Positions 1-64,000 of a stretch of 64,000 bases of DNA are shown here, piece by piece. Below the pieces are notes generated by a model. That model searched no databases and was not told the origin of the DNA. It saw only the letters and a list, made by a program, of their open reading frames with translations. Each line of letters starts with the position of its first letter. Position 1 is the first letter of the stretch. The position numbers and the translations under genes were made by a program. Origin of the DNA: Limnochordia bacterium (GTDB lineage: Bacteria; Bacillota; Limnochordia; DTU080); NCBI GenBank assembly GCA_050951545.1, contig JBMNJG010000012.1, positions 320,001 to 384,000 on the forward strand, in the 5' to 3' direction.

Positions 1-629
1 CGCACGACAGAACCCGTATACTCGATAACAGTCCCGGTAGCTCCGTCTGTACCTATCTGCCCGATAATGGCTAGGATGATATCCTTGGCGCCCACCTCGG
101 GGTCGCGTTCGCCCTCAACGCGTATCTCAGAAGTCGCCGGAGGATCCTGCCACAGGCACTGTGTAGCCAATACGTGCTCTACTTCACTAGTGCCGATGCC
201 GAAAGCTAACGCACCGAAAGCGCCGTGGGTTGAAGTGTGGCTGTCGCCACACACGATGGTCTTGCCCGGCTGGGTCAGACCCAATTCGGGTCCGATCACG
301 TGCACAATACCATGATGCGGACTATCGAGATTGAACAACGTTACTCCAAAATCCTGACAGTTGCGAGCCAGAGTCTCCATCTGACGACGTGCTGTCTCAT
401 CGGCGATGGGCAGATGCTGATCAGATGTAGGAACATTGTGATCCATAGTGGCAAAAGTCAGATCGGGACGACGCACTGCACGCTTCGCCATCCGTAGGGC
501 CTCAAACGCTTGGGGTGAGGTGACCTCGTGGACGAGATGCAGATCAATGTAGAGCAGCGAGGGTTTGCCCTCCTCTGCGTAGACGACATGATCATCCCAG
601 ATCTTCTGAAACATTGTACGTGGCCGCAT
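1..629 (-). CDS. leuC: 3-isopropylmalate dehydratase large subunit (5' part; runs off the window start)
   Basis: Not in the ORF track. Manual translation from ATG 629 (RBS GAGGTG) gives [16 protein letters not shown]...[18 protein letters not shown]...TMDHNVPT...[31 protein letters not shown]; directly downstream of leuA. Confidence 0.95.
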
Positions 630-649
630 TTCATCACCTCAAATACTGA

Positions 650-2167
650 TCAAGCCGTCCTTTGGCGAGACTGTACCATCTTGTTGATGGCTTGCAGGTA
701 GGCGCGTGCACTAGCCTCAATAACATCCGTACTGGCACCCCGGCCCACAAAAGTGAAGCCATTGTCACGCACTTGCACGGTCACTTCGCCCAAGGCGTCC
801 TTGCCACTAGTCACTGCGCCCAAGCTGTAACTTGCGAGATCGGTCTCGATCCCTGTGACTCGGTCAATTGCTCGGTAGACAGCCTCCACTGGGCCATCTC
901 CGCAAGCTGCCTCCTGGCTGGAGTCATCACCGCGACGAATTCTCACAGTCGCCGTGGACACAGTCGTATTGCCACTGGTCACCTGCAGGTACTCCAAGCG
1001 AAAGGTTTCGACCACAGAGAGCATCTGCTCATCCACCAACGCCTGGATGTCACGGTCATCAATGCGTTTCTTGCGATCACATAGGTCAATGAATCTCTCG
1101 TAGGCCTTGTCAATTTCCTCAGGGCTCATCTCGTAGCCCAGCTCTGCTAGTCTATCTCTGAAAGCATGCCTTCCCGAGTGCTTGCCGAGCACCAATCGAC
1201 TCTTCGGTAGCCCGATGGACTGTGGGGTCATGATCTCATAGGTCGTGGGTTCCTTGAGCATGCCGTCCTGATGGATACCAGACTCATGCGCAAACGCGTT
1301 CTCACCGACGATAGCTTTGTTTGGCTGAACCTGCATTCCCGATAGGCTACTTACCAGTCGACTGGTTCGGTACAAGTGCTCTGTTACGATGTTGGTCTGA
1401 ACATGATAGCGATCTGCTCGCGTATGCAGCGCCATGACCAGTTCCTCCAAAGCTGCGTTACCAGCTCTCTCGCCCAGTCCATTCACGGTACACTCCAACT
1501 GCACCGCCCCTGCATCCAGGGCACTCAACGTGTTGGCCACAGCTAATCCCAAGTCGTTATGGCAATGCACGCTGATGACAGCTTTCTCAATGCCGGGAGT
1601 ATGCTCACGGAGATGGCCAATGAGCTGTTGAAACTCTGCGGGAGTGCTGTAGCCAACTGTATCGGGCACATTGATGGTGGTCGCTCCAGCAGCGATCGCC
1701 ACACCAACAACCTCACAGAGAAAACCGAGATCGGATCGAGTGGCATCCTCAGCCGAGAACTCGACATCAGTGACGAGCGAGCGAGCCAGACGGACGGCTC
1801 TATCTGTCATCTCGAGAACCTCATCGGGTGACCTGCGTAGCTTGTACTGCATATGAATCGGCGACGTGGCAATGAAGGTGTGAATACGCGGCCGGGCTGC
1901 ATCCTTTAGGGCTTGTGCTGCGCACTCGATATCCTTGGCGGTGGCCCTGGCTAGGGCGGCGATAACCGGCCCTTGCACCTCACGGGCGACACAGGCCACT
2001 GCCTCGAAATCGCCGGGCGAGGCTATCGGGAACCCTGCTTCGATGACGTCAACTGCCAAGCGGCCCAGCTGCTTGGCAATCTCCAACTTCTCTTGCCGAT
2101 CTAAGTTAATGCCTGGTGATTGTTCGCCGTCACGAAGTGTCGTGTCAAAAATGATGATCTTACGCAT
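650..2167 (-). CDS. leuA: 2-isopropylmalate synthase
   Basis: [42 protein letters not shown] and C-terminal regulatory domain GDGPVEA. Confidence 0.97.
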
Positions 2168-2194
2168 CTTTCTTCACCCCTCGGGTATCGCAGG

Positions 2195-2232
2195 AAAAAA
2201 GAGCCTGGGAGGTGGCACATCGCCCCCCAGGC
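2195..2232 (-). terminator. intrinsic terminator-like hairpin between ilvC and leuA
   Basis: Minus strand GCCTGGGGGG-loop-CCTCCCAGGC followed by TCTTTTTT. Confidence 0.7.
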
Positions 2233-2253
2233 GTCAGTGCCAGTATGTCCCGA

Positions 2254-3265
<1,012 letters not shown>

Positions 3266-3271
3266 TCATCG

Positions 3272-3313
3272 CTCCTTGGAGAGTTGAATTGTGTTGTCCG
3301 GGCATGTTGGCGG
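3272..3313. repeat. degenerate copy of dispersed repeat family A
   Basis: CTCCTTGGAGAG...TGTGTTGTCCGGGCATGTTGGCGG resembles the copies at 25383, 28878 and 32136; its AAGGAG (minus strand) is the ilvC RBS. Confidence 0.55.
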
Positions 3314-3324
3314 TTGAGCCTGTG

Positions 3325-3846
3325 CTACCTTAGTGCCGAGCGCCGTGATGCGGGTGCTTTCGCTTTCTGCTTGGGTCCCCGTACCAAGGCGATCTTGCCC
3401 GTGCGTGCGAGCTCCTTAATGCCGTATGGATGCAGAAGCTGCACCATGGCATCCACCTTTCCTTCATCGCCAGTGACTTCCACGATGACGGAGTGCTCGC
3501 TTACGTCCACTATCCGAGCCCGAAAGATATCGACTATCTGTAGAATTTCAGAACGGTTGCTCGCGTCGGCGGTCACCTTGATTAGTGCCAACTCCCGGTC
3601 CACTACATCCTCCGAAGTGATGTTAGAGACCCGCAGGACATCAATCAGTTTGTGGACGTTCTTGGTGATCTGCTCAACGATGGTCTCATCGCCTTCCACC
3701 ACAATCGTCATGCGCGATATCTCGGGATCCTCCGTAACACCTACGGCAATGCTTTCAATGTTGTAGCCACGCCGAGAGAACAGCCCTGCGACTCTTACCA
3801 AGACTCCCGAGCGGTTGTGTACCAGGATGGACAGAGTGTGTTTCAC
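3325..3846 (-). CDS. ilvN: acetolactate synthase small (regulatory) subunit
   Basis: ACT domain NRSGVLVRVAGLFSRRGYNIESIAVG, RELALIKV, ELARTGKIAL. Confidence 0.96.
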   Translation of the reverse strand: MKHTLSILVHNRSGVLVRVAGLFSRRGYNIESIAVGVTEDPEISRMTIVVEGDETIVEQITKNVHKLIDVLRVSNITSEDVVDRELALIKVTADASNRSEILQIVDIFRARIVDVSEHSVIVEVTGDEGKVDAMVQLLHPYGIKELARTGKIALVRGPKQKAKAPASRRSALR

Positions 3847-3849
3847 GAG

Positions 3850-5571
3850 TCACCTTCCCTCCAAGCCGATCATGTCTTTGAGGGCTGCGCCGCTAGGAAC
3901 CATCGGAAGAACATCGGCCTCACGCGATACGTGGACATCGACCAGCGCCGGACCATCTATCGCTCGGGCCTGTTCGAGAGCGTCCCGTAGCTCATTCGCT
4001 TGAGTCACGCGGAAAGCGGGTACGCCATGGGCTGCGGCGAGTTTTACGAAATCAGGGTTCTGCATAAGATCCGAGTGGCTGTAGCGTTTGCCATAGAACA
4101 TCCCTTGCCATTGCCGCACCATACCCAGGTAGAAATTATTGCTGATGGCAATCTTCACAGGTATCTTGTAGCTGGCTACGGTGATGAGCTCCTGCGCGTT
4201 CATCTGGAAACTACCGTCGCCACTGAGACACCACACCTCCCGATTCGGGTTGCCCACTGCCGCACCGATGGCTGCAGGGAAGCCAAACCCCATCGTGCCC
4301 AATCCCCCAGAGGAAATGTGTCGCCGTGGCGCGTCGAATCTGTAGTACTGCGCTAGCCACATCTGGTGTTGGCCAACATCACTAGCCATGATCGCCTCGC
4401 CTTTGGTCACGGCGTAGATCTCCTCAACCAGTCGCTGAGGCATGATCTCCCCAGTACCTGGGTCGTCGTAACGAAGTGGGTACTGCTCCTTCCAACCTTG
4501 GATCTGCGACAGCCATTCGTGCTCTATCTTGCTATGTGTCTTTTCCACGAGGACCTGTAGCACTGCCCTGCAGTCGCCTACGATTGGAATGTCTACAGCC
4601 ACGTTTTTGCCGATCTCCGCCGGGTCAATGTCGATGTGGACAACCTGGGCACCTGGCGCGAAGCGTTCCAGACAGCCCGTAACTCGATCATCGAAACGTG
4701 CTCCTATGGCGATAAGCAGGTCACAGTGACAGACCGCCCAGTTGGCATAGGCCGTGCCGTGCATACCCAACATCCCCAGCGAAAGGGGGTGGTTGCCAGG
4801 AAATCCTCCCATACCCATCAGCGTAGTGGTCACTGGGATATGCGCCTTTTCAGCCAAAGCCTTTACTTGGTCATGTGCGTTTGAAGAGATCACACCGCCG
4901 CCCACATAGAGCACAGGACGCTTTGCCGCGGCGATTGCCCTCGCGGCCTCCAAGACTTGCCGCACATGACCCTCATAGGTTGGCTTGAAGCCGGGGACGT
5001 CGACATGGGTAGGGTAGCTGTACTCGACATCCTCTACACAGATATCCTTGGGGAGATCGACCAATACTGGACCAGGACGTCCAGCCGTCGCAATGTGAAA
5101 AGCCTCTTTGACTGTTCGAGCGAGCTCATGGACGCTACGGACCAGGAAGTTGTGCTTAGTGATCGGAAGCGTAATGCCAGTAATATCGGCCTCTTGGAAG
5201 GCATCTCGGCCAATCAGCGGTCGCGCCACGTTCCCGGTGAAAGCGACCACGGGAACCGAGTCCATCCATGCAGTGGCAATGCCAGTGACGAGATTGGTCG
5301 CTCCAGGCCCAGAGGTAGCAAGGCAGACCCCTGGACGCCCCGTCGAACGTGCGTATCCATCTGCAGCATGGGCGGCCGCTTGCTCGTGACGGACCAAAAT
5401 GTGCCGGATATCGGCGCTGTACAGCGCGTCGTATATGGGCAGCACAGCTCCACCGGGTAAGCCGAAAACCGTGGTTACTCCTTCATCGATCAGGGCCTGT
5501 ACAAAGGCCTGGGCTCCTTGGAGCATTTTAGCTCCTCCCCGTTTTCTTGCTGCGGCCAGCTCCATTGCCAT
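3850..5571 (-). CDS. ilvB: acetolactate synthase large subunit, biosynthetic
   Basis: FGLPGGAVLP, RHEQAAAHAADGYAR, TSGPGATN, DVGQHQMW, GDGSFQMN; start is ATG 5571 (RBS GGGAGG) or ATG 5526 (RBS GGAGGAG). Confidence 0.96.
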   Translation of the reverse strand: MAMELAAARKRGGAKMLQGAQAFVQALIDEGVTTVFGLPGGAVLPIYDALYSADIRHILVRHEQAAAHAADGYARSTGRPGVCLATSGPGATNLVTGIATAWMDSVPVVAFTGNVARPLIGRDAFQEADITGITLPITKHNFLVRSVHELARTVKEAFHIATAGRPGPVLVDLPKDICVEDVEYSYPTHVDVPGFKPTYEGHVRQVLEAARAIAAAKRPVLYVGGGVISSNAHDQVKALAEKAHIPVTTTLMGMGGFPGNHPLSLGMLGMHGTAYANWAVCHCDLLIAIGARFDDRVTGCLERFAPGAQVVHIDIDPAEIGKNVAVDIPIVGDCRAVLQVLVEKTHSKIEHEWLSQIQGWKEQYPLRYDDPGTGEIMPQRLVEEIYAVTKGEAIMASDVGQHQMWLAQYYRFDAPRRHISSGGLGTMGFGFPAAIGAAVGNPNREVWCLSGDGSFQMNAQELITVASYKIPVKIAISNNFYLGMVRQWQGMFYGKRYSHSDLMQNPDFVKLAAAHGVPAFRVTQANELRDALEQARAIDGPALVDVHVSREADVLPMVPSGAALKDMIGLEGR

Positions 5572-5589
5572 GAAGAACCTCCCGACTAA

Positions 5590-5914
5590 TAAAAAAGACC
5601 TTCGCGCCCGAGGGAACACCTCGGGGCGAAAGCCTGCTTCGCGATACCACCCGATTCGCCACATACCTTGCAGCATGCAGCCTCAGAGTCCTCTTACTGG
5701 TAAGTAGGGGACAGCTGGATAACGGGTGCTTCCCAATAGGGTTCAACCCGGCGAGGTATACTCCAGCCAAGCCCCGGCTCTATGTGATGCCAGCCTCGCC
5801 GTTTCCACCTGCAGCTCAGGGGGGAGTTTCAGTTCACTGTGGGCGCCGACTCGCACCAGATGCCGGCTCTCTGCAACCCTTCCAGATGACCTACTTGACC
5901 CCGTCATCGCTTCT
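5590..5914 (-). promoter_or_regulatory. T-box riboswitch (Leu, CUC specifier) with terminator
   Basis: Minus strand: stem I GCGATGA..AGTAG..AGAGAG..GGTGCGA..GAAA-CTC; T-box AATCGGGTGGTATCGCG (5640-5656); terminator hairpin plus TTTTTT; upstream of ilvB-leu, as in B. subtilis. Confidence 0.92.
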
Positions 5915-5975
5915 ACGTACTGAACCGACGTGCTAATCGCTGCTATCCGTGCAGCCGTCGGTGAATGTTGTTTAG

Positions 5976-6004
5976 AGGATAGCTGACCAGTTGCTTCTTG
6001 TCAA
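5976..6004 (-). promoter_or_regulatory. sigma-A-type promoter of the T-box/ilvB leader
   Basis: TTGACA-17 bp-TATCCT. Confidence 0.7.
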
Positions 6005-6018
6005 GGGGTCATTTCGGT

Positions 6019-7710
6019 CTATATCTTGAGAACTGCTCCAGTGTCAGCAGAGGTCACCATGCGCGCGTAGCGTGCCAGGTATCCGCGGTCAAGCTTCGGG
6101 GCAGGCGCTTGCCAGGCAGCTTTGCGGCGAGCCAGCTCCTGCTCAGAGAGTTCAACCGCAATGAGGCCTTTCTCGAGGTCGATGACCACCATATCTCCAT
6201 CTTGCAGAAGTCCGATGGGGCCTCCTGCAGCTGCTTCTGGTGAAATGTGACCAATCGAGATGCCACGGGTTCCTCCTGAAAAACGCCCATCAGTGATCAG
6301 AGCCACTTCCTTCTCCAGACCCATTCCGGCAATGGCAGCCGTGTGGCCCAGCATTTCGGGCATGCCCGGACCACCTCGCGGTCCTTCATAGCGGATGACG
6401 ATGACGTCCCCTGCCTTGGCACGGCCCTCGGAAATCCCGGCAAAGGCTTCCTCTTGCGAGTCAAAGATCACAGCTGGCCCTGCATGGCGCCGTACGGCTG
6501 GATCTACAGCTCCGCTCTTGATCACCGCACCGTCGGGAGCCAAGTTACCGAACAGCACTTGCAGCCCGCCCCACCCGCTGTACGGGTTTGAGAGCGGACG
6601 GATGACCTCAGCATTCAGCGAGTGAGCGGCTGCCACGTTTTGCCTCAGGCTGTGCCCGGTGACAGTCATGCACTCCCCGTGCAATGCATCCGGTTTCTTG
6701 AACAGTTCCCCCAAGATGGCGCTAATGCCCCCGGCCCGGTGTACATCCTCCATATGCCAGTTCGAAGCGGGACTTACCTTGCACAAGTGAGGTATGCGCT
6801 GGGCAACCTGGTTGAGTCGTTCTAGGGGGTAGTCCACGCCAGCCTCTTGGCACAGAGCTAACGTATGAAGAACGGTATTGGTTGAACCGCCCATAGCCAT
6901 GTCTAGAGCAAAGGCGTTATCGATGGCTTCCGCTGTGACGATATCGCGCGGCTTGAGATCCATCTCAATCAAGTGCATCAGGCGGTACGCCGCCTGCTTC
7001 GCCAACTCCAAGCGAGCGGGGTCGCGGGCCAAAATAGTCCCGTTCCCTGGCAATGCCATACCCAGAGCTTCACATAGGCAGTTCATCGAGTTGGCCGTGA
7101 ACATGCCTGAACACGAGCCACAACCTGGGCAACTGGCATCCTCGAGCCTCTTCAGTTGAATGTCGTCTATTTTGCCCGCTTGGTGCGCCCCGACACCCTC
7201 GAAGACCGATATCAGGTCGACGGGTTGGCCATCAAGCTGGCCAGCTTGCATGGGCCCACCGCTGACGAAGATTGTGGGAACATTTACCCGCAATGCGGCC
7301 ATGAGCATCCCCGGGACGATCTTGTCGCAGTTGGGAATACAGATCATCGCGTCAAAGCAATGAGCCATGAGCATCGTCTCTACCGTGTCAGCGATCAGCT
7401 CGCGGCTGGGAAGTGAATAGCGCATCCCGATGTGCCCCATGGCAATGCCGTCGTCAACACCTATGGTGTTGAACTCAAAGGGCACCCCCCCAGCTTCTCG
7501 GATAGCCTCTTTGACGGCCGTACCGAATGCCTGAAGATGCACATGCCCGGGAATGATATCTATGTATGAGTTGCAGACCGCCACGAACGGCTTATCCATG
7601 TCTTCATCGCGAACACCAGTAGCCTTCAGCAGACTGCGATGTGGTGCGCGCTCGACGCCGCGTGTGATGCGATCACTGCGCATAGCACGGTGCTCTGATT
7701 CCTTTGACAT
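6019..7710 (-). CDS. ilvD: dihydroxy-acid dehydratase
   Basis: [66 protein letters not shown]; start at 7710 or 7716. Confidence 0.96.
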
Positions 7711-7729
7711 CCGCATGACCTCCCGTGGG

Positions 7730-8149
7730 CTAGTTTCCGACGATGTTGGCTAGCCGTTTTCCAAGGTTCTCCGCGTCCACTGGCCTGGAGACAGCGGCGA
7801 AATCTTGAACCAAGGCACCTTGTTTTTCCAACTCAGCCATCAAAAGGCGCAGGCTGCGGGCGTTTCCCCACAGCAGTTTGGGCCGAACAAAGGCCACACA
7901 TGCTTTGCCTTCCAGGCGTGAGAGGCGTTTGAGCATTTGCCCGATGTCGTCCGCGATAGCACCACCGAAAAACCCAATCACCGGACTACCTACACAGACA
8001 AGATCGAATGGTGCGGCAGAGAAATGAATTGCAGAATCCTGTGCTTCAAGCAGCTGTACGTCGTAACCGACAGTCCGCAAACCACGCCCAAGCGCCTGAG
8101 CTAGCAAGGCCATACGTCCCACTGCACTGTAGACTACTAAAGCACGCAT
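7730..8149 (-). CDS. flavodoxin-like protein
   Basis: [29 protein letters not shown], a flavodoxin-like pattern with a degenerate phosphate loop; RBS GGAGGT before ATG 8149. Confidence 0.65.
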
Positions 8150-8196
8150 CTCGACACCTCCAACAGGCGCGCCCGACCATACCCGGAACCCTTTCG

Positions 8197-9648
8197 TCAA
8201 GGCAGGCTATACACTTGGCGAGCTGCACATATCTCCATAGCATACGAGCTAGATGAGATCGTGTCCCCCATCCCGACAGTGCTCACTGGATTGGTTACCA
8301 CGTGCGCTGGGGTCACCAGTACGTAGTGATCATCCTGTTCCCATGCCCCTTGGCCTAGGTAACGAGCCATATCACGCATCTCATGCGTGAAACCCTTCAG
8401 CTGCATGTCACCGATCTCTGAGAAAGGAATCTCCGCTGCAGCTGGCATGTCGCTTATGGTGGGGTATCCACCGTGCATCGCTTTCATGGCGTTCAGAGCG
8501 GAAGCGTACAGCGAGGCATCAATCACATCGTCGACCGAAATGAGGTACGGCTTGCGCAAAACGATCACGTAGTAGCCAAGGTTATGCAGATGCACTCGAT
8601 CGAGCTGGAGTTCACGAAGGAGCGCTAACGCACCTCTGTAGAGCGTATAGGCCCGTTCTGAGGCATCAATGTCATCTGCGAGTTTCTCGTAGCCCAGCTT
8701 ACGCAAGGCGCGGCGCACTTCATTCTCATTGATGCCGAAGCTGTTCACTTGCTCGCAGACGCTACGCAAGAGTTCACTCTCTAAGTCCTCATGCTTCAGA
8801 GGAACATACTCGTAGTGCATGCGTAGGCCCGGGTTGCAGCGAGTCAGATCACATAGAGACTGGCGAATGTACGCTAGATAGGAGACGAAGTCGCGTCCGT
8901 CGTTGTCGTGAGGGGCGGCATAGTGGTAACCCGCCATAAAGGCAACGTCTATGGCTTGGCCCAGTGATGTTAGGTGCGGGTCGAGCTCGTTGGAGAAGGC
9001 CATCACTGCCCCCTGGGGCCGAGTCGCCATGATCACCCGATTGGCCCGAGAGGTTGTGATCTGTTGTGTACCGAATTGGAACGTGACATCCTTCGCATAC
9101 TCAAATATCCAATTCACTTTCACCTCATCGCCCGGACGTGCCACTTGTCGTACAGGCAGCAATGAGAGCTGATCATCCAGCAATACTGGCGTAACAACAC
9201 GTTCGTCAAACATTTGCGCTTGCTCTGGCGGTAAGAGGCGGGTATAGACTACAGAGGTGGCCTGAAGAGCCGCCATCTGATTGGCGATGATCCCGGCCTG
9301 TCCCCCCATCCTCTCTACGCAGTCGCTGAAGACCTGTTTGATCCAGGGCAGCAACTCTTTTTCGACAACGATGTGACATGACTTTCCCTCGGCAAGCTGA
9401 ACACGCAGCACGTGCAAGAAGTCCGTGGGGGATTTTACCGAAACAGGCAACTCATCACAGGCCTTGCGCTCTACGAGAGCCAGATCCGCGCCGCTTTTCG
9501 CGATGGAATGCGAGAGAATCTCGGGTGATAGATGCACTACAGCATCAATATTGGTATTAAAAGCGGCAAAAGTACGCACTTGTGGGATGCGTGCGCTAAC
9601 ATTCCTGAGCCTCTCCTGCCAAAAGCCGCGATCTACCATATACTTCAC
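8197..9648 (-). CDS. ADP-dependent glucokinase/phosphofructokinase family protein
   Basis: FNTNIDAV, RMGGQAGIIAN, GINENE, HNLGYY and NPVSTVGMGDTISS (catalytic GxGD) of the PfkC/ADP-GK family. Confidence 0.88.
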   Translation of the reverse strand: MKYMVDRGFWQERLRNVSARIPQVRTFAAFNTNIDAVVHLSPEILSHSIAKSGADLALVERKACDELPVSVKSPTDFLHVLRVQLAEGKSCHIVVEKELLPWIKQVFSDCVERMGGQAGIIANQMAALQATSVVYTRLLPPEQAQMFDERVVTPVLLDDQLSLLPVRQVARPGDEVKVNWIFEYAKDVTFQFGTQQITTSRANRVIMATRPQGAVMAFSNELDPHLTSLGQAIDVAFMAGYHYAAPHDNDGRDFVSYLAYIRQSLCDLTRCNPGLRMHYEYVPLKHEDLESELLRSVCEQVNSFGINENEVRRALRKLGYEKLADDIDASERAYTLYRGALALLRELQLDRVHLHNLGYYVIVLRKPYLISVDDVIDASLYASALNAMKAMHGGYPTISDMPAAAEIPFSEIGDMQLKGFTHEMRDMARYLGQGAWEQDDHYVLVTPAHVVTNPVSTVGMGDTISSSSYAMEICAARQVYSLP

Positions 9649-9825
9649 CTCGCTCGTTTGTCACGCCTTCTTGGCATGGGGCAAGAACCCTCACTTGGAG
9701 GGCTCGTAGCGCGCGACACTGTGCGGTTCATTAGAAGAACATGACGATTTATCATTTCTCCACCTGCTGCCAGATAACCTGCCATGTACACTGATAAGCG
9801 AGCCAAGCAGATCTGGCGTGCGTAT

Positions 9826-12800
9826 CTAGCTTCTCCCTGCCATGGCCAGATACTCCGATAGGCTGGCAGGCTCCAGGGCCTGTCCTGCTCGCCGCGCCCG
9901 TAGTACCTCCAAGACAGCTCTCGCTGTGTCAAGCGAGGTGAAACAAGGCACTTTGTACTCCACAGCTGTCCTGCGAATCTGGAAGCCATTGCGCTCCGGA
10001 ACCTTTCCCCGAGTAGGGGTATTGATGATCAGGTCCACCCGACCTTCCTTGATGTAGCTCAGTACGTTGGGTGTGCCTTCTGTTACTTTCTTTACTTGCT
10101 CCACACGCATTCCCAGAGCTTCCAGTGCCTTTGCTGTTCCCTCAGTAGCGACGAGCTGGTAGCCAAACGAGTAGAACTCCTGCAATAGCTCTATGCCTTC
10201 AGCCTTGTCTTTGTCCGCCAATGTCGCCAAAATGGTGCCGCCCGCCGGAATCGGAGCACCACTGGCAGCGATAGCTTTGAACAAGGCCGGATAGTACTCT
10301 CGCGCCATGCCGAGAACCTCGCCAGTCGATTTCATCTCTGGGCCCAGAAATACGTCTACTTCCCCGAGTTTCTCAAAGGAGAAGACGGGAGCTTTGACAG
10401 TCACGAATGGCGGAGGAGTCATGAGCCCGGTAGTGTACCCGTGACTTGCCAAGCTTTCTCCCAGCATGGCACGTGTAGCGAGTGCGACCATCGGAACTCC
10501 AGTGACCTTAGACATGAAGGGCACTGTCCGACTGGCCCGTGGATTGACCTCGAGCACGTACACACGGTCTTCATACACGACATACTGCACATTCATCAAG
10601 CCGACGATACCAAGGGCTCGGGCGATTTGCACAGTGTAGTCTGTGATGATCTGTTGTTCCCATTTGCCTAGAGTGCGGGGCGGGAAAACGGCGTTGGAGT
10701 CGCCAGAGTGCACCCCGGCCCGTTCAATGTGTTCCATGATACCGGGGATGACCACCGTATCACCGTCAGATATGGCGTCGACTTCGACCTCTTTACCCGC
10801 CAGGTAGCGGTCGATCAGAACCGGGTAGTCGGGCGTGACCTCTACCGCAAACTTCAGATACTCAAGAAGCTCTATCTCGTTATGGACAATCTCCATGGCG
10901 CGACCTCCAAGCACGTAGGAGGGACGCACTACCAATGGGAAGCCGAGTTTGAGGGCGACCCCCATGCCTTCCTCGAGTGAAGTGACCGTGCGTCCTTCAG
11001 CCTGAAGAATACCGCGCCTGCGAAGAAACCTCTCCCACTTGTCGCGATCTTCCGCCATGTCGATTGCTTCCACAGGCGTGCCTAGAATGCGTACTCCGGC
11101 CTCCATCAATGGACCAGCCAGGTTGATGGCAGTCTGACCACCAAATTGGACGATCACTCCGACAGGACGTTCCTTCTCGATGACGTTAAGCACGTCTTCA
11201 TATGTCAGCGGCTCAAAGTAGAGTCTGTCAGAGGTGTCGAAGTCTGTGCTCACCGTCTCCGGGTTATTGTTGATGATCACTGATTCATAGCCTGCAGCCT
11301 GCAGTGCCCATACGGAATGCACAGAGCAGTAGTCGAACTCGATTCCCTGACCAATACGGATAGGCCCTGAGCCAAGCACAATCACGTTTTGGCGTGTGGA
11401 GGGCTTTACCTCATCTACAGAGCCGTAGGTTGAGTAGTAGTAGGGCGAGATAGCATCAAATTCGGCAGCACAAGTGTCGACCATCTTGAACACAGGCGTG
11501 ATACCTCTGCGGTTTCGTTCGGCACGTACGTCGCCGAACGAGACTCCCACGAGTTCTGCCAAGCGGCGGTCAGCGATCCCCGCCGCCTTGGCGTTTCGCA
11601 GGAGTTTGACCCACGTCAGATCTTCGGCGGCGCGAAGCTCCTCTTCTAGCTTTACAATGCCTTCGAGCTGATGAACGAACCACGCGTCAATGTGGGTTTT
11701 CCCGCAGACCTCCTCGACAGGCATGCCGCGACGCAGCGCTTCTGCCATCACGAAAAGCCGACGATCATCAGGGATTTCCACGCGGCGGAAGACCTCGGCG
11801 TCGCTTACTTTGTCGATGCCCGGCAGTGACAGACTATGAAGGCCAATCTCCAATGAACGGACAGCCTTAAGCAACGCGCCCGCAAAGGAACGGTCGATGG
11901 CCATGACTTCGCCAGTCGCTTTCATCTGTGTCCCTAAGACACGGTTAGCTGACTCAAACTTGTCGAAAGGCCAGCGAGGAATCTTTACTACGCAGTAGTC
12001 TACCGCAGGCTCGAAACAAGCGGTCGTCTTTCCGGTGACTGCATTCTGAATCTCGGGCAAGGTCAAACCTGTGGCTATCTTGGCGGCCACCCTGGCGATA
12101 GGATACCCGGTCGCCTTTGAGGCCAGTGCAGAGCTACGGCTCACGCGCGGATTGACCTCGATGACGTAGTAATTCGCACTGTAGGGGTCGAGTGCAAACT
12201 GCACGTTGCAGCCGCCCTCGATACCCAACACACGGATGATGCGCAACGCAGCCGCACGCAGCATCTGATGCTCCCTATCAGACAGTGTTTGCGTCGGAGC
12301 TACAACGATCGAATCACCTGTATGGATCCCTATTGGGTCCAGGTTCTCCATGTTGCAGACCACAATGCAGTTGTCTGCACCGTCACGCATGACCTCGTAT
12401 TCTATCTCTTTCCAGCCAGCCACACTACGTTCCAAGAGCAGTTGGTGAATCAGGCTGTGTTTCAAGCCACGGCCAGCTATCTCGACTAGCCGCTCCGGTG
12501 TATCAGCGATACCTCCGCCCGTACCACCTAAGGTGTAGGCAGGACGGATAATCACCGGATAACCTATCGAATCGGCGAAGACTCGAGCTTCGTCCAGAGT
12601 GCTCACTATCGCCGATTCCGGCACTGGCTCTCCGATTTCTTGCATCGTAGCTTTGAACAGCTCGCGGTCTTCAGCCTTTTCGATGGCGGACAGAGGAGTG
12701 CCCAAAAGACGGACGTTGTAACGATCGAGCACCCCCGACTTGGCCAGATCAAAAGCCAGATTCAGGCCTGTCTGTCCGCCGAGGGTAGGCAAGAGACCTT

Positions 12801-13050
12801 CAGGCCGCTCTCTCGCCACGATCTGTGCTACCACATCCGACGTTAGCGGTTCCAGATACACCTTGTCTGCGATCCCCGGATCGGTCATGATGGTGGCTGG
12901 GTTGGAGTTGACTAACACAACCTCCAACCCCTCCTCACGCAGAGCCTTACATGCCTGCGTACCAGCATAATCGAATTCAGCGGCCTGCCCGATCACAATC
13001 GGCCCGGAACCTATCACCATAACGCGCCCTAGACCCTGGCGCCCGGTCAT
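9826..13050 (-). CDS. carB: carbamoyl-phosphate synthase large subunit
   Basis: [18 protein letters not shown], duplicated ATP-grasp ([18 protein letters not shown]; [12 protein letters not shown]), C-terminal MGS domain. Confidence 0.98.
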
Positions 13051-13105
13051 CTGTTCGCCCCCTTGAAAACTAGCGCATGCATCGACAGAGCTAGGCGATA
13101 AGAGC

Positions 13106-14323
13106 TCACTCTGCCTTAGTCTCCGTCTTGGCCATTGACTCCAGCACGTCTTCGAAGGTCGACAATGCTTCGTTCATCTGTGCTGTCGTGACATTTAGTG
13201 GTGGCAGAAGCCTCACGACTTGGGGCCCGGCAGTGATCAGCAGGAGCCCACGCTTCATGGCCTCTGAAACAAAGGATGCAGCGGGAACCTGCAGCTCAAC
13301 ACCGATCAAGCACCCGGCTCCGCGCACTTCTCCAATGAGCTTTGGATAGCGCTCAGCCATCAGACGGAGGGCATTCTGCAGATACTCACCAGCTGCAGCT
13401 GCCGCTGCCACCAGCTGCTCGTCTTCGATAGCCTGCATGGCTGCCAACGCGACGCGCGTGATGAAGGGACCGCCTCCAAAGGTCGAGGCATGGGTGCCGG
13501 GCTCGAATCCCTGGGCTACGCGATCGCTGGCCAGTGTACAACCTATCGGAAGTCCTCCGCCTAAGGCTTTGGCCATCGTGACGATGTCAGGCTTGACCCC
13601 ATAGTGTTCAGATGCGAACCACTTGCCCGTACGCCCCAATCCCGTCTGCACCTCGTCAAAGATCAGTGGAATGCCCGCTTCGTCGCACAGCTGCCGAGCC
13701 TGCTGCATGAACTCTATCGTACAAGGACGCACGCCGCCCTCGCCCTGTATAGGCTCTAACATGACAGCGGCAGAAGACGCACTGACCGCTCCCCGCAGTG
13801 CAGAACAATCGTTGAGCGGAATGTAGCGAAAGCCGGGTAGCAGTGGCTCAAAACCTTTCTGATACTTCGTTTGGCCAGTGGCAGTTACTGTGCCCAGCGT
13901 CCGTCCATGGAAGCTGTTCTCTGCCGTGATCACCTCAAAGCGGTCTGGGCTCACGAACAGCTTCACATAGCGCCGAGCCAGCTTGATAGCGGCCTCATTG
14001 GCCTCTGCTCCGCTATTACAGAAAAACGCCTTACCTAAGCCAGCTTTCTCCGTCAGAAAGGCTGCCAGTTGCGCTTGTGGCTCTATGTGGTACAGATTTG
14101 AGCAGTGCAGAATCTGGCTGGCTGCTTCGTGGATCGCTTCCACCACCTTCGGATGGCAGTGCCCCAACGAGTTTACAGCGATTCCACTCACAAAGTCTAG
14201 GTATTTTCTGCCGTCAGCATCCCACACCCAGCTACCTGCCCCTCGCACCAAAGCCAGTGGCAGACGGCCGTAGTTCCGCATGAGATGTGCCGAACTCATC
14301 TCGATGATCTCGCGCGTGTTCAC
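13106..14323 (-). CDS. argD: acetylornithine aminotransferase
   Basis: [46 protein letters not shown]. Confidence 0.96.
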
Positions 14324-14350
14324 ATTGCTACCTCCAAGGCTCGCAAGCCT

Positions 14351-15217
14351 CTAGTTGATGACCATTGTGCCTATGCCTCGATCAGTAAATATCTCAAGCA
14401 AGAGTGAGTGCAGACCCCGACCGTCGATGATGTGCGTACGTGTCACACCGCTTTCCAGAGCCCGGATACAAGCTTCGACCTTGGGAATCATCCCGCCGGC
14501 GATGTGCCCTGTACTTATCATCTGCCTGGCCCGTTCCACTTTGAGCGCAGAGATGAGGGTGCTCGGGTCTTGTGGGTCGTCGGCTATGCCCTCTACGTCG
14601 GTGAGCATAATCAGCTTATCGGCTTTCAGAGCCGCAGCCAGTTCTCCGGCCACGGTGTCAGCATTGATGTTGTAGCTTTCTCCCTCGTAGCCAACGCCGA
14701 TAGGGGCGATAACCGGGATGTAGCCTTCATGGCTCAGTAGGTGGATCATCTCTGGGTTAACCTTCTCGACTTCTCCCACAAAACCGAGGTCTGTCTTAGA
14801 GGTCTCGCGCAGATACTTGCGGGCGATGATCAAGTTGCTGTCTTTGCCAGAAAGCCCTACGGCCTTTCCGCCGTAGAGGTTGATCATGCTCACGATCTCC
14901 TGGTTGATCTTTCCTACTAGTACCATCTGAGCAATATCCATCATGTCCGCATCGGTTACACGTAGCCCATCGACAAACTCAGATGTCTTTCCGAGTTGCT
15001 TAGCCATCTTGTTGATTTCCGGGCCGCCACCATGCACTAACACTGGCTTGACCCCAACGTATCTAAGCAGTATTACATCGAGGGTTACTGCCTTCTTTAG
15101 CTCTGGGTCAACCATGGCGTTGCCGCCATACTTGATCACAAAAGTTTTGCCGAAAAACGTACGGATATAGGGGAGTGCCTCAATGAGTACGCTTGCCTTC
15201 TCAACTAGACCGTTCAC
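14351..15217 (-). CDS. argB: acetylglutamate kinase
   Basis: EALPYI, VIKYGGNAM, VHGGGPEI, YNINADT, GGMIPKV; GTG 15217 with RBS AAGGAGG. Confidence 0.97.
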   Translation of the reverse strand: MNGLVEKASVLIEALPYIRTFFGKTFVIKYGGNAMVDPELKKAVTLDVILLRYVGVKPVLVHGGGPEINKMAKQLGKTSEFVDGLRVTDADMMDIAQMVLVGKINQEIVSMINLYGGKAVGLSGKDSNLIIARKYLRETSKTDLGFVGEVEKVNPEMIHLLSHEGYIPVIAPIGVGYEGESYNINADTVAGELAAALKADKLIMLTDVEGIADDPQDPSTLISALKVERARQMISTGHIAGGMIPKVEACIRALESGVTRTHIIDGRGLHSLLLEIFTDRGIGTMVIN

Positions 15218-15278
15218 CGCACCGCCTCCTTGATAAGCCCTGCTATGCTCCTTAACGACATACGCCATATTATCTGCA

Positions 15279-16517
15279 TTACGAACGATAGCTGGCGTTG
15301 ATCTTCACATAATCGCCCGTGAGATCGCAAGTCCAGGCAGTGGACTCCGCGTCTCCGCTATGGAAGTCGAGTGTGATGACTACAGCTTCTTTGCCCAACA
15401 CAGCCTTGGCAGCTTCCTCGTCAAAAGGCCGCGCCATGCCCTGAGCGGCTACTTGCACATCGCCCAAGAAGATATCGACTTGCGTTGGTGCAAACTCTGC
15501 GCCCGAGTAACCAGCCGCACAGAAAATGCGGCCCCAGTTGGCGTCTTGTCCATAGATCGCGGTTTTCACCAGGTTGGAGGTGCTGATAGACCTCGCGATT
15601 TTGCGGGCGTCAGTTTCCGTGCGCGCACCCTTGACATGGATCTCGATCAGTTTAGTGGCGCCTTCGCCGTCCCTAGCGATCATCTTGGTTAATTCCACAC
15701 AGACATGGGTCAAACCCTCTTCGAAAACGGCAAGATCCGCCTCTGATGTGACAGAAACACCTGAGGTTCCGTTGGCCAGAGCAACAACCATGTCATTCGT
15801 GCTGGTGTCTCCGTCCACAGACAGCATGTTGAAGCTCTTGTCAGCAGCGCGGCGCAACAGTGTTTGCAGAGCTTCATGACCCAGCTCCGCATCGGTGGTG
15901 ATGTAGGTCAGCATGGTCGCCATGTTAGGATGGATCATGCCCGAACCCTTAGCCATCCCGCCGATGTACACGCTGCCCCCACCAAGCCTTAGCTTCAGGG
16001 CGATTTCCTTGGGATTGGTATCAGTTGTCAAGATGGCCAAGGCGGCTTCGGCTCCACCATCGACAGAAAGAGCCTCTGCAGCCATCTCGATTCCTGTTTC
16101 TACCTTATCCATGTCGAGCGGCTGGCCGATGACCCCCGTGCTGCCAACAACCACCTGTTCAGGCAGGAGGTTGCAGAACTTGGCCGCGACATGGGCCATA
16201 CGGGTCGCATCGGCGATGCCCTGGGGGCCGTTGCATGTGTTAGCGTTGCCGCTGTTGACCACCACTGCTTGGGCGACCCCGTTTTTCACTACTTCCTGAG
16301 TCCACACCAGGGGGGCTCCTTTGACCAGGTTGGTTGTAAACAAACCAGCACACGTGGCTGGCGCGGCGCTGACGATGAGCGCCATATCGTGCTTAGACCT
16401 CTTCAGCCCACAATGTACCCCTGCTGCTCGATAGCCTCGTGGTGTAGTCACTCCTCCAGTCGGTATCACTTCATGGACTCCAGTCGTTGCCACGTTGTCT
16501 ACCCCGCTTTCTTCCAT
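15279..16517 (-). CDS. argJ: bifunctional ornithine acetyltransferase/N-acetylglutamate synthase
   Basis: NSGNANTC, KGSGMIHPNMATML, DGDTSTND, DGEGATK, NWGRI, TCDLT. Confidence 0.97.
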   Translation of the reverse strand: MEESGVDNVATTGVHEVIPTGGVTTPRGYRAAGVHCGLKRSKHDMALIVSAAPATCAGLFTTNLVKGAPLVWTQEVVKNGVAQAVVVNSGNANTCNGPQGIADATRMAHVAAKFCNLLPEQVVVGSTGVIGQPLDMDKVETGIEMAAEALSVDGGAEAALAILTTDTNPKEIALKLRLGGGSVYIGGMAKGSGMIHPNMATMLTYITTDAELGHEALQTLLRRAADKSFNMLSVDGDTSTNDMVVALANGTSGVSVTSEADLAVFEEGLTHVCVELTKMIARDGEGATKLIEIHVKGARTETDARKIARSISTSNLVKTAIYGQDANWGRIFCAAGYSGAEFAPTQVDIFLGDVQVAAQGMARPFDEEAAKAVLGKEAVVITLDFHSGDAESTAWTCDLTGDYVKINASYRS

Positions 16518-16530
16518 ATCCGCACCTGCT

Positions 16531-17577
16531 CTAAGGCATGAGACCTGGCGATGACAGGCCTGTGGTCTCGGGTAAACCAAAGAGCACGTTCATATTCTGC
16601 ACTGCCTGCCCGGCAGCGCCTTTGACAAGATTGTCAATGACAGCTTGGGCCAGTACGCGACCAGTACGAGCGTCACAACGTACCGAGACGTGGCTGTAGT
16701 TGCTGCCCCACACTGCCTTAGTCTGTGGCAAGCGGTCTGGGCCCAGAACAACTACGAATGGTTCGTTCTGATAGAACGCCTCATAGAGACGTGTGAGCGA
16801 ATCGTTCGTCCAGTTGTCACCGCGTAGAGTGCAGACAGCGGTCGTCAGGATGCCTCGACTCATAGGCACCAAATGCGGAGTGAAGCTGATGCGTACGTCT
16901 TTGTCGCCTGTAAGCATGGCCAGTCCTTGCTCAATTTCCGGCGTATGGCGATGTGTCGCCGTACCGTAGGCTTGTACATTCTCGGTACAGTCCGGGAAAT
17001 GGTTCATGGGTTTGGGCGTGGCCCCAGCACCCGAAACACCTGACACCGAATTGATGACGATACTCGACGTGTCGATGGCCCCTTGGCGGGCCAGTGGGGC
17101 CAGTGCCAGTAGTGCACTGGTGGGATAGCAGCCTGGGTTGGCTACGAGCCTAGCATCTGCGATAGGCTCCCGAAAAAGCTCAGGTAATCCATATACCGCT
17201 TCTGCGTTGAGCTTGGGCTGAGTATGAGGAAGCTTGTACCACTGTTCATACACCGCCAGGTCGCGAAAGCGAAAGTCAGTCCCCAAGTCAATGAGCTTCT
17301 TCCCTGCCGCAAGAGTAATCGCAGCTGGCTCCATAGCCGCTCCATGAGGTACGGCGGTGAAGACCACATCGCAACGCTCTGCCATGTCCGCAAGGTCCAG
17401 AGGTTCGTAGCTCCATTGGGCCCAGCCCGCCAAAGACGGCTGGTGCATGGCTACCGTCTGTCCACCCAAGGTGCGCGAGGCAAGGCATTCCAGTGTCACA
17501 TGGGGGTGTTCACCCAGAAGACGTATTAGCTCATTGCCCGTGTATCCTGAGGCTCCCACGATACCAACCTTAATCAC
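16531..17577 (-). CDS. argC: N-acetyl-gamma-glutamyl-phosphate reductase
   Basis: IVGASGYTG, ANPGCYPT, SGVSGAG, HRHTPEIEQ, DNLVKGAAGQAVQNMN; GTG 17577. Confidence 0.97.
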   Translation of the reverse strand: MIKVGIVGASGYTGNELIRLLGEHPHVTLECLASRTLGGQTVAMHQPSLAGWAQWSYEPLDLADMAERCDVVFTAVPHGAAMEPAAITLAAGKKLIDLGTDFRFRDLAVYEQWYKLPHTQPKLNAEAVYGLPELFREPIADARLVANPGCYPTSALLALAPLARQGAIDTSSIVINSVSGVSGAGATPKPMNHFPDCTENVQAYGTATHRHTPEIEQGLAMLTGDKDVRISFTPHLVPMSRGILTTAVCTLRGDNWTNDSLTRLYEAFYQNEPFVVVLGPDRLPQTKAVWGSNYSHVSVRCDARTGRVLAQAVIDNLVKGAAGQAVQNMNVLFGLPETTGLSSPGLMP

Positions 17578-17654
17578 AAATTCGTCCCCCCCAATATACA
17601 TACAGCACCTGATCACCGAGAGAGCGTCAGGTGCTTGGACGCAAGCATGGAATG

Positions 17655-17684
17655 ATTATACTCCCATATGCATAACTATGCAAG
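17655..17684 (-). promoter_or_regulatory. arg operon promoter overlapped by an ARG box (ArgR/AhrC site)
   Basis: TTGCAT-17 bp-TATAAT on the minus strand; palindrome TGCATAACTATGCA (17669-17682) matches the ARG-box consensus. Confidence 0.85.
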
Positions 17685-17757
17685 GCGGAATCGCAAAACG
17701 TGATGCCGGGATTGTTCTGTTGTGCCAAGGCAAGCCTGTCACTGGACCTGGAAGGTA

Positions 17758-19020
17758 TCACCCAGCGGCCTGTGACTTGCCTTGCCAGCGTATCTCTGAC
17801 CCCAACTGCGCGAGGTGATCACACGGTGCGGGAAACCACGCCAGCAGCTCGTCCGCCTTCTCTATGCAACTGGTTCCATCAGCCATCAGGGCCGCGATGA
17901 TCAGGGCGGCTGCAGAGCCTGGATCTTGAGCTCGAACACGAGCGGCACCCAGTGGCGCTCCGCCTCGGATGACAGCGATCTGACCGTCACGTGTGATCTG
18001 GGCACCCATGCGTTCCAGTTCGTCAAGGTGGTGCAGACCGCTTTCGATAACGGTTTCAGAGATCACGCTGGTACCGTGGGAGCGCAACAACAAGCTGCAC
18101 ATGGCAGGCCTGAGCAACGAGGGGAAAGAGGGGTAGAAGCCTGTACGCAGGCTCACTGGCTTTGGTCGGCTACTGCCGCGTACTCGAATGCAGTCAGATG
18201 TCATCTCTACTTCCGCACCAGTTTCCTCTAGCTTTGCAGCGAGAGCCCGTAAGTGATCGCTGATCACGCCTTGCACGCAGACCTCGCCTCCAGTGGCCGC
18301 ACCCGCGATGAGGTAGAAGCCACCGGCGATGCGATCGGGGATCACCTCATGCACTCCGCCTGTCCAGGACGTTCCGCCCGCAATGGTGATCGCTTCGGTT
18401 CCGGCACCTACGATACGTGCACCCATGCGGTTAAGCAGGTTCACTGCATCCACCAACTCAGGTGCCCGTGAGGCACCGATGATCCGAGTGCGCCCGCGAG
18501 CTCTGGTGGCCGCTGTAATGGCAGTCCACGTTGCACCAAAATGAGGGATGTCGAGATATACCTCACCGCCTTGGAGCTGATGCGTTGCCACCCGTACTTG
18601 GCCAGCGTCCATCTCGATAGTCGCCCCGAGAGCTCGCAATATTTTACCATAGGGATCCAGTGGGCCCGATCCTACACAGGGTCTGGGCAGCGGCAGGCAG
18701 CATTCGCCTCTATGTGCTAATATTGGCCCCAGGAACAGAAGGGCTGACCACGGGAGATCGAGGGGCCCCTCCAACGAAGCCTGACAGGCACCGGGATGCA
18801 CTCTCCAGCCATCTTCTGTTTGCTCGACGGTACGGCCAAACTGCCGTAGCACATCTGCTTGGCGGGCGATGCTCCGCGTAAGCGGTAGACCCGACAACTG
18901 CACCTCATGCGTCGTGGCAGCACAGGCCGCGAGCAAAGCGAGACCCGCTCCACAACTGCCAGTTATGGCGAGTTCACCCCGCAACGTCGTCCCGCCGCAT
19001 ACGTGCAGAACACTAGACAT
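17758..19020 (-). CDS. MurA (UDP-GlcNAc enolpyruvyl transferase)-like protein with a degenerate active site
   Basis: EPSP/MurA fold motifs (PELVDAVNLLNRMGARIVGAGT, VIPDRI..G, LRTGFYPSFP), but the catalytic motifs are altered; ATG 19020. Confidence 0.8.
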   Translation of the reverse strand: MSSVLHVCGGTTLRGELAITGSCGAGLALLAACAATTHEVQLSGLPLTRSIARQADVLRQFGRTVEQTEDGWRVHPGACQASLEGPLDLPWSALLFLGPILAHRGECCLPLPRPCVGSGPLDPYGKILRALGATIEMDAGQVRVATHQLQGGEVYLDIPHFGATWTAITAATRARGRTRIIGASRAPELVDAVNLLNRMGARIVGAGTEAITIAGGTSWTGGVHEVIPDRIAGGFYLIAGAATGGEVCVQGVISDHLRALAAKLEETGAEVEMTSDCIRVRGSSRPKPVSLRTGFYPSFPSLLRPAMCSLLLRSHGTSVISETVIESGLHHLDELERMGAQITRDGQIAVIRGGAPLGAARVRAQDPGSAAALIIAALMADGTSCIEKADELLAWFPAPCDHLAQLGSEIRWQGKSQAAG

Positions 19021-19051
19021 GCCAGCTCCCCCCCCATTGTCACCACATAGC

Positions 19052-19651
19052 TCAGTTATGTCTTCTGGCCGCATAGACCCGGTAACCACTGGCCCGAGCC
19101 ACATCCTCTACGTTGCCGAAAATGCGCTCTGCATCTGTGGCGAGCCTCTTGGCTCCCTGCTGCGTACGGGCCACAAAGGCGAAGAGTCCGCCCTGACGCA
19201 ATCGTTGTCGGGCACCTTCAAATAATTCCAACAGAATCGGCCGGCCAGCACGGATCGGTGGGTTGGTTGTGATTAGGTCAAAGAAGAGATCGCGATCGGC
19301 TGGGAAGGCACCACTATGTACTACGACATTTGTGACGCTGTTTCGTGCGGCGTTCTCACGACTCAGCGCGACAGCACGTTCATTGACATCACTCATGTGT
19401 ACTGTACAGCTTGGACAGCGCGCCGCATAGAACAGGCCGATGGGCCCGTAACCACAGCCGATATCAAGAACATGACCTCCGCTGGGAGACGGTATGTGTG
19501 ACAGCAGCAACAGTGTCCCCGTGTCTATGGCATGGCGCGAAAACACTCCGGAATCTGAACTGAGAGCCAGACTCACGCCATGGAGTTCTAGCCTGAGCTC
19601 ATGCCGGCGATGCGCCGCCTTAGGCTGTTTGGAGTAGTAATGATCGTGCAC
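19052..19651 (-). CDS. class I SAM-dependent methyltransferase (RsmC/YbxB-like, MTS domain)
   Basis: DHYYS, SGVFSRHAIDTGT, VLDIGCGYGPIG, DVNERA, ITTNPPIRAG. Confidence 0.9.
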   Translation of the reverse strand: MHDHYYSKQPKAAHRRHELRLELHGVSLALSSDSGVFSRHAIDTGTLLLLSHIPSPSGGHVLDIGCGYGPIGLFYAARCPSCTVHMSDVNERAVALSRENAARNSVTNVVVHSGAFPADRDLFFDLITTNPPIRAGRPILLELFEGARQRLRQGGLFAFVARTQQGAKRLATDAERIFGNVEDVARASGYRVYAARRHN

Positions 19652-19669
19652 AATGAGACCTCCACGCGC

Positions 19670-20635
19670 TCAGCTGTCGCTGCCTACTGCCTTCTTCAGC
19701 CATCCTCGATCACCAGGGAACAAGAAAGTCACATCAAGAAGCCTGCACACATCCTCCAGGTCCCTTGCATTATGTGTAAGAATGGGAAGCAGCAGCTCGG
19801 GACGCTGGTCTTGCACATAACGGTAGTATAACTCCGGTACCAGGTGGCCAGGAATATCGTCTCCTCGATCCAAGCCAAACATGTGCTGTGTCACCGTGGG
19901 CAGTCGACAGTCACCAAAGGCATCGCGCAGCTGACGAGTTTCTTGGTAGATATCGTAATGCAACAAGAACGAGGGACGAGGCATGCCGTGGAAAGCCAGA
20001 CGGGCCCCAACGAACGGCTCATCAAATGCCCGGCCGTTGTAGCTGACGATAGCCGGACGGTCGGCCAAGAACGACGAAGCCAGATGCAGAACCCCTCCCT
20101 CCTCGTCGAAGTGACGAGCCACGAACTGCCTTCTGTACCAGCGTTGACCATTTGGCCAAGCCACGCCGATCAGGAAGACAGGCAAGGCCCTAGCCAGCCC
20201 AGCGGTTTCGATGTCTATTACGGCAATCTCATGGGGCCCGAAAAACGTGAGTAGCTCGCTATCACGAGCTCCAGCGAGGCGCAGACGTGCCACGTCACGA
20301 TTCTCTATATGCGCCACGACTTGTTTTGCTCTCGGTCCCCAGCGGGGATGGTCGCAGAGATCCCTGAGATCGTTGTATCCTTGTGTCCGCAGTTGAGATG
20401 CGATGACCGGACCAATACCATAGACGAGTTGCAGACGTTGCCACAGATGCGAACTGGGGCCGGGACTAGGCGGTCTGACAGCTGCGAAAGTGGGCAGATC
20501 GATTACGTAGGCAGAGCCAACCGAAGTGGTCACTTGACGACCATTGAGAAGGTCATGCTTGGGCTGCACAGGAGTCAAACCGCCCCACGCACTCCGCAAC
20601 GCCGCCCGGCTGCCCAGACGCCTATGTAGCGACAT
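19670..20635 (-). CDS. RNase H-like DEDD exonuclease (YprB/MrfB-like) with an N-terminal HhH-like motif
   Basis: DIETAGL, SYNGRAFD, HYD, DDIPG, HNARD; VYGIGP hairpin motif. Confidence 0.82.
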   Translation of the reverse strand: MSLHRRLGSRAALRSAWGGLTPVQPKHDLLNGRQVTTSVGSAYVIDLPTFAAVRPPSPGPSSHLWQRLQLVYGIGPVIASQLRTQGYNDLRDLCDHPRWGPRAKQVVAHIENRDVARLRLAGARDSELLTFFGPHEIAVIDIETAGLARALPVFLIGVAWPNGQRWYRRQFVARHFDEEGGVLHLASSFLADRPAIVSYNGRAFDEPFVGARLAFHGMPRPSFLLHYDIYQETRQLRDAFGDCRLPTVTQHMFGLDRGDDIPGHLVPELYYRYVQDQRPELLLPILTHNARDLEDVCRLLDVTFLFPGDRGWLKKAVGSDS

Positions 20636-20647
20636 GTGCACGCCTCC

Positions 20648-22036
20648 CTAGACGCCTCCTGGTAGCAGTGCGGCTATGCTAGGCACCACGAAATGGGGGT
20701 AAACCTTTTCTCGCTGTATGGACGCCTCGTCAGAGGCACCACTCAACACGAGTGCCGTTTCCATGCCCGCTTTCAGGCCCATGGCGATGTCGGTCTCTAC
20801 GCGATCACCGATCATCAAGCAGTCCTCGGGACGCACACCCACCCTCTTAAGGGCTGCCTCGGCGGTGAGCGGATGCGGCTTACCGACTACGATTTCCGGA
20901 GCGACTCCTGAGGCTCCGCTAATCGCTCCGATCATGGCTGCACAGTCAGGGATCTCACCTTCCTCAACAGGACAGGTGCGATCTGCGTTGGTAGCTACGA
21001 AGCGGGCCCCTCGCTTGATACATTGGTAGGCGTTGTTTAGCTTCGCGTAATCAAACGTACGATCGAAAGCGGCGACCACCACGTCTACACGATACTCTTC
21101 TTGTGCGGGATCCTCAAGCACGCGAAAGCCTGCCTCTGCCAGTTCCTGCCGGAGAGGAGCCTCGCCTACGCAGTAGATTGACGCTGATGGTAGTTCACTG
21201 GCTAGGTATCCAGCAAGCACTGCGGAGGAGTTGATGACATCGATTGGCTGAGTGGGGATCCCTAAGCGGGTCAGTTTCTCTGCATAGTCTACACGCGTGT
21301 TGATTGGTTTGTTAGACAAAAAGACTGTGCGCGCTGTTTCACGCAAGGCGGAGATTGTCGCTGCAGCTCCCGGAATAAGGGCTGGCCCCAGGTAGACTGT
21401 ACCGTCAAGATCAAAGATATAAGCGTCATAGGAGCGGTCAGGGGCTGTCATAGTGGGCTGGCGCTGTACACCCTCTTCGGTAACTAGACATAAGAGCCTA
21501 ACGTCTTGCTTAGCTCGCGGCACGCGGCTTACACGCTGACCAGCGAAGGCGATACCAGCTACAAACGCATCAGGGCGCAGCAGTGGCAGGAATCTATCGT
21601 AGTAGCCAGCCCCATAGCCCACGCGGTAGCCGAGGGCATCGAATGCCAAACCGGGTACAGCCACGACATCGATATCACCGGGATCAACGATAGGCGCAGC
21701 ACTGCTTGGCTCAAGTATGCCAAAGGATGAGCGCACAAGCTCACTGAGATCTGTGACCAGATGGGCGTTGATGACGCCTGCTGTTGAGTCGACCCTGGGC
21801 AAAGCAAGCTGCTTCCCTGAGGAAAACACATGCCCTAGTACAGTTTCTGTTGATACTTCGCTGCGAATCGCGGAATACAGCATGACCGTGTGTGCTTCTG
21901 CTACCTCGGACAGCTTAGCGAAGTGTCTCCAGATGGCGAGGCTCTTCGCCTGACGTTCTGCGGCTGATTGCGCGTCTCGCCAAGCGGCTATTTTTGCCCG
22001 TATCTGACGCTTGGCTTGTACTACATCAGCTGTCAA
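20648..22036 (-). CDS. fusion: 5-formyltetrahydrofolate cyclo-ligase + HAD-IIA (NagD-like) phosphatase
   Basis: N-terminal KRQIR..SEVST..FGILEP..VPGLAFDALGYRVGYGAGYYDRFL; C-terminal FDLDGTVY, LSN, ATNAD, VGKP, IGDRVETDI. Confidence 0.9.
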   Translation of the reverse strand: MTADVVQAKRQIRAKIAAWRDAQSAAERQAKSLAIWRHFAKLSEVAEAHTVMLYSAIRSEVSTETVLGHVFSSGKQLALPRVDSTAGVINAHLVTDLSELVRSSFGILEPSSAAPIVDPGDIDVVAVPGLAFDALGYRVGYGAGYYDRFLPLLRPDAFVAGIAFAGQRVSRVPRAKQDVRLLCLVTEEGVQRQPTMTAPDRSYDAYIFDLDGTVYLGPALIPGAAATISALRETARTVFLSNKPINTRVDYAEKLTRLGIPTQPIDVINSSAVLAGYLASELPSASIYCVGEAPLRQELAEAGFRVLEDPAQEEYRVDVVVAAFDRTFDYAKLNNAYQCIKRGARFVATNADRTCPVEEGEIPDCAAMIGAISGASGVAPEIVVGKPHPLTAEAALKRVGVRPEDCLMIGDRVETDIAMGLKAGMETALVLSGASDEASIQREKVYPHFVVPSIAALLPGGV

Positions 22037-22072
22037 TGCTGTCTCCTCCCCTCAAAGCCTTCTACGCTGCGG

Positions 22073-22094
22073 CATCGACATGAGCGCCCCTCAT
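22073..22094. repeat. repeat family B copy 1
   Basis: CATCGACATGAGCGCCCCTCAT, identical to 23064-23085. Confidence 0.8.
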
Positions 22095-22096
22095 TA

Positions 22097-22975
22097 TCAC
22101 AACTCGTGGCGGGCCGCCGACACGCGTACTTCTGTATCTAGAGCAGCAACCGCATTGTAGGAACTGCGCACAAAGGGCCCACTTGCCACATAGCGAAACC
22201 CTAGACCTTGCGCTGCTCGATGGTATTGCTCGAAAATCGCCGGGGGCACGTACTCTACGACAGGCGTATGGTGTCGCGATGGTTGCAGGTACTGTCCAAT
22301 CGTCACGAAGTCACAGTCGACGTTACGCAGATCCTCTAGTGTGGCGATTGTCTCTTCTTCGGTTTCTCCTAAGCCCACCATGATACTAGATTTCGTATAG
22401 ATCAAGGGCGCCAGGTGCTTCGCATGCGCAAGAATGGCCAAGGAGCGATCATAGCTAAAGCGAGGTCGCATCCGACTGTGAAGGCTGCGCACGGTCTCTA
22501 CGTTATGTCCGAGAATAGCAGGCTGTGCGGCTAGTACAACTGCAAGGCAGTCGATATCGCCCGAGAAGTCAGGAATCAAGACCTCCACAGTGGTCTTGGG
22601 ACAGGCCTGCTGTATCTCACGGATGGTTGCGGCGAAATGCTCAGCCCCACCATCGGCCACATCATCGCGGGTGACTGAGGTGATGACGACATGGGCAAGA
22701 GCCAGAGTTCGCACCGCCTGCGCTACACGAGACGGCTCCTGTGCATCGAGTGGCAGAGGCCGACCGGCAGGTACATCACAGAAACCGCAATTGCGGGTAC
22801 ATACATCCCCTAGGATGAGGAAAGTAGCCGTGGAGTTGGCCCAACACTCACCCAGATTGGGGCAGTTTCCACTTTCGCAGATGGTATGTAGCCCCAGACC
22901 GCCCAGCAGTTCGCGCATGCGCTTGAGAGCTTGAGCATCTGGAAGCGGCTTTACAAGCCAGTTCGGTTTGCGCAA
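22097..22975 (-). CDS. lipA: lipoyl synthase
   Basis: CESGNCPNLGEC, CTRNCGFC, VITSVTRDD, HNVETV, GQYLQP, GPFVRSSY. Confidence 0.97.
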   Translation of the reverse strand: MRKPNWLVKPLPDAQALKRMRELLGGLGLHTICESGNCPNLGECWANSTATFLILGDVCTRNCGFCDVPAGRPLPLDAQEPSRVAQAVRTLALAHVVITSVTRDDVADGGAEHFAATIREIQQACPKTTVEVLIPDFSGDIDCLAVVLAAQPAILGHNVETVRSLHSRMRPRFSYDRSLAILAHAKHLAPLIYTKSSIMVGLGETEEETIATLEDLRNVDCDFVTIGQYLQPSRHHTPVVEYVPPAIFEQYHRAAQGLGFRYVASGPFVRSSYNAVAALDTEVRVSAARHEL

Positions 22976-23063
22976 TGGGGGAACCTCCGTTCGTACGCAC
23001 AGGATTCGCTGTCATTGTGTGAATTACCTGCTCGTTCGTCTGCGAAATCCCTCTATCATGAGT

Positions 23064-23089
23064 CATCGACATGAGCGCCCCTCATGTCG
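23064..23089. repeat. repeat family B copy 2 (hairpin)
   Basis: CGACATGAG-CGCCC-CTCATGTCG, a perfect 9-bp stem; 22 bp identical to 22073-22094. Confidence 0.8.
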
Positions 23090-23090
23090 T

Positions 23091-25373
23091 CTAGAGAAGA
23101 ATCGACACTTCGTCACGATCCATCTTTTCAATGGCAGAACTAACCTTTGCAGCCAGAGAGGTGTCTTCGCGGGCAGCATTGCGCACCTGGCGGAGGATAT
23201 CGATGGCCCGCCGGAAGGCGTAGACGATATCGCCTTCGTCAACAGGCAAGCCTTGCATGATCTCCGCGAAGCGCTCTCCGCGACTCCATCGGTTCGCTAC
23301 GTCCGCTAGGTGTGCGTGAAGGTGCATGTCAGAGAAACCCAGGTAGGCTTCTTCCATGCTCTGGATCAGGGCGATGGTGCGGCGCACAACTCCCTCATCG
23401 AACGAGCGTTGACGGGCGCGGCCTTCCCCCTTGCGAGGCTCATAGTCGAGTGACACGCACAAAGCATTGAGCTCATCCTCATTCCAGTCGTGGAATAGAC
23501 CGCGGAAGAAAAGCTCTGTGATCAGAAGCTCATGTCCGTTAATCTGTGCTGCAAACTGACCCCGTGCTGTCAGCTTGCCTTCCCGCAAGTAGTCCAGCGC
23601 CTCCAAGAGCGCACGCTTCTCACGGAACTCCTCCACGTAGGTATCTGCAGGTGAAACCTGCTTCAGCCGTCGTCTGAGCGCACTCAGTCTCGAAACTATC
23701 CTACGATACTCCTTGAGGGAAGCTCGACAAGCCGAGATCACCTGTGGCGAGCACTTCTTCGCGTCGATGCCCTGCAATTCTTTCCCTAGTTGGCGCGCGG
23801 AGTGCCGAAGCGCCTTGACATTGTTGCGCCCTTGAGCCTGACGTTGCTGTATGCGACGCTCGAGATCACCCAATCTGCGTCGTGTGCGCTGATACTGCAG
23901 TGGACAACTGCGAGAGTCCATGAGCTCGCAGCCCATCAGTGCCTGACGCTGTTTCTCGAGTGTGCCTATCTCACTCTGAAGGCGCTGACGCTCTTCAGAG
24001 GCCTGAAAAGAAGCGTAGTTTTTCTGGAGAACTTCCTCAATCTCTTCCTCAGAGTAGCTGCGTACCAGATTGAGCACCGTGTTGTAGCTAAGGGAAAACC
24101 TGCTGCGTAGGGGCTCTACGTCGCGTTCCTGCATAGAGGGGAATTCATTGGGGTTAAAGTAGTTCATGTCGACCAGGGCAAACACATACCCCTTGTCGTC
24201 AATGCCACGCCTACCCGCGCGGCCCGCAATCTGGAAGTACTCACGATTGGTTAGCGATCGAAACGTCGTGCCATCCCACTTGGTCATAGCATCAAAGCAC
24301 ACAGTCTTGCATGGGAAGTTGAGGCCCACAGCAAAGGTCTCTGTGCAGTACAGCACATACGTCAGCTTCTGCTCAAATAGCTCTTCTACGATATCTTTCG
24401 CTACGGGCAGCAAGCCAGCGTGATGAAAGCCAATGCCCCGCATAAGTAGCGCCTCGAGTTCACCTAGGCGGCGGACACCAGCGCCAGCATGCCGAACCAC
24501 CTGCTCCTCGATGACAGCCTTGACCTGCCGCTTCTGCCTCGCGTCAAGAAAGTCGAAATGCTCAGCCAGTTGCTTGGCGTGCGACTCACAGCGCCTGCGG
24601 CTAAAGGCGAAGAAAAGACAGGGTAAGTGCTCCTGTGTGAGCTCTGCCATCAGGTGCAAGTGAGTAGTGGGCGGGAAATCTCCCGCCAGCTTGCCAGAAT
24701 CGGTTACCCCGAGTTTGCGTGCATAGCGGCGAAAGCGATGAGTCAGTTGCTGGAGGGTAGTGAGACCCTGACCCGATTCGAAGAGCTGATGCTCCAAGGG
24801 AACCGCGCGCTCATAGTGGCGTATCACTTTTACGGTCTTGCCTTGCACGCTACTGATCCAGCGAGCCAACTCGTCAACGTTGGGAATGGTTGCCGACAGA
24901 CCAAGAAACTGCATATGGGGGGGCATGAAAATAAGGCTCTCTTCCCAGACACTTCCCCGAGTGGGATCATCGATGTAATGTATCTCATCGAAGATTGCGT
25001 GGGTCGCCTTCTGTAGACGATCAGGGTCCTGGTGCAACAGATTCCGGAAGATCTCGGTGGTCATGATAAGGACAGGCGCCTCAGGGTTGATCACCACATC
25101 GCCTGTTAGGATGCCCACGTGGTCTTCACCCAGGAGCTGTTTGAACTCCTTGAACTTCTGATTACTTAAGGCCTTGATAGGGGCGGTGTAGATGACCGAG
25201 TTTCCTGCTCGGAAGGCTCGCTCAATGAGGTAATCCGCGATCAGGGTCTTTCCTGTACCGGTCGGCGCTGACACGAGTACTGATGCGTTTTCCTCAATAC
25301 CCTGAATCGCCTTGATCTGGAACGGATCGAGTACGTACCCGCGATAGGTCGAGATAGTCATGGTATAGGACAA
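23091..25373 (-). CDS. Ski2/HelY-like DEAD/DEAH-box RNA helicase
   Basis: APTGTGKT, PIKALSNQK, DEIH, LSAT, HHAGLLP, TETFAVGLN, QIAGRAGRRG and a DSHCT-like C-terminus (EGDIV..R). Confidence 0.93.
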   Translation of the reverse strand: MSYTMTISTYRGYVLDPFQIKAIQGIEENASVLVSAPTGTGKTLIADYLIERAFRAGNSVIYTAPIKALSNQKFKEFKQLLGEDHVGILTGDVVINPEAPVLIMTTEIFRNLLHQDPDRLQKATHAIFDEIHYIDDPTRGSVWEESLIFMPPHMQFLGLSATIPNVDELARWISSVQGKTVKVIRHYERAVPLEHQLFESGQGLTTLQQLTHRFRRYARKLGVTDSGKLAGDFPPTTHLHLMAELTQEHLPCLFFAFSRRRCESHAKQLAEHFDFLDARQKRQVKAVIEEQVVRHAGAGVRRLGELEALLMRGIGFHHAGLLPVAKDIVEELFEQKLTYVLYCTETFAVGLNFPCKTVCFDAMTKWDGTTFRSLTNREYFQIAGRAGRRGIDDKGYVFALVDMNYFNPNEFPSMQERDVEPLRSRFSLSYNTVLNLVRSYSEEEIEEVLQKNYASFQASEERQRLQSEIGTLEKQRQALMGCELMDSRSCPLQYQRTRRRLGDLERRIQQRQAQGRNNVKALRHSARQLGKELQGIDAKKCSPQVISACRASLKEYRRIVSRLSALRRRLKQVSPADTYVEEFREKRALLEALDYLREGKLTARGQFAAQINGHELLITELFFRGLFHDWNEDELNALCVSLDYEPRKGEGRARQRSFDEGVVRRTIALIQSMEEAYLGFSDMHLHAHLADVANRWSRGERFAEIMQGLPVDEGDIVYAFRRAIDILRQVRNAAREDTSLAAKVSSAIEKMDRDEVSILL

Positions 25374-25382
25374 TGTCTGCAG

Positions 25383-25443
25383 CTCCCTTGAAAATCGTGT
25401 TGCGCTGTGCGGGCATGTCGGCGGCTTCCGACACGCGTACTCC
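25383..25443. repeat. repeat family A copy
   Basis: CTCCCTTGAAAATCGTGTTGCGCTGTGCGGGCATGTCGGCGGC followed by CCGACACGCGTACTCC; supplies the AAGGGAG RBS of the helicase. Confidence 0.8.
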
Positions 25444-25522
25444 TCCGCAGAACTCTCCTACCATAGTGATTAAGGATGCCATTACCGTCAGTCTAACACG
25501 TTAGTCCGGTTGGGATCCACTC

Positions 25523-25551
25523 TTGCGGCACTTTGCTTTCTCACGTATAAT
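25523..25551 (+). promoter_or_regulatory. sigma-A-type promoter of queG
   Basis: TTGCGG-17 bp-TATAAT. Confidence 0.6.
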
Positions 25552-25579
25552 CCGCCTTGATGAATAGGAGATCTGCCAG

Positions 25580-26701
25580 TTGCCACTTAGAGACGACCTT
25601 GAGCAGTATGCACACAGCATCGGCATCGATAGTTTGCGGGTAGCAGGCTCATATCCCTTTGCTAAGGAGGAGGCCCTTTTGGTACAAATGGCGGCCTCCG
25701 GGGAGTACCCGCGTCTTGCCCCGCAAGACATTCCCATGCGCTGTCACCCCAGGCAGATACTGCCAAACGCTCATTCCATTATCAGTGTAGCCGTTTCCTA
25801 CCTTCTCCCCGACCAACCAACCCATGAGGTCGAAGGCCCACATGGCTCGATCGCCCGCTTTGCTCGCGTAGGCGACTACCACACTATCTTGGCAGGAAAA
25901 TTGACTCAACTCGCTGCTCACTTGCAGGAAAAAGCAGGTAGGCCCATCCGATATCGCGTGTGCGTGGATAGTGGCCCCCTTGTAGAGCGCGCCGTCGCTC
26001 GGAGGGCGGGAGCGGGCTGGTTCGGCAAGAACAGCATGCTTTTCGTGCCCCGACTCGGATCTTGGGTGGTACTGGGGGAGATCATCACTGATCTGGCTCT
26101 TCCAGCCGACGAACCTGTTTCTCAGGAGCCCTGTGGAGATTGTCAGCGGTGCCAGCTGGCTTGCCCCACAGGAGCTCTCGCACGTCCGTACCGGGTAGAC
26201 GCTAGCCGTTGCCTTTCTGCCATCACCCAAACGCCCGGATACATCCCATGGCAGTTTCGCAAACTCCTGGGACGTCGTGTCTGGGGCTGCGACACCTGCC
26301 AAGCCGTGTGTCCTTGGAACATCCGAGCTGTTCCGGGCCGTCTCTCGTGGCCGCCCGGGGCCGAGGCAGAAGTGGATCTGATTCGCTTGCTGACCCTGTC
26401 AAAGGCGCAATTTGGTCGTCTTTTCGGAAATACCGCTATCGCTTGGCGAGGAAGAACGACGCTGCAGCGCAACGCAGCCCTCGCGTTGGGCAATCTACGC
26501 GATCCGTACGGCGTGGACGCGTTGGCGAGCCAACTGGATCACCCCAGTCCCGTTGTGCGCGAGACGTGCGCGTGGGCACTCGGCGAGATCAATGACTCAC
26601 GGGCCCGCCGTGCACTAGAGCGTGCTCGCCAGTGTGAGCGCGCCCCAGAAGTCCTGGAGACCATTCTCCGGGTCATGGGCAGGGGCTCTACTGCGGAATG
26701 A
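25580..26701 (+). CDS. queG: epoxyqueuosine reductase
   Basis: DYH, VDSGPLVER, GWFGKN, GSWVVLGEI, CGDCQRCQLACPTGAL, CLS, WGCDTCQAVCPWN and a C-terminal HEAT region. Confidence 0.95.
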   Translation: MPLRDDLEQYAHSIGIDSLRVAGSYPFAKEEALLVQMAASGEYPRLAPQDIPMRCHPRQILPNAHSIISVAVSYLLPDQPTHEVEGPHGSIARFARVGDYHTILAGKLTQLAAHLQEKAGRPIRYRVCVDSGPLVERAVARRAGAGWFGKNSMLFVPRLGSWVVLGEIITDLALPADEPVSQEPCGDCQRCQLACPTGALARPYRVDASRCLSAITQTPGYIPWQFRKLLGRRVWGCDTCQAVCPWNIRAVPGRLSWPPGAEAEVDLIRLLTLSKAQFGRLFGNTAIAWRGRTTLQRNAALALGNLRDPYGVDALASQLDHPSPVVRETCAWALGEINDSRARRALERARQCERAPEVLETILRVMGRGSTAE

Positions 26702-27401
26702 CAGCAAGCTTTGCTGGAATGTCCTTGAGAGAGATGATAGGTACGTAGCGAGGATGCTGCAGGTCCAACGGTGCTTCATCGTACTCCCATGTGGCATGCT
26801 GAACATGCAGCGCCCAAGCTCCTACGGCTAGAGCTGGCACGATATCCGCCCGTGGGCTGTTGCCAATCACGCAGACACGCGCGGGATCTCTGGTACCAAT
26901 GGCCCTGCGTAGGGAGTCAGCATCTTTCTCAGGTACCACACACACTCTGTCGATGAGCGCTCTGTAGCCCGAGCGCTCCACCTTAGCTTCTTGCACGCGA
27001 CTGTCTCCTGCGGTCCAGATAGTCACTTCCCATCCGCCCCTGCGCAAAGCGATCAGCAGGTCCCGGGCTCCGGGGTAGTCTGGCTGCGGTAGGTGCACTA
27101 CCTGTGCTGCCCGCCGGTATAGAGCACAGGCCACCTGCGGACATGCCTGCTTCCCGTACTCTCGAGCCACGTCGTGGAAAGTCTCTACCCATGCCTCTGG
27201 ATAGTTGTGAGGGTTTAGCCCGATGGCCCGGGCCTTAGCCAAATCGATCGCGTGTGCTCGCTTCCGCAGGCTCTCGATACACAGGTTTGCTGGTGGCAAG
27301 AACTCTAGGATCTGACGCGCGTTTTCTCGACTTGCTGCGTCGTAGAGGGCATTCGTAACCTTCAGGGTATCATCCCAATCCACGAAGGCAGAGCGTCGCA
27401 T
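26688..27401 (-). CDS. HAD-superfamily hydrolase
   Basis: FVDWDDTL, WTAGD..Q..K, IGNSPRADI. Confidence 0.85.
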   Translation of the reverse strand: MRRSAFVDWDDTLKVTNALYDAASRENARQILEFLPPANLCIESLRKRAHAIDLAKARAIGLNPHNYPEAWVETFHDVAREYGKQACPQVACALYRRAAQVVHLPQPDYPGARDLLIALRRGGWEVTIWTAGDSRVQEAKVERSGYRALIDRVCVVPEKDADSLRRAIGTRDPARVCVIGNSPRADIVPALAVGAWALHVQHATWEYDEAPLDLQHPRYVPIISLKDIPAKLAVIPQ

Positions 27402-27433
27402 GAAGAACCTCCTGTGCCGAACCTCAGACAGAC

Positions 27434-28405
27434 TCAGTCAACCACGAAAACTATGGCAAAGCGTCCAAGGAAATCGTACTGGTCGGTGGCCCTACGGATA
27501 CGCCTGCCATCCTCCTCACCCACAATAACCGCGGTCGGAGGACTCCCGGTCGCCTGTTGGGCATCCAACACAAGTGGCAGGCGCAGGGGGTATTCTGGAT
27601 TCACTGCGACGCGAGGATGGGCTGTGGCCTCCTCAAGCGATCGCACGTAGGCGACAATGCCTTTTCGAATCAGCTGGTCATAGGAGGCGCTCTCGCCAGC
27701 AAAGACGAGACGACCAAAGGCATCGTAGATTTTGGGGCTCATGCCGCGTTCGAGGCCAGTGCCTCGGGCGTCGATGACTAGGCCAGTGTAAAGAGGCTGC
27801 TGCTCTGTCTTTAGGCGTGCTTCCCATTCGCCAGCCAAACGCTCCATGACCGTATCGCTTGCGTAGAGGGCCACATCATCCCAGAAGACCATGGCCTCCG
27901 CAGTGCAACTGAGCACCACCTGAGCCCAGCCTTCGCTCGCGGTAAAGGCGAGCTCGATACGTTCCCACCCATCCCCGGACAAGCCTCGATAGATGCGAGG
28001 ATAGCCGTTCTGCATGCGCACGCCCAAAGATGCCTGAGCTGGGGTGTCTCCTTGCAGGCGTACCCAGGCGGAAAGCACGTATTCATTTCCGGTGGTAAGC
28101 GGTAGAAGAGGTTGCACCCATTCGGAGGCGTAGTCGGTCGGTGGCATCAGGCGAGCCGCATAGGCTGTCTCGTCAGCATTATCAGACGAAGGCCGCCCTA
28201 CTCCCTTTTCGATGCTGGCTCCAGCCCCACGAGAGATCCAGACTGCGGCCTCAGGCTGGTGTCCGCTCAGCCCAAACCCCCCATCTACCAGAAGGTTCTG
28301 GCTACTGACTCCAAGTGAGAAGAAAAGCACCAAACAAAGTATCCCAATGTACCGGAGTGACCGACAAGACACAAACACGGACTCCGACACCCCCCCGCAC
28401 GTCAT
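27434..28405 (-). CDS. secreted protein: carbohydrate-binding-like (CBM4/9-type) domain plus a conserved C-terminal domain
   Basis: Hydrophobic signal, NLLVDGGF, YVLSAWVR, WERIELAF, FWDDVAL, then YTGLVIDARGTGL..MSPKIYD; start uncertain. Confidence 0.6.
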   Translation of the reverse strand: MTCGGVSESVFVSCRSLRYIGILCLVLFFSLGVSSQNLLVDGGFGLSGHQPEAAVWISRGAGASIEKGVGRPSSDNADETAYAARLMPPTDYASEWVQPLLPLTTGNEYVLSAWVRLQGDTPAQASLGVRMQNGYPRIYRGLSGDGWERIELAFTASEGWAQVVLSCTAEAMVFWDDVALYASDTVMERLAGEWEARLKTEQQPLYTGLVIDARGTGLERGMSPKIYDAFGRLVFAGESASYDQLIRKGIVAYVRSLEEATAHPRVAVNPEYPLRLPLVLDAQQATGSPPTAVIVGEEDGRRIRRATDQYDFLGRFAIVFVVD

Positions 28406-28528
28406 TCTTACGGGATCTTCGACACACTGCCCGCCGGGCCCTTTCTCCCATGCAGAGGCAGGGCTTATTGTGAAGGGAATCCGGCGTTTCCGCCGGATCC
28501 CCGAGAGAAGGCACTCCACCTCGAATTC

Positions 28529-28846
28529 CTACTTGACGGTATCCTTGATCCACTCCACTAATTGAGCCTGCGGACGAACACCAACTGTGCGCCCTACCTC
28601 TTTGCCGTTCTTGAAAGCTATCAGTGTGGGGATGCTCATTACTCCGTACTTGCTGGCAGAAGCAGGGCTCTCGTCCGTGTTGAGCTTGACGACTGAAACA
28701 GTATCGCCGAGCTCAGCAGCCACTGCCTCCAGGATCGGAGCCAACTGACGGCACGGACCGCACCATGGCGCCCAGAAGTCGACGATGACTGGTTTTGTGG
28801 AGTCCAGTACAGTAGCCTTGAAAGTTGCATCTGTCGCTGTCTGCAT
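28529..28846 (-). CDS. trxA: thioredoxin
   Basis: VDFWAPWCGPC, YGVMSIPTL. Confidence 0.97.
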   Translation of the reverse strand: MQTATDATFKATVLDSTKPVIVDFWAPWCGPCRQLAPILEAVAAELGDTVSVVKLNTDESPASASKYGVMSIPTLIAFKNGKEVGRTVGVRPQAQLVEWIKDTVK

Positions 28847-28877
28847 TGGCTAGGGCCTAAGGGAATCGTTCCCTCGA

Positions 28878-29006
28878 GCCGACACCTCCCGAGAAAATGA
28901 TGTGATGCTGTGCGGGCATATCGGCGGCCTTGGATTTCCGCCAGCGATGGTGTCGGCAGCTGCTCTCAGTGTTCGCTGTTCTGTGACGGAGCAGCTTCTT
29001 ACCGAC
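28878..29006. repeat. long copy of repeat family A
   Basis: GCCGACAC-CTCCCGAGAAAATGATGTGATGCTGTGCGGGCATATCGGCGGCC...GTGTCGGCAGCTGCTCTC..GAGCAGCTTCTTACCGAC; aligns with 58007-58107. Confidence 0.85.
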
Positions 29007-29060
29007 AACATGCATTACGGCGTACACCTACCGCAGCCGTCTCTACTCCCGCGCGTCGTT

Positions 29061-29107
29061 GGCCGCCGACACGCGTACTCCCTTGAAAGTGTTGTTTCGC
29101 TGAGCGG
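29061..29107. repeat. repeat family A copy (left arm)
   Basis: GGCCGCCGACACGCGTACTCCCTTGAAAGTGTTGTTTCGCTGAGCGG. Confidence 0.75.
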
Positions 29108-29186
29108 CGGCTCCCCTCATATCAGGAAAAGCCAGATCTTCGTTATTCTAGCTTTTCCATATGCTAGCCGTCAACTCACATGCCGC

Positions 29187-29221
29187 AAAAAAGCGTCTCC
29201 CGGCCAAGCCAGGAGACGCTT
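29187..29221 (-). terminator. intrinsic terminator of metNIQ
   Basis: AAGCGTCTCC..GGAGACGCTT stem with a T-tract on the minus strand. Confidence 0.85.
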
Positions 29222-29251
29222 CGTGTGCTATGCCGTTCTGCCTGGAAGATC

Positions 29252-30067
29252 CTAGAAGGCTGGCACCACGGCGCCCTTGTACTTGCTGCGGATGAACTCC
29301 CTGACCGCAGAGGACTGCAGGGCTTTCGCTAGCTTGGCGATATCCGCGTTGTTCTTGTCGGCATTTCTTACAGCCAGTACATTGGCGTAGGGCGAATCGG
29401 CACCCTCAATCAGAATGGCGTCCTTTAGGGGATCGAGCTTGGCCTCTAAGGCGAAGTTGGTGTTGATTACCGCCGCGTCCAGATCTGGCAGTGAACGGGG
29501 TAGCTGAGCAGCTTCCAGCTCCCTGAATTTGAGGTTCTTGGGATTCCCGACGATGTCAAACACCGTGGCACTCAGGCCTGAACCTGCTTTCAGCTTGATC
29601 AGTCCGGCCTTCTGAATGAGCAGCAGGGCTCGTCCCCCGTTGGTGGGGTCATTAGGGATACCGATAAGTGCGCCGTTCTTGAGACTTTTAAGGTCCTTTA
29701 CCTTGCGAGAGTAGACGCCCATCGGTTCCACATGCACCTTGGCTACCCAGGTGAGGTTCAACCGGCGTTCTGTGGAGAAGGTCTCTAGATATGGAACGTG
29801 TTGAAAGAAGTTGGCGTTTAGTTCCCGATCTGCCAGAGCAAGGTTCGGGCGCACGTAGTCGGTAAACTCGATGATCTGCAGGTTGATCCCATCTTTAGCC
29901 AGAATCGGCTTAACTACGTTCAGAATCTCCGCATGCGGTACGGGGCTGGCCCCCACTTTGAGCACTTTTGCGGCAGCTCCCGCAAACACACTACCACCGA
30001 CAACGACCAGACACAATACAGAGAAAACGAGACTGCGACGACGGATACCTGCAAGACTCGACTGCAT
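29252..30067 (-). CDS. metQ: methionine ABC transporter substrate-binding protein
   Basis: LKVGASPVPHAEIL, DYVRPN, ANFFQHVPYL, PNDPTNGGRAL, AVINTN. Confidence 0.95.
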   Translation of the reverse strand: MQSSLAGIRRRSLVFSVLCLVVVGGSVFAGAAAKVLKVGASPVPHAEILNVVKPILAKDGINLQIIEFTDYVRPNLALADRELNANFFQHVPYLETFSTERRLNLTWVAKVHVEPMGVYSRKVKDLKSLKNGALIGIPNDPTNGGRALLLIQKAGLIKLKAGSGLSATVFDIVGNPKNLKFRELEAAQLPRSLPDLDAAVINTNFALEAKLDPLKDAILIEGADSPYANVLAVRNADKNNADIAKLAKALQSSAVREFIRSKYKGAVVPAF

Positions 30068-30105
30068 GTTCTTATTCCCCTTTCCTGATGCTGCAGATGA
30101 TCATC

Positions 30106-30807
30106 TTATCTCACGCGGTGATCCAAGCGGCGGGCCAACCTGTTGCCCAGTGCTTGCATCACTTGTACCAAGAGCACGAGAACCAGGACCGTGGCCAACA
30201 TGATGTCACCGCGAAAGCGCTGGTAGCCATAACGAATGGCCAAGTCACCGAGCCCGCCTCCTCCTACTGCGCCTGCCATCGCCGAGTACCCGATTAGGTT
30301 GACCGCAGTTATGGTGGCTCCCAGTACCAGCGACGGTAAGGCTTCCGGCAAGAGCACCTTCCAGATGATTTGCCTTGGTGAAGCTCCCATGGCTTGAGCG
30401 GCTTCGATCACACCGCTGTCTACCTCCAGTAGCGATGATTCCACCAATCTGGCCACAAAAGGAATGGCCGCTGCCGTCAAAGGTACCATTGCCGCTGCCG
30501 TACCTATTGACGTGCCCACGATAAGACGCGTGAGCGGGATGATCGCTACGAGCAAGATAATGAAGGGAATCGAGCGCCCGACATTGACGATGATGCCCAG
30601 TATCTGATTGAGCCAGGAACATGGCCACAAATGGTTTGGTCCAGTGATCACGAGAGCAATCCCCAGAGGTATTCCGCCGAGCTCGGCCAGCACGAGGGAA
30701 AGGCCTACCATGTATAGGGTTTCCTGCAATCCCTGTGCAAGCAGGGATCGCGTCATTGGGTTGAATACACCCTGTAGAAGATCTGCCACCTTGTCCACCC
30801 CCCTCAC
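30106..30807 (-). CDS. metI: methionine ABC transporter permease
   Basis: RSIPFIILL, GTSIG, EAAQAMGA, SAMAGAVGGGGLGDLAIRYGYQR. Confidence 0.95.
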   Translation of the reverse strand: MRGVDKVADLLQGVFNPMTRSLLAQGLQETLYMVGLSLVLAELGGIPLGIALVITGPNHLWPCSWLNQILGIIVNVGRSIPFIILLVAIIPLTRLIVGTSIGTAAAMVPLTAAAIPFVARLVESSLLEVDSGVIEAAQAMGASPRQIIWKVLLPEALPSLVLGATITAVNLIGYSAMAGAVGGGGLGDLAIRYGYQRFRGDIMLATVLVLVLLVQVMQALGNRLARRLDHRVR

Positions 30808-31940
30808 TTATCCAGCGCAGCGAATCGATCTGAGCGTATATGCTCGGAGTTGCCTAGGACCTCCACATCCACGCCAGCGCGACTGAGATGCAGCAAGGCT
30901 GCTTCCACGTCCGACGGCTCTCCTGCTAGTTCGACGATCAGGGTTCCCCACGGCTGCTCTTGCACGCGATCAATGCGGCCGTAGAGAATATTGGGCATTA
31001 CAGGAAGCTGCCGGGCTAGCTCAGCAATGATGGGTCTCTCAGCGACGTCACCAAGGAAGGTGAGCTTGACCAGCCTTCTACCCGGATGAGTCCCCCGATC
31101 TAGCAAAGCCGGAGGTATCTCAGCCTCCATCTGTCCCTTGAGCAGCCGACGAGCCATCTTGCTTTGAGGATGCGTGAAGACCCGTGGGGTGTCACCGACC
31201 TCGACCAAGTGCCCCTCATCGATGACCGCCACCTTATCGCAGATTTCCCGAATGACGCCGAGTTCGTGGGTGATCATCACAATGGTGAGACCCATACGTC
31301 GGTTGATGTCGCGTAACAGGTGCAACACCTGTAGCGTTGTCTCGGGATCAAGCGCTGAGGTAGCCTCATCTGAGAGCAGCACATCCGGTTCGTTCGCTAG
31401 TGCCCGAGCAATACCGACACGCTGTTTTTGACCACCAGAAAGCTGTGTTGGATAGGCGTCGGCTCGTTCGGCTAACCCCACAAGCTCTAGGAGTTCCCTC
31501 ACACGCACCTGAATCTGGGGCTTCGCAACCCCCGCAATCTCGAGTGGAAAGGCCACGTTGCCAGCTACGGTCCGGGACGCGAGAAGGTTGAAGTGCTGGA
31601 AGATCATTCCGATTCGCCGCCGCGCCACCATTAGTTCTGACCCGGACAGGCGCGTCATTTCCTGACCTGCTACCTCAACCACGCCGCAATCAGGCCGTTC
31701 CAGCATGTTGATACAGCGGATAAGCGTGCTTTTTCCCGCTCCTGAAAGACCCATGATGCCAAAGATGACTCCCCGGTCGATATCGAGGCTTATTCCGCTG
31801 AGGGCTTCGATGCGTCCAACACCCGAGCCGAAACTCTTGGCGACATCGCGCAAACGGATAATCGGTGAGTCCGTGGCACATGACGAACGTCCATCCGGAA
31901 AAAGAACAACCTCTCCGGATGGAAGAGGTTTATTTCTCAT
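30804..31940 (-). CDS. metN: methionine ABC transporter ATP-binding protein
   Basis: GLSGAGKST, FQHFNLL, LSGGQKQRV, DEATSALDP, C-terminal NIL domain. Confidence 0.95.
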   Translation of the reverse strand: MRNKPLPSGEVVLFPDGRSSCATDSPIIRLRDVAKSFGSGVGRIEALSGISLDIDRGVIFGIMGLSGAGKSTLIRCINMLERPDCGVVEVAGQEMTRLSGSELMVARRRIGMIFQHFNLLASRTVAGNVAFPLEIAGVAKPQIQVRVRELLELVGLAERADAYPTQLSGGQKQRVGIARALANEPDVLLSDEATSALDPETTLQVLHLLRDINRRMGLTIVMITHELGVIREICDKVAVIDEGHLVEVGDTPRVFTHPQSKMARRLLKGQMEAEIPPALLDRGTHPGRRLVKLTFLGDVAERPIIAELARQLPVMPNILYGRIDRVQEQPWGTLIVELAGEPSDVEAALLHLSRAGVDVEVLGNSEHIRSDRFAALDK

Positions 31941-31953
31941 AGTCCTACACCTC

Positions 31954-32068
31954 CTCTCATCTCCCTGGAGATAACAATGCTATCCCCAGCAGGAATTGGC
32001 ACCTGACGCCTATAGGCGCTGGTTGCCGGGCTTCATCGGGCCAGTCCCTCCACCTCTCTTGATAAGAG
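31954..32068 (-). promoter_or_regulatory. SAM-I (S-box) riboswitch aptamer
   Basis: CTCTTATCAAGAGAGGTGGAGGGACTGGCCCGATGAAGCCCGGCAACC...GGTGCCAATTCC...GATGAGAG; upstream of metNIQ; terminator at 31899-31930. Confidence 0.97.
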
Positions 32069-32102
32069 CTTCTCTATGCGATTGAAGATCAAGCTGGGTC
32101 TG

Positions 32103-32131
32103 AGTATACTCGCTTTTCCCTGGAGTGTCAA
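32103..32131 (-). promoter_or_regulatory. sigma-A promoter of the S-box/metNIQ transcript
   Basis: TTGACA-17 bp-TATACT. Confidence 0.85.
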
Positions 32132-32135
32132 TTGC

Positions 32136-32178
32136 CTCCTAGAAAATCGTGTTACGCTGTGCGGGCATGTCGGTAGCC
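32136..32178. repeat. repeat family A copy
   Basis: CTCCTAGAAAATCGTGTTACGCTGTGCGGGCATGTCGGTAGCC. Confidence 0.8.
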
Positions 32179-32428
32179 TAGTAGCCAATCTTCGCTGGCG
32201 GGTACGATGCGGGACACCTTCCCAAGAACATGTGGAGCGGGTTACATCATCAGATGCGTCTGACTTAGGCTCATTCACGGCTTGACGGTCCCCGGAAAGC
32301 ACCGCCGTCAGAGCGATGCACTCTAGTAGGGCACGATGAAAAGGTGCCGATTGCATGGCTCGATCGCCATGCAGACTGGTCTCATGGCGTCGCTGATGAC
32401 AGCAGTTGATCTAGTGATATGGTATCTT

Positions 32429-33688
32429 CTATGTGTCGTGACGCCACCACTCTACGCTGGCCACAAAGCGGTCGAGAGCAGCTTCGCGGCGTTCCAGGCG
32501 CGAGCGAATCCCTTCTGTGATCTGGCGCGTTTCCTCGGAAGATAGCGTCTCCATGATGCTCTCGGCGGCCTCCAGTGCTTCGCGCCCAGCGGCGTCAGCC
32601 GAGAACAGTTCCATAAGCGCTGTCTTGAGCTTCGACCTGTCGAGCCCATGCAGCGTATGCATGGCGGCGATCTGTACGGCGCTAGCCTTGTCTTCGGTGA
32701 CCAGTCTCCGCATTTGAGAGCATAGCTCATCTGATGCTGGGGCTAAGCGTACCAGCTTCACAGCCACCTCCCTCACCAGAGGGCTTTCGTGTCGCAGGAG
32801 GCTTCGCAATGTGGCGACTAGCGGGCCGCGCTTGGCTGCGCCTATCATCTTACGTGCTTCAGAGGAGTTCTCCTCGGTCGGATCCCAACTGACAATGCCC
32901 AACTGTTCATAGGACAACAACACAGCGGCGGCTCTGGTACGTGTCTTGGCATCCACCAGAACAAGCCCTACCAGATCCGCTACCACCTCAGGCAGCAGAC
33001 GTTCTGCAGTTAGGCTAAGTGCCACATCGCGCACACGCGAGTGCTTGTCTCTAAGCCAGCTTGAGATGAGTCTTGCTGGCGCGTTGCGCCCTCCTTCGAG
33101 AAGCGCATCATAGGACTTTTTCTCTAACCTGTCCAGCTTCTCGCCCTCAGGCCTTCGGTAGAATTTGGCGAGCAGGCCTAAGAGCTGTTCATCCTCGGAT
33201 TTTCCCACCAGGTAGATCGCTAGGCATTGCAGGAGATAGTCGTCAGACCACAGGCTGCGGCGAATCGGTTCATAAAGCTCCTCTGAAGAAGCAGAAAGCG
33301 CAATACGAATAAGCTCACCAGCCAACCAGCCTTCATCCGTTAAGGCAATGACTCGAAAGAGCGCGGGCAGGGTACCTGCGGAGACCACTTGAGCTAAAAC
33401 GGCCTTGGCGTCTTCTCGAGCTTCGTAGAACATGTGACGAATATGCCGTTCCAGATCTTGGATGCTGTCATCGCGGTGTGCCCGTTGCATGTAGATGGAA
33501 TAGAAGTGGGCCTGCACTGCCTGGGGCTGCACGCTGACGACACGGAGAAAATAGCGTCCCTTACGTGGCGACAACGCAAGTTGCTCCAGGGCGGACTGAA
33601 CTTCAGGGCGCCAGACATTTTCCTCATCGCGCAGCATATCGAACAGATTCTCAACCTTGAGCCGGTACGTCTCATTATCCATCCTCAT
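32429..33688 (-). CDS. HEAT-repeat-containing hypothetical protein
   Basis: Repeats of the type L..D....VR..A (SSWLRDKHSRVRDVA, SLLRHESPLVREVA, DKASAVQIAA). Confidence 0.7.
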   Translation of the reverse strand: MRMDNETYRLKVENLFDMLRDEENVWRPEVQSALEQLALSPRKGRYFLRVVSVQPQAVQAHFYSIYMQRAHRDDSIQDLERHIRHMFYEAREDAKAVLAQVVSAGTLPALFRVIALTDEGWLAGELIRIALSASSEELYEPIRRSLWSDDYLLQCLAIYLVGKSEDEQLLGLLAKFYRRPEGEKLDRLEKKSYDALLEGGRNAPARLISSWLRDKHSRVRDVALSLTAERLLPEVVADLVGLVLVDAKTRTRAAAVLLSYEQLGIVSWDPTEENSSEARKMIGAAKRGPLVATLRSLLRHESPLVREVAVKLVRLAPASDELCSQMRRLVTEDKASAVQIAAMHTLHGLDRSKLKTALMELFSADAAGREALEAAESIMETLSSEETRQITEGIRSRLERREAALDRFVASVEWWRHDT

Positions 33689-33923
33689 GCCGACAATAAC
33701 CCCTCTTGGTTGATATTACCCCCAGTACGGTGACTTGTGCAGCTGTAGCTATCCTTGGCAACAGCGCACAAGAAAAAGGGTAGGGCAACCCCTTCTTATA
33801 CCCCAAACGGCGGGCTTGGACTGACAGGGCCATAGGCCCAAGCAATGGTGAAGCGTAATTCACCTTCATTATACCAAAAGTCTTAGCGCTGGCAAATGGG
33901 GGTAGCTCGCGATTAGGTTCGAT

Positions 33924-34550
33924 CTAGTTACCCAGGCGATAGTCCCGATAGGTTATGGTTAGGCGCGTCGCGAATGGTGAGATGCTTGCCTCTTGCTGGG
34001 CCAACACCATAAAGCCCTTCATCAGCGTGTAGGTGTGGCTCACACGTACGGTACCCCAGTTATAGCGAGCTTCGGTTCGCCTCATAAGATGCTCATGCTC
34101 ATCGATCCAGATGCGGCCTTCAATAGCGCCAGAATGAAGCTGAGGTCGACGTACTCCCCTAAGCACGAAGTACGTCTTTTCGCTCACCTGTTCCTTGCCT
34201 CCATATTCCAAACTGAACCCGGCGAGAGCCTTCTCAAAATCAGCAAGATCCGCTAGAAGATCGGGCGGAATAAACGAGGGTGCTCCTTTGGCTTGCACGA
34301 TGACCGCATTGCCGTTGCGCTCGACGGTCGCGCTAAAGCGCCACCTACCTAGGATGCCCGTGATGTCTACATCTTGTGTGAAGCTCACTCGCTTCGGTTG
34401 CAGCATCGCCCCACGCATGAGTGATAGCAGTTGCTCTGCGCTTTCTTGCTCAGCGGCTGCCGCGACAGCCCCACAGGTCATGATAAGGGCAACGATCAGT
34501 AGGGCGCAGAGCAATTGTGCGAAGCCTACGGTGCTGGGTCGCTTTGTCAA
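33924..34550 (-). CDS. exported hypothetical protein, possibly LolA-like fold
   Basis: Signal peptide ending AAAA-E; beta-rich YFVLRG..GRIWID..MRRTE pattern; TTG 34550 with GAGG RBS. Confidence 0.55.
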   Translation of the reverse strand: MTKRPSTVGFAQLLCALLIVALIMTCGAVAAAAEQESAEQLLSLMRGAMLQPKRVSFTQDVDITGILGRWRFSATVERNGNAVIVQAKGAPSFIPPDLLADLADFEKALAGFSLEYGGKEQVSEKTYFVLRGVRRPQLHSGAIEGRIWIDEHEHLMRRTEARYNWGTVRVSHTYTLMKGFMVLAQQEASISPFATRLTITYRDYRLGN

Positions 34551-34674
34551 GCTGGTCCTCGCTTTCTTGCCGCATTCCTGCGGGAATGCTATGCTAGGAG
34601 CAAGCCATGAGGAGATATTCAAATACGCTCCCGCCCAAACAAGTTCGAACACTCCCTTTAGAGAGGAAACGCCG

Positions 34675-35514
34675 ATGAACGATCAGCCCAAGGAGCGTGT
34701 GTGGACGCTCAGCGAAGAAGAGATCGCCAATCCCATTTGCCAGGGTTGTGATGAGGCACTACAGGTCGGACAGGAAGTAGCGGAATGCCCTCGATGCAAA
34801 GCGCTCCATCATCTTTCGTGCTGGATACGACGAGGGGGTTGCGCTCAACATGGCTGTCCGCAGACGGCCGATGCATCGCTGACCGAGACCGTAACTCCCA
34901 CATACGACCCCCCCGCACGGGAAACTCTGGCCTGGTTGCCAGTGGCCATCACCATCTTGCTTCTTTTGCTTGTTGTAGGTGGTGGCATCTGGGCGTTTGT
35001 TAACCAGCCGTCATCAAAAGGTCATCTCACCATCATGGTGACCACTGGACCCGATGTCGATAGTCTGCAGCACCTAGCGGCTGACTTTAGTAGCGCTCAC
35101 GAAGGTCTGGAAGTGAGTGTGCTTGTTCTCCCTGCAGACTCTACTGAGATGTACGAACAGAAGCTGATCATTATGCTTGCTGCCAAGGACCCCCCAGACA
35201 TCATCATACTTCCTTACTCGCGGTTTCTCGTGTACGCTGCCCAGGGGGCTTTAGCACCGCTTGATGCGATAAAAGAGACAGTTGCCCAGGCCGTTCCCTA
35301 CGGCAAACGCCTGGCGAATGGAGAAGCGAATGGTCAATTCTATGGCGTTCCTCACCCTTCGCGCCCAGGCATTCTTGCCGTACCCGCTTCTAGCCACAAT
35401 CTAGTGGAGGCCACGGGGCTGCTGCTTCATGTGGTCAAGGGCCTTCCGTTTACAGCGGATCTTGATGACCTTGCTGGGGGCCAGCCACTGATCGCCGAGT
35501 CCAAAGATAAGTGA
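34675..35514 (+). CDS. membrane protein: prokaryotic RING finger + TM helix + solute-binding-protein-like domain
   Basis: CQGC-x12-CPRC-x3-HHLSCW-x4-GC-x4-C; TM WLPVAITILLLLLVVGGGIWAFV; YEQKL..MLAA.DPPDII..GALAPLD..GQFYGVP; ATG 34675 with GAGG RBS. Confidence 0.8.
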   Translation: MNDQPKERVWTLSEEEIANPICQGCDEALQVGQEVAECPRCKALHHLSCWIRRGGCAQHGCPQTADASLTETVTPTYDPPARETLAWLPVAITILLLLLVVGGGIWAFVNQPSSKGHLTIMVTTGPDVDSLQHLAADFSSAHEGLEVSVLVLPADSTEMYEQKLIIMLAAKDPPDIIILPYSRFLVYAAQGALAPLDAIKETVAQAVPYGKRLANGEANGQFYGVPHPSRPGILAVPASSHNLVEATGLLLHVVKGLPFTADLDDLAGGQPLIAESKDK

Positions 35515-35589
35515 GTCTACTGACTGTCATTGGTTACGCATTCCTGTCGGATGCCTGCGCTATGCGGCTGGCATTAGCTGGGCAAGAGT

Positions 35590-35627
35590 GGTTTCGGATT
35601 AGAGCTGTCCGCCACTAATCCGAAACC
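35590..35627. terminator. 13-bp perfect inverted repeat between convergent genes
   Basis: GGTTTCGGATTAG / CTAATCCGAAACC. Confidence 0.65.
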
Positions 35628-35649
35628 GAGTGACCCAAGAGGGTTAGGG

Positions 35650-36519
35650 TTACCAGTCCAGTTCTGAAAGAACGGCCCTGATATAGCGGATATCCTGCTG
35701 GGCGTACCATTCGCGATCGCCCGCCCGAGGCGCTTCAATGCACAACGGCCCATCGTACCCGGATGCCTTGAGCAGCTGAAGAAACTCGCGGTTGTTGATC
35801 TCACCCTCGCCTAAAGCAGAGGCCAGTCGTCCGCCGCTCGGAAGGCGAACCGAGTTTTTCAGGTGGACGTAATACAGTCTGTCACCACACTCAGCTATCG
35901 AGTCTGCGACGGAACGGGTACCCTGAAAGAAGACGACGTTGCCGTGATCGAGATTGATACCTACCGCTGGGTTGTCGATCATGTCGACAAGTCTGCGAGA
36001 GGGTGCGGGTAGGTCATGCAGGTAGCCCATATGGGTCTCAAAGGCAAGGCGGAAGCCGAGTGTGCCAGCCAATTCGCCCAGGCGCTTAAACCCCTGCGCC
36101 GCCTGCTGCCAGTGCTCCTCGGTAGCCACCGCTGAACCTTGCTTATCGTATTGGGCGTAGGGCACGCTGCGATCTGGGTTGCGCAGCGATCCAGCCATTG
36201 TGTTGCACACGGTAAGCTCAAACCGCTGGGCTGCCAGAGTAAAGAAGTGCTCGTACTCTGCCAGATTAGCCTCGCGTTCGTCGGCACTGCTGACCATCAA
36301 ATCTGGCCCAGGTCCTCCAAACAGCACATAGCGGAGCCCCGATTTCCTCTGTGCAGCCGCGATGGAGTCCAGATACTCCTCCACGCTCTCCGGAACCGAA
36401 CGCCGCTGACGGCGGAACTCGATGCCGTCGAAGCCCCAGCGCACAGCTTTCGTACACATCTCTTCGATCGTTTGACCCTGTTCGCAGTAGTTCACATGCA
36501 TGATAACGGGTTGTGCCAC
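35650..36519 (-). CDS. sugar phosphate isomerase/epimerase (xylose isomerase-like TIM barrel)
   Basis: GFDGIE, AFETH, NLDHGN, VHLKN, GEGEI, YDGPLCIE; GTG 36519 with GGGAGG RBS. Confidence 0.88.
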   Translation of the reverse strand: MAQPVIMHVNYCEQGQTIEEMCTKAVRWGFDGIEFRRQRRSVPESVEEYLDSIAAAQRKSGLRYVLFGGPGPDLMVSSADEREANLAEYEHFFTLAAQRFELTVCNTMAGSLRNPDRSVPYAQYDKQGSAVATEEHWQQAAQGFKRLGELAGTLGFRLAFETHMGYLHDLPAPSRRLVDMIDNPAVGINLDHGNVVFFQGTRSVADSIAECGDRLYYVHLKNSVRLPSGGRLASALGEGEINNREFLQLLKASGYDGPLCIEAPRAGDREWYAQQDIRYIRAVLSELDW

Positions 36520-36566
36520 GGGTAAACGCCTCCCACCGGAAATCCTTTTTTGCGCTATGGATGAAG

Positions 36567-37748
36567 TCAACACTCCATGATCGCTCGGATACGGTCTCGA
36601 ATAATCCCCTCAATCGCGGGGTCAAACGGCGCTGGCAGGTTGTAGACCTTCGCCGAGGTGTCTGGCTCGTAGCCACCCTCAGCAAAGTAACGAGTCGGCG
36701 CAATATAGCCAATGAGCCCATTGCTGTAGGCGACAGGGATCAGATGACGTTGCGGTTGAAGGTTCTTGATGAACAACCCGTAGTCGCAGCACACCTCGCC
36801 ACTCATCCCGACTAGAGAGAGCTCACGTGCCAGATCGAGGCGGTACAGATGGAACGCAGAGGTGTGGCGTCCATCGGCCAATGGCAGGTCCAAGACCTCC
36901 ATGCGGTGGTGGAGATGACCTGTTAGCTCTGTGGATGAGTGCTCCAGGACGCGGTTCACTTCCGCGCCCAAGGCATTACCAAAGAGCGTCACTTCCTGCG
37001 GCAGACCAGAGCGAAACCTCCTGGCACCAATCAGAGTGCAGTTAGGACGAACATCACCACAACAGCCCGCCAAAAAACCGGCACTCACACCAGGCAACGT
37101 ATTTTCCAGCCAGCGACGGGCCGCTCCCGGGTACTCCGCCGATATGGTGTAGTCTCCTAGGACAGTAGGATGGCATGTGAAGTGGAAGAGTATGCCTAAC
37201 ACTTGGGCGGTATGAGCATCGCAGAATGAGATGACCACGACCTCATCGTCGCGTACTCCAGCGGTGTTCGGAGCCATGACGGTGGTGCTACCAGTGGACA
37301 CTCGACGGTTGATGCTGTAGCCAGTAAGCTGACCTCTTCCCAGCTTGATCGTCACCTCGCACAGCTGTTGGCGCGCTTCATCCATCGCATCGATCAGTTT
37401 TTCCTGGAGATCATAGAGATAATCGGCGTCTGGCGGGCCTCCCGCGGTCAACAGGCCGTCTGCCGTCTGCGGGCCTGAGTGTGTATGACTGGCTGCCAGG
37501 AAAACACAGTCGGGTGCCAGCCCAAGGCGCTCCAAAGCCGCGGCCTTGACCCCGTCGTTAAGAGTAGCCCCAAAACCGATGATATCAGCCGTAACGATAC
37601 AGGCATTCTTGCCGTCTTCCTCTAACCAGAAGACACGGGCTTCAAGATCGTCCCGAACCGCTTCGGAGCCATGGTTGCGAAATCCAAAACCAGCCAGAGC
37701 AATCCCAACAGGTGGAGTAATGGAAAGCCTGGCTGTGCCCAATCGCAC
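36567..37748 (-). CDS. neutral/alkaline ceramidase-like hydrolase
   Basis: ITPP.G..LAGF, ASHTHSGP, INRR, TCHPT, GCCGDVRP, EGGYE. Confidence 0.8.
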   Translation of the reverse strand: MRLGTARLSITPPVGIALAGFGFRNHGSEAVRDDLEARVFWLEEDGKNACIVTADIIGFGATLNDGVKAAALERLGLAPDCVFLAASHTHSGPQTADGLLTAGGPPDADYLYDLQEKLIDAMDEARQQLCEVTIKLGRGQLTGYSINRRVSTGSTTVMAPNTAGVRDDEVVVISFCDAHTAQVLGILFHFTCHPTVLGDYTISAEYPGAARRWLENTLPGVSAGFLAGCCGDVRPNCTLIGARRFRSGLPQEVTLFGNALGAEVNRVLEHSSTELTGHLHHRMEVLDLPLADGRHTSAFHLYRLDLARELSLVGMSGEVCCDYGLFIKNLQPQRHLIPVAYSNGLIGYIAPTRYFAEGGYEPDTSAKVYNLPAPFDPAIEGIIRDRIRAIMEC

Positions 37749-37817
37749 ATGGATCGCCTCCTACAGGTTGAGCACCGACGTAGGGTTAGTACCCCCTACG
37801 TCGGCGCAACTAGCAGA

Positions 37818-38816
37818 CTACTGAACCTCGACGCGTGTGCCAGTGACAGCCGACTCGTGAGCCGCCATGGCGATGGCGACCACGTGTCGCCCTGCATGGC
37901 TATCGGCCTCGGGTGGTGTGCCAGTGCGGATCGACTCCACGAAGGCCACCATTTCATCATGCAACCCGTTGTTGCTGTCAGTCGGTATCTGGACAAGCTG
38001 CTCTCCGTGCTTGTGCAACAGGATTGGACCAGCAGCTGAGCCGGAGGTCAGCTTAGCTGTCCCCTTCGTCCCGGTTATTCCTAGCTCATAGCTGCCGATG
38101 CGGTGGACTCGACTGGAGGCTAACGAACCTACCGCCCCAGACTCAAACTCCATGCCGATGAAGATGCCCTCCTCCACCGTATTAGCTGGATCATCACCGC
38201 ATCTCATTGTTGCCTGTACGGCACGCACATCACCGGCCAACCAGGCGAGTTGATCAAGCTCATGGCTATAGAGCGAGAAGAGCCCGCCGTATGTCTCTTT
38301 CTTCAGTTGCCACCCACCTACGCCTCCGCCAGGACCCATACCAAAGCGAATGGCATGTGTTAAGCGAATGTCACCCAACTCTCCAGCGGCGACCAGTCGC
38401 TTTAGCTCGCGAAAAGACGCCTGGTAGCGGCGAACATAACCGATCATCAGCAAAACACCCGCGCGTTTTGTGGCCTCGATCATCGCATCGCATTGGGCCA
38501 GGGTCAAGGCCATTGGTTTCTCGCAGAAAACGTGCACGCCCGCCGCAGCTGCATCAATCGTGAGTTCAGCGTGTGTGAAGTTTGGTGTCACGATAGCCAC
38601 AGCATCAAGCTTCTCTTCGGCGAACATCGTCTTGTGGCATGCATAGACACTGGGGTTGGTACCCAGCTCGGAAGCGAGGGCCTGGGCAGACTCCGCGGAA
38701 GCGTCACACAAAGCGACGAGCTCCAGGTTTGGGATAATCTTCATATTTCGTGCATGTTGCCTGCCAAGACCGCCGCAACCTATCAGCCCAATCCGTATCG
38801 CCTTCTTACTAGTCAT
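37818..38816 (-). CDS. Gfo/Idh/MocA family oxidoreductase
   Basis: IGLIGCGGLG, TPNFTH, HVFCEKPM, SHELD. Confidence 0.92.
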   Translation of the reverse strand: MTSKKAIRIGLIGCGGLGRQHARNMKIIPNLELVALCDASAESAQALASELGTNPSVYACHKTMFAEEKLDAVAIVTPNFTHAELTIDAAAAGVHVFCEKPMALTLAQCDAMIEATKRAGVLLMIGYVRRYQASFRELKRLVAAGELGDIRLTHAIRFGMGPGGGVGGWQLKKETYGGLFSLYSHELDQLAWLAGDVRAVQATMRCGDDPANTVEEGIFIGMEFESGAVGSLASSRVHRIGSYELGITGTKGTAKLTSGSAAGPILLHKHGEQLVQIPTDSNNGLHDEMVAFVESIRTGTPPEADSHAGRHVVAIAMAAHESAVTGTRVEVQ

Positions 38817-39020
38817 TCAGATCCACCGTCCCTTGCTTTATTACTGATCTTCAGTAGCGATCGTACCTATGTGGCTGAGCAACCTCGTACCTTCGTTCGC
38901 CTGTGTCAACTTTAGCAAGAAACTCAAGAAAGTGCGCACACCTACTTACGAAATACCCCGTCTATATACGGTCTTGGCTTGCCATTACCCTTCCTTGGAC
39001 GGCAAAAAGAGTCAGACATC

Positions 39021-39656
39021 TCATGACGATGCCATGCGCCGAGCAAAGACCCTAGCTGGTGCGCCGTCGCTGCCCACGAGGCAAAGGGGAGCGACCACCA
39101 AAAAGACCTCCTCTCCGGCAAACTCCTCCAGAGCCACTAGTCCTTCGACCAAGACCACACCCGAAGAAAGCAAGAGATCATGGAGGGCCAGGCAATGTGT
39201 GGCATGGATGTTTGGCGCATCTGTACCAATGAGGCGCACTCCATTGCCTCTGGCGAACCGTGCAGCATCGAGCGAAAGCCCAGGCATTTCTGTGAAGAAC
39301 TGGGGCGTCCCGAGATGCTGGTCCCACCCAGTACAAAGAAGCAGCCTTTGGCATGGAAGCGCCGCCTCGAGGTCTGCTACTGTCATCTCCTCTCCGGGAG
39401 CGCGGTGGCGGAGATCAACCACCCTTGCCGGACCGATCAGTGCCTCAAGAGGAAGCTGATCCGCGGTAAGCCCGCCTGGGACAAAGTGGCTGGGCGCATC
39501 GACGTGCGTCCCCGAGTGGCTGCCCAGATGCCACTGCGTAAGGCGGAAGCTGGCTTCGGGGTAGTCGCTGACCAATCTGCATACGATTGGGGGGTCTCCG
39601 GGAAACACGGGTGTGTCGACCGAGATGGGAAGAGTAAGATCACGCCAGTGGTGCAT
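39021..39656 (-). CDS. cyclase family metal hydrolase (KynB-like)
   Basis: PVFPGDP, HSGTHVDAPSH, IGTD, VEGL, DGAPAR. Confidence 0.9.
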   Translation of the reverse strand: MHHWRDLTLPISVDTPVFPGDPPIVCRLVSDYPEASFRLTQWHLGSHSGTHVDAPSHFVPGGLTADQLPLEALIGPARVVDLRHRAPGEEMTVADLEAALPCQRLLLCTGWDQHLGTPQFFTEMPGLSLDAARFARGNGVRLIGTDAPNIHATHCLALHDLLLSSGVVLVEGLVALEEFAGEEVFLVVAPLCLVGSDGAPARVFARRMASS

Positions 39657-39825
39657 CTGTGCATGCCGCCCCTCTTGTCGAATACTTGGGTGTCGACAGC
39701 TGATCTCCTTTTACCTGTTACTTGATTGCCGAAAAACCGGATCCCGTGCATACAGGAACCGTGGGGCTTGCAGATCTGGTAGAATGATGGAAGTGATCGA
39801 AGAACGGCGAATAGGAGCATGTCCC

Positions 39826-40419
39826 ATGGGTGTACAAGCCAGAAACGTAGACGTTGCCAAAGAGGTAGAGGGTGTATCACTGGTTGAGGTCTTCGTGACC
39901 TTCGCGCGCATTGGGGCCTTTACCTTCGGGGGAGGTCTTGCCATGCTGCCCTTGTTTGAGAGAGAAGTGATCGATAGCAAGGGCTGGATTTCGCGTGAAG
40001 AGGTCTTGGACATCTACGCCATCAGTCAGTCCATCCCTGGTGTCATTGCAGGAAACGCAGCTGCTTTCATCGGTTATCGCCTGGCTGGCATTGCGGGGGC
40101 CGTGGCCGCGCTAATGGGGGTTATGGTACCCTCCCTCATCGTGATCATAGCTATCGCTACGTATTTCACCCAGTTTCGCGAGAATTTCTATGTGGCAAAG
40201 GCTCTGCAAGGAGCCAGGGCGTCGGTCGCTGCACTGATCATCCTAGCCGCTGTCCGTATCGGTCGGGCCTCACTGAAAAACACCTTCTCAGTGGTACTCG
40301 CCACATTGGCCCTGCTGATGGCCCTGTTGACAGATGTCGACATGATCTATGTGATCCTGGCTGGCGGCCTGTTAGGAATGTTCGCTTGCAGGATAACGTC
40401 GGGAGGCGGACAGCAATGA
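39826..40419 (+). CDS. short-chain chromate transporter, subunit 1
   Basis: IGAFTFGGGLAMLP, SQSIPG; ATG 39826 with AGGAG RBS. Confidence 0.9.
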   Translation: MGVQARNVDVAKEVEGVSLVEVFVTFARIGAFTFGGGLAMLPLFEREVIDSKGWISREEVLDIYAISQSIPGVIAGNAAAFIGYRLAGIAGAVAALMGVMVPSLIVIIAIATYFTQFRENFYVAKALQGARASVAALIILAAVRIGRASLKNTFSVVLATLALLMALLTDVDMIYVILAGGLLGMFACRITSGGGQQ

Positions 40420-40964
40420 TCTATCTGCAACTGCTCTGGGTCTTCTTCCGACTCGGTCTGTTCACCGTAGGGGGCGGATACGCCATGCTGCCGCTGATCC
40501 AAGCAGAGATTGAGGGCCGTGGCTGGATTACGGCCGCCGAATTCGTCGACATGCTGGCCATCGCTGAGATGACGCCCGGCCCTGTGGGCGTCAATACTGC
40601 TACCTTCGTAGGATACCGTTTAGCGGGGGTTGCGGGCGCAGTTCTCGCCACCACTGGTATTGTCCTGCCATCATTGATCTTTGTACTACTGATCTCGAAA
40701 GCCTTGGACAAGTTTCGTGACCATCCCACGGTAGAGGCTATTCTATGCGGGATCCGACCCGTTGTAGCTGGTCTGATCGCTTCCGCGGCGGTATTCGTCA
40801 CTCAAGCGGCCATTGTCAGTGAAGGGTCCGCTCAGGGCATGCTCAGAGTGGATCCGGTGGCCATCATTCTCTGCCTCGCTAGTATCGTCGCAGTGGGCAG
40901 ATACCGGCTACATCCTATCAGTGCCATCGTGGCAGCGGGGATAGTGGGAACGCTTGTTTTCTGA
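40416..40964 (+). CDS. short-chain chromate transporter, subunit 2
   Basis: GLFTVGGGYAMLP, EMTPGPVGVNTATFVG; ATGA overlap with the upstream gene. Confidence 0.9.
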   Translation: MIYLQLLWVFFRLGLFTVGGGYAMLPLIQAEIEGRGWITAAEFVDMLAIAEMTPGPVGVNTATFVGYRLAGVAGAVLATTGIVLPSLIFVLLISKALDKFRDHPTVEAILCGIRPVVAGLIASAAVFVTQAAIVSEGSAQGMLRVDPVAIILCLASIVAVGRYRLHPISAIVAAGIVGTLVF

Positions 40965-41016
40965 CCTTCGGCGTCTGTCCTAGCCTCGCACAGCGGTACT
41001 TCATGCCGATCCACGT

Positions 41017-41045
41017 AAAGAGGGCGCTCAGCGCCCTCTTTTATT
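41017..41045 (+). terminator. intrinsic terminator after the chromate transporter pair
   Basis: AAAGAGGGCGC-TCA-GCGCCCTCTTTTATT. Confidence 0.85.
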
Positions 41046-41244
41046 GTATGCTGGGCCGTGGCCACAGGCCGCTGATGTTCGTTAGGAATCACAAAAGGCG
41101 TAGCAAATGTCACAAGGATTCCAGCCCTTTCCATTCTAGAATGAACACCGCCCCATGTATAGGACCATACTCCTACTTATGGGACCAATGTCGGGCGTGC
41201 ACGTCGATGGTGCCGCATCGAAGGACTCTCGGAGGAGTGTCAAC

Positions 41245-41943
41245 ATGCTGATACCAAAATCAGATCGAGCAAAGACGGGTATTCTTGATCAGGACGCCCT
41301 AGCTCGATATGCCTTGGAGCACCTAATAAGCCAATCATCGGATCTGCAACTGGTGGTCCAATGGAAGGGAATTCCCGCGACTTGCGAGCTGATGTCCGTG
41401 GAGATGGACGTGTTGACGGTCTCCATCGAGACAGTAGAGGCCTCAGGAGTAGCGCTTGGGCCCTCCCTTGCTCTGTTGTCTGCGCATGTTCCGGTACTGG
41501 CCACCAGCGCCTGCATGGAGCCAGCCTTGGTGGTGGATTGCTTACAGGCGGGTGCAAAGGGCTTCGTCTGGAAGGGTGTCGACACGCAAGGTCTCATGCA
41601 AGCGGTAAGGGCTGTACTGGCTGGCGACCGGCCAATCATGCCCTCTATGGCTGACCGACTGGTTTCCTATGTATTGAGTCACGACATCCGCCAGATGGAT
41701 CGCTGCTCCGAGCTGACGGGCCGAGAGAACGAGGTGCTTGGACTTATTGCCAATGGGCTGAGTAACAAGGAGATTGCGGCGACCTTGAGCCTCAGTGTAC
41801 GTACAGTGAAAGCGCATGTGAGTAACGTGCTGCGAAAACTCGACGTAGCTGATCGTACGCAAGCCGCTCTCGTAGCAGTCAGCATGGATCCGGAGAGCCG
41901 TCCCCTGCAGCGGTACTACCGTCGTGGTACCAAGGTACGATAG
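41245..41943 (+). CDS. NarL/LuxR-family response regulator with a degenerate receiver domain
   Basis: C-terminal LTGRENEVLGLIANGLSNKEIA..LSVRTVKAHVSNVLRKL; receiver AGAKGFVWK, but DVLTVS replaces DxxxxD; ATG 41245 with GGAGG RBS. Confidence 0.9.
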   Translation: MLIPKSDRAKTGILDQDALARYALEHLISQSSDLQLVVQWKGIPATCELMSVEMDVLTVSIETVEASGVALGPSLALLSAHVPVLATSACMEPALVVDCLQAGAKGFVWKGVDTQGLMQAVRAVLAGDRPIMPSMADRLVSYVLSHDIRQMDRCSELTGRENEVLGLIANGLSNKEIAATLSLSVRTVKAHVSNVLRKLDVADRTQAALVAVSMDPESRPLQRYYRRGTKVR

Positions 41944-42035
41944 CCCAGCGCCCTAAGGAACAATGGAAAGATGAAGGCGAAGGTCATAATGTAGGAGATG
42001 CCTGAATGATCTGCGGCACTGGAAGGGGTCCCGAG

Positions 42036-42950
42036 ATGCGCCCAAACCTCATGTGGAGACTGGCAGTGACTCTCGCCCTTGTCTCAGCGTGGTTTTTGCT
42101 CGGAGCTGTCGGCTGGGGCCGTGCTGAGGAAGCTCAGCTCAGAGTGACTCCAAGTCAGGTCAGTGTGGCGATTGATCCGTCTCGCGTCTCCTCTCTGGAA
42201 TTGGCGGGCGGACTGCAGGCATATCTCTTGTTTCCGACGGACGCTGAACAGCTCACCCTTGGTTTTTCACTCACCCCACTGATCGACCAAGCAAGTGGCC
42301 GCGCTCTGCCAGCAGACCGACTTCTGGTAGGTGTGGGTGATCTGCAGCCTGTGTCCGCAATGGGCCAACAGCCGGTTCCGTTGTCAGCATCCGGACCCAC
42401 GATAGTTCAGATTGGTGTGCAAGCGGGGGCTTTCGACTCCCCAGGGCTTTACCAAGGGCGGTTGTGCCTAAGCGCAAACGGCGGCAGTGTGGAGGCAGTT
42501 GCGAATGTCGACGTGCAGATCGAGATACTGCCGTGGGCGGCCATTCGTCAGCTCGCACCGTATCCACTGGTAGTAACTTCACAGGACATTCCTGGTCCTG
42601 ATGCCGTGATGAGTAGTGAGGAGCAGTACGTTCTTCTTGTGGCGGGTAATCACCGCTGGCAACTGGTGGTTCAGGCACCTGATGGACTTCAGCCCCAATC
42701 TGGTCCCGCCACGGCACCGCTCGCTGGCCGTTTAGACATGAGAGTCTTCCCGAGCGATTGGGTGCAACCAGTGACAAATGGCTTTGCGAAGCTCACTGAA
42801 GATCCTGCAGTGCTAGCGGTCGGTAAACCGACTGGCGATTGTGCGGACGGCTGGGTAGCGGTGAGCCTTGAGGTGCGTATGCCCTACGGGCGCCACCAAG
42901 CCGCAGGAGCCTACAGCGGAGATCTGACGCTGGCAGTGAGACCGTACTAG
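42036..42950 (+). CDS. secreted two-domain beta-sandwich protein (putative minor pilin/adhesin)
   Basis: Signal peptide; two domains ending in PGLYQGRLCL and AGAYSGDLTL. Confidence 0.6.
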   Translation: MRPNLMWRLAVTLALVSAWFLLGAVGWGRAEEAQLRVTPSQVSVAIDPSRVSSLELAGGLQAYLLFPTDAEQLTLGFSLTPLIDQASGRALPADRLLVGVGDLQPVSAMGQQPVPLSASGPTIVQIGVQAGAFDSPGLYQGRLCLSANGGSVEAVANVDVQIEILPWAAIRQLAPYPLVVTSQDIPGPDAVMSSEEQYVLLVAGNHRWQLVVQAPDGLQPQSGPATAPLAGRLDMRVFPSDWVQPVTNGFAKLTEDPAVLAVGKPTGDCADGWVAVSLEVRMPYGRHQAAGAYSGDLTLAVRPY

Positions 42951-43039
42951 AATCACCAACACAGTGGCACCTCTCACAGCAGACCGCGCGTGGTTGCTGC
43001 GGGTGCAAATAAAACAAGGAAGTACAGGAGGAATCACGG

Positions 43040-43804
43040 ATGAAAAGGCTCTTTCTTGTAGCTCTCGCTCTTTGCTTGGTACTCGCAGCAGTGCCAGCAA
43101 TGGCGGAAAACCTGCTTGACGGCAGGCAGATAACGGTAGGGCCGTGGATTGTCATCGAGACAGAGGGTTACGCAACCGGAGCTCCGCGCTACTTCAACCC
43201 TGGTGAGGCTTGGGGTAACCAGGAAACCCAGGTGAGACTACCGATGAGTGCGCTTATCCCCTGCTACTTGGAGATGCTATTGCAGGGCAATGACGTCAAT
43301 GCCCTTCTTCAGAGCTGGGGTCCGGATGCCAACGCTGACTATGCCCCTGGTAACATGTACCTGGCCTTTCACCCCGAGGTGGGCGGCTACATCCATGCTG
43401 ACTGGAGTCTGTACCCGGATAGCCATGACAACAACTACGAGGCTCCCCTGGGCGACGACTCCTTCATTCGTGGGTGCGATACCTTCAAGACTCAGCTCTG
43501 GTCCAACATGAACTACAAGTACACTGTGTCAGTGAAGGATGGCGGGCTCAAGGGCGGACTCGATGCCAACGCCGTTCTCCCGGTAGACATGCGTGCTGCT
43601 GTGTCCGTCACCGACCCGGGACTGGCTAATGCTGTGTGGGGCGGCACCCATACCTTCCTCGCTGACGGCGACGCAGTCCTGGTCGATGGCGGGAACTTCC
43701 TCCAGTCCAGGGTGATCTACCAGCAGTTCCGAGTACCGTTCAACCGGAGTTTCTCGGCTGGTCATTACACAGGTGAGATCACCTTTACCGCTGCTACGAT
43801 CTAG
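43040..43804 (+). CDS. secreted protein, putative major fimbrial subunit
   Basis: Signal peptide MKRLFLVALALCLVLAAVPAMA; C-terminal AGHYTGEITFT; strong RBS AGGAGG; downstream stem-loop. Confidence 0.6.
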   Translation: MKRLFLVALALCLVLAAVPAMAENLLDGRQITVGPWIVIETEGYATGAPRYFNPGEAWGNQETQVRLPMSALIPCYLEMLLQGNDVNALLQSWGPDANADYAPGNMYLAFHPEVGGYIHADWSLYPDSHDNNYEAPLGDDSFIRGCDTFKTQLWSNMNYKYTVSVKDGGLKGGLDANAVLPVDMRAAVSVTDPGLANAVWGGTHTFLADGDAVLVDGGNFLQSRVIYQQFRVPFNRSFSAGHYTGEITFTAATI

Positions 43805-43825
43805 TTTCGGGAGAGATGCACGACA

Positions 43826-43856
43826 GAGGGGTCGGACGCGCCCGACCCCTTTTCTT
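43826..43856 (+). terminator. intra-operon stem-loop/terminator after the putative major subunit
   Basis: GAGGGGTCGG-loop-CCGACCCCTTTTCTT. Confidence 0.8.
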
Positions 43857-43899
43857 GTAAGAGGCGCTGCTGATACGGACGATCAGGGAGTGAGTGACC

Positions 43900-44721
43900 A
43901 TGAAAAGATGCTGCATGTGGATGGTGGCAGCCATCCTGATGAGTGTGGCTGTGGGCGGCCCAGCACTGGCCGCCGGGTACCAGCCTATAAAGGTGGAGCC
44001 TTCTCGATTCGTCTTTGAAGGAAAGCCTGGGGAGCAGATAACGGGCTCCATCGTAGTGCGCAACACAGGTCAGGAACCAGCCACTCCTCAGGCGCTTCTG
44101 AGCGATTGGACTCTTGATGAGGGCAACAGACTGGTTGTCCTGGAAGCTGGTAGTCTCGATTCGTCACTGGAGGGGTGGATCAAGTTTAACCCGCGCAGGT
44201 TTCAGATGCAGCCTAACGCGGCTCAGACCGTGCGCTTCACCGTCAAGATACCTCATGACGCTCAGCCCGGTGAACGCCGCGGCATGATCGCCTTTGAGCA
44301 GATCGTCCCCTACGACGAAGGCGGAGTTGGAGCCACAGCTCGGGTACAGGTAACGAGTACGATCTACGTAGCCGTGCTACCCATAGAACGACATATCGAC
44401 ATCATCGGTCTTCACATACAGCCAAACGAAGACACCCGGACCTCAACGTTGGTGCTTCAGGTCAAGGGGACGGGTACTGGTCATTACCGCGGCGTGGGTC
44501 GCTTCCAGATTCTGCCCGATGGTGATGAGACACCTCTTGCCTCAGGAGATCTGGAACCACTTGTCGTCATGCCAGGTGTGGCGAGTCGCTTTGGTGGTAG
44601 CGTCGAGTATGTGTTAGAGCCGGGCCGCTATCGCCTCGCTGTTGAGATCATCTCTGAGGAAGCAGGTAGTCTACCTCTTCACAGGATCTATGCTTTCGAA
44701 GTGCCCACGACCGAAGTCTAA
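43900..44721 (+). CDS. PapD-like/DUF916-like periplasmic pilus chaperone
   Basis: Signal peptide; IKVEPSRF..VRNTG..WIKFNPRRF....QTVRF..P....GERRGMIAFE; second Ig domain V.GTG..HYR..LVVMPG. Confidence 0.68.
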   Translation: MKRCCMWMVAAILMSVAVGGPALAAGYQPIKVEPSRFVFEGKPGEQITGSIVVRNTGQEPATPQALLSDWTLDEGNRLVVLEAGSLDSSLEGWIKFNPRRFQMQPNAAQTVRFTVKIPHDAQPGERRGMIAFEQIVPYDEGGVGATARVQVTSTIYVAVLPIERHIDIIGLHIQPNEDTRTSTLVLQVKGTGTGHYRGVGRFQILPDGDETPLASGDLEPLVVMPGVASRFGGSVEYVLEPGRYRLAVEIISEEAGSLPLHRIYAFEVPTTEV

Positions 44722-44738
44722 GCTGGAGGAGTCTCGCC

Positions 44739-47732
44739 ATGCGCTTTTTTCGCTCCACCGGGATCCTCATCACCATGTGCCTTGTGTGGCTCATGGCATG
44801 GAGCAATGAGCCAGCAAGGGCCTCGTTATCCGAGATGGATACCAGTGTGGTTCGATTGGATATCAACGACCGCAAGTTCAGTGAGGATTTTGAGTTGTAC
44901 GACGATGGAGAGACGGTCCTTCTTCCCCTTAGCCAGGTTGGACAGCTCTTGGACGCGAAGGTGAACCTAGATCCAGTGCTGATGGCCGCCACCGTTGTTC
45001 GCCCCTGGGATGGGCTAGAGGGGCTCGTTGACCTTCAGCGCCAGGTCTGCTTCTGGGGAGAAGAGCAGCTCGTCATGTCACCTCATGCTGAGCTTGGGCC
45101 AGGCGATTTCTACGTGCCGCTACCGATCGTGGAACGGCTTATGGACGTACAGGCAGTATGGAAGCCCGAGACACAGGTGCTGCGGATCACCGTAGGTCGT
45201 CAACTCAGCAAGCTACGGCCAGCAGCAGGCACACCGAGTGACTCCGTAGTAACCAGCGAAGAGTTTGAGCCCTCACCCACTCGTACGCCGCCCATGGTCA
45301 GCTTGGGGGCGATCCAATACGTGCTCAGGCATGAGTTGACCGTGCAAGGGTCTGAAGAGCATAGGCAGGATAGCCTGGCCTTGTCCGCACACTGGCAAGC
45401 GGCGGGCATTCCGGTGGATATCGCAGTCAGTGCAACCGATGTCCTGTCACCGCACCCGAGGTGGGAGCTCAAGCGCGCGACGGCCACCTACCTCTCTCCT
45501 GACGTGGAGGTGGTTGCTGGCGACACGAGTCTGAGCCTGGGTAGGGTGCTGCAGAGCAAGGAGATTCGTGGCCTGCGACTGGCAGCGCCTCCCGGTTGGA
45601 CATCTGGTGTTTTGCATGCGGTCACGACGATCGAAGGGTGGGTCGCCGACGGTTCCGAGGTCGAACTCCGCGTCAACGGAGCCTACTTTGGCAAGCAAGT
45701 GGCGACAGACGGGTATTACGCCTTCAGACATGTGCCTCTGCAGATCACCAGAGCAAACCGTCTGGAGATTGTGGTCATTGAGACGAGCGGCTTGCGCCGA
45801 GTGGAGACGCGTGTTCTAACGGCGACGCCGCGCCTTCTATCTGCGGGGAAGCTGCAGGCCTCAGCGGGTGGAGGTTGGGTGAGATCCGAGAAGACTGGGG
45901 AGTGGGATTCGGCAGTGATGGGCGCATCTGCCTATACGGGTGTCACCTCGTGGCTTACAGTGGGTGGCGAACTAGCCCGGCAGGTAATTCTCGATGGCAG
46001 CCAAGATCATCCGGATCATCTGGCAGGTGCCATAGGACTCGCCCTGCGGGCCAGCGACGGCCTAGTCTTTGCTCTGGACTGGTTGGCCAGTCAACCACAG
46101 GGAGCAGTCGGTGCGCCCGCACAGGGAGCTGAGTTGACTGCTAGCCTGCGCATGGGACGTACATCGTGGCAGAGCATGATCTTCTACCGAGAGCCAGACC
46201 TGTACCTGTTTTCACCGGGTGCGCCAGATACGCAAGGTTTTCGGGTGGTCGGCGAGTACAACATCAACCGCGCCTGGAGTCTGCAAGGGTCCTATGAACT
46301 AGCCACTTCGGTCAGCGACTCATCTCGGTCTCCAAGAACCAGGGTTGGTGGCGTGCTGCAATGGACTCCTTCGCTTGATCGCTCCGTGGTGCTTCGCCTG
46401 AATCACGTCCCTAGAGATAGAGACAGGGTTTCCTTGACGCACCGCTACAGCAATGTACAAAAGGGTACTGAACTGAAGTCTGAGTCAGAGGCGACGTGGG
46501 TGGAACGTCCCCAGGCGTCGCCTGTTTTGACCAATGTCAGTGCCCGCTTAGAGTTCGACCAGGCTCTAGACAGCGCAAGCTACCTGGGCCTACGCTACAG
46601 GGGGGTGGCAGATTGGCCTCTAGGCGGTGATCTTTCCCGGCGTGGCTTCGCACTGCTCACGAACACGGTCCAGGTCGACGCCACATGGATGCCAGGAACG
46701 TGGCACGTGTATGGAGCAGTGCAGATGACCGACGCTCGCGATACGAGCGGAGGAACGCCACCCTTCTACGAAAGCGGAGCTGTTCTCAGTATTTCGAGAA
46801 TCACCGGGGTGTGGGTCAGCGGTATGGCAAGCGAACTCATACACATGCGCCGCAACAGCACTCCTTTGGGTTCCATAGTCAACGGAGTCTATGTGGGAGC
46901 AAGACCCGAGCCCAAGGCTTTGGTCCTACTGAAGCTGGAGCACACTCAGCCTCTGTGGAGCGGCGTCTTTAGGGAGAGCATGGGCATCTCGCTGAGCGCT
47001 GATGGACAACTGAGAAATGGCTTCCATCTCAGTGCGTTGGGGCGTGTCACAGTAACGCATGCGCAGCCTGAATATTACCTTGGCGTCACACTTAGTCAGG
47101 GCATCGGCTTTTCCGAGGGAGGTGTCCGCGGTTTTCGGGTTGTTGACGGTCGGCCCCTTGGATACGTCACAGGCACCGTGTACATTGATGCCAATCGCAA
47201 CGGTCGGCGGGATGCGGGTGAGAAGACTGTGGCTGGGGCTCCAATCGCCTTGGCTGGTCGGCGTACCGTCACCGATCGCGACGGCAGGTACTGCTTTGAG
47301 TTTGTCAATCCGGGCACGTACCGGCTAGGGCTCGACCCTAACAAGCTGTCCGCTGACTACACCCCGTACAGCGACCCCGTGGTTATCCGCCTGCCCGCCA
47401 ACGCGAATCTAAGCCAAGATTTCGGCGTTACTTTGAACGGCACTGTGGAGGGCACGGTCTTCGTGGACCTCAATGGCGATGGCCTGTGGCAACCCGAAGA
47501 ACCTCGGCCAGCATGGGTCAAGGTGGCTCTGAATGGAACTATCGAGGCGTTCACGGATAGCCGGGGCAACTTCACCCTGAGCAACGTGAATCTCGGCACG
47601 TACCAATTGGCGGTCCCTGAGTCAAGTCTTCCTCCTGGAACTATAGCCCCTGCACCTATCGACATTAAGATCACGGAGGATAACCTGGATGTGTGGGGTA
47701 TACGAGTGCCGCTGACGCTTATGGGCAACTAG
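44739..47732 (+). CDS. large secreted usher-like outer-membrane protein with C-terminal SdrD-B/carboxypeptidase-regulatory-like domains
   Basis: Signal peptide; N-terminal small domains; GSEVELRVNG..DGYYAF..VPL..NRLEIVV..SG; long amphipathic beta-strand region; two GTVYID.N.NG..D.GE repeats. Confidence 0.65.
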   Translation: MRFFRSTGILITMCLVWLMAWSNEPARASLSEMDTSVVRLDINDRKFSEDFELYDDGETVLLPLSQVGQLLDAKVNLDPVLMAATVVRPWDGLEGLVDLQRQVCFWGEEQLVMSPHAELGPGDFYVPLPIVERLMDVQAVWKPETQVLRITVGRQLSKLRPAAGTPSDSVVTSEEFEPSPTRTPPMVSLGAIQYVLRHELTVQGSEEHRQDSLALSAHWQAAGIPVDIAVSATDVLSPHPRWELKRATATYLSPDVEVVAGDTSLSLGRVLQSKEIRGLRLAAPPGWTSGVLHAVTTIEGWVADGSEVELRVNGAYFGKQVATDGYYAFRHVPLQITRANRLEIVVIETSGLRRVETRVLTATPRLLSAGKLQASAGGGWVRSEKTGEWDSAVMGASAYTGVTSWLTVGGELARQVILDGSQDHPDHLAGAIGLALRASDGLVFALDWLASQPQGAVGAPAQGAELTASLRMGRTSWQSMIFYREPDLYLFSPGAPDTQGFRVVGEYNINRAWSLQGSYELATSVSDSSRSPRTRVGGVLQWTPSLDRSVVLRLNHVPRDRDRVSLTHRYSNVQKGTELKSESEATWVERPQASPVLTNVSARLEFDQALDSASYLGLRYRGVADWPLGGDLSRRGFALLTNTVQVDATWMPGTWHVYGAVQMTDARDTSGGTPPFYESGAVLSISRITGVWVSGMASELIHMRRNSTPLGSIVNGVYVGARPEPKALVLLKLEHTQPLWSGVFRESMGISLSADGQLRNGFHLSALGRVTVTHAQPEYYLGVTLSQGIGFSEGGVRGFRVVDGRPLGYVTGTVYIDANRNGRRDAGEKTVAGAPIALAGRRTVTDRDGRYCFEFVNPGTYRLGLDPNKLSADYTPYSDPVVIRLPANANLSQDFGVTLNGTVEGTVFVDLNGDGLWQPEEPRPAWVKVALNGTIEAFTDSRGNFTLSNVNLGTYQLAVPESSLPPGTIAPAPIDIKITEDNLDVWGIRVPLTLMGN

Positions 47733-47795
47733 GGCGCGCAGGCGCGGCCATTAGCTAGTGAACTGTGACGGGTAAGTAGTCTGTAGCGTGGTATG

Positions 47796-47821
47796 AAAAA
47801 GGGCGCCGACTTCGGCGCCTT
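47796..47821 (-). terminator. terminator of the 6S RNA (possibly bidirectional)
   Basis: AAGGCGCCGA-AG-TCGGCGCCC-TTTTT. Confidence 0.85.
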
Positions 47822-47830
47822 AAGATTAGA

Positions 47831-48004
47831 GACCGCCCTGCCGCTGCCCGTTCGATTTTCGAGAACCATCCCCCAAAGGTGGTTGTCCGCACAGCTGCTT
47901 TCAACGTCCAGGTGTGTATCCCGGCGTGTTGGCCACAACCGTATTGGATTCCCGAAATCACGCGATAGGTTCTGAAATGCGTGGGGCTGGCGCACAGCGC
48001 AGTC
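47831..48004 (-). ncRNA. ssrS: 6S RNA
   Basis: About 175-nt rod: 5' GACTGCGCTG pairs with 3' CAGGGCGGTC; internal AGAACC/GGTTCT and ACCACC elements typical of Firmicutes 6S; own promoter and terminator. Confidence 0.8.
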
Positions 48005-48013
48005 AGCATCATC

Positions 48014-48042
48014 ATCATACCCTTTGGAGGGCCGTTCTGCAA
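48014..48042 (-). promoter_or_regulatory. sigma-A promoter of the 6S RNA
   Basis: TTGCAG-17 bp-TATGAT. Confidence 0.7.
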
Positions 48043-48136
48043 GTCTAGATGCTGCCATCCCTGCCTTTTCTCCTAGACGGCTCGGGCCTGGTGCATTACC
48101 ATAAACACATGCACCCCGCTTATGGAGGTTTGATCT

Positions 48137-48772
48137 ATGGCCGTACACGTACGTACCTTCGTCGTCGGACCGATCGAGACCAACTGCTATCTGGTGATAG
48201 ACGATCGGAGCCAAAACGCTGTGGTTGTCGACCCGGGAGATACGTGCGCCACTCTTGAGGCGGCACTGGGCGAGGTGACCCTGACAGACATTCTGCTTAC
48301 ACATACCCACTTTGATCACATAGGCGGTGTCAATCGCCTGGTCGAGCTCACGGGTGCTCGGGTGTGGGCCCATAGGCTTGAGGCCGATTGGCTAGGCGAT
48401 CCCACACGCAACCTTTCAGCGGCTATGGAGGAGTACACCCCTTTGGTGCGCGTTCCTCGTCCCTCGGTTGTCCTCTGCGGTGGCGAGGAAACCCACCTAG
48501 TGGGACAGAGTCTACGAGTCGCGCATGCGCCGGGGCATACTCCTGGTCATGTCATCTATGTGCTCGGCGATATTGCCTTCGTGGGTGATGTTATCTTTCG
48601 CGGCTCTGTGGGGCGTACCGATTTCCCTGGCGGTGATAGCCAGACCCTTCTAGAGAGCATCGAAAGCCAAGTGCTGACGTTGCCCGCCCAGACTCGCTTG
48701 CTGCCTGGTCACGGCCCCACCACAACAGTAGGTAACGAACGCCAGCACAACCCGTTCGTGGCTGCCCGTTAA
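48137..48772 (+). CDS. MBL-fold metallo-hydrolase (glyoxalase II-like)
   Basis: TNCY, THTHFDHIGG, PGHTPG, GDVIF.GSVGRTD, PGHGP. Confidence 0.93.
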   Translation: MAVHVRTFVVGPIETNCYLVIDDRSQNAVVVDPGDTCATLEAALGEVTLTDILLTHTHFDHIGGVNRLVELTGARVWAHRLEADWLGDPTRNLSAAMEEYTPLVRVPRPSVVLCGGEETHLVGQSLRVAHAPGHTPGHVIYVLGDIAFVGDVIFRGSVGRTDFPGGDSQTLLESIESQVLTLPAQTRLLPGHGPTTTVGNERQHNPFVAAR

Positions 48773-48782
48773 GGGGATACTG

Positions 48783-49856
48783 CTATGCCAAGAGCTCCTT
48801 CAGTACCGTGCGATCAAGTTTCTTGATCACCGCGACCACCAAGCGTACGGTGTTCTCGAAATCGTCACGGTGAATTACAGATGCCGCTGAGTGAATGTAA
48901 CGGGTCGGAAAACCGATCACCACAGAGGGCACACCGCGCCCGTGAAGGTGGATACGGCCTGCATCCGTGCCGCCACCAGCTAGAGCCTCGAACTGAATCG
49001 GTATTCCTTCCTCTTTGGCAGTATCAATGAACAGGTTGCGCAAGCCCACATGAGGTACCATGCTGGCATCATACAGGAGGATGGCTGGGCCCTGTCCCAG
49101 CTTGGATTGGGCCTCGTGTTTCCCTATTCCGGGGGTGTCACCTGCAATGCAGACGTCGAGAGCGATACCGATGTCTGGCTGCACGGCATGGGCACTGGTC
49201 ATGGCGCCGCGCAGCCCAACCTCCTCTTGTACGGTCATCACCCCAAACACGGTATTGGGGTGTTGCTCTCCCTGCAGCGCCCGCAGAACCTCTACCACAG
49301 TTGCACATCCAATACGATTGTCCCAGGCCTTGGCCATCAGATAGCGATCATTGGCCATCACCGTGAACGGACAGACTGGTACGATCGGGTCGCCAGGTGT
49401 CACGCCCTTGGCCTCGGCCTCTGCTTTGTCCCTGACACCGATGTCAATGAACATGTTTTTCTTTTCGACAGGTTTGCGACGCTCATCGCCAGAGAGCACA
49501 TGCGGCGGTTTGGAGCCAATGATGCCAGGAATATCGCCTTGGCGCGTCTTGACCACTACTCGTTGGGCCAGCATGACTTGCTCCCACCAGCCGCCCAGGG
49601 TCTGAAAGCGCAAGAACCCCTCATCGGTAATCGAGCTAACGAGGAAGCCTATCTCATCCATGTGCCCAGCGATCATCACTCGTGGTCCCGCTGAGTCACA
49701 GCTCTTTTTGGCGATGAGACTACCTAGGTTATCCTTTTCCACCGTCTCCGCGACAGGTAGGAGCAGTCGCTTCAGAACAGCACTCGCTTCCCCTTCGAAT
49801 CCAGGAAGACCCGCAGCCTCTGTCAGCTCGCGTAGCATCTCCAACTGTGCATCCAC
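48783..49856 (-). CDS. M42 family aminopeptidase
   Basis: [35 protein letters not shown]. Confidence 0.94.
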
Positions 49857-49894
49857 CGTACCCACTCCCTCTGCAAAATCCTTCTACCCTACAT

Positions 49895-49915
49895 CATCGA
49901 CATGAGTGACTCTCA
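49895..49915. repeat. degenerate repeat family B copy
   Basis: CATCGACATGAGTGACTCTCA, preceded by CCTTCTAC like copy 1. Confidence 0.55.
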
Positions 49916-49950
49916 CTTCCATGGTTCGTGGGGGTAGCCCGCCCGTGCGC

Positions 49951-50649
49951 TTACTTCTTCAGGAGTTCTTTGACGTCGCATCTGCGCCAATCTGCATATC
50001 CTAGAAGAAGCCCAAGATGAGAGGCCACTCGGTCTGCTACCTCACACTCCGGAGGGGGCACCATCCCCAGTTCTGTGAGCGATGTTACCTCGCCTCCCAC
50101 AATCCCGCACGGCACGATGTCTCGCATGGCACTTAGCGAATTCCGTAGGTTTAAGGCAAAGCCGTGCATCGTCACGCGTCGCACGATCTTGATCCCTATA
50201 CTGGCGATCTTCGCTTGTCCCACCCAGATGCCTGTCTGCGTGGCATGGCGCTCCCCTGCCACCCCAAGGTCCCTGAGCACACAAAGGATGGCTTCCTCGA
50301 GAAGACGGACATACCTGTGTACATCGTACTGAAGCAAGACCAGGTCTACGATACCGTAACCCACGAGTTGTCCCGGACCATGGTAGGTGATGCTGCCTCC
50401 CCGATCGGACTGGAATAATCGAGCCCCGTGTCGCTGCAGAGTCTCTGCCGAAGGAAGATGCTCAGGCAGCGTGCGTGTGCCAGTCGTATAGACGGGGGGA
50501 TGCGTGAGCAGTACAAGGCAATCTCCCACACGCTTCTCAGCGCGGGCGCGAGCTAGGCTCAGCTGCCATCGATAGGCGGTCTCGTAATCCATGCAGCCCG
50601 CCCAGCAGTAGTGCAGGGCTTCTCGATCTGTGGACGCCTGGCTACTCAT
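49951..50649 (-). CDS. lipB: lipoyl(octanoyl) transferase
   Basis: HPPVYTTG, DRGGSITYHGPGQLVGY, KIASIG, HGFALN, IVPCG; TGATG overlap with E2. Confidence 0.93.
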   Translation of the reverse strand: MSSQASTDREALHYCWAGCMDYETAYRWQLSLARARAEKRVGDCLVLLTHPPVYTTGTRTLPEHLPSAETLQRHGARLFQSDRGGSITYHGPGQLVGYGIVDLVLLQYDVHRYVRLLEEAILCVLRDLGVAGERHATQTGIWVGQAKIASIGIKIVRRVTMHGFALNLRNSLSAMRDIVPCGIVGGEVTSLTELGMVPPPECEVADRVASHLGLLLGYADWRRCDVKELLKK

Positions 50650-51818
50650 CAGTAGATGGGAGTTGTGTCGTCGTAGGATTCTAGCCTGTGACGCACCGAG
50701 CGAAGAAAGCGTCCGATAACAGCGCCATCCAGAACGCGATGATCTAGCGAGACGCACAGGTTGACCATGCTGCGAATGGCGATGCCTTCGCCGACCACGA
50801 CAGGCCGACGGTTAATCGTTTCCATGCTGAGAATGGCTGCCTGCGGGTAATTGATGATCGGCGCCGACATCACCGAGCCAAAGGCACCCGTGTTGTTGAT
50901 CGTGAACGTGCCGTCCTGAACGTCGTCCGGACGCAGAGTACCAGCCCTGGCACGAGTGGCTAGATCGTGTACCGCCCAGGCCAGACCCACGATACTCTTC
51001 TGATCTGCGTCTTTGATGACTGGTACAATCAGCCCGTCCTCCAGATCGACGGCGATACCGATGTTGATGTGCCGCTTGACCACAATGCGGTCCTCGTGCC
51101 ACTGTGAGTTCAGAATGGGATACTCTCGCAGGCCCTCGACGGCTGCCTTGATCACAAAGGCCAGATAGGTAAGGTTAAACCCGTGCCGCTGGCGGAAACC
51201 CTCCTTTATGGACTCTCTGAGACGTGTGAGAGGAGTGACATCTACCTCTACCATCGTCCAGGCGTGAGGCACAGTGCGCTTGCTCTCGATCATCCGCTCA
51301 GCGATGGCTCGTCGCATGCGGGTCAGGGGTACTACGGCGTCGCCGTCCTCTCTAGGAATCTCTCCTCTAAGAGCTCGACGCTCGATCTCCGCTTCCATAT
51401 CTCGTCGGGTGACACGTCCCTCTGCGCCACTTCCGATGAGCGACGCAGGTTCGATGCCACTCTCCGTCGCCAGATGCCGGACCGCTGGCGTGTATGTATG
51501 GGGCCGACGCGTTTCTGAAGGGGGCTCCTCCTGAACGGGTTCGTCTGGGAGAATAGCCTCTTCTGGTATCTGATCGCGGTCGTCGCTGCTCAGCAGAGCG
51601 ATGGGCGCTCCGACTTTGACAGTCTGGCCCTCTTCGGCGAGTAAAGCCTGGACCACACCAGCGACTGGCGATGGTATCTGTGCATTCACCTTGTCGGTGT
51701 CAATCTCTACCAGGGGTTCGTCTAGCTCTACACTCTCGCCCACGGCTTTTAGCCAGCGGCCAATCACCCCCTCTACGACACTCTCTCCCAGCTTCGGCAT
51801 GGTGATCTCTGTGGTCAT
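50649..51818 (-). CDS. bkdB: 2-oxoacid dehydrogenase E2 (branched-chain type)
   Basis: Lipoyl domain MPKLGESV..TDKV, E3-binding TPAVR, catalytic DHRVLDG. Confidence 0.9.
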   Translation of the reverse strand: MTTEITMPKLGESVVEGVIGRWLKAVGESVELDEPLVEIDTDKVNAQIPSPVAGVVQALLAEEGQTVKVGAPIALLSSDDRDQIPEEAILPDEPVQEEPPSETRRPHTYTPAVRHLATESGIEPASLIGSGAEGRVTRRDMEAEIERRALRGEIPREDGDAVVPLTRMRRAIAERMIESKRTVPHAWTMVEVDVTPLTRLRESIKEGFRQRHGFNLTYLAFVIKAAVEGLREYPILNSQWHEDRIVVKRHINIGIAVDLEDGLIVPVIKDADQKSIVGLAWAVHDLATRARAGTLRPDDVQDGTFTINNTGAFGSVMSAPIINYPQAAILSMETINRRPVVVGEGIAIRSMVNLCVSLDHRVLDGAVIGRFLRSVRHRLESYDDTTPIY

Positions 51819-51843
51819 GTGTCACATTCACCTCCCGACATGG

Positions 51844-52830
51844 TTAGTAACGAATAAGCTCACGTAGAGAAACCTCCAACTGCCTTTCGCCCGGCAGTAG
51901 CTCCGCTTCCACCAAGTGATTGTACGGCATCGTCGGGATATCGGGAGACCCAAGGCGTTTTACTGGGGCATCGAGATAGAGGAAGCACTGGTCGGCTACG
52001 AGGGCCGCTACTTCGCCCCCTATCCCTCCAGTGAGATTGTCCTCATGCGCGATGAGCAGCCTACCCGTTTTCCTGACAGAGTGAACGATGGTAGCCTCGT
52101 CCATGGGGCGCAGGGTCCTTAGATCAAGCACTTCCACCGACATCCCTTCGAGTGCTAGACGCTGCGCCACTGCCAAAGCGTCATGGACCATCATCCCATA
52201 GGTGACGACTGTGGCCTGGGTGCCTTCCTGCTTGATGTCCGCCACCCCGATTGGCAGCATATGGTCATCGCAGTCGGGAACCTCACCTTTGATGGCCCGA
52301 TAGGAGCGCTTATGCTCGAGGAAAAGAACCGGGTCAGGATCATCAATAGCGGCCGCTAACAGCCCCGCCATGTCGTACGGTGTGCAGGGCGCCACGATTT
52401 TTAGGCCGGGTGTGCTGAAGAAGAGGGCTTCGACACTTTGCGAATGATAGAGACCTCCGGCGATCCCCGCGCCGTAGGGCACTCGGATGACCAAGGGGCA
52501 TGCATAGCCATTGTTAGAACGATAGCGGATCTTGGCCGCTTCATTGATGATCTGGTCGACAGCAGAATGGATGAAGTCTGCAAACTGGATTTCCACGACT
52601 GGCCGTAGCCCGGCCATGGCGGCCCCCACCGCAATACCCACGATGCCTGATTCCGCCAATGGGGTGTCAATGACCCTGTGCTCGCCAAATTCCTCTATCA
52701 GACCCTCAGTCGCGTGAAACACACCACCCGCTCGCCCTACATCCTCGCCTAACACGATCATGCTCGGGTCGCGTCGCATCCTGGCCATGAGCGTGTCACG
52801 CACCGTCTCGATCATGTTCTTCGCTGTCAT
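51844..52830 (-). CDS. bkdA2: 2-oxoacid dehydrogenase E1 beta (branched-chain type)
   Basis: GEDVG, DTPLAESG, EIQFADF, EAAKIRYRSN, YHSQS. Confidence 0.9.
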   Translation of the reverse strand: MTAKNMIETVRDTLMARMRRDPSMIVLGEDVGRAGGVFHATEGLIEEFGEHRVIDTPLAESGIVGIAVGAAMAGLRPVVEIQFADFIHSAVDQIINEAAKIRYRSNNGYACPLVIRVPYGAGIAGGLYHSQSVEALFFSTPGLKIVAPCTPYDMAGLLAAAIDDPDPVLFLEHKRSYRAIKGEVPDCDDHMLPIGVADIKQEGTQATVVTYGMMVHDALAVAQRLALEGMSVEVLDLRTLRPMDEATIVHSVRKTGRLLIAHEDNLTGGIGGEVAALVADQCFLYLDAPVKRLGSPDIPTMPYNHLVEAELLPGERQLEVSLRELIRY

Positions 52831-53834
52831 GGCGCGTCCCCCTCTGCGTAAACGAATCGACATGCAGCCTCGGGGGTGAGCTCAGGCGCAGCCGCGGCTT
52901 GCTCTGCAGCCTCCGCCACCTCATCATGAATCTGCTTCTCCCACTGTTTTGCTTCGGGTTCGCTCAGCAAGCCCTGTGATAGCAGGTAGTCGCGAAAACG
53001 CAGGAGAGGATCTTTGGCCTGCCATTGCTCCACTTCAGAGCGTGTCCGATAGCGTCGATCGTCATCGTTTGAGGTGTGGGGTGCGAGACGATAGGTCTTG
53101 GCTTCCAGGAGTGTTGGACCGTCTCCTCGTCGAGCCCGTTCGACTGCCGCGCGAGTTGCCTCGTAAACAGCTAGAACGTCGTTGCCGTCCACTGATACCC
53201 CCGGAAATCCGTAGGCTGCAGCCCGATCGGCAACATTAGCGACCGGAGACTGCCGCGAAAAAGGCACTGAAATGGCGTATTGGTTGTTTTGGCAGAAGAA
53301 GACCACTGGCAGGCGGTGTATACCCGCAAAGCTGAGAGCCTCATGGAAATCGCCCTTGCTACTAGCGCCGTCGCCAAAGCACACCAGAGCCACGGCGTCT
53401 TCGCCAGTGAGCCGCGCCGCCAGAGCACACCCCACAGCGTGTGGCAGTTGCGTGGCCACCACGCTTGAGCTGCTCACAATACGCAACCGAGGATTACTCC
53501 AGTGCTTTGGCATCTGGCGGCCACCGCTGTTGGGGTCATCCGCCTTGGCGAACTCCCCCAGGAAAAGCTCGTAGCAGCTGACACCTAACGTGAGCACCAT
53601 CGCTGTGTCACGGTAGTAGGGCAAGACCCAGTCAATACCTGGGCGTAGGGCCCAGGCCGCACCTACTTGCGCTGCTTCGTGGCCCTGTCCCCCTACGGTG
53701 AAACTCACTTTCCCCTGACGAACGAGTACAGAAGCCCGTTCATCTACAGCCCGAGCCACAAGCAAGAGGCGATACATTCGGCGTACATCATCGTCGCTGA
53801 GATCTAGCTCTTGATGACGCAACTGCTCTGACAC
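52827..53834 (-). CDS. bkdA1: 2-oxoacid dehydrogenase E1 alpha (branched-chain type)
   Basis: GHEAAQVG, YYRD, SGGRQMPKH, FGDGA..GDFHE, NNQYAIS, HTSNDD. Confidence 0.9.
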   Translation of the reverse strand: MSEQLRHQELDLSDDDVRRMYRLLLVARAVDERASVLVRQGKVSFTVGGQGHEAAQVGAAWALRPGIDWVLPYYRDTAMVLTLGVSCYELFLGEFAKADDPNSGGRQMPKHWSNPRLRIVSSSSVVATQLPHAVGCALAARLTGEDAVALVCFGDGASSKGDFHEALSFAGIHRLPVVFFCQNNQYAISVPFSRQSPVANVADRAAAYGFPGVSVDGNDVLAVYEATRAAVERARRGDGPTLLEAKTYRLAPHTSNDDDRRYRTRSEVEQWQAKDPLLRFRDYLLSQGLLSEPEAKQWEKQIHDEVAEAAEQAAAAPELTPEAACRFVYAEGDAP

Positions 53835-53850
53835 GAGAACTCCTCCCTAC

Positions 53851-54390
53851 TTACCGCCAGTTAAAGGTGTTTACAGCCTTTATCCAGTAGCGTCTTGTAT
53901 CGCCAGCGTAGTCCTTTTCGTTACACCACAACTCCAGAGCGACAGCGTCGGCTCCCTTAAGATAAACGACGAGGCGGATCATGGCCGTAGCGCCTGCAGG
54001 AGTCTGTCCGGTCGCGACAAGGAACTTGGCTTTCACCCCACGGGAGGTGGTGATATCGCTCTCCTCTGTCACTTTGACGTTGGATAGTACGTGTTGCCAG
54101 CGTCCGAGTACGGCCTGCTTGATACCCGCGTAGCCTCCTCTGACCTTAGCTACAGAGCTCACCCGCATAGTGGGCCCTTCTTTTTTCAGTGTGATATCCA
54201 GTGAGCGTTCCTGAAAGATGTGTTTCGGAGCGTAAGACTCGGCCTTGGCAGGCACGAACATCTCATACTTAGGACCATCATCCCAGTACCACCAGTACTC
54301 CGCGTCTTCCGAAAGGTAGTATTCCCCGGCCTGTGCCGCCGTTGCGGTCAGCACCACAAGGACCAGCGCCAACGCTGCGCGCTGTCGCAT
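53851..54390 (-). CDS. secreted hypothetical protein
   Basis: Signal peptide MRQRAALALVLVVLTATAAQA; ATG 54390 with GGAGG RBS. Confidence 0.7.
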   Translation of the reverse strand: MRQRAALALVLVVLTATAAQAGEYYLSEDAEYWWYWDDGPKYEMFVPAKAESYAPKHIFQERSLDITLKKEGPTMRVSSVAKVRGGYAGIKQAVLGRWQHVLSNVKVTEESDITTSRGVKAKFLVATGQTPAGATAMIRLVVYLKGADAVALELWCNEKDYAGDTRRYWIKAVNTFNWR

Positions 54391-54627
54391 CTTCTCATCC
54401 TCCAATACATTGGATAGTGCAAGTTCTTCCATGACAAGCCACGCGTGTCCTGCCAGCATCGCTGCCGTTGACATGTGCCTTTTCATGCTACCCTTCTGCC
54501 AGGGGTTCAAACCCTCCGTACACGCCACTTCCGAGGCAAGGCGCGTGTGGTGGACAGATCTGGAGTGCATACTAGTCTCAGACATAGATCACCATCAGAA
54601 GAGAGGACTAGAAGGAGGCAGAACGCG

Positions 54628-54903
54628 TTGTCCCAGCTGACACAGCGAGAGTTTCTCTTTCTGGACGATGCTCTGCACGCGACGCAGGTGGGGAGCAAGT
54701 GCTTTGCCGATATGGCTCAGCGCTGCCAGGAGCCCGCACTTCGTGAGCTGTGCACAAACCTCGCCCAGATGCATCAGCGTCATTTCGAGCGACTAACACG
54801 TTACGTGAGTACTGGACAGGGAGAGTCCCAGCAGTCTCAGTGGATGCAAGGCCAACCAGCATACGTGAGCCCGTATGCAACCCAAACCGTCGGAAGTAGC
54901 TAG
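54628..54903 (+). CDS. small ferritin-like spore coat-associated protein
   Basis: LTQREFLFLDDAL..KC..A..CQEP.LR..C..A..H..HF..L; TTG start with AAGGAGG RBS. Confidence 0.7.
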   Translation: MSQLTQREFLFLDDALHATQVGSKCFADMAQRCQEPALRELCTNLAQMHQRHFERLTRYVSTGQGESQQSQWMQGQPAYVSPYATQTVGSS

Positions 54904-54915
54904 GGGCGTTAGGAG

Positions 54916-55308
54916 GTGTCGACCATCTTGACGGAGAAAGATCTTCTTTCCTCTGGTTTGCTGACAATCAAGCATATGGCCATGCTCTATAACGATGTGG
55001 CCAGTCAGACCGATGACCCGAAGCTTGCCCAAGAGATGTGCGAGATGATCAATGAAGAACACCATGCACGTATCCGGGTGTTCGAGGCTATGCGCCAAAG
55101 AGGCTGGTACAACCCTAAGCCGATAGGTGAACAGCAGCTGCGTCAGACGCAACAGCAGCTGGCGCAGACCAGCCAGAACCAACAGTCCTGGAGCGGCACA
55201 CAGAGTACTGCTTGGCAGCAGCAGGCAAGCACCCAACAGCCATACGCTTGGCAGGGTCAAACACCCTGGCCCGGCATGACGCAATCAGCCAACCGTCCGT
55301 CGCAGTAA
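54916..55308 (+). CDS. Coat F domain spore coat protein with a Gln-rich tail
   Basis: LTEKDLL..L...K.....Y....Q..DP.L, F..M..RGWY. Confidence 0.78.
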   Translation: MSTILTEKDLLSSGLLTIKHMAMLYNDVASQTDDPKLAQEMCEMINEEHHARIRVFEAMRQRGWYNPKPIGEQQLRQTQQQLAQTSQNQQSWSGTQSTAWQQQASTQQPYAWQGQTPWPGMTQSANRPSQ

Positions 55309-55312
55309 GAAC

Positions 55313-55339
55313 CGGGGCGCCATCAGCGATGGCGCCCTG
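55313..55339. terminator. hairpin between convergent genes
   Basis: GGGCGCCATC-AGC-GATGGCGCCC. Confidence 0.65.
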
Positions 55340-56669
55340 TGTTAGCGCGTATCCAACGACCACTCGGTTTGCCCACTGGTTCGCCATCGCGAGCGACGAG
55401 TCGGCCCCGCAAGAGGGTCGCCACTGGGGCTCCCTGCCCTCGCCAACCCACAAATGGGGTGCTGCGCGCCAGACTATGCAGCTGCTCAGTCTCAATGCAC
55501 CAGTGCTTCGAGAGGTCAACCATCACGATATCAGCCCAAGCACCCGGACGTAGATGCCCTTTGCCCTGGAGACTGAAGATGGTGGCCGGGTTCGCACAGC
55601 AACAGCGCACAATGTCGCACAGGCTGCATCTTCCCTGACGCACCGCTTCCAGCATCAGTGGCAGCAGAGTCTCCACGCCTAGGGCACCCCCAGGGGCTTC
55701 CCAGACGCCACTCTCCTTCTCACTGGCCAGGTGCGGCGCATGATCCGTGGCGATAATATCAAGCACGCCAGAGCGAAGCCCGTACCATAGCTGATCTTGA
55801 TCATCTTGGTGACGCACAGGTGGTAACACCTTCATGGCCGGGCCTATGGTTGGGAAATCCTCGGCCGTCAAGAACAGATAGGGCGGACAAGTCTCAGCTG
55901 TAACTGGCCAACCGATCGCCTTGGCCTGCCTTATCACCTCTACTGCCTCGGCCAGACTCACATGGGCGATGTGCACGGCTGCTCCAGTATGCCCGGCAAG
56001 GCGACAGATGCTTGCTGTCGTTGACACTTCCCCGAACTCCGGACGGGAAGCTAGCAGATGGCGATAATCATCACCATGGCTCTTAGCGCGAGGGGTCCAG
56101 TACTCGATCACGTCGCGCTCTTCTGCATGAACCACGAGCGGCAGGCGCGTGTCGGCCAACATGGCACAGACATCCAGGAGCTCTCCCCACCCCGGAGCCT
56201 GCAGATCCCCCGTTGTCGGCCCCAAAAACAGCTTGAAGCCCACGCTGCCTGCTTCGATGATTCTCTGTAGCTCGCGAGCAGACCCCGGAGTCAGTGCAGC
56301 AAAGAGCCCCACATCAACCTGGGCTTGGTCCTCGATCAGCTGGCCCTTGCTGACCAGCGTCTCAGCGTCGACAACTGGCGGGAGCGTGTTGGGCATGTCT
56401 AAGACGGTGGTTACACCAGCGCAAGCAGCTGCCCTAGTTCCGGTAGCAATCGTCTCTTTGTGCACGAGACCCGGCTCGCGCAGATGCACATGCGCATCGA
56501 TGAGACCTGGCAACACATACAGGCCATCTGCATCTATGACCTCCTGTGCTGAGCATGCCTGCCCAGGGGCCAAGAGCTTCGCGATCATGCCGTCACTTAC
56601 GCCGACGTCAGCTTTGAAGAGAGCACGGGGAGTGACAAGCGTCCCTCCCCGTATGAGGAGATCGACCAC
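55323..56669 (-). CDS. cyclic amidohydrolase (dihydroorotase/allantoinase family)
   Basis: DAHVHLREPG, DMPNT, GFKLF, VHAE, HIAHVS, PPVR, ATDHAPH. Confidence 0.9.
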   Translation of the reverse strand: MVDLLIRGGTLVTPRALFKADVGVSDGMIAKLLAPGQACSAQEVIDADGLYVLPGLIDAHVHLREPGLVHKETIATGTRAAACAGVTTVLDMPNTLPPVVDAETLVSKGQLIEDQAQVDVGLFAALTPGSARELQRIIEAGSVGFKLFLGPTTGDLQAPGWGELLDVCAMLADTRLPLVVHAEERDVIEYWTPRAKSHGDDYRHLLASRPEFGEVSTTASICRLAGHTGAAVHIAHVSLAEAVEVIRQAKAIGWPVTAETCPPYLFLTAEDFPTIGPAMKVLPPVRHQDDQDQLWYGLRSGVLDIIATDHAPHLASEKESGVWEAPGGALGVETLLPLMLEAVRQGRCSLCDIVRCCCANPATIFSLQGKGHLRPGAWADIVMVDLSKHWCIETEQLHSLARSTPFVGWRGQGAPVATLLRGRLVARDGEPVGKPSGRWIRANTGRHR

Positions 56670-57994
56670 TACTTCCGCTCCTTAGTGCAACCATTGTGGC
56701 ACAGTGATCGCGCAGGAATGTCTTGAGCCACTACTGCAGGCAGGCCCGGCTGGCCAGCAACCGCCCGCTCGTACTGCTGCGGCTCGGCAAAGTGGCTATC
56801 ATGGTGCAGCAGACCTGCAACCCCCCGCTGAGGGGTAGCCTCCTGGCAGTAACGGCACGTCTTTGGATCATGGGTTTCCCCACGCTCCGGTTCAGGGTAT
56901 GAGACCACGCGTCCTTCGTAGTTGCGCAGCACCGTTCTGCTGGGGGATTGGGATAGCACGTAGTTGGGTGCTACTGGGATCTTGCCCCCTCCACCGGGGG
57001 CGTCGACCACAAAAGTGGGTACCGCGTATCCCGAAACATGCCCTCGTAGATGCTCGATGATCTCAATCCCCTTGGATACAGGGGTGCGGAAACGCTCAAG
57101 CCCTTCGGATAGATCACACTGATAGAGGTAGTACGGCCGGACACGCGTCTTGACCAGAAGCTGGACGAGTTTCCTCTGGATGTTCACGCAGTCATTGACA
57201 CCGCGCAGCAGAACCGTCTGATTCCCCAAGGGTATGCCAGCATCACTGAGGTGCCCGCACGCGGCCACCGCCTCTGGAGTCAGTTCCTGTGGATGGTTGA
57301 AGTGTGTGTTGACCCAGATCGGATGGTACTTACGCAGTGTTTCACATAGCTCTCGTGTGATGCGGAAGGGGTTCGTCACAGGCATGCGCGTCCCGATGCG
57401 AATCACTTCCACGTGGGGAATCTCCCGAAGCCGACTCAGAAGGTAGTCCAGACGGGTATCCGAGAGGGAGAGCGGATCGCCACCAGACACTAGCACGTCG
57501 CGAATTGCTGGTGTCGAACGAATGTACTCAAGAGCTTTCTCAAGTGCAGCCTTGGGAATGCCCCCCTCTTGCGCACCAACCAGGCGCCGACGAGTGCAAT
57601 GACGGCAGTAGGTCGCACACATCTCAGTCACTAGAAGGAGAACGCGATCGGGGTAGCGATGGGTAACAAAAGGCACTGGCGAATCGGCATCCTCATGCAG
57701 AGGGTCGTGCAGATCGTAAGAGCCTAGCGTTCCCTCCTGATCGACAGGGACAGCCTGTAGACGGATGGGGCACTGCGCATTGTCCGGATCCATCAGCAGC
57801 GCGTAGTAAGGCGTGATACCAACTGCAAAAGCACCATGGGCATAGGTGATCCCCGCCTCCTCGGCTGGGGTAAGGTTGATCACCTGGCTCAGCTCCTCAC
57901 AGGCGCCCAGGCGGTGGCGCATCTGCCATCTCCAGTCTTGCCACATGTCGGAAGGTACCTCCCGCCATAGCGAGATCTCCCGATAATCGCGCAT
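56669..57994 (-). CDS. kamA: lysine 2,3-aminomutase (KamA family radical SAM)
   Basis: THRYPDRV, CATYCRHCTRRR, SGGDPL, RIGTRMP, HFNHP, NQTVLL, DAPGGGGKIP, RNYEG; ATG 57994 with GGGAG RBS. Confidence 0.92.
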   Translation of the reverse strand: MRDYREISLWREVPSDMWQDWRWQMRHRLGACEELSQVINLTPAEEAGITYAHGAFAVGITPYYALLMDPDNAQCPIRLQAVPVDQEGTLGSYDLHDPLHEDADSPVPFVTHRYPDRVLLLVTEMCATYCRHCTRRRLVGAQEGGIPKAALEKALEYIRSTPAIRDVLVSGGDPLSLSDTRLDYLLSRLREIPHVEVIRIGTRMPVTNPFRITRELCETLRKYHPIWVNTHFNHPQELTPEAVAACGHLSDAGIPLGNQTVLLRGVNDCVNIQRKLVQLLVKTRVRPYYLYQCDLSEGLERFRTPVSKGIEIIEHLRGHVSGYAVPTFVVDAPGGGGKIPVAPNYVLSQSPSRTVLRNYEGRVVSYPEPERGETHDPKTCRYCQEATPQRGVAGLLHHDSHFAEPQQYERAVAGQPGLPAVVAQDIPARSLCHNGCTKERK

Positions 57995-58006
57995 GATATA
58001 CGTATC

Positions 58007-58107
58007 ACTCCCGTAAGCGGGCATGTCGGCGGCCCGCGATTTTCCTCAGTGATCGTGTCGGCAGCTGCTCTCGGTGTTCGCCGCTTGTGACACAAGCTTC
58101 TTACCGA
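58007..58107. repeat. long copy of repeat family A
   Basis: ACTCCC..GCGGGCATGTCGGCGGCC..GATTT..GTGTCGGCAGCTGCTCTCGGTGTTCGC..TGTGAC..AGCTTCTTACCGA; aligns with 28912-29005. Confidence 0.85.
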
Positions 58108-58127
58108 TGGTATACGCTGCGGCGAAC

Positions 58128-59549
58128 TTATGATACGGCCACTGGTAACATCACAGCTTCGGTCATGCCGTGGATCGCTTTTTTGTTGAGCGGCACAACC
58201 GTGGCCAAAATGCCAGCCAGGACAGGGCTGCCACCTACTACGTAGTAATAGGGACAGAGTCGTGCCCGTCCGTGCATCCTACGTATGGCCCCCACCTCAA
58301 AGTCATAGTACGAAACAGTCAGCTTCCGTCCTTTGTGGAACTCCTGCAGAATATGCGGCGTTTGCTCAAAGGCCCCAAGGGCCTTGTCGATAATGGCCTC
58401 CCACTCCTGTGAGGAGACATCGTGGCCAATGGTCACTCCTCTGCTTCCCCAGGCTTCTGGCGAGAAGCCGGAAGGCTTTATCACCAGTTGGCGTTCGCGC
58501 TGCGTCGCACGGGACAGCTGTCGAAAATCCGTGACGGGTGAACCGCTCAGCGTCAGATGCGGAATCACCGCATGTGGTGGCAGCGGCCGCTTATCCATTA
58601 TCCAAGTCCGAGGAAGTACCTTCTGTAAAGACGCCAAGTCCTGTTCGCCTAACGCTTGGCGCCAGGTAGCAGAGAGCACTGGATGGTCCAACAGCGCAAA
58701 CAGAAGCTTCTCCTCCAGATAGCTCTTGAGTGGGGGAGAGACCGCCACCATCTCCTTGCGGATAGCATACAGGATCAGATCGATCTGTGGAATGTTTTTC
58801 AGGTCAAACAACTCGAAGAATCGGTAGAGAATATCGATCCTCTCGCTGCCGAGTAGTAACCCATCGTCACAGAAGATGAGCTCCCTTGGATGACATACCT
58901 GGGTGCGCAGGCCCGTCTCAGTGAGCCGCTGCGCCAGCCACACCATCTCGCCACGGTAGTCATCAGACTCGTCGCTTACCGTGATGACCACGAAAGGATC
59001 GTCTACTTCTGGCCGCAACTGCCGCAGGGCGGCAGCAAAATGCCTGATGATGCCATCCGATCCCCCCACGAGCTCGAAGCCCATCTTCGTATACTGCTGC
59101 ATCAGAAAGGCTAGAAGCCCCATCCCTCCCGGCACGGAATCCAGTTCAGTCACTGCCAGCCCCTGGTCTGTGATCAGTACGTCTGGCCGTATCACAAGGG
59201 GCAGGTCTGTTCGGAAACGGTTGAGACGGGCGTACTCCAACACTCTCTCTGGCTTTCCTTGGTCAAGATACTCGTGGAAGAAGCTGGGGATGCTGCCCCT
59301 AACACTGCGCTGGTAGAGTTGATTGGCGGAAGCATAGAAAGCGTAAAACACCTCCCCCAACTCGTCGAGGGCCTTGACGGTCTCCTTGTCGACAAACAGC
59401 GGATCGGGTGAAAGCCGGAAGGTGCTGTTCTGCCCGGGATGCACTGCGCGTTGCGCACCCGCGAAAAGCTCAAGGCCCCCCATGGCCTTGTTTAGCTGCA
59501 ACACTCGTTCTCGCTGTGCGTCGCCGCCTTTATGGGCAGTTGATGACAT
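58128..59549 (-). CDS. uncharacterised ATP-grasp-like ligase (glutathione/glutathionylspermidine synthetase-like)
   Basis: IRPD..ELDSVPGG (RxD...ExN-like), YRFFE, EEK, LVIKP..WGSRGV.IG, ILQEF. Confidence 0.7.
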   Translation of the reverse strand: MSSTAHKGGDAQRERVLQLNKAMGGLELFAGAQRAVHPGQNSTFRLSPDPLFVDKETVKALDELGEVFYAFYASANQLYQRSVRGSIPSFFHEYLDQGKPERVLEYARLNRFRTDLPLVIRPDVLITDQGLAVTELDSVPGGMGLLAFLMQQYTKMGFELVGGSDGIIRHFAAALRQLRPEVDDPFVVITVSDESDDYRGEMVWLAQRLTETGLRTQVCHPRELIFCDDGLLLGSERIDILYRFFELFDLKNIPQIDLILYAIRKEMVAVSPPLKSYLEEKLLFALLDHPVLSATWRQALGEQDLASLQKVLPRTWIMDKRPLPPHAVIPHLTLSGSPVTDFRQLSRATQRERQLVIKPSGFSPEAWGSRGVTIGHDVSSQEWEAIIDKALGAFEQTPHILQEFHKGRKLTVSYYDFEVGAIRRMHGRARLCPYYYVVGGSPVLAGILATVVPLNKKAIHGMTEAVMLPVAVS

Positions 59550-59870
59550 TCAGTTGCCTCCTCTATGTGTCGGCACCGACCGAACCGCTGTTTGGACGAA
59601 TGGCGCCTGGGCTGATATCGTCTTAAGCTCAATGCCGTTGTCGGCGAAGGCCTTGGTGTTGACTCGACACTGAATCAGTGGGCCACTTTTCTCACCAATA
59701 ACCAGTCCTGCATCACGCAACACCTTCAGGTGGTGTGACAGGGTGGGCTGAGGAAGCCCCAGGTGACATGCCAGGTCACATACGCACCGCTCTTGATCTT
59801 GCAGGCTAGCGATAATCCGCAGCCGAGTTTCGTCCCCTAAGGCCTTGAATATGCGCACAAGATTGGGCAC
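59550..59870 (-). CDS. ArsR/SmtB family transcriptional repressor
   Basis: FKALGDETRLRI, ERCVCDL, QPTLSHHLKVL; stop codon abuts the next ATG. Confidence 0.93.
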   Translation of the reverse strand: MPNLVRIFKALGDETRLRIIASLQDQERCVCDLACHLGLPQPTLSHHLKVLRDAGLVIGEKSGPLIQCRVNTKAFADNGIELKTISAQAPFVQTAVRSVPTHRGGN

Positions 59871-59889
59871 AACCTACCCCCCACAGCTG

Positions 59890-59917
59890 ATCTATTCATA
59901 TGTAAGCATATGCAGAT
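59890..59917. promoter_or_regulatory. putative ArsR operator
   Basis: Imperfect inverted repeat ATCT-ATT-CATATG-TAAG-CATATG-C-AGAT just upstream of arsR. Confidence 0.5.
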
Positions 59918-60102
59918 ATTTGCCCATGCCAATGTATCAATACGCTCATGCTCGGTCACTATTCATCTCCACAGGGGGAGCCTCCTTCTTGTTCACGGAA
60001 AGTTTACGTTATACAGTAGGCCAAACCTCGACTCCAGATATGGTAGAGTAGTGGATAGAGTCTCGGCCGGGAAACTGCTGCTCGGCTACGGAGGAGCATC
60101 GC

Positions 60103-61815
60103 ATGGAAGTCATCAAGATCACTCCTCGCGGATACTGCTACGGCGTGGTTGACGCCATAAAAAAAGCTAGAGAGGCCGCACTCAATCCTGATGTGCCCCG
60201 CCCCATTTATATTCTGGGGCTCATCGTCCACAACAGACACGTCGTGGATAGACTGCGGGATGAACATGGCGTTATATCGCTGGATGGGACTGATCGGTTA
60301 GCCCTTCTCAATAGTATTGACAAGGGCACGGTGATCTTCACAGCACATGGTGTCTCGCCAGAAGTAAAACGGCAGGCTGAAGCTAGAGGGCTGACCTGCA
60401 TCGATGCCACCTGTCCGGATGTGACGCGCACCCATATTCTAGTACAGCAGTTGGCGAAGCGCGGCTACCACATCATTTATGTGGGCAAGTCCGGTCATCC
60501 CGAATCCGAAGGCGTGCTCGGAGAGGCGCCTGATCATGTACATCTCGTAGAGAATGCTGCGGATGTGGATGCGCTACAACTGCCGTGTGGGCCTCTCGCT
60601 GTGACCACGCAGACTACCCTGAGCCAATGGGATACGAGCGATCTCATTGCCCATATCTGCCAGCGCTACCCCCGCATAGAGGTGCACAACGAGATATGTC
60701 TCGCTACCCAAGAACGTCAGGCTGCCGCTGTGGAAGCCGCCGCTGATGTGGATGTAGTGATTGTGGTCGGAGACTCCCGGTCCAACAACTCCAACCGCCT
60801 CGTACAGGTGGTAAAAGAGAGGGCGCATAAGCCAGCCTATCTCGTCGACAACGCGCAAAGCATTCGACCAGAGTGGCTTGTCGGCAGCAAGCGGGTAGCG
60901 GTCACCGCTGGATCGTCTACCCCCACTGGGCTCACCCGAGACGTGATTGAAACTCTCGAACGGTGGCCCGTAGCGACGCCTGTCGTGGACCCAATGGAAC
61001 TGGCCCGCTCTCACTATGAGAACTTCACCGTCTTGTCATGGTTGCTGCCTGGCACTTTGCGCCAAGACGTTGCCAATCTTTACGCCTATTGCCGTACGGT
61101 AGATGATCTGGGGGACGAAGCGTCCGGAGACCGCTTGGCTCTCCTTGCCTGCTTTGAGTCTGACTTGCGTCGTTGCTTCACAGCGACGCCTGAGCATCCG
61201 GTCTTAATCGCCTTGCAGCAGACTATTCGGCGTCATGATCTTCCTGAAGAGCCCTTTTTACGCTTGATCACCGCTAATCGGCGAGATCAGCAGAAAACGC
61301 GCTATGCCACATGGGAGCAGCTACTCGATTACTGCACCTACTCGGCCAATCCAGTGGGTCGGCTCTACCTGCACATCATTGGCTACACGGACTCTACACG
61401 CCACATGCTGGCAGACGCAACCTGCACGGCACTGCAGTTGGTGAATTTCTGGCAGGATATCTCTCGCGACGCCAAGATGGGGCGTCTGTACATCCCTCAA
61501 CAGGCGCTACAGGCCGCCGGGGTAAGCGAGAGCGACGTGTTCGAGGCAAGGGATTCGGCATCCTCAGCGGCTCTGGCAGGCCAGTTATGTGACTATACCC
61601 GGAGTTTTTTTGAGCGTGGTTTGGCTTTGCTGCCCATGCTGCCCTGGCCCCACCGCTATAACGTACGTTTGTTCTCTGCTGGCGGCATGGCCATTCTCAG
61701 AGCTGTCGAACAGCATCAACACACCGCTCTGTCTCAGCGGCCAGTATTGTCCAGGTCGCAGAAATGCGGCCTCGCTCTTCGGGCGCTCCTGCCGCGACCT
61801 CTCGGAGGTGTGTAG
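60103..61815 (+). CDS. ispH: fusion: IspH (HMBPP reductase) + HpnC (hydroxysqualene synthase)
   Basis: GYCYGV, IVHN, AHG, DATCP, HPE, ICLATQERQ, SNNS, TAGSSTP, then in frame SHYENF, YAYCRTVDDLGDE, YC.YSANPVGR, LQLVNFWQD, GRLYIP. Confidence 0.92.
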   Translation: MEVIKITPRGYCYGVVDAIKKAREAALNPDVPRPIYILGLIVHNRHVVDRLRDEHGVISLDGTDRLALLNSIDKGTVIFTAHGVSPEVKRQAEARGLTCIDATCPDVTRTHILVQQLAKRGYHIIYVGKSGHPESEGVLGEAPDHVHLVENAADVDALQLPCGPLAVTTQTTLSQWDTSDLIAHICQRYPRIEVHNEICLATQERQAAAVEAAADVDVVIVVGDSRSNNSNRLVQVVKERAHKPAYLVDNAQSIRPEWLVGSKRVAVTAGSSTPTGLTRDVIETLERWPVATPVVDPMELARSHYENFTVLSWLLPGTLRQDVANLYAYCRTVDDLGDEASGDRLALLACFESDLRRCFTATPEHPVLIALQQTIRRHDLPEEPFLRLITANRRDQQKTRYATWEQLLDYCTYSANPVGRLYLHIIGYTDSTRHMLADATCTALQLVNFWQDISRDAKMGRLYIPQQALQAAGVSESDVFEARDSASSAALAGQLCDYTRSFFERGLALLPMLPWPHRYNVRLFSAGGMAILRAVEQHQHTALSQRPVLSRSQKCGLALRALLPRPLGGV

Positions 61816-62672
61816 TGGATCATTCTCTAGCTGATGCCTATGCTGCTTGCGCGGCGCACACTCGTGCTGAAGCCAAGAACTTCTATTACGCGTTTATTCT
61901 GTTGCCGCCGTCACGACGAAGAGCCATCTATGCACTGTATTCGTTCTGCCGTACCGTGGATGATGCAGCCGATCTTGCGCCTTCTGTGGCGGAAGCGGAG
62001 TCTCAGCTCAACAGCCTACGCCATGATCTGACATTGTGCCTTTCAGGATGTCCGTCGGGCCCGCTGTTTGCTGCTCTTGCGGACACCATTGCCCGCTTTG
62101 GCGTGAAGTCTGAGCATCTGATGGCAGTGATCGACGGAGTTCAGCAAGACCTCACTGTCACGCGTTACGACAACTTTGAACAGCTACGAGAGTATTGCTG
62201 GAAAGTGGCCAGTGCTGTGGGATTACTCTCATTGCCGGTTTTTGGCTATCGCGACCCGCAGGCTGTGGAGTATGCTGAAGATCTAGGTCTCGCCATGCAG
62301 CTTACGAACATTTTGCGTGACATCAAAGAGGATCTCGAGCGGGGGCGTATCTACTTGCCCCAGGATGAGCTGTCAAGTTACGGCATCAGGGAGGAGGCAC
62401 TAGCCAGCGGTGTGGTAGACGAGGCATTCCGCGATTTTCTCGCATTTCAGGTGCGGCGGGCGCGTCACTACTTTCAGTCCGGTAGCCGCCTCATTCCGTT
62501 GGTATCGTACTCCTCTCGCATTTGTCCCATGATGCTGCAAGCCTTGTACTCTCGAGTCTTGGACCACATTGAGCGAGCAGGCTACGACGTTTTCTCTCAG
62601 CGACGAGGGCCTTCAGATGCCGAGAAGGTATTCCTCCTCTTAGGAGCGTGTCTGCGATGTCTTCTTCCGTAG
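61815..62672 (+). CDS. hpnD: presqualene diphosphate synthase
   Basis: NFYYAF, YSFCRTVDD, YC.KVASAVG, LGLAMQLTNILRDIKED..RGRIYLP; GTG overlaps the upstream TAG. Confidence 0.85.
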   Translation: MDHSLADAYAACAAHTRAEAKNFYYAFILLPPSRRRAIYALYSFCRTVDDAADLAPSVAEAESQLNSLRHDLTLCLSGCPSGPLFAALADTIARFGVKSEHLMAVIDGVQQDLTVTRYDNFEQLREYCWKVASAVGLLSLPVFGYRDPQAVEYAEDLGLAMQLTNILRDIKEDLERGRIYLPQDELSSYGIREEALASGVVDEAFRDFLAFQVRRARHYFQSGSRLIPLVSYSSRICPMMLQALYSRVLDHIERAGYDVFSQRRGPSDAEKVFLLLGACLRCLLP

Positions 62673-63997
62673 TGGTCATCGGCGCTGGTCTGGCCGGGAT
62701 CTCTGCGGCCTGTCACTTGGCTGACAGAGGGTTCACGGTGCATCTTCTAGAGAAAAGCAGCCGTCTGGGTGGACGGGCGGGCTCACACACTTTCTCAGAT
62801 GGCACAACAGTTCCTATGGGGAGTCACTTGACCTTGGGCTGCTGTTCCTCGTACCTTCAGCTTCTCGACGCGTTGGGGACGAGTGATCTCGTGACCATGC
62901 AGCAGCGATTGCACATCACGGTTGCCCATCAGGGTTGCCTGAGCACGCTGAAGGCAGTGGCTTTGCCCCATCCCCTGGCCTTGGTACCATCCTTCGTCAG
63001 TTACCCGTTTCTGGGCCCGAAGGCTAAGCTGGCAGTGGCGCGCGCCTTGCGAGCGATTGCCCGAGGGGCGGAACCCTTGCCGGGTGAGAGCTTCGCTGCA
63101 TGGCTAGAGCGTCACCATCAACCGATGCAGGCTCGTCAGTTTTTCTGGGAGCTTGTTACGGCCCCCACTCTGAATTCGCCAGCTGAGACAGCATCAGCTG
63201 AGTTTGCCCTACTTGTCTTTCGTTTGGCCGTCTTGGGAGGCCCGCAAACAGCAGCCTTGGGCTTCATCCCTGCTGCCGCCTCTGATCTCTTGAAACCAGT
63301 TAGCGAGTACCTGGCGCGCCGAGGTGGCCAGCTTCGTCTGCGTACAGCCGTAGAGCGGATCGACACCGCACCCCCCTCAGACCAGTGCTTGAGCCCCGGT
63401 GCTCGAATCTGGGTATATCTCAGAGACGGTGAGGTGCTCGCTGCGTCAACCGTGATCACAGCGGTGCCACACACAAACCTGCTCAGGATTCTGCCGCTGG
63501 CGTGGCGCCAGATGCCCGCCTTTGCCGATCTACGCAAGTTGGCCAGGCGGCCGGTCCTTGATGCCTTTCTCACTTACGATCGGCCGGTGCTGCGCGAGGC
63601 AGTGATCACTATCCCAGGACTCCCCGCTCTCTGGGTCTTCCCCAGCGCACCCCAGAAGGGTCTGCAGCAGATCGCTGTGTCTATCAGCTGTCCCGGGGAA
63701 TTGGCAGAATCTCGGGCTGCTCGCATCGCAAGCTGGGCTCACAACCAGCTAAGCGCAGCTTGCCCTACTGTGCTGGGCGCACGCCTAGTTCATGCTCGCG
63801 TCCAGAAGCATCAGGGAGCCACCTTCTCGGTAGCTCCCCAAGATCAACTGCTACGTCTGCCATCCGTCTCCCCGATCCCTGGGGTTGTTTTGGCTGGAGA
63901 CTGGACAGCTACGGGCTGGCCCGCCACGATGGAGGGGGCTGTGCGTAGCGGTTTGGCTGCAGCCTCTGCTGTCAGCGAGCCAGTCGCTCCAACGTGA
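62657..63997 (+). CDS. hpnE: hydroxysqualene dehydroxylase
   Basis: VIGAGLAG, LGGRAGS, LAGDWTATGWPATMEGAVRSG; follows hpnCD. Confidence 0.88.
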   Translation: MSSSVVVIGAGLAGISAACHLADRGFTVHLLEKSSRLGGRAGSHTFSDGTTVPMGSHLTLGCCSSYLQLLDALGTSDLVTMQQRLHITVAHQGCLSTLKAVALPHPLALVPSFVSYPFLGPKAKLAVARALRAIARGAEPLPGESFAAWLERHHQPMQARQFFWELVTAPTLNSPAETASAEFALLVFRLAVLGGPQTAALGFIPAAASDLLKPVSEYLARRGGQLRLRTAVERIDTAPPSDQCLSPGARIWVYLRDGEVLAASTVITAVPHTNLLRILPLAWRQMPAFADLRKLARRPVLDAFLTYDRPVLREAVITIPGLPALWVFPSAPQKGLQQIAVSISCPGELAESRAARIASWAHNQLSAACPTVLGARLVHARVQKHQGATFSVAPQDQLLRLPSVSPIPGVVLAGDWTATGWPATMEGAVRSGLAAASAVSEPVAPT

Positions 63998-64000
63998 CAC

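What the first reader, a model, noticed from the sequence alone, without database searches (positions are those of the whole stretch)
41245..47732. Chaperone-usher-like pilus locus in a spore-forming Firmicute
Seen: four co-oriented genes, all with Sec-type signal peptides and no LPxTG or C-terminal TM anchor. They encode a two-domain beta protein, a one-domain protein with a strong RBS and a downstream stem-loop, a two-Ig-domain PapD/DUF916-like protein, and a 997-aa protein with an usher-like 'VELRVNG..G.Y.F..VPL..N' segment, a long amphipathic beta-strand region and C-terminal SdrD-B-like repeats. The two subunit candidates carry a terminal G-x-Y-x-G-x-[LI]-x-[LF] strand three times, similar to Csu/spore-coat-U pilins. 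Known: chaperone-usher pili need an outer membrane and are described mainly in Proteobacteria, Cyanobacteria and Deinococcus-Thermus. The rest of the window (T-box, S-box, CotF) is Bacillota. Inference: a divergent chaperone-usher fimbrial system in a diderm Firmicute, and the best candidate for an undescribed system here.
Basis: partly seen in the sequence, partly recalled or inferred. Interest (0 to 1): 0.85.

Follow-up and report, generated by a model that had tools for sequence, protein, structure and literature searches.

The report
Usher-type pilus operon, two-membrane Firmicute
An uncultured two-membraned, spore-forming Firmicute from digesters carries a four-gene operon that looks like a very divergent version of the chaperone-usher machines that build adhesive hairs on E. 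coli, and its helper protein most resembles the one that builds the recently described WxL pili of Gram-positive bacteria.

Summary
Four co-oriented secreted-protein genes (42006-47732) follow a LuxR-type regulator gene.

- **Usher candidate (997 aa).** It models confidently as an N-terminal domain, six strands, a beta-sandwich, about 24 more strands and two C-terminal sandwiches. All 15 best PDB fold matches are FimD or PapC (E 4.6e-27 to 1e-12). Its family profile matches E. coli ushers (hhalign 95.1%).
- **Chaperone candidate (275 aa).** It is a soluble two-Ig-domain protein. It is closest to Enterococcus WxLIP (Z 16.4), then to pilus chaperones such as CfaA, FimC and CsuC (Z 11-14).
- **Conservation.** A chaperone-like gene lies directly upstream of the usher-like gene in 19 of 19 related loci. 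All 14 carrier genomes in a 401-genome sample encode BamA.
- **Host.** The genome also has LpxC and Spo0A, and its relatives are labelled Limnochordia.
- **Differences from classical systems.** No protein passes Pfam's usher, PapD or pilin thresholds. The usher's end domains are of other families, the barrel looks like about 30 strands, and the subunits are a new family.

My verdict is a new variant of the chaperone-usher pathway, unreported in Bacillota in my literature searches. It may link Gram-negative pili to Gram-positive WxL pili. Subunit folds and strand exchange remain untested. This scan noted similar operons before on other DNA.

The parts
41155..41943 (+). LuxR/GerE-family response regulator, probable regulator of the operon (start at 41155 or 41245)
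   Evidence: GerE E 1.3e-20. Response_reg scores 30.2 bits, exactly at the cut-off. NarL/FimZ-type NCBIfam matches all fall below their cut-offs. A 40%-identical regulator lies upstream of the related locus L036, and a LuxR regulator lies beside the variant locus L057.
42006..42950 (+). Two-module secreted subunit (314 aa; probable real start at 42036). Candidate tip or adaptor subunit.
   Evidence: No Pfam or NCBIfam family. The G-x-Y-x-G motif sits at residues 147 and 301. Positional homologues with the same two modules occur in 15 other loci (alignment A7). BLAST-detectable homologues occur in only 2 loci. The ESM Atlas record starts at residue 11. Six of the 30 nearest clusters are ones in which 25% of members carry SCPU; this is a lead only.
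43026..43031 (+). AGGAGG ribosome-binding site of the major-subunit gene
   Evidence: Read directly from the sequence; 8 nt before the ATG.
43040..43804 (+). Candidate major fibre subunit (254 aa) of a new family
   Evidence: None of the 23 family members matches a pilin family in Pfam. No PDB sequence matches the family profile at E<=10. The invariant C-terminal strand FRVP...G.Y.G.I.F.A.T[IL] ends the protein, and a conserved N-terminal D-G plus alternating hydrophobic stretch is present (A4). The cysteines in IPCY and GCD co-vary. The gene lies upstream of the chaperone gene in 16 of 19 loci by BLAST. The only two RNA-library contigs that lie on the locus fall in this gene; this is a weak hint.
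43825..43858 (+). Hairpin plus U-run after the major-subunit gene; candidate attenuating terminator
   Evidence: An 11-bp stem in the minimum-energy fold, -26.8 kcal/mol for the 71-nt window, z -1.46. Not listed by the consensus scan.
43900..44721 (+). Soluble periplasmic two-Ig-domain chaperone candidate (273 aa from the ATG at 43900)
   Evidence: AF2 pLDDT 88.8. VIA Z 16.4 and 15.8 to E. faecium WxLIP, and Z 13.9-11.3 to CfaA, YadV, FimC, CsuC, Caf1M, PapD and EcpB. Foldseek E 1.2e-10 to WxLIP and 4.5e-9 to CfaA. Of 18 relatives, 15 hit WxLIP_PGBD and 5 hit PapD_N, nearly all below threshold. No C-terminal membrane helix.
44739..47732 (+). Usher-like outer-membrane assembly platform (997 aa)
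   Evidence: AF2 pLDDT 85.5. Foldseek ranks 1-15 are all FimD or PapC, E 4.6e-27 to 1e-12. hhalign against FimD/HtrE/SfmD gives 95.1%, E 3.2e-8, over residues 118-471. The family profile against PDB sequences gives PapC E 2.5e-4 and FimD E 8.4e-3.
44832..45203 (+). N-terminal periplasmic domain of the usher-like protein (aa 32-155), copper-amine-oxidase-N-like
   Evidence: Cu_amine_oxidN1 E 1e-4, 22.6 bits, below the cut-off of 24.2. The same family is found in 25 of 35 relatives at E<=0.01. Modelled as strands plus two helices.
45297..47114 (+). Beta-barrel region (aa 187-792): 6 strands, inserted domain, then 24 strands by DSSP
   Evidence: VIA Z 15-18 to many outer-membrane barrels over residues 182-792. 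The conserved ...QGIGF ending at F791 is a candidate internal beta-signal.
45618..45818 (+). Beta-sandwich inserted after barrel strand 6 (aa 294-360); plug-domain equivalent holding the VELRVNG motif
   Evidence: The family profile aligns this region to the FimD 256-365, PapC 293-371 and Caf1A middle-domain chains. hhalign pairs VELRVNG...VPL with the FimD plug.
47154..47720 (+). Two C-terminal beta-sandwich domains (aa 806-900 and 901-994), in the position of usher CTD1 and CTD2
   Evidence: SdrD_B E 1.4e-13 and CarboxypepD_reg E 3.5e-10. Strands in the model. SdrD_B is found in 35 of 35 relatives.

Best explanation
The locus encodes a very divergent chaperone-usher-type machine that builds a surface fibre in a diderm Firmicute of the Limnochordia group.

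**Shown**
- The 997-aa protein is a homologue of fimbrial ushers. It has the same five-part plan: a periplasmic N-domain, a barrel, a sandwich domain inserted after strand 6, and two C-terminal sandwich domains.
- The 275-aa protein has the two-Ig-domain fold of pilus chaperones and no membrane anchor.
- The gene order subunit, subunit, chaperone, usher is conserved.
- The host genome has genes for outer-membrane biogenesis.

**Inferred**
1. All four proteins are exported by the Sec pathway.
2. BAM inserts the usher into the outer membrane, using the conserved ...GIGF that ends the barrel.
3. The periplasmic chaperone caps the 254-aa subunit by donating a strand next to the subunit's conserved C-terminal strand.
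4. At the usher, that strand is exchanged for the conserved N-terminal D-G plus alternating-hydrophobic stretch of the next subunit, and the growing fibre passes through the barrel.
5. The two-module 314-aa protein is a tip or adaptor subunit.
6. The strong ribosome-binding site of the 254-aa gene and the hairpin after it give an excess of major subunit.
7. The LuxR-type regulator controls the operon.
For: **Usher**
- AF2 model, pLDDT 85.5, with the domain order above.
- Foldseek ranks 1-15 are all FimD or PapC chains, E 4.6e-27 to 1e-12. The first other outer-membrane barrel scores E 6.4e-8.
- hhalign of the 39-member family against three E. coli ushers gives 95.1%, E 3.2e-8, over 319 columns. 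It pairs the GD...RG strands and the plug.
- The family HMM against PDB sequences gives PapC E 2.5e-4 and FimD E 8.4e-3.
- Three of 35 relatives hit PF00577 at E 3e-4 to 1e-3, all in the same region.

**Chaperone**
- pLDDT 88.8.
- The top two VIA rows are WxLIP (Z 16.4 and 15.8). Most of the remaining 48 listed rows are chaperone-usher chaperones, at Z 13.9 to 11.3.

**Synteny**
- A chaperone-like gene lies directly upstream of the usher-like gene in 19 of 19 loci.
- A homologue of the 254-aa subunit lies upstream of that in 16 of 19 loci by BLAST.

**Link to recognised systems**
- In two related loci the usher-like gene sits beside a chaperone that passes Pfam's PapD_N cut-off (30.6 and 23.1 bits) and beside DUF4402 subunits.

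**Outer membrane**
- Own genome: BamA 180 bits and LpxC 304 bits.
- BamA is found in all 14 carrier genomes of the 401-genome sample: 13 at E<=1e-20 and one at E 1.2e-14. The sample as a whole has 97 of 401 at E<=1e-20.

**Architecture of classical ushers** is taken from passages of PMC3394950.
Against: - No protein of the locus passes a curated threshold for Usher, PapC_N, PapC_C, PapD_N, PapD_C or any pilin family.
- hhalign of the chaperone family against FimC/YadV/SfmC gives only 15% (E 1.8e-3).
- By DSSP the barrel has about 30 strands, not 24. Superposition on ushers is loose: rmsd 10-17 A and TM 0.3-0.47. VIA scores generic porins as high as ushers on the barrel alone.
- I could not fold either subunit, so the incomplete-Ig fold is not shown.
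- No filament, binding or expression experiment exists. The RNA evidence is two contigs from one run.
Confidence: 0.8

Rival explanations
1. The machinery is chaperone-usher-like, but its product is not an adhesive pilus. It could be an amorphous or sheet-like surface or spore layer, comparable to Caf1 capsule fibres or to the spore-coat-U material that a chaperone-usher system exports in Myxococcus. That Myxococcus comparison is recalled, not checked.
For: - The host has Spo0A, with 3 matches and a best E of 3.6e-35.
- The subunit is large (232 mature residues) and unlike known rod pilins.
- The chaperone's long paired strands at 124-137 and 146-159 recall the long-loop (FGL) class. The preprint compares that class with WxL chaperones (passage).
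Against: - Nothing links the operon to sporulation. Its neighbours are housekeeping genes.
- A two-module extra subunit conserved upstream fits a tipped fibre.
- The RNA-library contigs come from a fermenter community, not from spores.
Confidence: 0.12
2. This is a WxL-type surface complex without a secretion pore. The chaperone-like protein and the two subunits would assemble on the wall as in Gram-positive Csc/Elr clusters. The 997-aa protein would be an unrelated outer-membrane porin or adhesin that merely shares the operon.
For: - The chaperone's best structural matches are WxLIP.
- WxLIP_PGBD is the commonest Pfam hit in its family, 15 of 18 members.
- The barrel alone matches porins and TonB-dependent receptors at Z 17-18.
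Against: - hhalign gives 95.1% to ushers across the first barrel strands and the plug.
- The Foldseek gap between ushers and other barrels is about 19 orders of magnitude.
- The chaperone has no membrane anchor, whereas 96.7% of WxL chaperones do (preprint section 13).
- The locus has no LPxTG protein, and the subunits show no WxL Pfam match.
- The barrel gene is tightly coupled to the chaperone gene in 19 of 19 loci.
Confidence: 0.05
3. The similarity is convergent or a modelling artefact. AlphaFold would have built an usher-like shape from a thin alignment, and the four proteins would have unrelated roles in the envelope.
For: - The alignment behind the model has only 39 sequences.
- pTM is 0.60.
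- All Pfam hits to Usher and PapD_N within the window's own subfamily are below threshold.
Against: - Sequence-only tests that do not depend on the model point to the same family and the same region.
- The operon order is conserved down to 25-35% identity.
- Related loci carry a PapD_N chaperone above threshold.
Confidence: 0.03

Closest known systems
Classical chaperone-usher pili of E. coli (Fim, Pap; usher FimD/PapC, chaperone FimC/PapD)
   Same: - The usher has five parts in the same order: N-domain, barrel, sandwich inserted after strand 6, and two C-terminal sandwiches (against passages of PMC3394950).
- Profile-level homology covers the first barrel strands and the plug.
- The chaperone is a soluble two-Ig-domain protein.
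- The operon is ordered subunit, chaperone, usher.
- A strongly translated major-subunit gene is followed by a hairpin.
   Different: - No curated Pfam threshold is met.
- The N-domain is copper-amine-oxidase-N-like, and the C-domains are SdrD-B/CarboxypepD_reg-like.
- The barrel has about 30 strands rather than 24.
- The subunits are about 230 and 280 mature residues and belong to no pilin family.
- The host is a sporulating Firmicute.
Archaic (sigma) chaperone-usher pili, e.g. Acinetobacter Csu with SCPU-domain subunits
   Same: - This is the widest-ranging chaperone-usher class. It is reported outside Proteobacteria, in Cyanobacteria and Deinococcus-Thermus (passage of PMC4654587).
- CsuC is among the chaperone's fold matches, at Z 13.0.
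- The subunits end in a G-x-Y-x-G/D strand.
- The language-model neighbours of both subunits include clusters in which 14-25% of members carry SCPU, and clusters from Deinococcota and Cyanobacteriota; these are leads only.
   Different: - No SCPU Pfam match in either subunit or in 23 relatives.
- The subunits are much larger.
- Bacillota is not among the phyla listed for this class.
WxL / Elr pili of Enterococcus and other Bacilli (WxL pilins plus DUF916-DUF3324 chaperone WxLIP/ElrE)
   Same: - The chaperone's nearest solved structures are E. faecium WxLIP (Z 16.4, with 231 of 251 residues aligned).
- WxLIP_PGBD is the commonest Pfam hit across its family.
- Both systems are in Bacillota.
- Those pili assemble by chaperone-guided donor-strand exchange (preprint 10.64898/2026.10.17.759780: abstract, sections 12 and 13, and passages).
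- Each subunit here keeps one conserved W-x-L.
   Different: - An usher is present here; the Elr system has none.
- The chaperone here lacks the C-terminal membrane helix that 96.7% of WxL chaperones carry.
- There is no LPxTG partner.
- There is no WxL Pfam domain and no second W-x-L motif.
- The preprint found its system almost only in Bacilli.
DUF4402-subunit chaperone-usher-like loci in other BamA-positive genomes of the same phylum (L052, L058)
   Same: - The usher-like protein belongs to the same profile family, with SdrD-B-like C-terminal domains.
- The order is the same: subunit, chaperone, usher.
- The L058 chaperone hits WxLIP_PGBD (24.7 bits) and PapD_N (23.1 bits) almost equally.
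   Different: - Their subunits are small DUF4402 proteins (E down to 4.2e-21), and their chaperones reach the PapD_N cut-off.
- The window's subfamily has about 250-aa subunits with no known family.

Membership tests
Chaperone-usher pathway: usher (Pfam PF00577 with PapC_N PF13954 and PapC_C PF13953) | Match to the Usher HMM above its gathering score | tested here: not met
   The 997-aa protein gives no PF00577 hit at E<=1. The whole genome gives no match. Three of 35 relatives score 18.3-20.1 bits against a cut-off of 27.1.
Chaperone-usher pathway: usher (Pfam PF00577 with PapC_N PF13954 and PapC_C PF13953) | Detectable homology to characterised ushers | tested here: met
   hhalign of the family against FimD/HtrE/SfmD gives 95.1%, E 3.2e-8, over 319 columns. 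HMM against PDB sequences gives PapC E 2.5e-4 and FimD E 8.4e-3. Foldseek ranks 1-15 are all FimD or PapC.
Chaperone-usher pathway: usher (Pfam PF00577 with PapC_N PF13954 and PapC_C PF13953) | Outer-membrane barrel with a plug domain inserted early in the barrel. Insertion after strand 6 in FimD/PapC is recalled; the 24-stranded pore and 83-residue plug are from PMC3394950. | tested here: met
   A sandwich domain at residues 294-360 follows six long strands at 187-283. It aligns to the plug regions of FimD and PapC.
Chaperone-usher pathway: usher (Pfam PF00577 with PapC_N PF13954 and PapC_C PF13953) | 24-stranded barrel | tested here: inconclusive
   DSSP on the model gives 6 + 24 = 30 long strands. 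No coordinates were available to check barrel closure. Superposition on ushers has rmsd 10-17 A.
Chaperone-usher pathway: usher (Pfam PF00577 with PapC_N PF13954 and PapC_C PF13953) | PapC_N-type N-terminal domain and PapC_C-type C-terminal domains | tested here: not met
   The domains sit in the same positions and are of similar size, but Pfam assigns them to Cu_amine_oxidN1 and to SdrD_B/CarboxypepD_reg.
Chaperone-usher pathway: periplasmic chaperone (PapD_N PF00345, PapD_C PF02753) | Two Ig-like domains in the PapD arrangement; soluble and periplasmic | tested here: met
   The model has pLDDT 88.8. VIA gives Z 11.3-13.9 and rmsd 4.0-5.1 A over 175-199 residues to CfaA, YadV, FimC, CsuC, SafB, Caf1M, PapD and EcpB. 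It has a signal peptide and no anchor.
Chaperone-usher pathway: periplasmic chaperone (PapD_N PF00345, PapD_C PF02753) | Match to PapD_N above the gathering score | tested here: not met
   The window's protein gives no PapD_N hit. Five of 18 relatives hit it, best E 1.3e-3. hhalign against FimC/YadV/SfmC gives 15%. Chaperones of the related loci L052 and L058 do pass, at 30.6 and 23.1 bits.
Chaperone-usher pathway: periplasmic chaperone (PapD_N PF00345, PapD_C PF02753) | Conserved basic pair that anchors the subunit's C-terminus (Arg8/Lys112 in PapD). The numbering is recalled; the pair is named in the preprint passage. | tested here: inconclusive
   An R or K in the N-terminal EPSRF strand is present in 17 of 18 members. 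hhalign places it opposite the TR of the GATRVIY strand (FimC row). The second basic residue was not identified.
Chaperone-usher pathway: subunits | Incomplete Ig-like fold completed by a donated strand, with an N-terminal extension for exchange | not testable with these tools
The sequence shows a conserved C-terminal strand at the very end of the protein and a conserved N-terminal D-G plus alternating-hydrophobic stretch.
Chaperone-usher pathway: host | An outer membrane | tested here: met
   BamA E 1.1e-52 and LpxC E 1.1e-90 on the same contig. Limnochordia are diderm by electron microscopy (passages of PMC11456536).
WxL / Elr pilus system | DUF916 (PF06030) plus DUF3324 (PF11797) chaperone with a C-terminal membrane helix | tested here: not met
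   The fold is closest to WxLIP. However, PF06030 scores 15.3 bits against a cut-off of 27.3, there is no PF11797 hit, and none of the 18 members has a C-terminal hydrophobic helix.
WxL / Elr pilus system | Pilins with a WxL domain (PF13731), i.e. two W-x-L motifs (passages of PMC9772566) | tested here: not met
   No PF13731 hit in either subunit or in 23 relatives. The mature part of each subunit holds one W-x-L (W122 in the 254-aa protein, W218 in the 314-aa protein), and it is conserved. The fold was not tested.
WxL / Elr pilus system | LPxTG anchor protein in the cluster and no usher | tested here: not met
   No LPxTG in any of the four proteins. An usher homologue is present.
Archaic (sigma) chaperone-usher pili | SCPU-domain (PF05229) subunits | tested here: not met
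   No Pfam hit. There are only language-model neighbours in which 14-25% of members carry SCPU.

The most novel reading that the evidence does not exclude
This operon family is the two-membrane counterpart, and possibly a surviving ancestral form, of the Gram-positive WxL/Elr pilus.

It pairs a soluble chaperone of the WxLIP structural type with a true usher homologue in diderm Bacillota. On this reading, chaperone-usher pili and WxL pili are one lineage. [quoted passage not shown]

A second novelty is an usher with about 30 strands and swapped end domains.
Probability: 0.35. Interest if true: 0.9.

Novelty: new variant of a known kind. Interest (0 to 1): 0.75.

Why it matters
**Reported range.** Chaperone-usher pili are reported from Proteobacteria, Cyanobacteria and Deinococcus-Thermus (passage of PMC4654587). 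I found no paper describing one in Bacillota, using the full-text searches.

**The October 2026 preprint.** It shows that Gram-positive WxL pili assemble by chaperone-guided donor-strand exchange without an usher. It finds their chaperones to be a sequence family disjoint from chaperone-usher chaperones and almost confined to Bacilli.

**What this locus adds.** An usher homologue sits next to a WxLIP-like but soluble chaperone, in the Firmicute lineages that kept the outer membrane. Whether the two pilus systems share ancestry therefore becomes directly testable. The locus also bears on the proposal that Firmicutes descend from a diderm ancestor, cited in PMC11456536.

**Practical consequence.** Standard Pfam models miss these systems. 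PapD_N passes its cut-off in 2 of 80 BamA-positive genomes, and Usher passes in none of the proteins I scanned. Surface-fibre machinery in diderm Bacillota is therefore under-annotated.

Tried and rejected
**Structure and complex prediction**
- Complex prediction of the chaperone (residues 26-273, alignment A3) with the 254-aa subunit (residues 23-254, alignment A4) returned "no answer": score 0.00 in both runs, and the controls were not folded. This is evidence neither for nor against binding.
- Both structure-prediction jobs went to the usher and the chaperone, so neither subunit could be folded.

**Sequence searches that found nothing useful**
- The subunit-family profile against PDB sequences gave 0 hits at E<=10.
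- Pfam on all 23 subunit relatives gave only six single-member chance hits, at E 0.057 or weaker.
- The chaperone-family profile against PDB sequences gave only two weak hits: a viral methyltransferase at E 0.07 and EcpB at E 0.14.
- PF00577 gave no match in the genome.
- An Rfam scan of 40900-43100 at E<=1, made because earlier notes mention c-di-GMP riboswitches before similar operons, gave 0 matches.

**Structural comparison**
- A VIA second look at the usher model does not separate ushers from other barrels by Z (porins 17-18, FimD 15.8). Ushers are distinguished only by aligned length, 539-612 residues.

**RNA evidence**
- The one RNA run (X20) covers only 43007-43243 and 43352-43565.
- The rest of the locus has no RNA cover, which shows nothing. 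DNA carry-over in that library was not excluded.

**Literature**
- One search was badly framed and returned only Usher-syndrome papers.
- A search for DUF4402 found no paper.

**Other**
- The listing of cluster members gave names only of the kind "hypothetical protein [Bacillota/Firmicutes bacterium]".
- The consensus terminator scan did not list the hairpin after the 254-aa gene.
- I considered and rejected sortase-dependent pili (no LPxTG).
- I did not look for type IV pili or curli; no component of either turned up in the Pfam or NCBIfam scans of the five genes.

Full report
**1. What is in the sequence**

Five co-oriented genes lie between 41155 and 47732:
- a LuxR/GerE response regulator (GerE E 1.3e-20; receiver domain exactly at Pfam's cut-off);
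- four genes for exported proteins of 314, 254, 275 and 997 residues.

All four exported proteins have an N-terminal hydrophobic segment. None has an LPxTG motif or a later membrane helix. The 254-aa gene has an AGGAGG site 8 nt before its ATG. It is followed by an 11-bp G+C-rich hairpin with a U-run (z only -1.46; not listed by the consensus scan).

The neighbouring genes are ordinary chromosomal genes: chromate transporter halves upstream, and a 6S RNA and an MBL-fold hydrolase downstream.

**2. The host**

- The closest named relatives of three of the proteins are MAG proteins labelled Limnochordia bacterium.
- The window's genome (3.64 Mb, 93.9% complete) encodes BamA (E 1.1e-52) and LpxC (E 1.1e-90) on one contig. 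It has three Spo0A_C matches.
- Limnochordia are diderm by electron microscopy, according to passages of PMC11456536.
- Near-identical DNA is held by 19 public runs at half or more of the sampled words; the 20 runs that hold any part come from 18 studies. The sources are bioreactor, digester, landfill and sludge metagenomes.

**3. The 997-aa protein is an usher homologue**

Pfam sees only a weak copper-amine-oxidase-N-like domain (residues 42-149) and SdrD-B/CarboxypepD_reg-like domains (813-990).

An exhaustive HMMER search with residues 160-800 found 40 representatives at E<=1e-3 among 1.84 billion. Of these, 37 are 855-1090 residues long. Among the 35 I scanned:
- all 35 have SdrD_B;
- 25 have Cu_amine_oxidN1;
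- 3 hit Pfam Usher below threshold, all in the same region.

A 39-sequence alignment gave an AF2 model with pLDDT 85.5. Its parts are:
- an N-domain at 36-151;
- six long strands at 187-283;
- a beta-sandwich at 294-360, which holds the VELRVNG motif;
- 24 more long strands at 372-792, ending in the conserved ...QGIGF;
- two sandwiches at 808-994.

This is the five-part plan of PapC and FimD as described in passages of PMC3394950.

Several tests point to ushers:
- Foldseek ranks 1-15 are all FimD or PapC chains (E 4.6e-27 to 1e-12). The best other outer-membrane barrel scores E 6.4e-8.
- VIA-align shows that the barrel alone is generic (porins Z 17-18). Only ushers align over 539-612 residues.
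- Independently of the model, the family HMM hits PapC (E 2.5e-4) and FimD (E 8.4e-3) among PDB sequences.
- hhalign against FimD, HtrE and SfmD gives 95.1% (E 3.2e-8) over residues 118-471, pairing the GD...RG strands and the plug.

**4. The 275-aa protein is a soluble pilus-type chaperone, nearest to WxLIP**

The AF2 model (pLDDT 88.8) has two Ig-like domains. VIA-align gives:
- Z 16.4 and 15.8 to Enterococcus faecium WxLIP;
- Z 13.9 down to 11.3 to CfaA, YadV, FimC, CsuC, SfaE, SafB, Caf1M, CupB2, DraB, PapD and EcpB (Foldseek agrees).

Across 18 family members, 15 hit WxLIP_PGBD and 5 hit PapD_N, nearly all below threshold. hhalign against three E. coli chaperones gives only 15%, although the aligned register is sensible. 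None of the 18 has a C-terminal hydrophobic tail.

**5. The operon is conserved and confined to BamA-positive genomes**

I examined 19 related loci from 15 genomes.
- A chaperone-like gene lies immediately upstream of the usher-like gene in 19 of 19.
- A homologue of the 254-aa subunit lies upstream of that in 16 of 19 by BLAST. Two more loci have one recognisable only by its C-terminal motif, and one has DUF4402 genes instead.
- A two-module secreted protein in the place of the 314-aa protein is present in 15 other loci.
- Four genomes carry two complete loci each, and two more carry a second, partial one.

In a 401-genome sample of the phylum, 14 genomes, counting this one, have a match that covers the barrel.
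- All 14 have BamA: 13 at E<=1e-20 and one at E 1.2e-14.
- The sample as a whole has 97 of 401 at E<=1e-20.
- Related genomes are not independent, so this is a pattern and not a statistic.

Two more distant loci tie the family to recognised systems:
- In L052 the usher-like gene is flanked by a chaperone that passes PapD_N (30.6 bits) and by four DUF4402 genes.
- In L058 the chaperone scores 24.7 bits on WxLIP_PGBD and 23.1 bits on PapD_N. The subunits are strong DUF4402 matches.

One family member is named "molecular chaperone [Halothermotrichaceae bacterium]" by NCBI. Halothermotrichaceae belongs to the diderm Halanaerobiales; that placement is recalled. PapD_N passes its cut-off in only 2 of 80 BamA-positive genomes, so standard models miss these systems.

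**6. The subunits**

The 254-aa family (23 sequences) has no Pfam or PDB sequence match. Its conserved features are:
- a strand FRVP...G.Y.G.I.F.A.T[IL] at the very C-terminus;
- an N-terminal D-G followed by alternating hydrophobic residues;
- one invariant Trp in a W-x-[LIV] context;
- two cysteines that are present or absent together in 22 of 23 members.

These features fit a periplasmically folded pilin with a donor strand, but the fold was not tested. Language-model neighbours are unnamed clusters from Omnitrophota, Cyanobacteriota, Deinococcota and Bacillota. The nearest named clusters are SCPU (14-25% of members) and WxL; these are leads only.

In one metatranscriptome run, the only two contigs that lie on the 7.2-kb stretch are identical to the window. 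Both fall inside or just before the 254-aa gene. This is a weak hint of expression.

**7. Mechanism**

Shown:
- homology of the 997-aa protein to ushers and a shared domain plan;
- the chaperone fold and its lack of a membrane anchor;
- conserved gene order;
- outer-membrane genes in the host.

Inferred:
- Sec export of all four proteins and BAM insertion of the usher;
- donor-strand complementation by the chaperone, probably through its long strand pair at 124-137 and 146-159;
- exchange at the usher for the N-terminal strand of the next subunit;
- the 314-aa protein acting as a tip or adaptor subunit;
- the hairpin after the major-subunit gene setting subunit excess;
- control of the operon by the LuxR-type regulator.

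**8. Comparison with what is known, and novelty**

Archaic chaperone-usher systems are reported from Proteobacteria, Cyanobacteria and Deinococcus-Thermus (passage of PMC4654587). Full-text searches for chaperone-usher together with diderm Firmicutes, Negativicutes, Limnochordia, Halanaerobiales or Terrabacteria found no description of such a system in Bacillota. The papers I opened mention the pathway only for E. coli or in general terms. I did not look at supplements.

The preprint 10.64898/2026.10.17.759780 reports three things. I read its abstract, sections 12 and 13, and passages.
- WxL pili assemble by chaperone-guided donor-strand exchange without an usher.
- The system is almost confined to Bacilli.
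- Its chaperones are disjoint from chaperone-usher chaperones at E<=1e-20, and 96.7% of them are membrane-anchored.

The present family has a WxLIP-like but soluble chaperone next to an usher homologue in diderm Bacillota. That suggests, but does not prove, common descent of the two systems.

It fails strict membership of the classical, archaic and WxL families on curated sequence criteria. I therefore file it as a new variant of the chaperone-usher kind.

**9. Earlier notes of this scan**

Earlier notes describe similar operons on other genomes: Firmicutes from digesters, WOR-3, Margulisbacteria-like, Omnitrophota and Bipolaricaulota. One of them (e1-2551512) proposes the same link to WxL pili. 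Another (e1-896936) read its barrel as not being an usher. I reached my reading before I saw these notes, and I did not test their loci.

Noticed in passing
window 47826-48008 (-): A 6S RNA gene (Rfam RF00013, 68.3 bits, E 2.2e-11) lies directly after the usher-like gene on the other strand. A terminator-like hairpin sits at 47819-47802. The 214-aa ORF listed at 47729-48373 (-) overlaps it and is probably not a gene.
   Followed up: partly
window 31954-32068 (-): A SAM riboswitch (87 bits) lies upstream of metN, metI and metQ-like ABC transporter genes at 29255-31940. No T-box reached the gathering score anywhere in the window.
   Followed up: partly
window 60103-63994 (+): One 570-aa ORF matches IspH in its first half (E 1.3e-96) and squalene synthase HpnC in its second half (E 1.1e-89). 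It is followed by HpnD- and HpnE-like genes. This is a possible fused isoprenoid and squalene/hopanoid module. The fusion could also be an ORF-calling artefact.
   Followed up: no
window 8200-9648 (-): A 483-aa protein resembles ADP-specific phosphofructokinase/glucokinase, a type mostly known from archaea (that distribution is recalled). TIGR02045 gives E 1.8e-89, below its cut-off.
   Followed up: no
window 41155-41943 (+): The receiver domain of the LuxR-type regulator scores exactly at Pfam's cut-off (30.2 bits). By eye, the usual phospho-acceptor position may not be Asp, so this may be an atypical, phosphorylation-independent regulator. I did not check it by alignment.
   Followed up: no
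L052 (G336:C26) 4079-10356 and L058 (G284:C12) 1740-6802: These are chaperone-usher-like loci of a second type in BamA-positive genomes of the same phylum. They hold small DUF4402 subunits (E down to 4.2e-21), a PapD_N-passing chaperone and an 857-1011-aa usher-like protein with SdrD-B-like C-terminal domains. No paper in the library mentions DUF4402.
   Followed up: partly
L057 (G096:C40) 508-5906: A genome of the same class as the window has a further variant. It comprises a 297-aa weakly PapD_N-like protein, a 935-aa protein with an NPCBM_assoc N-domain and CarboxypepD_reg/SdrD_B C-domains, a 257-aa protein and a LuxR response regulator.
   Followed up: partly
alignment A4 (254-aa subunit family): The cysteines in the IPCY and GCD motifs are both present in 18 members and both absent in 4. 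One member keeps only the second. This pattern suggests a disulfide bond.
   Followed up: partly
window 43007-43243 and 43352-43565: In a biogas-fermenter metatranscriptome run, the only contigs lying on 41000-48200 are two pieces identical to the window, within and just upstream of the 254-aa gene.
   Followed up: partly
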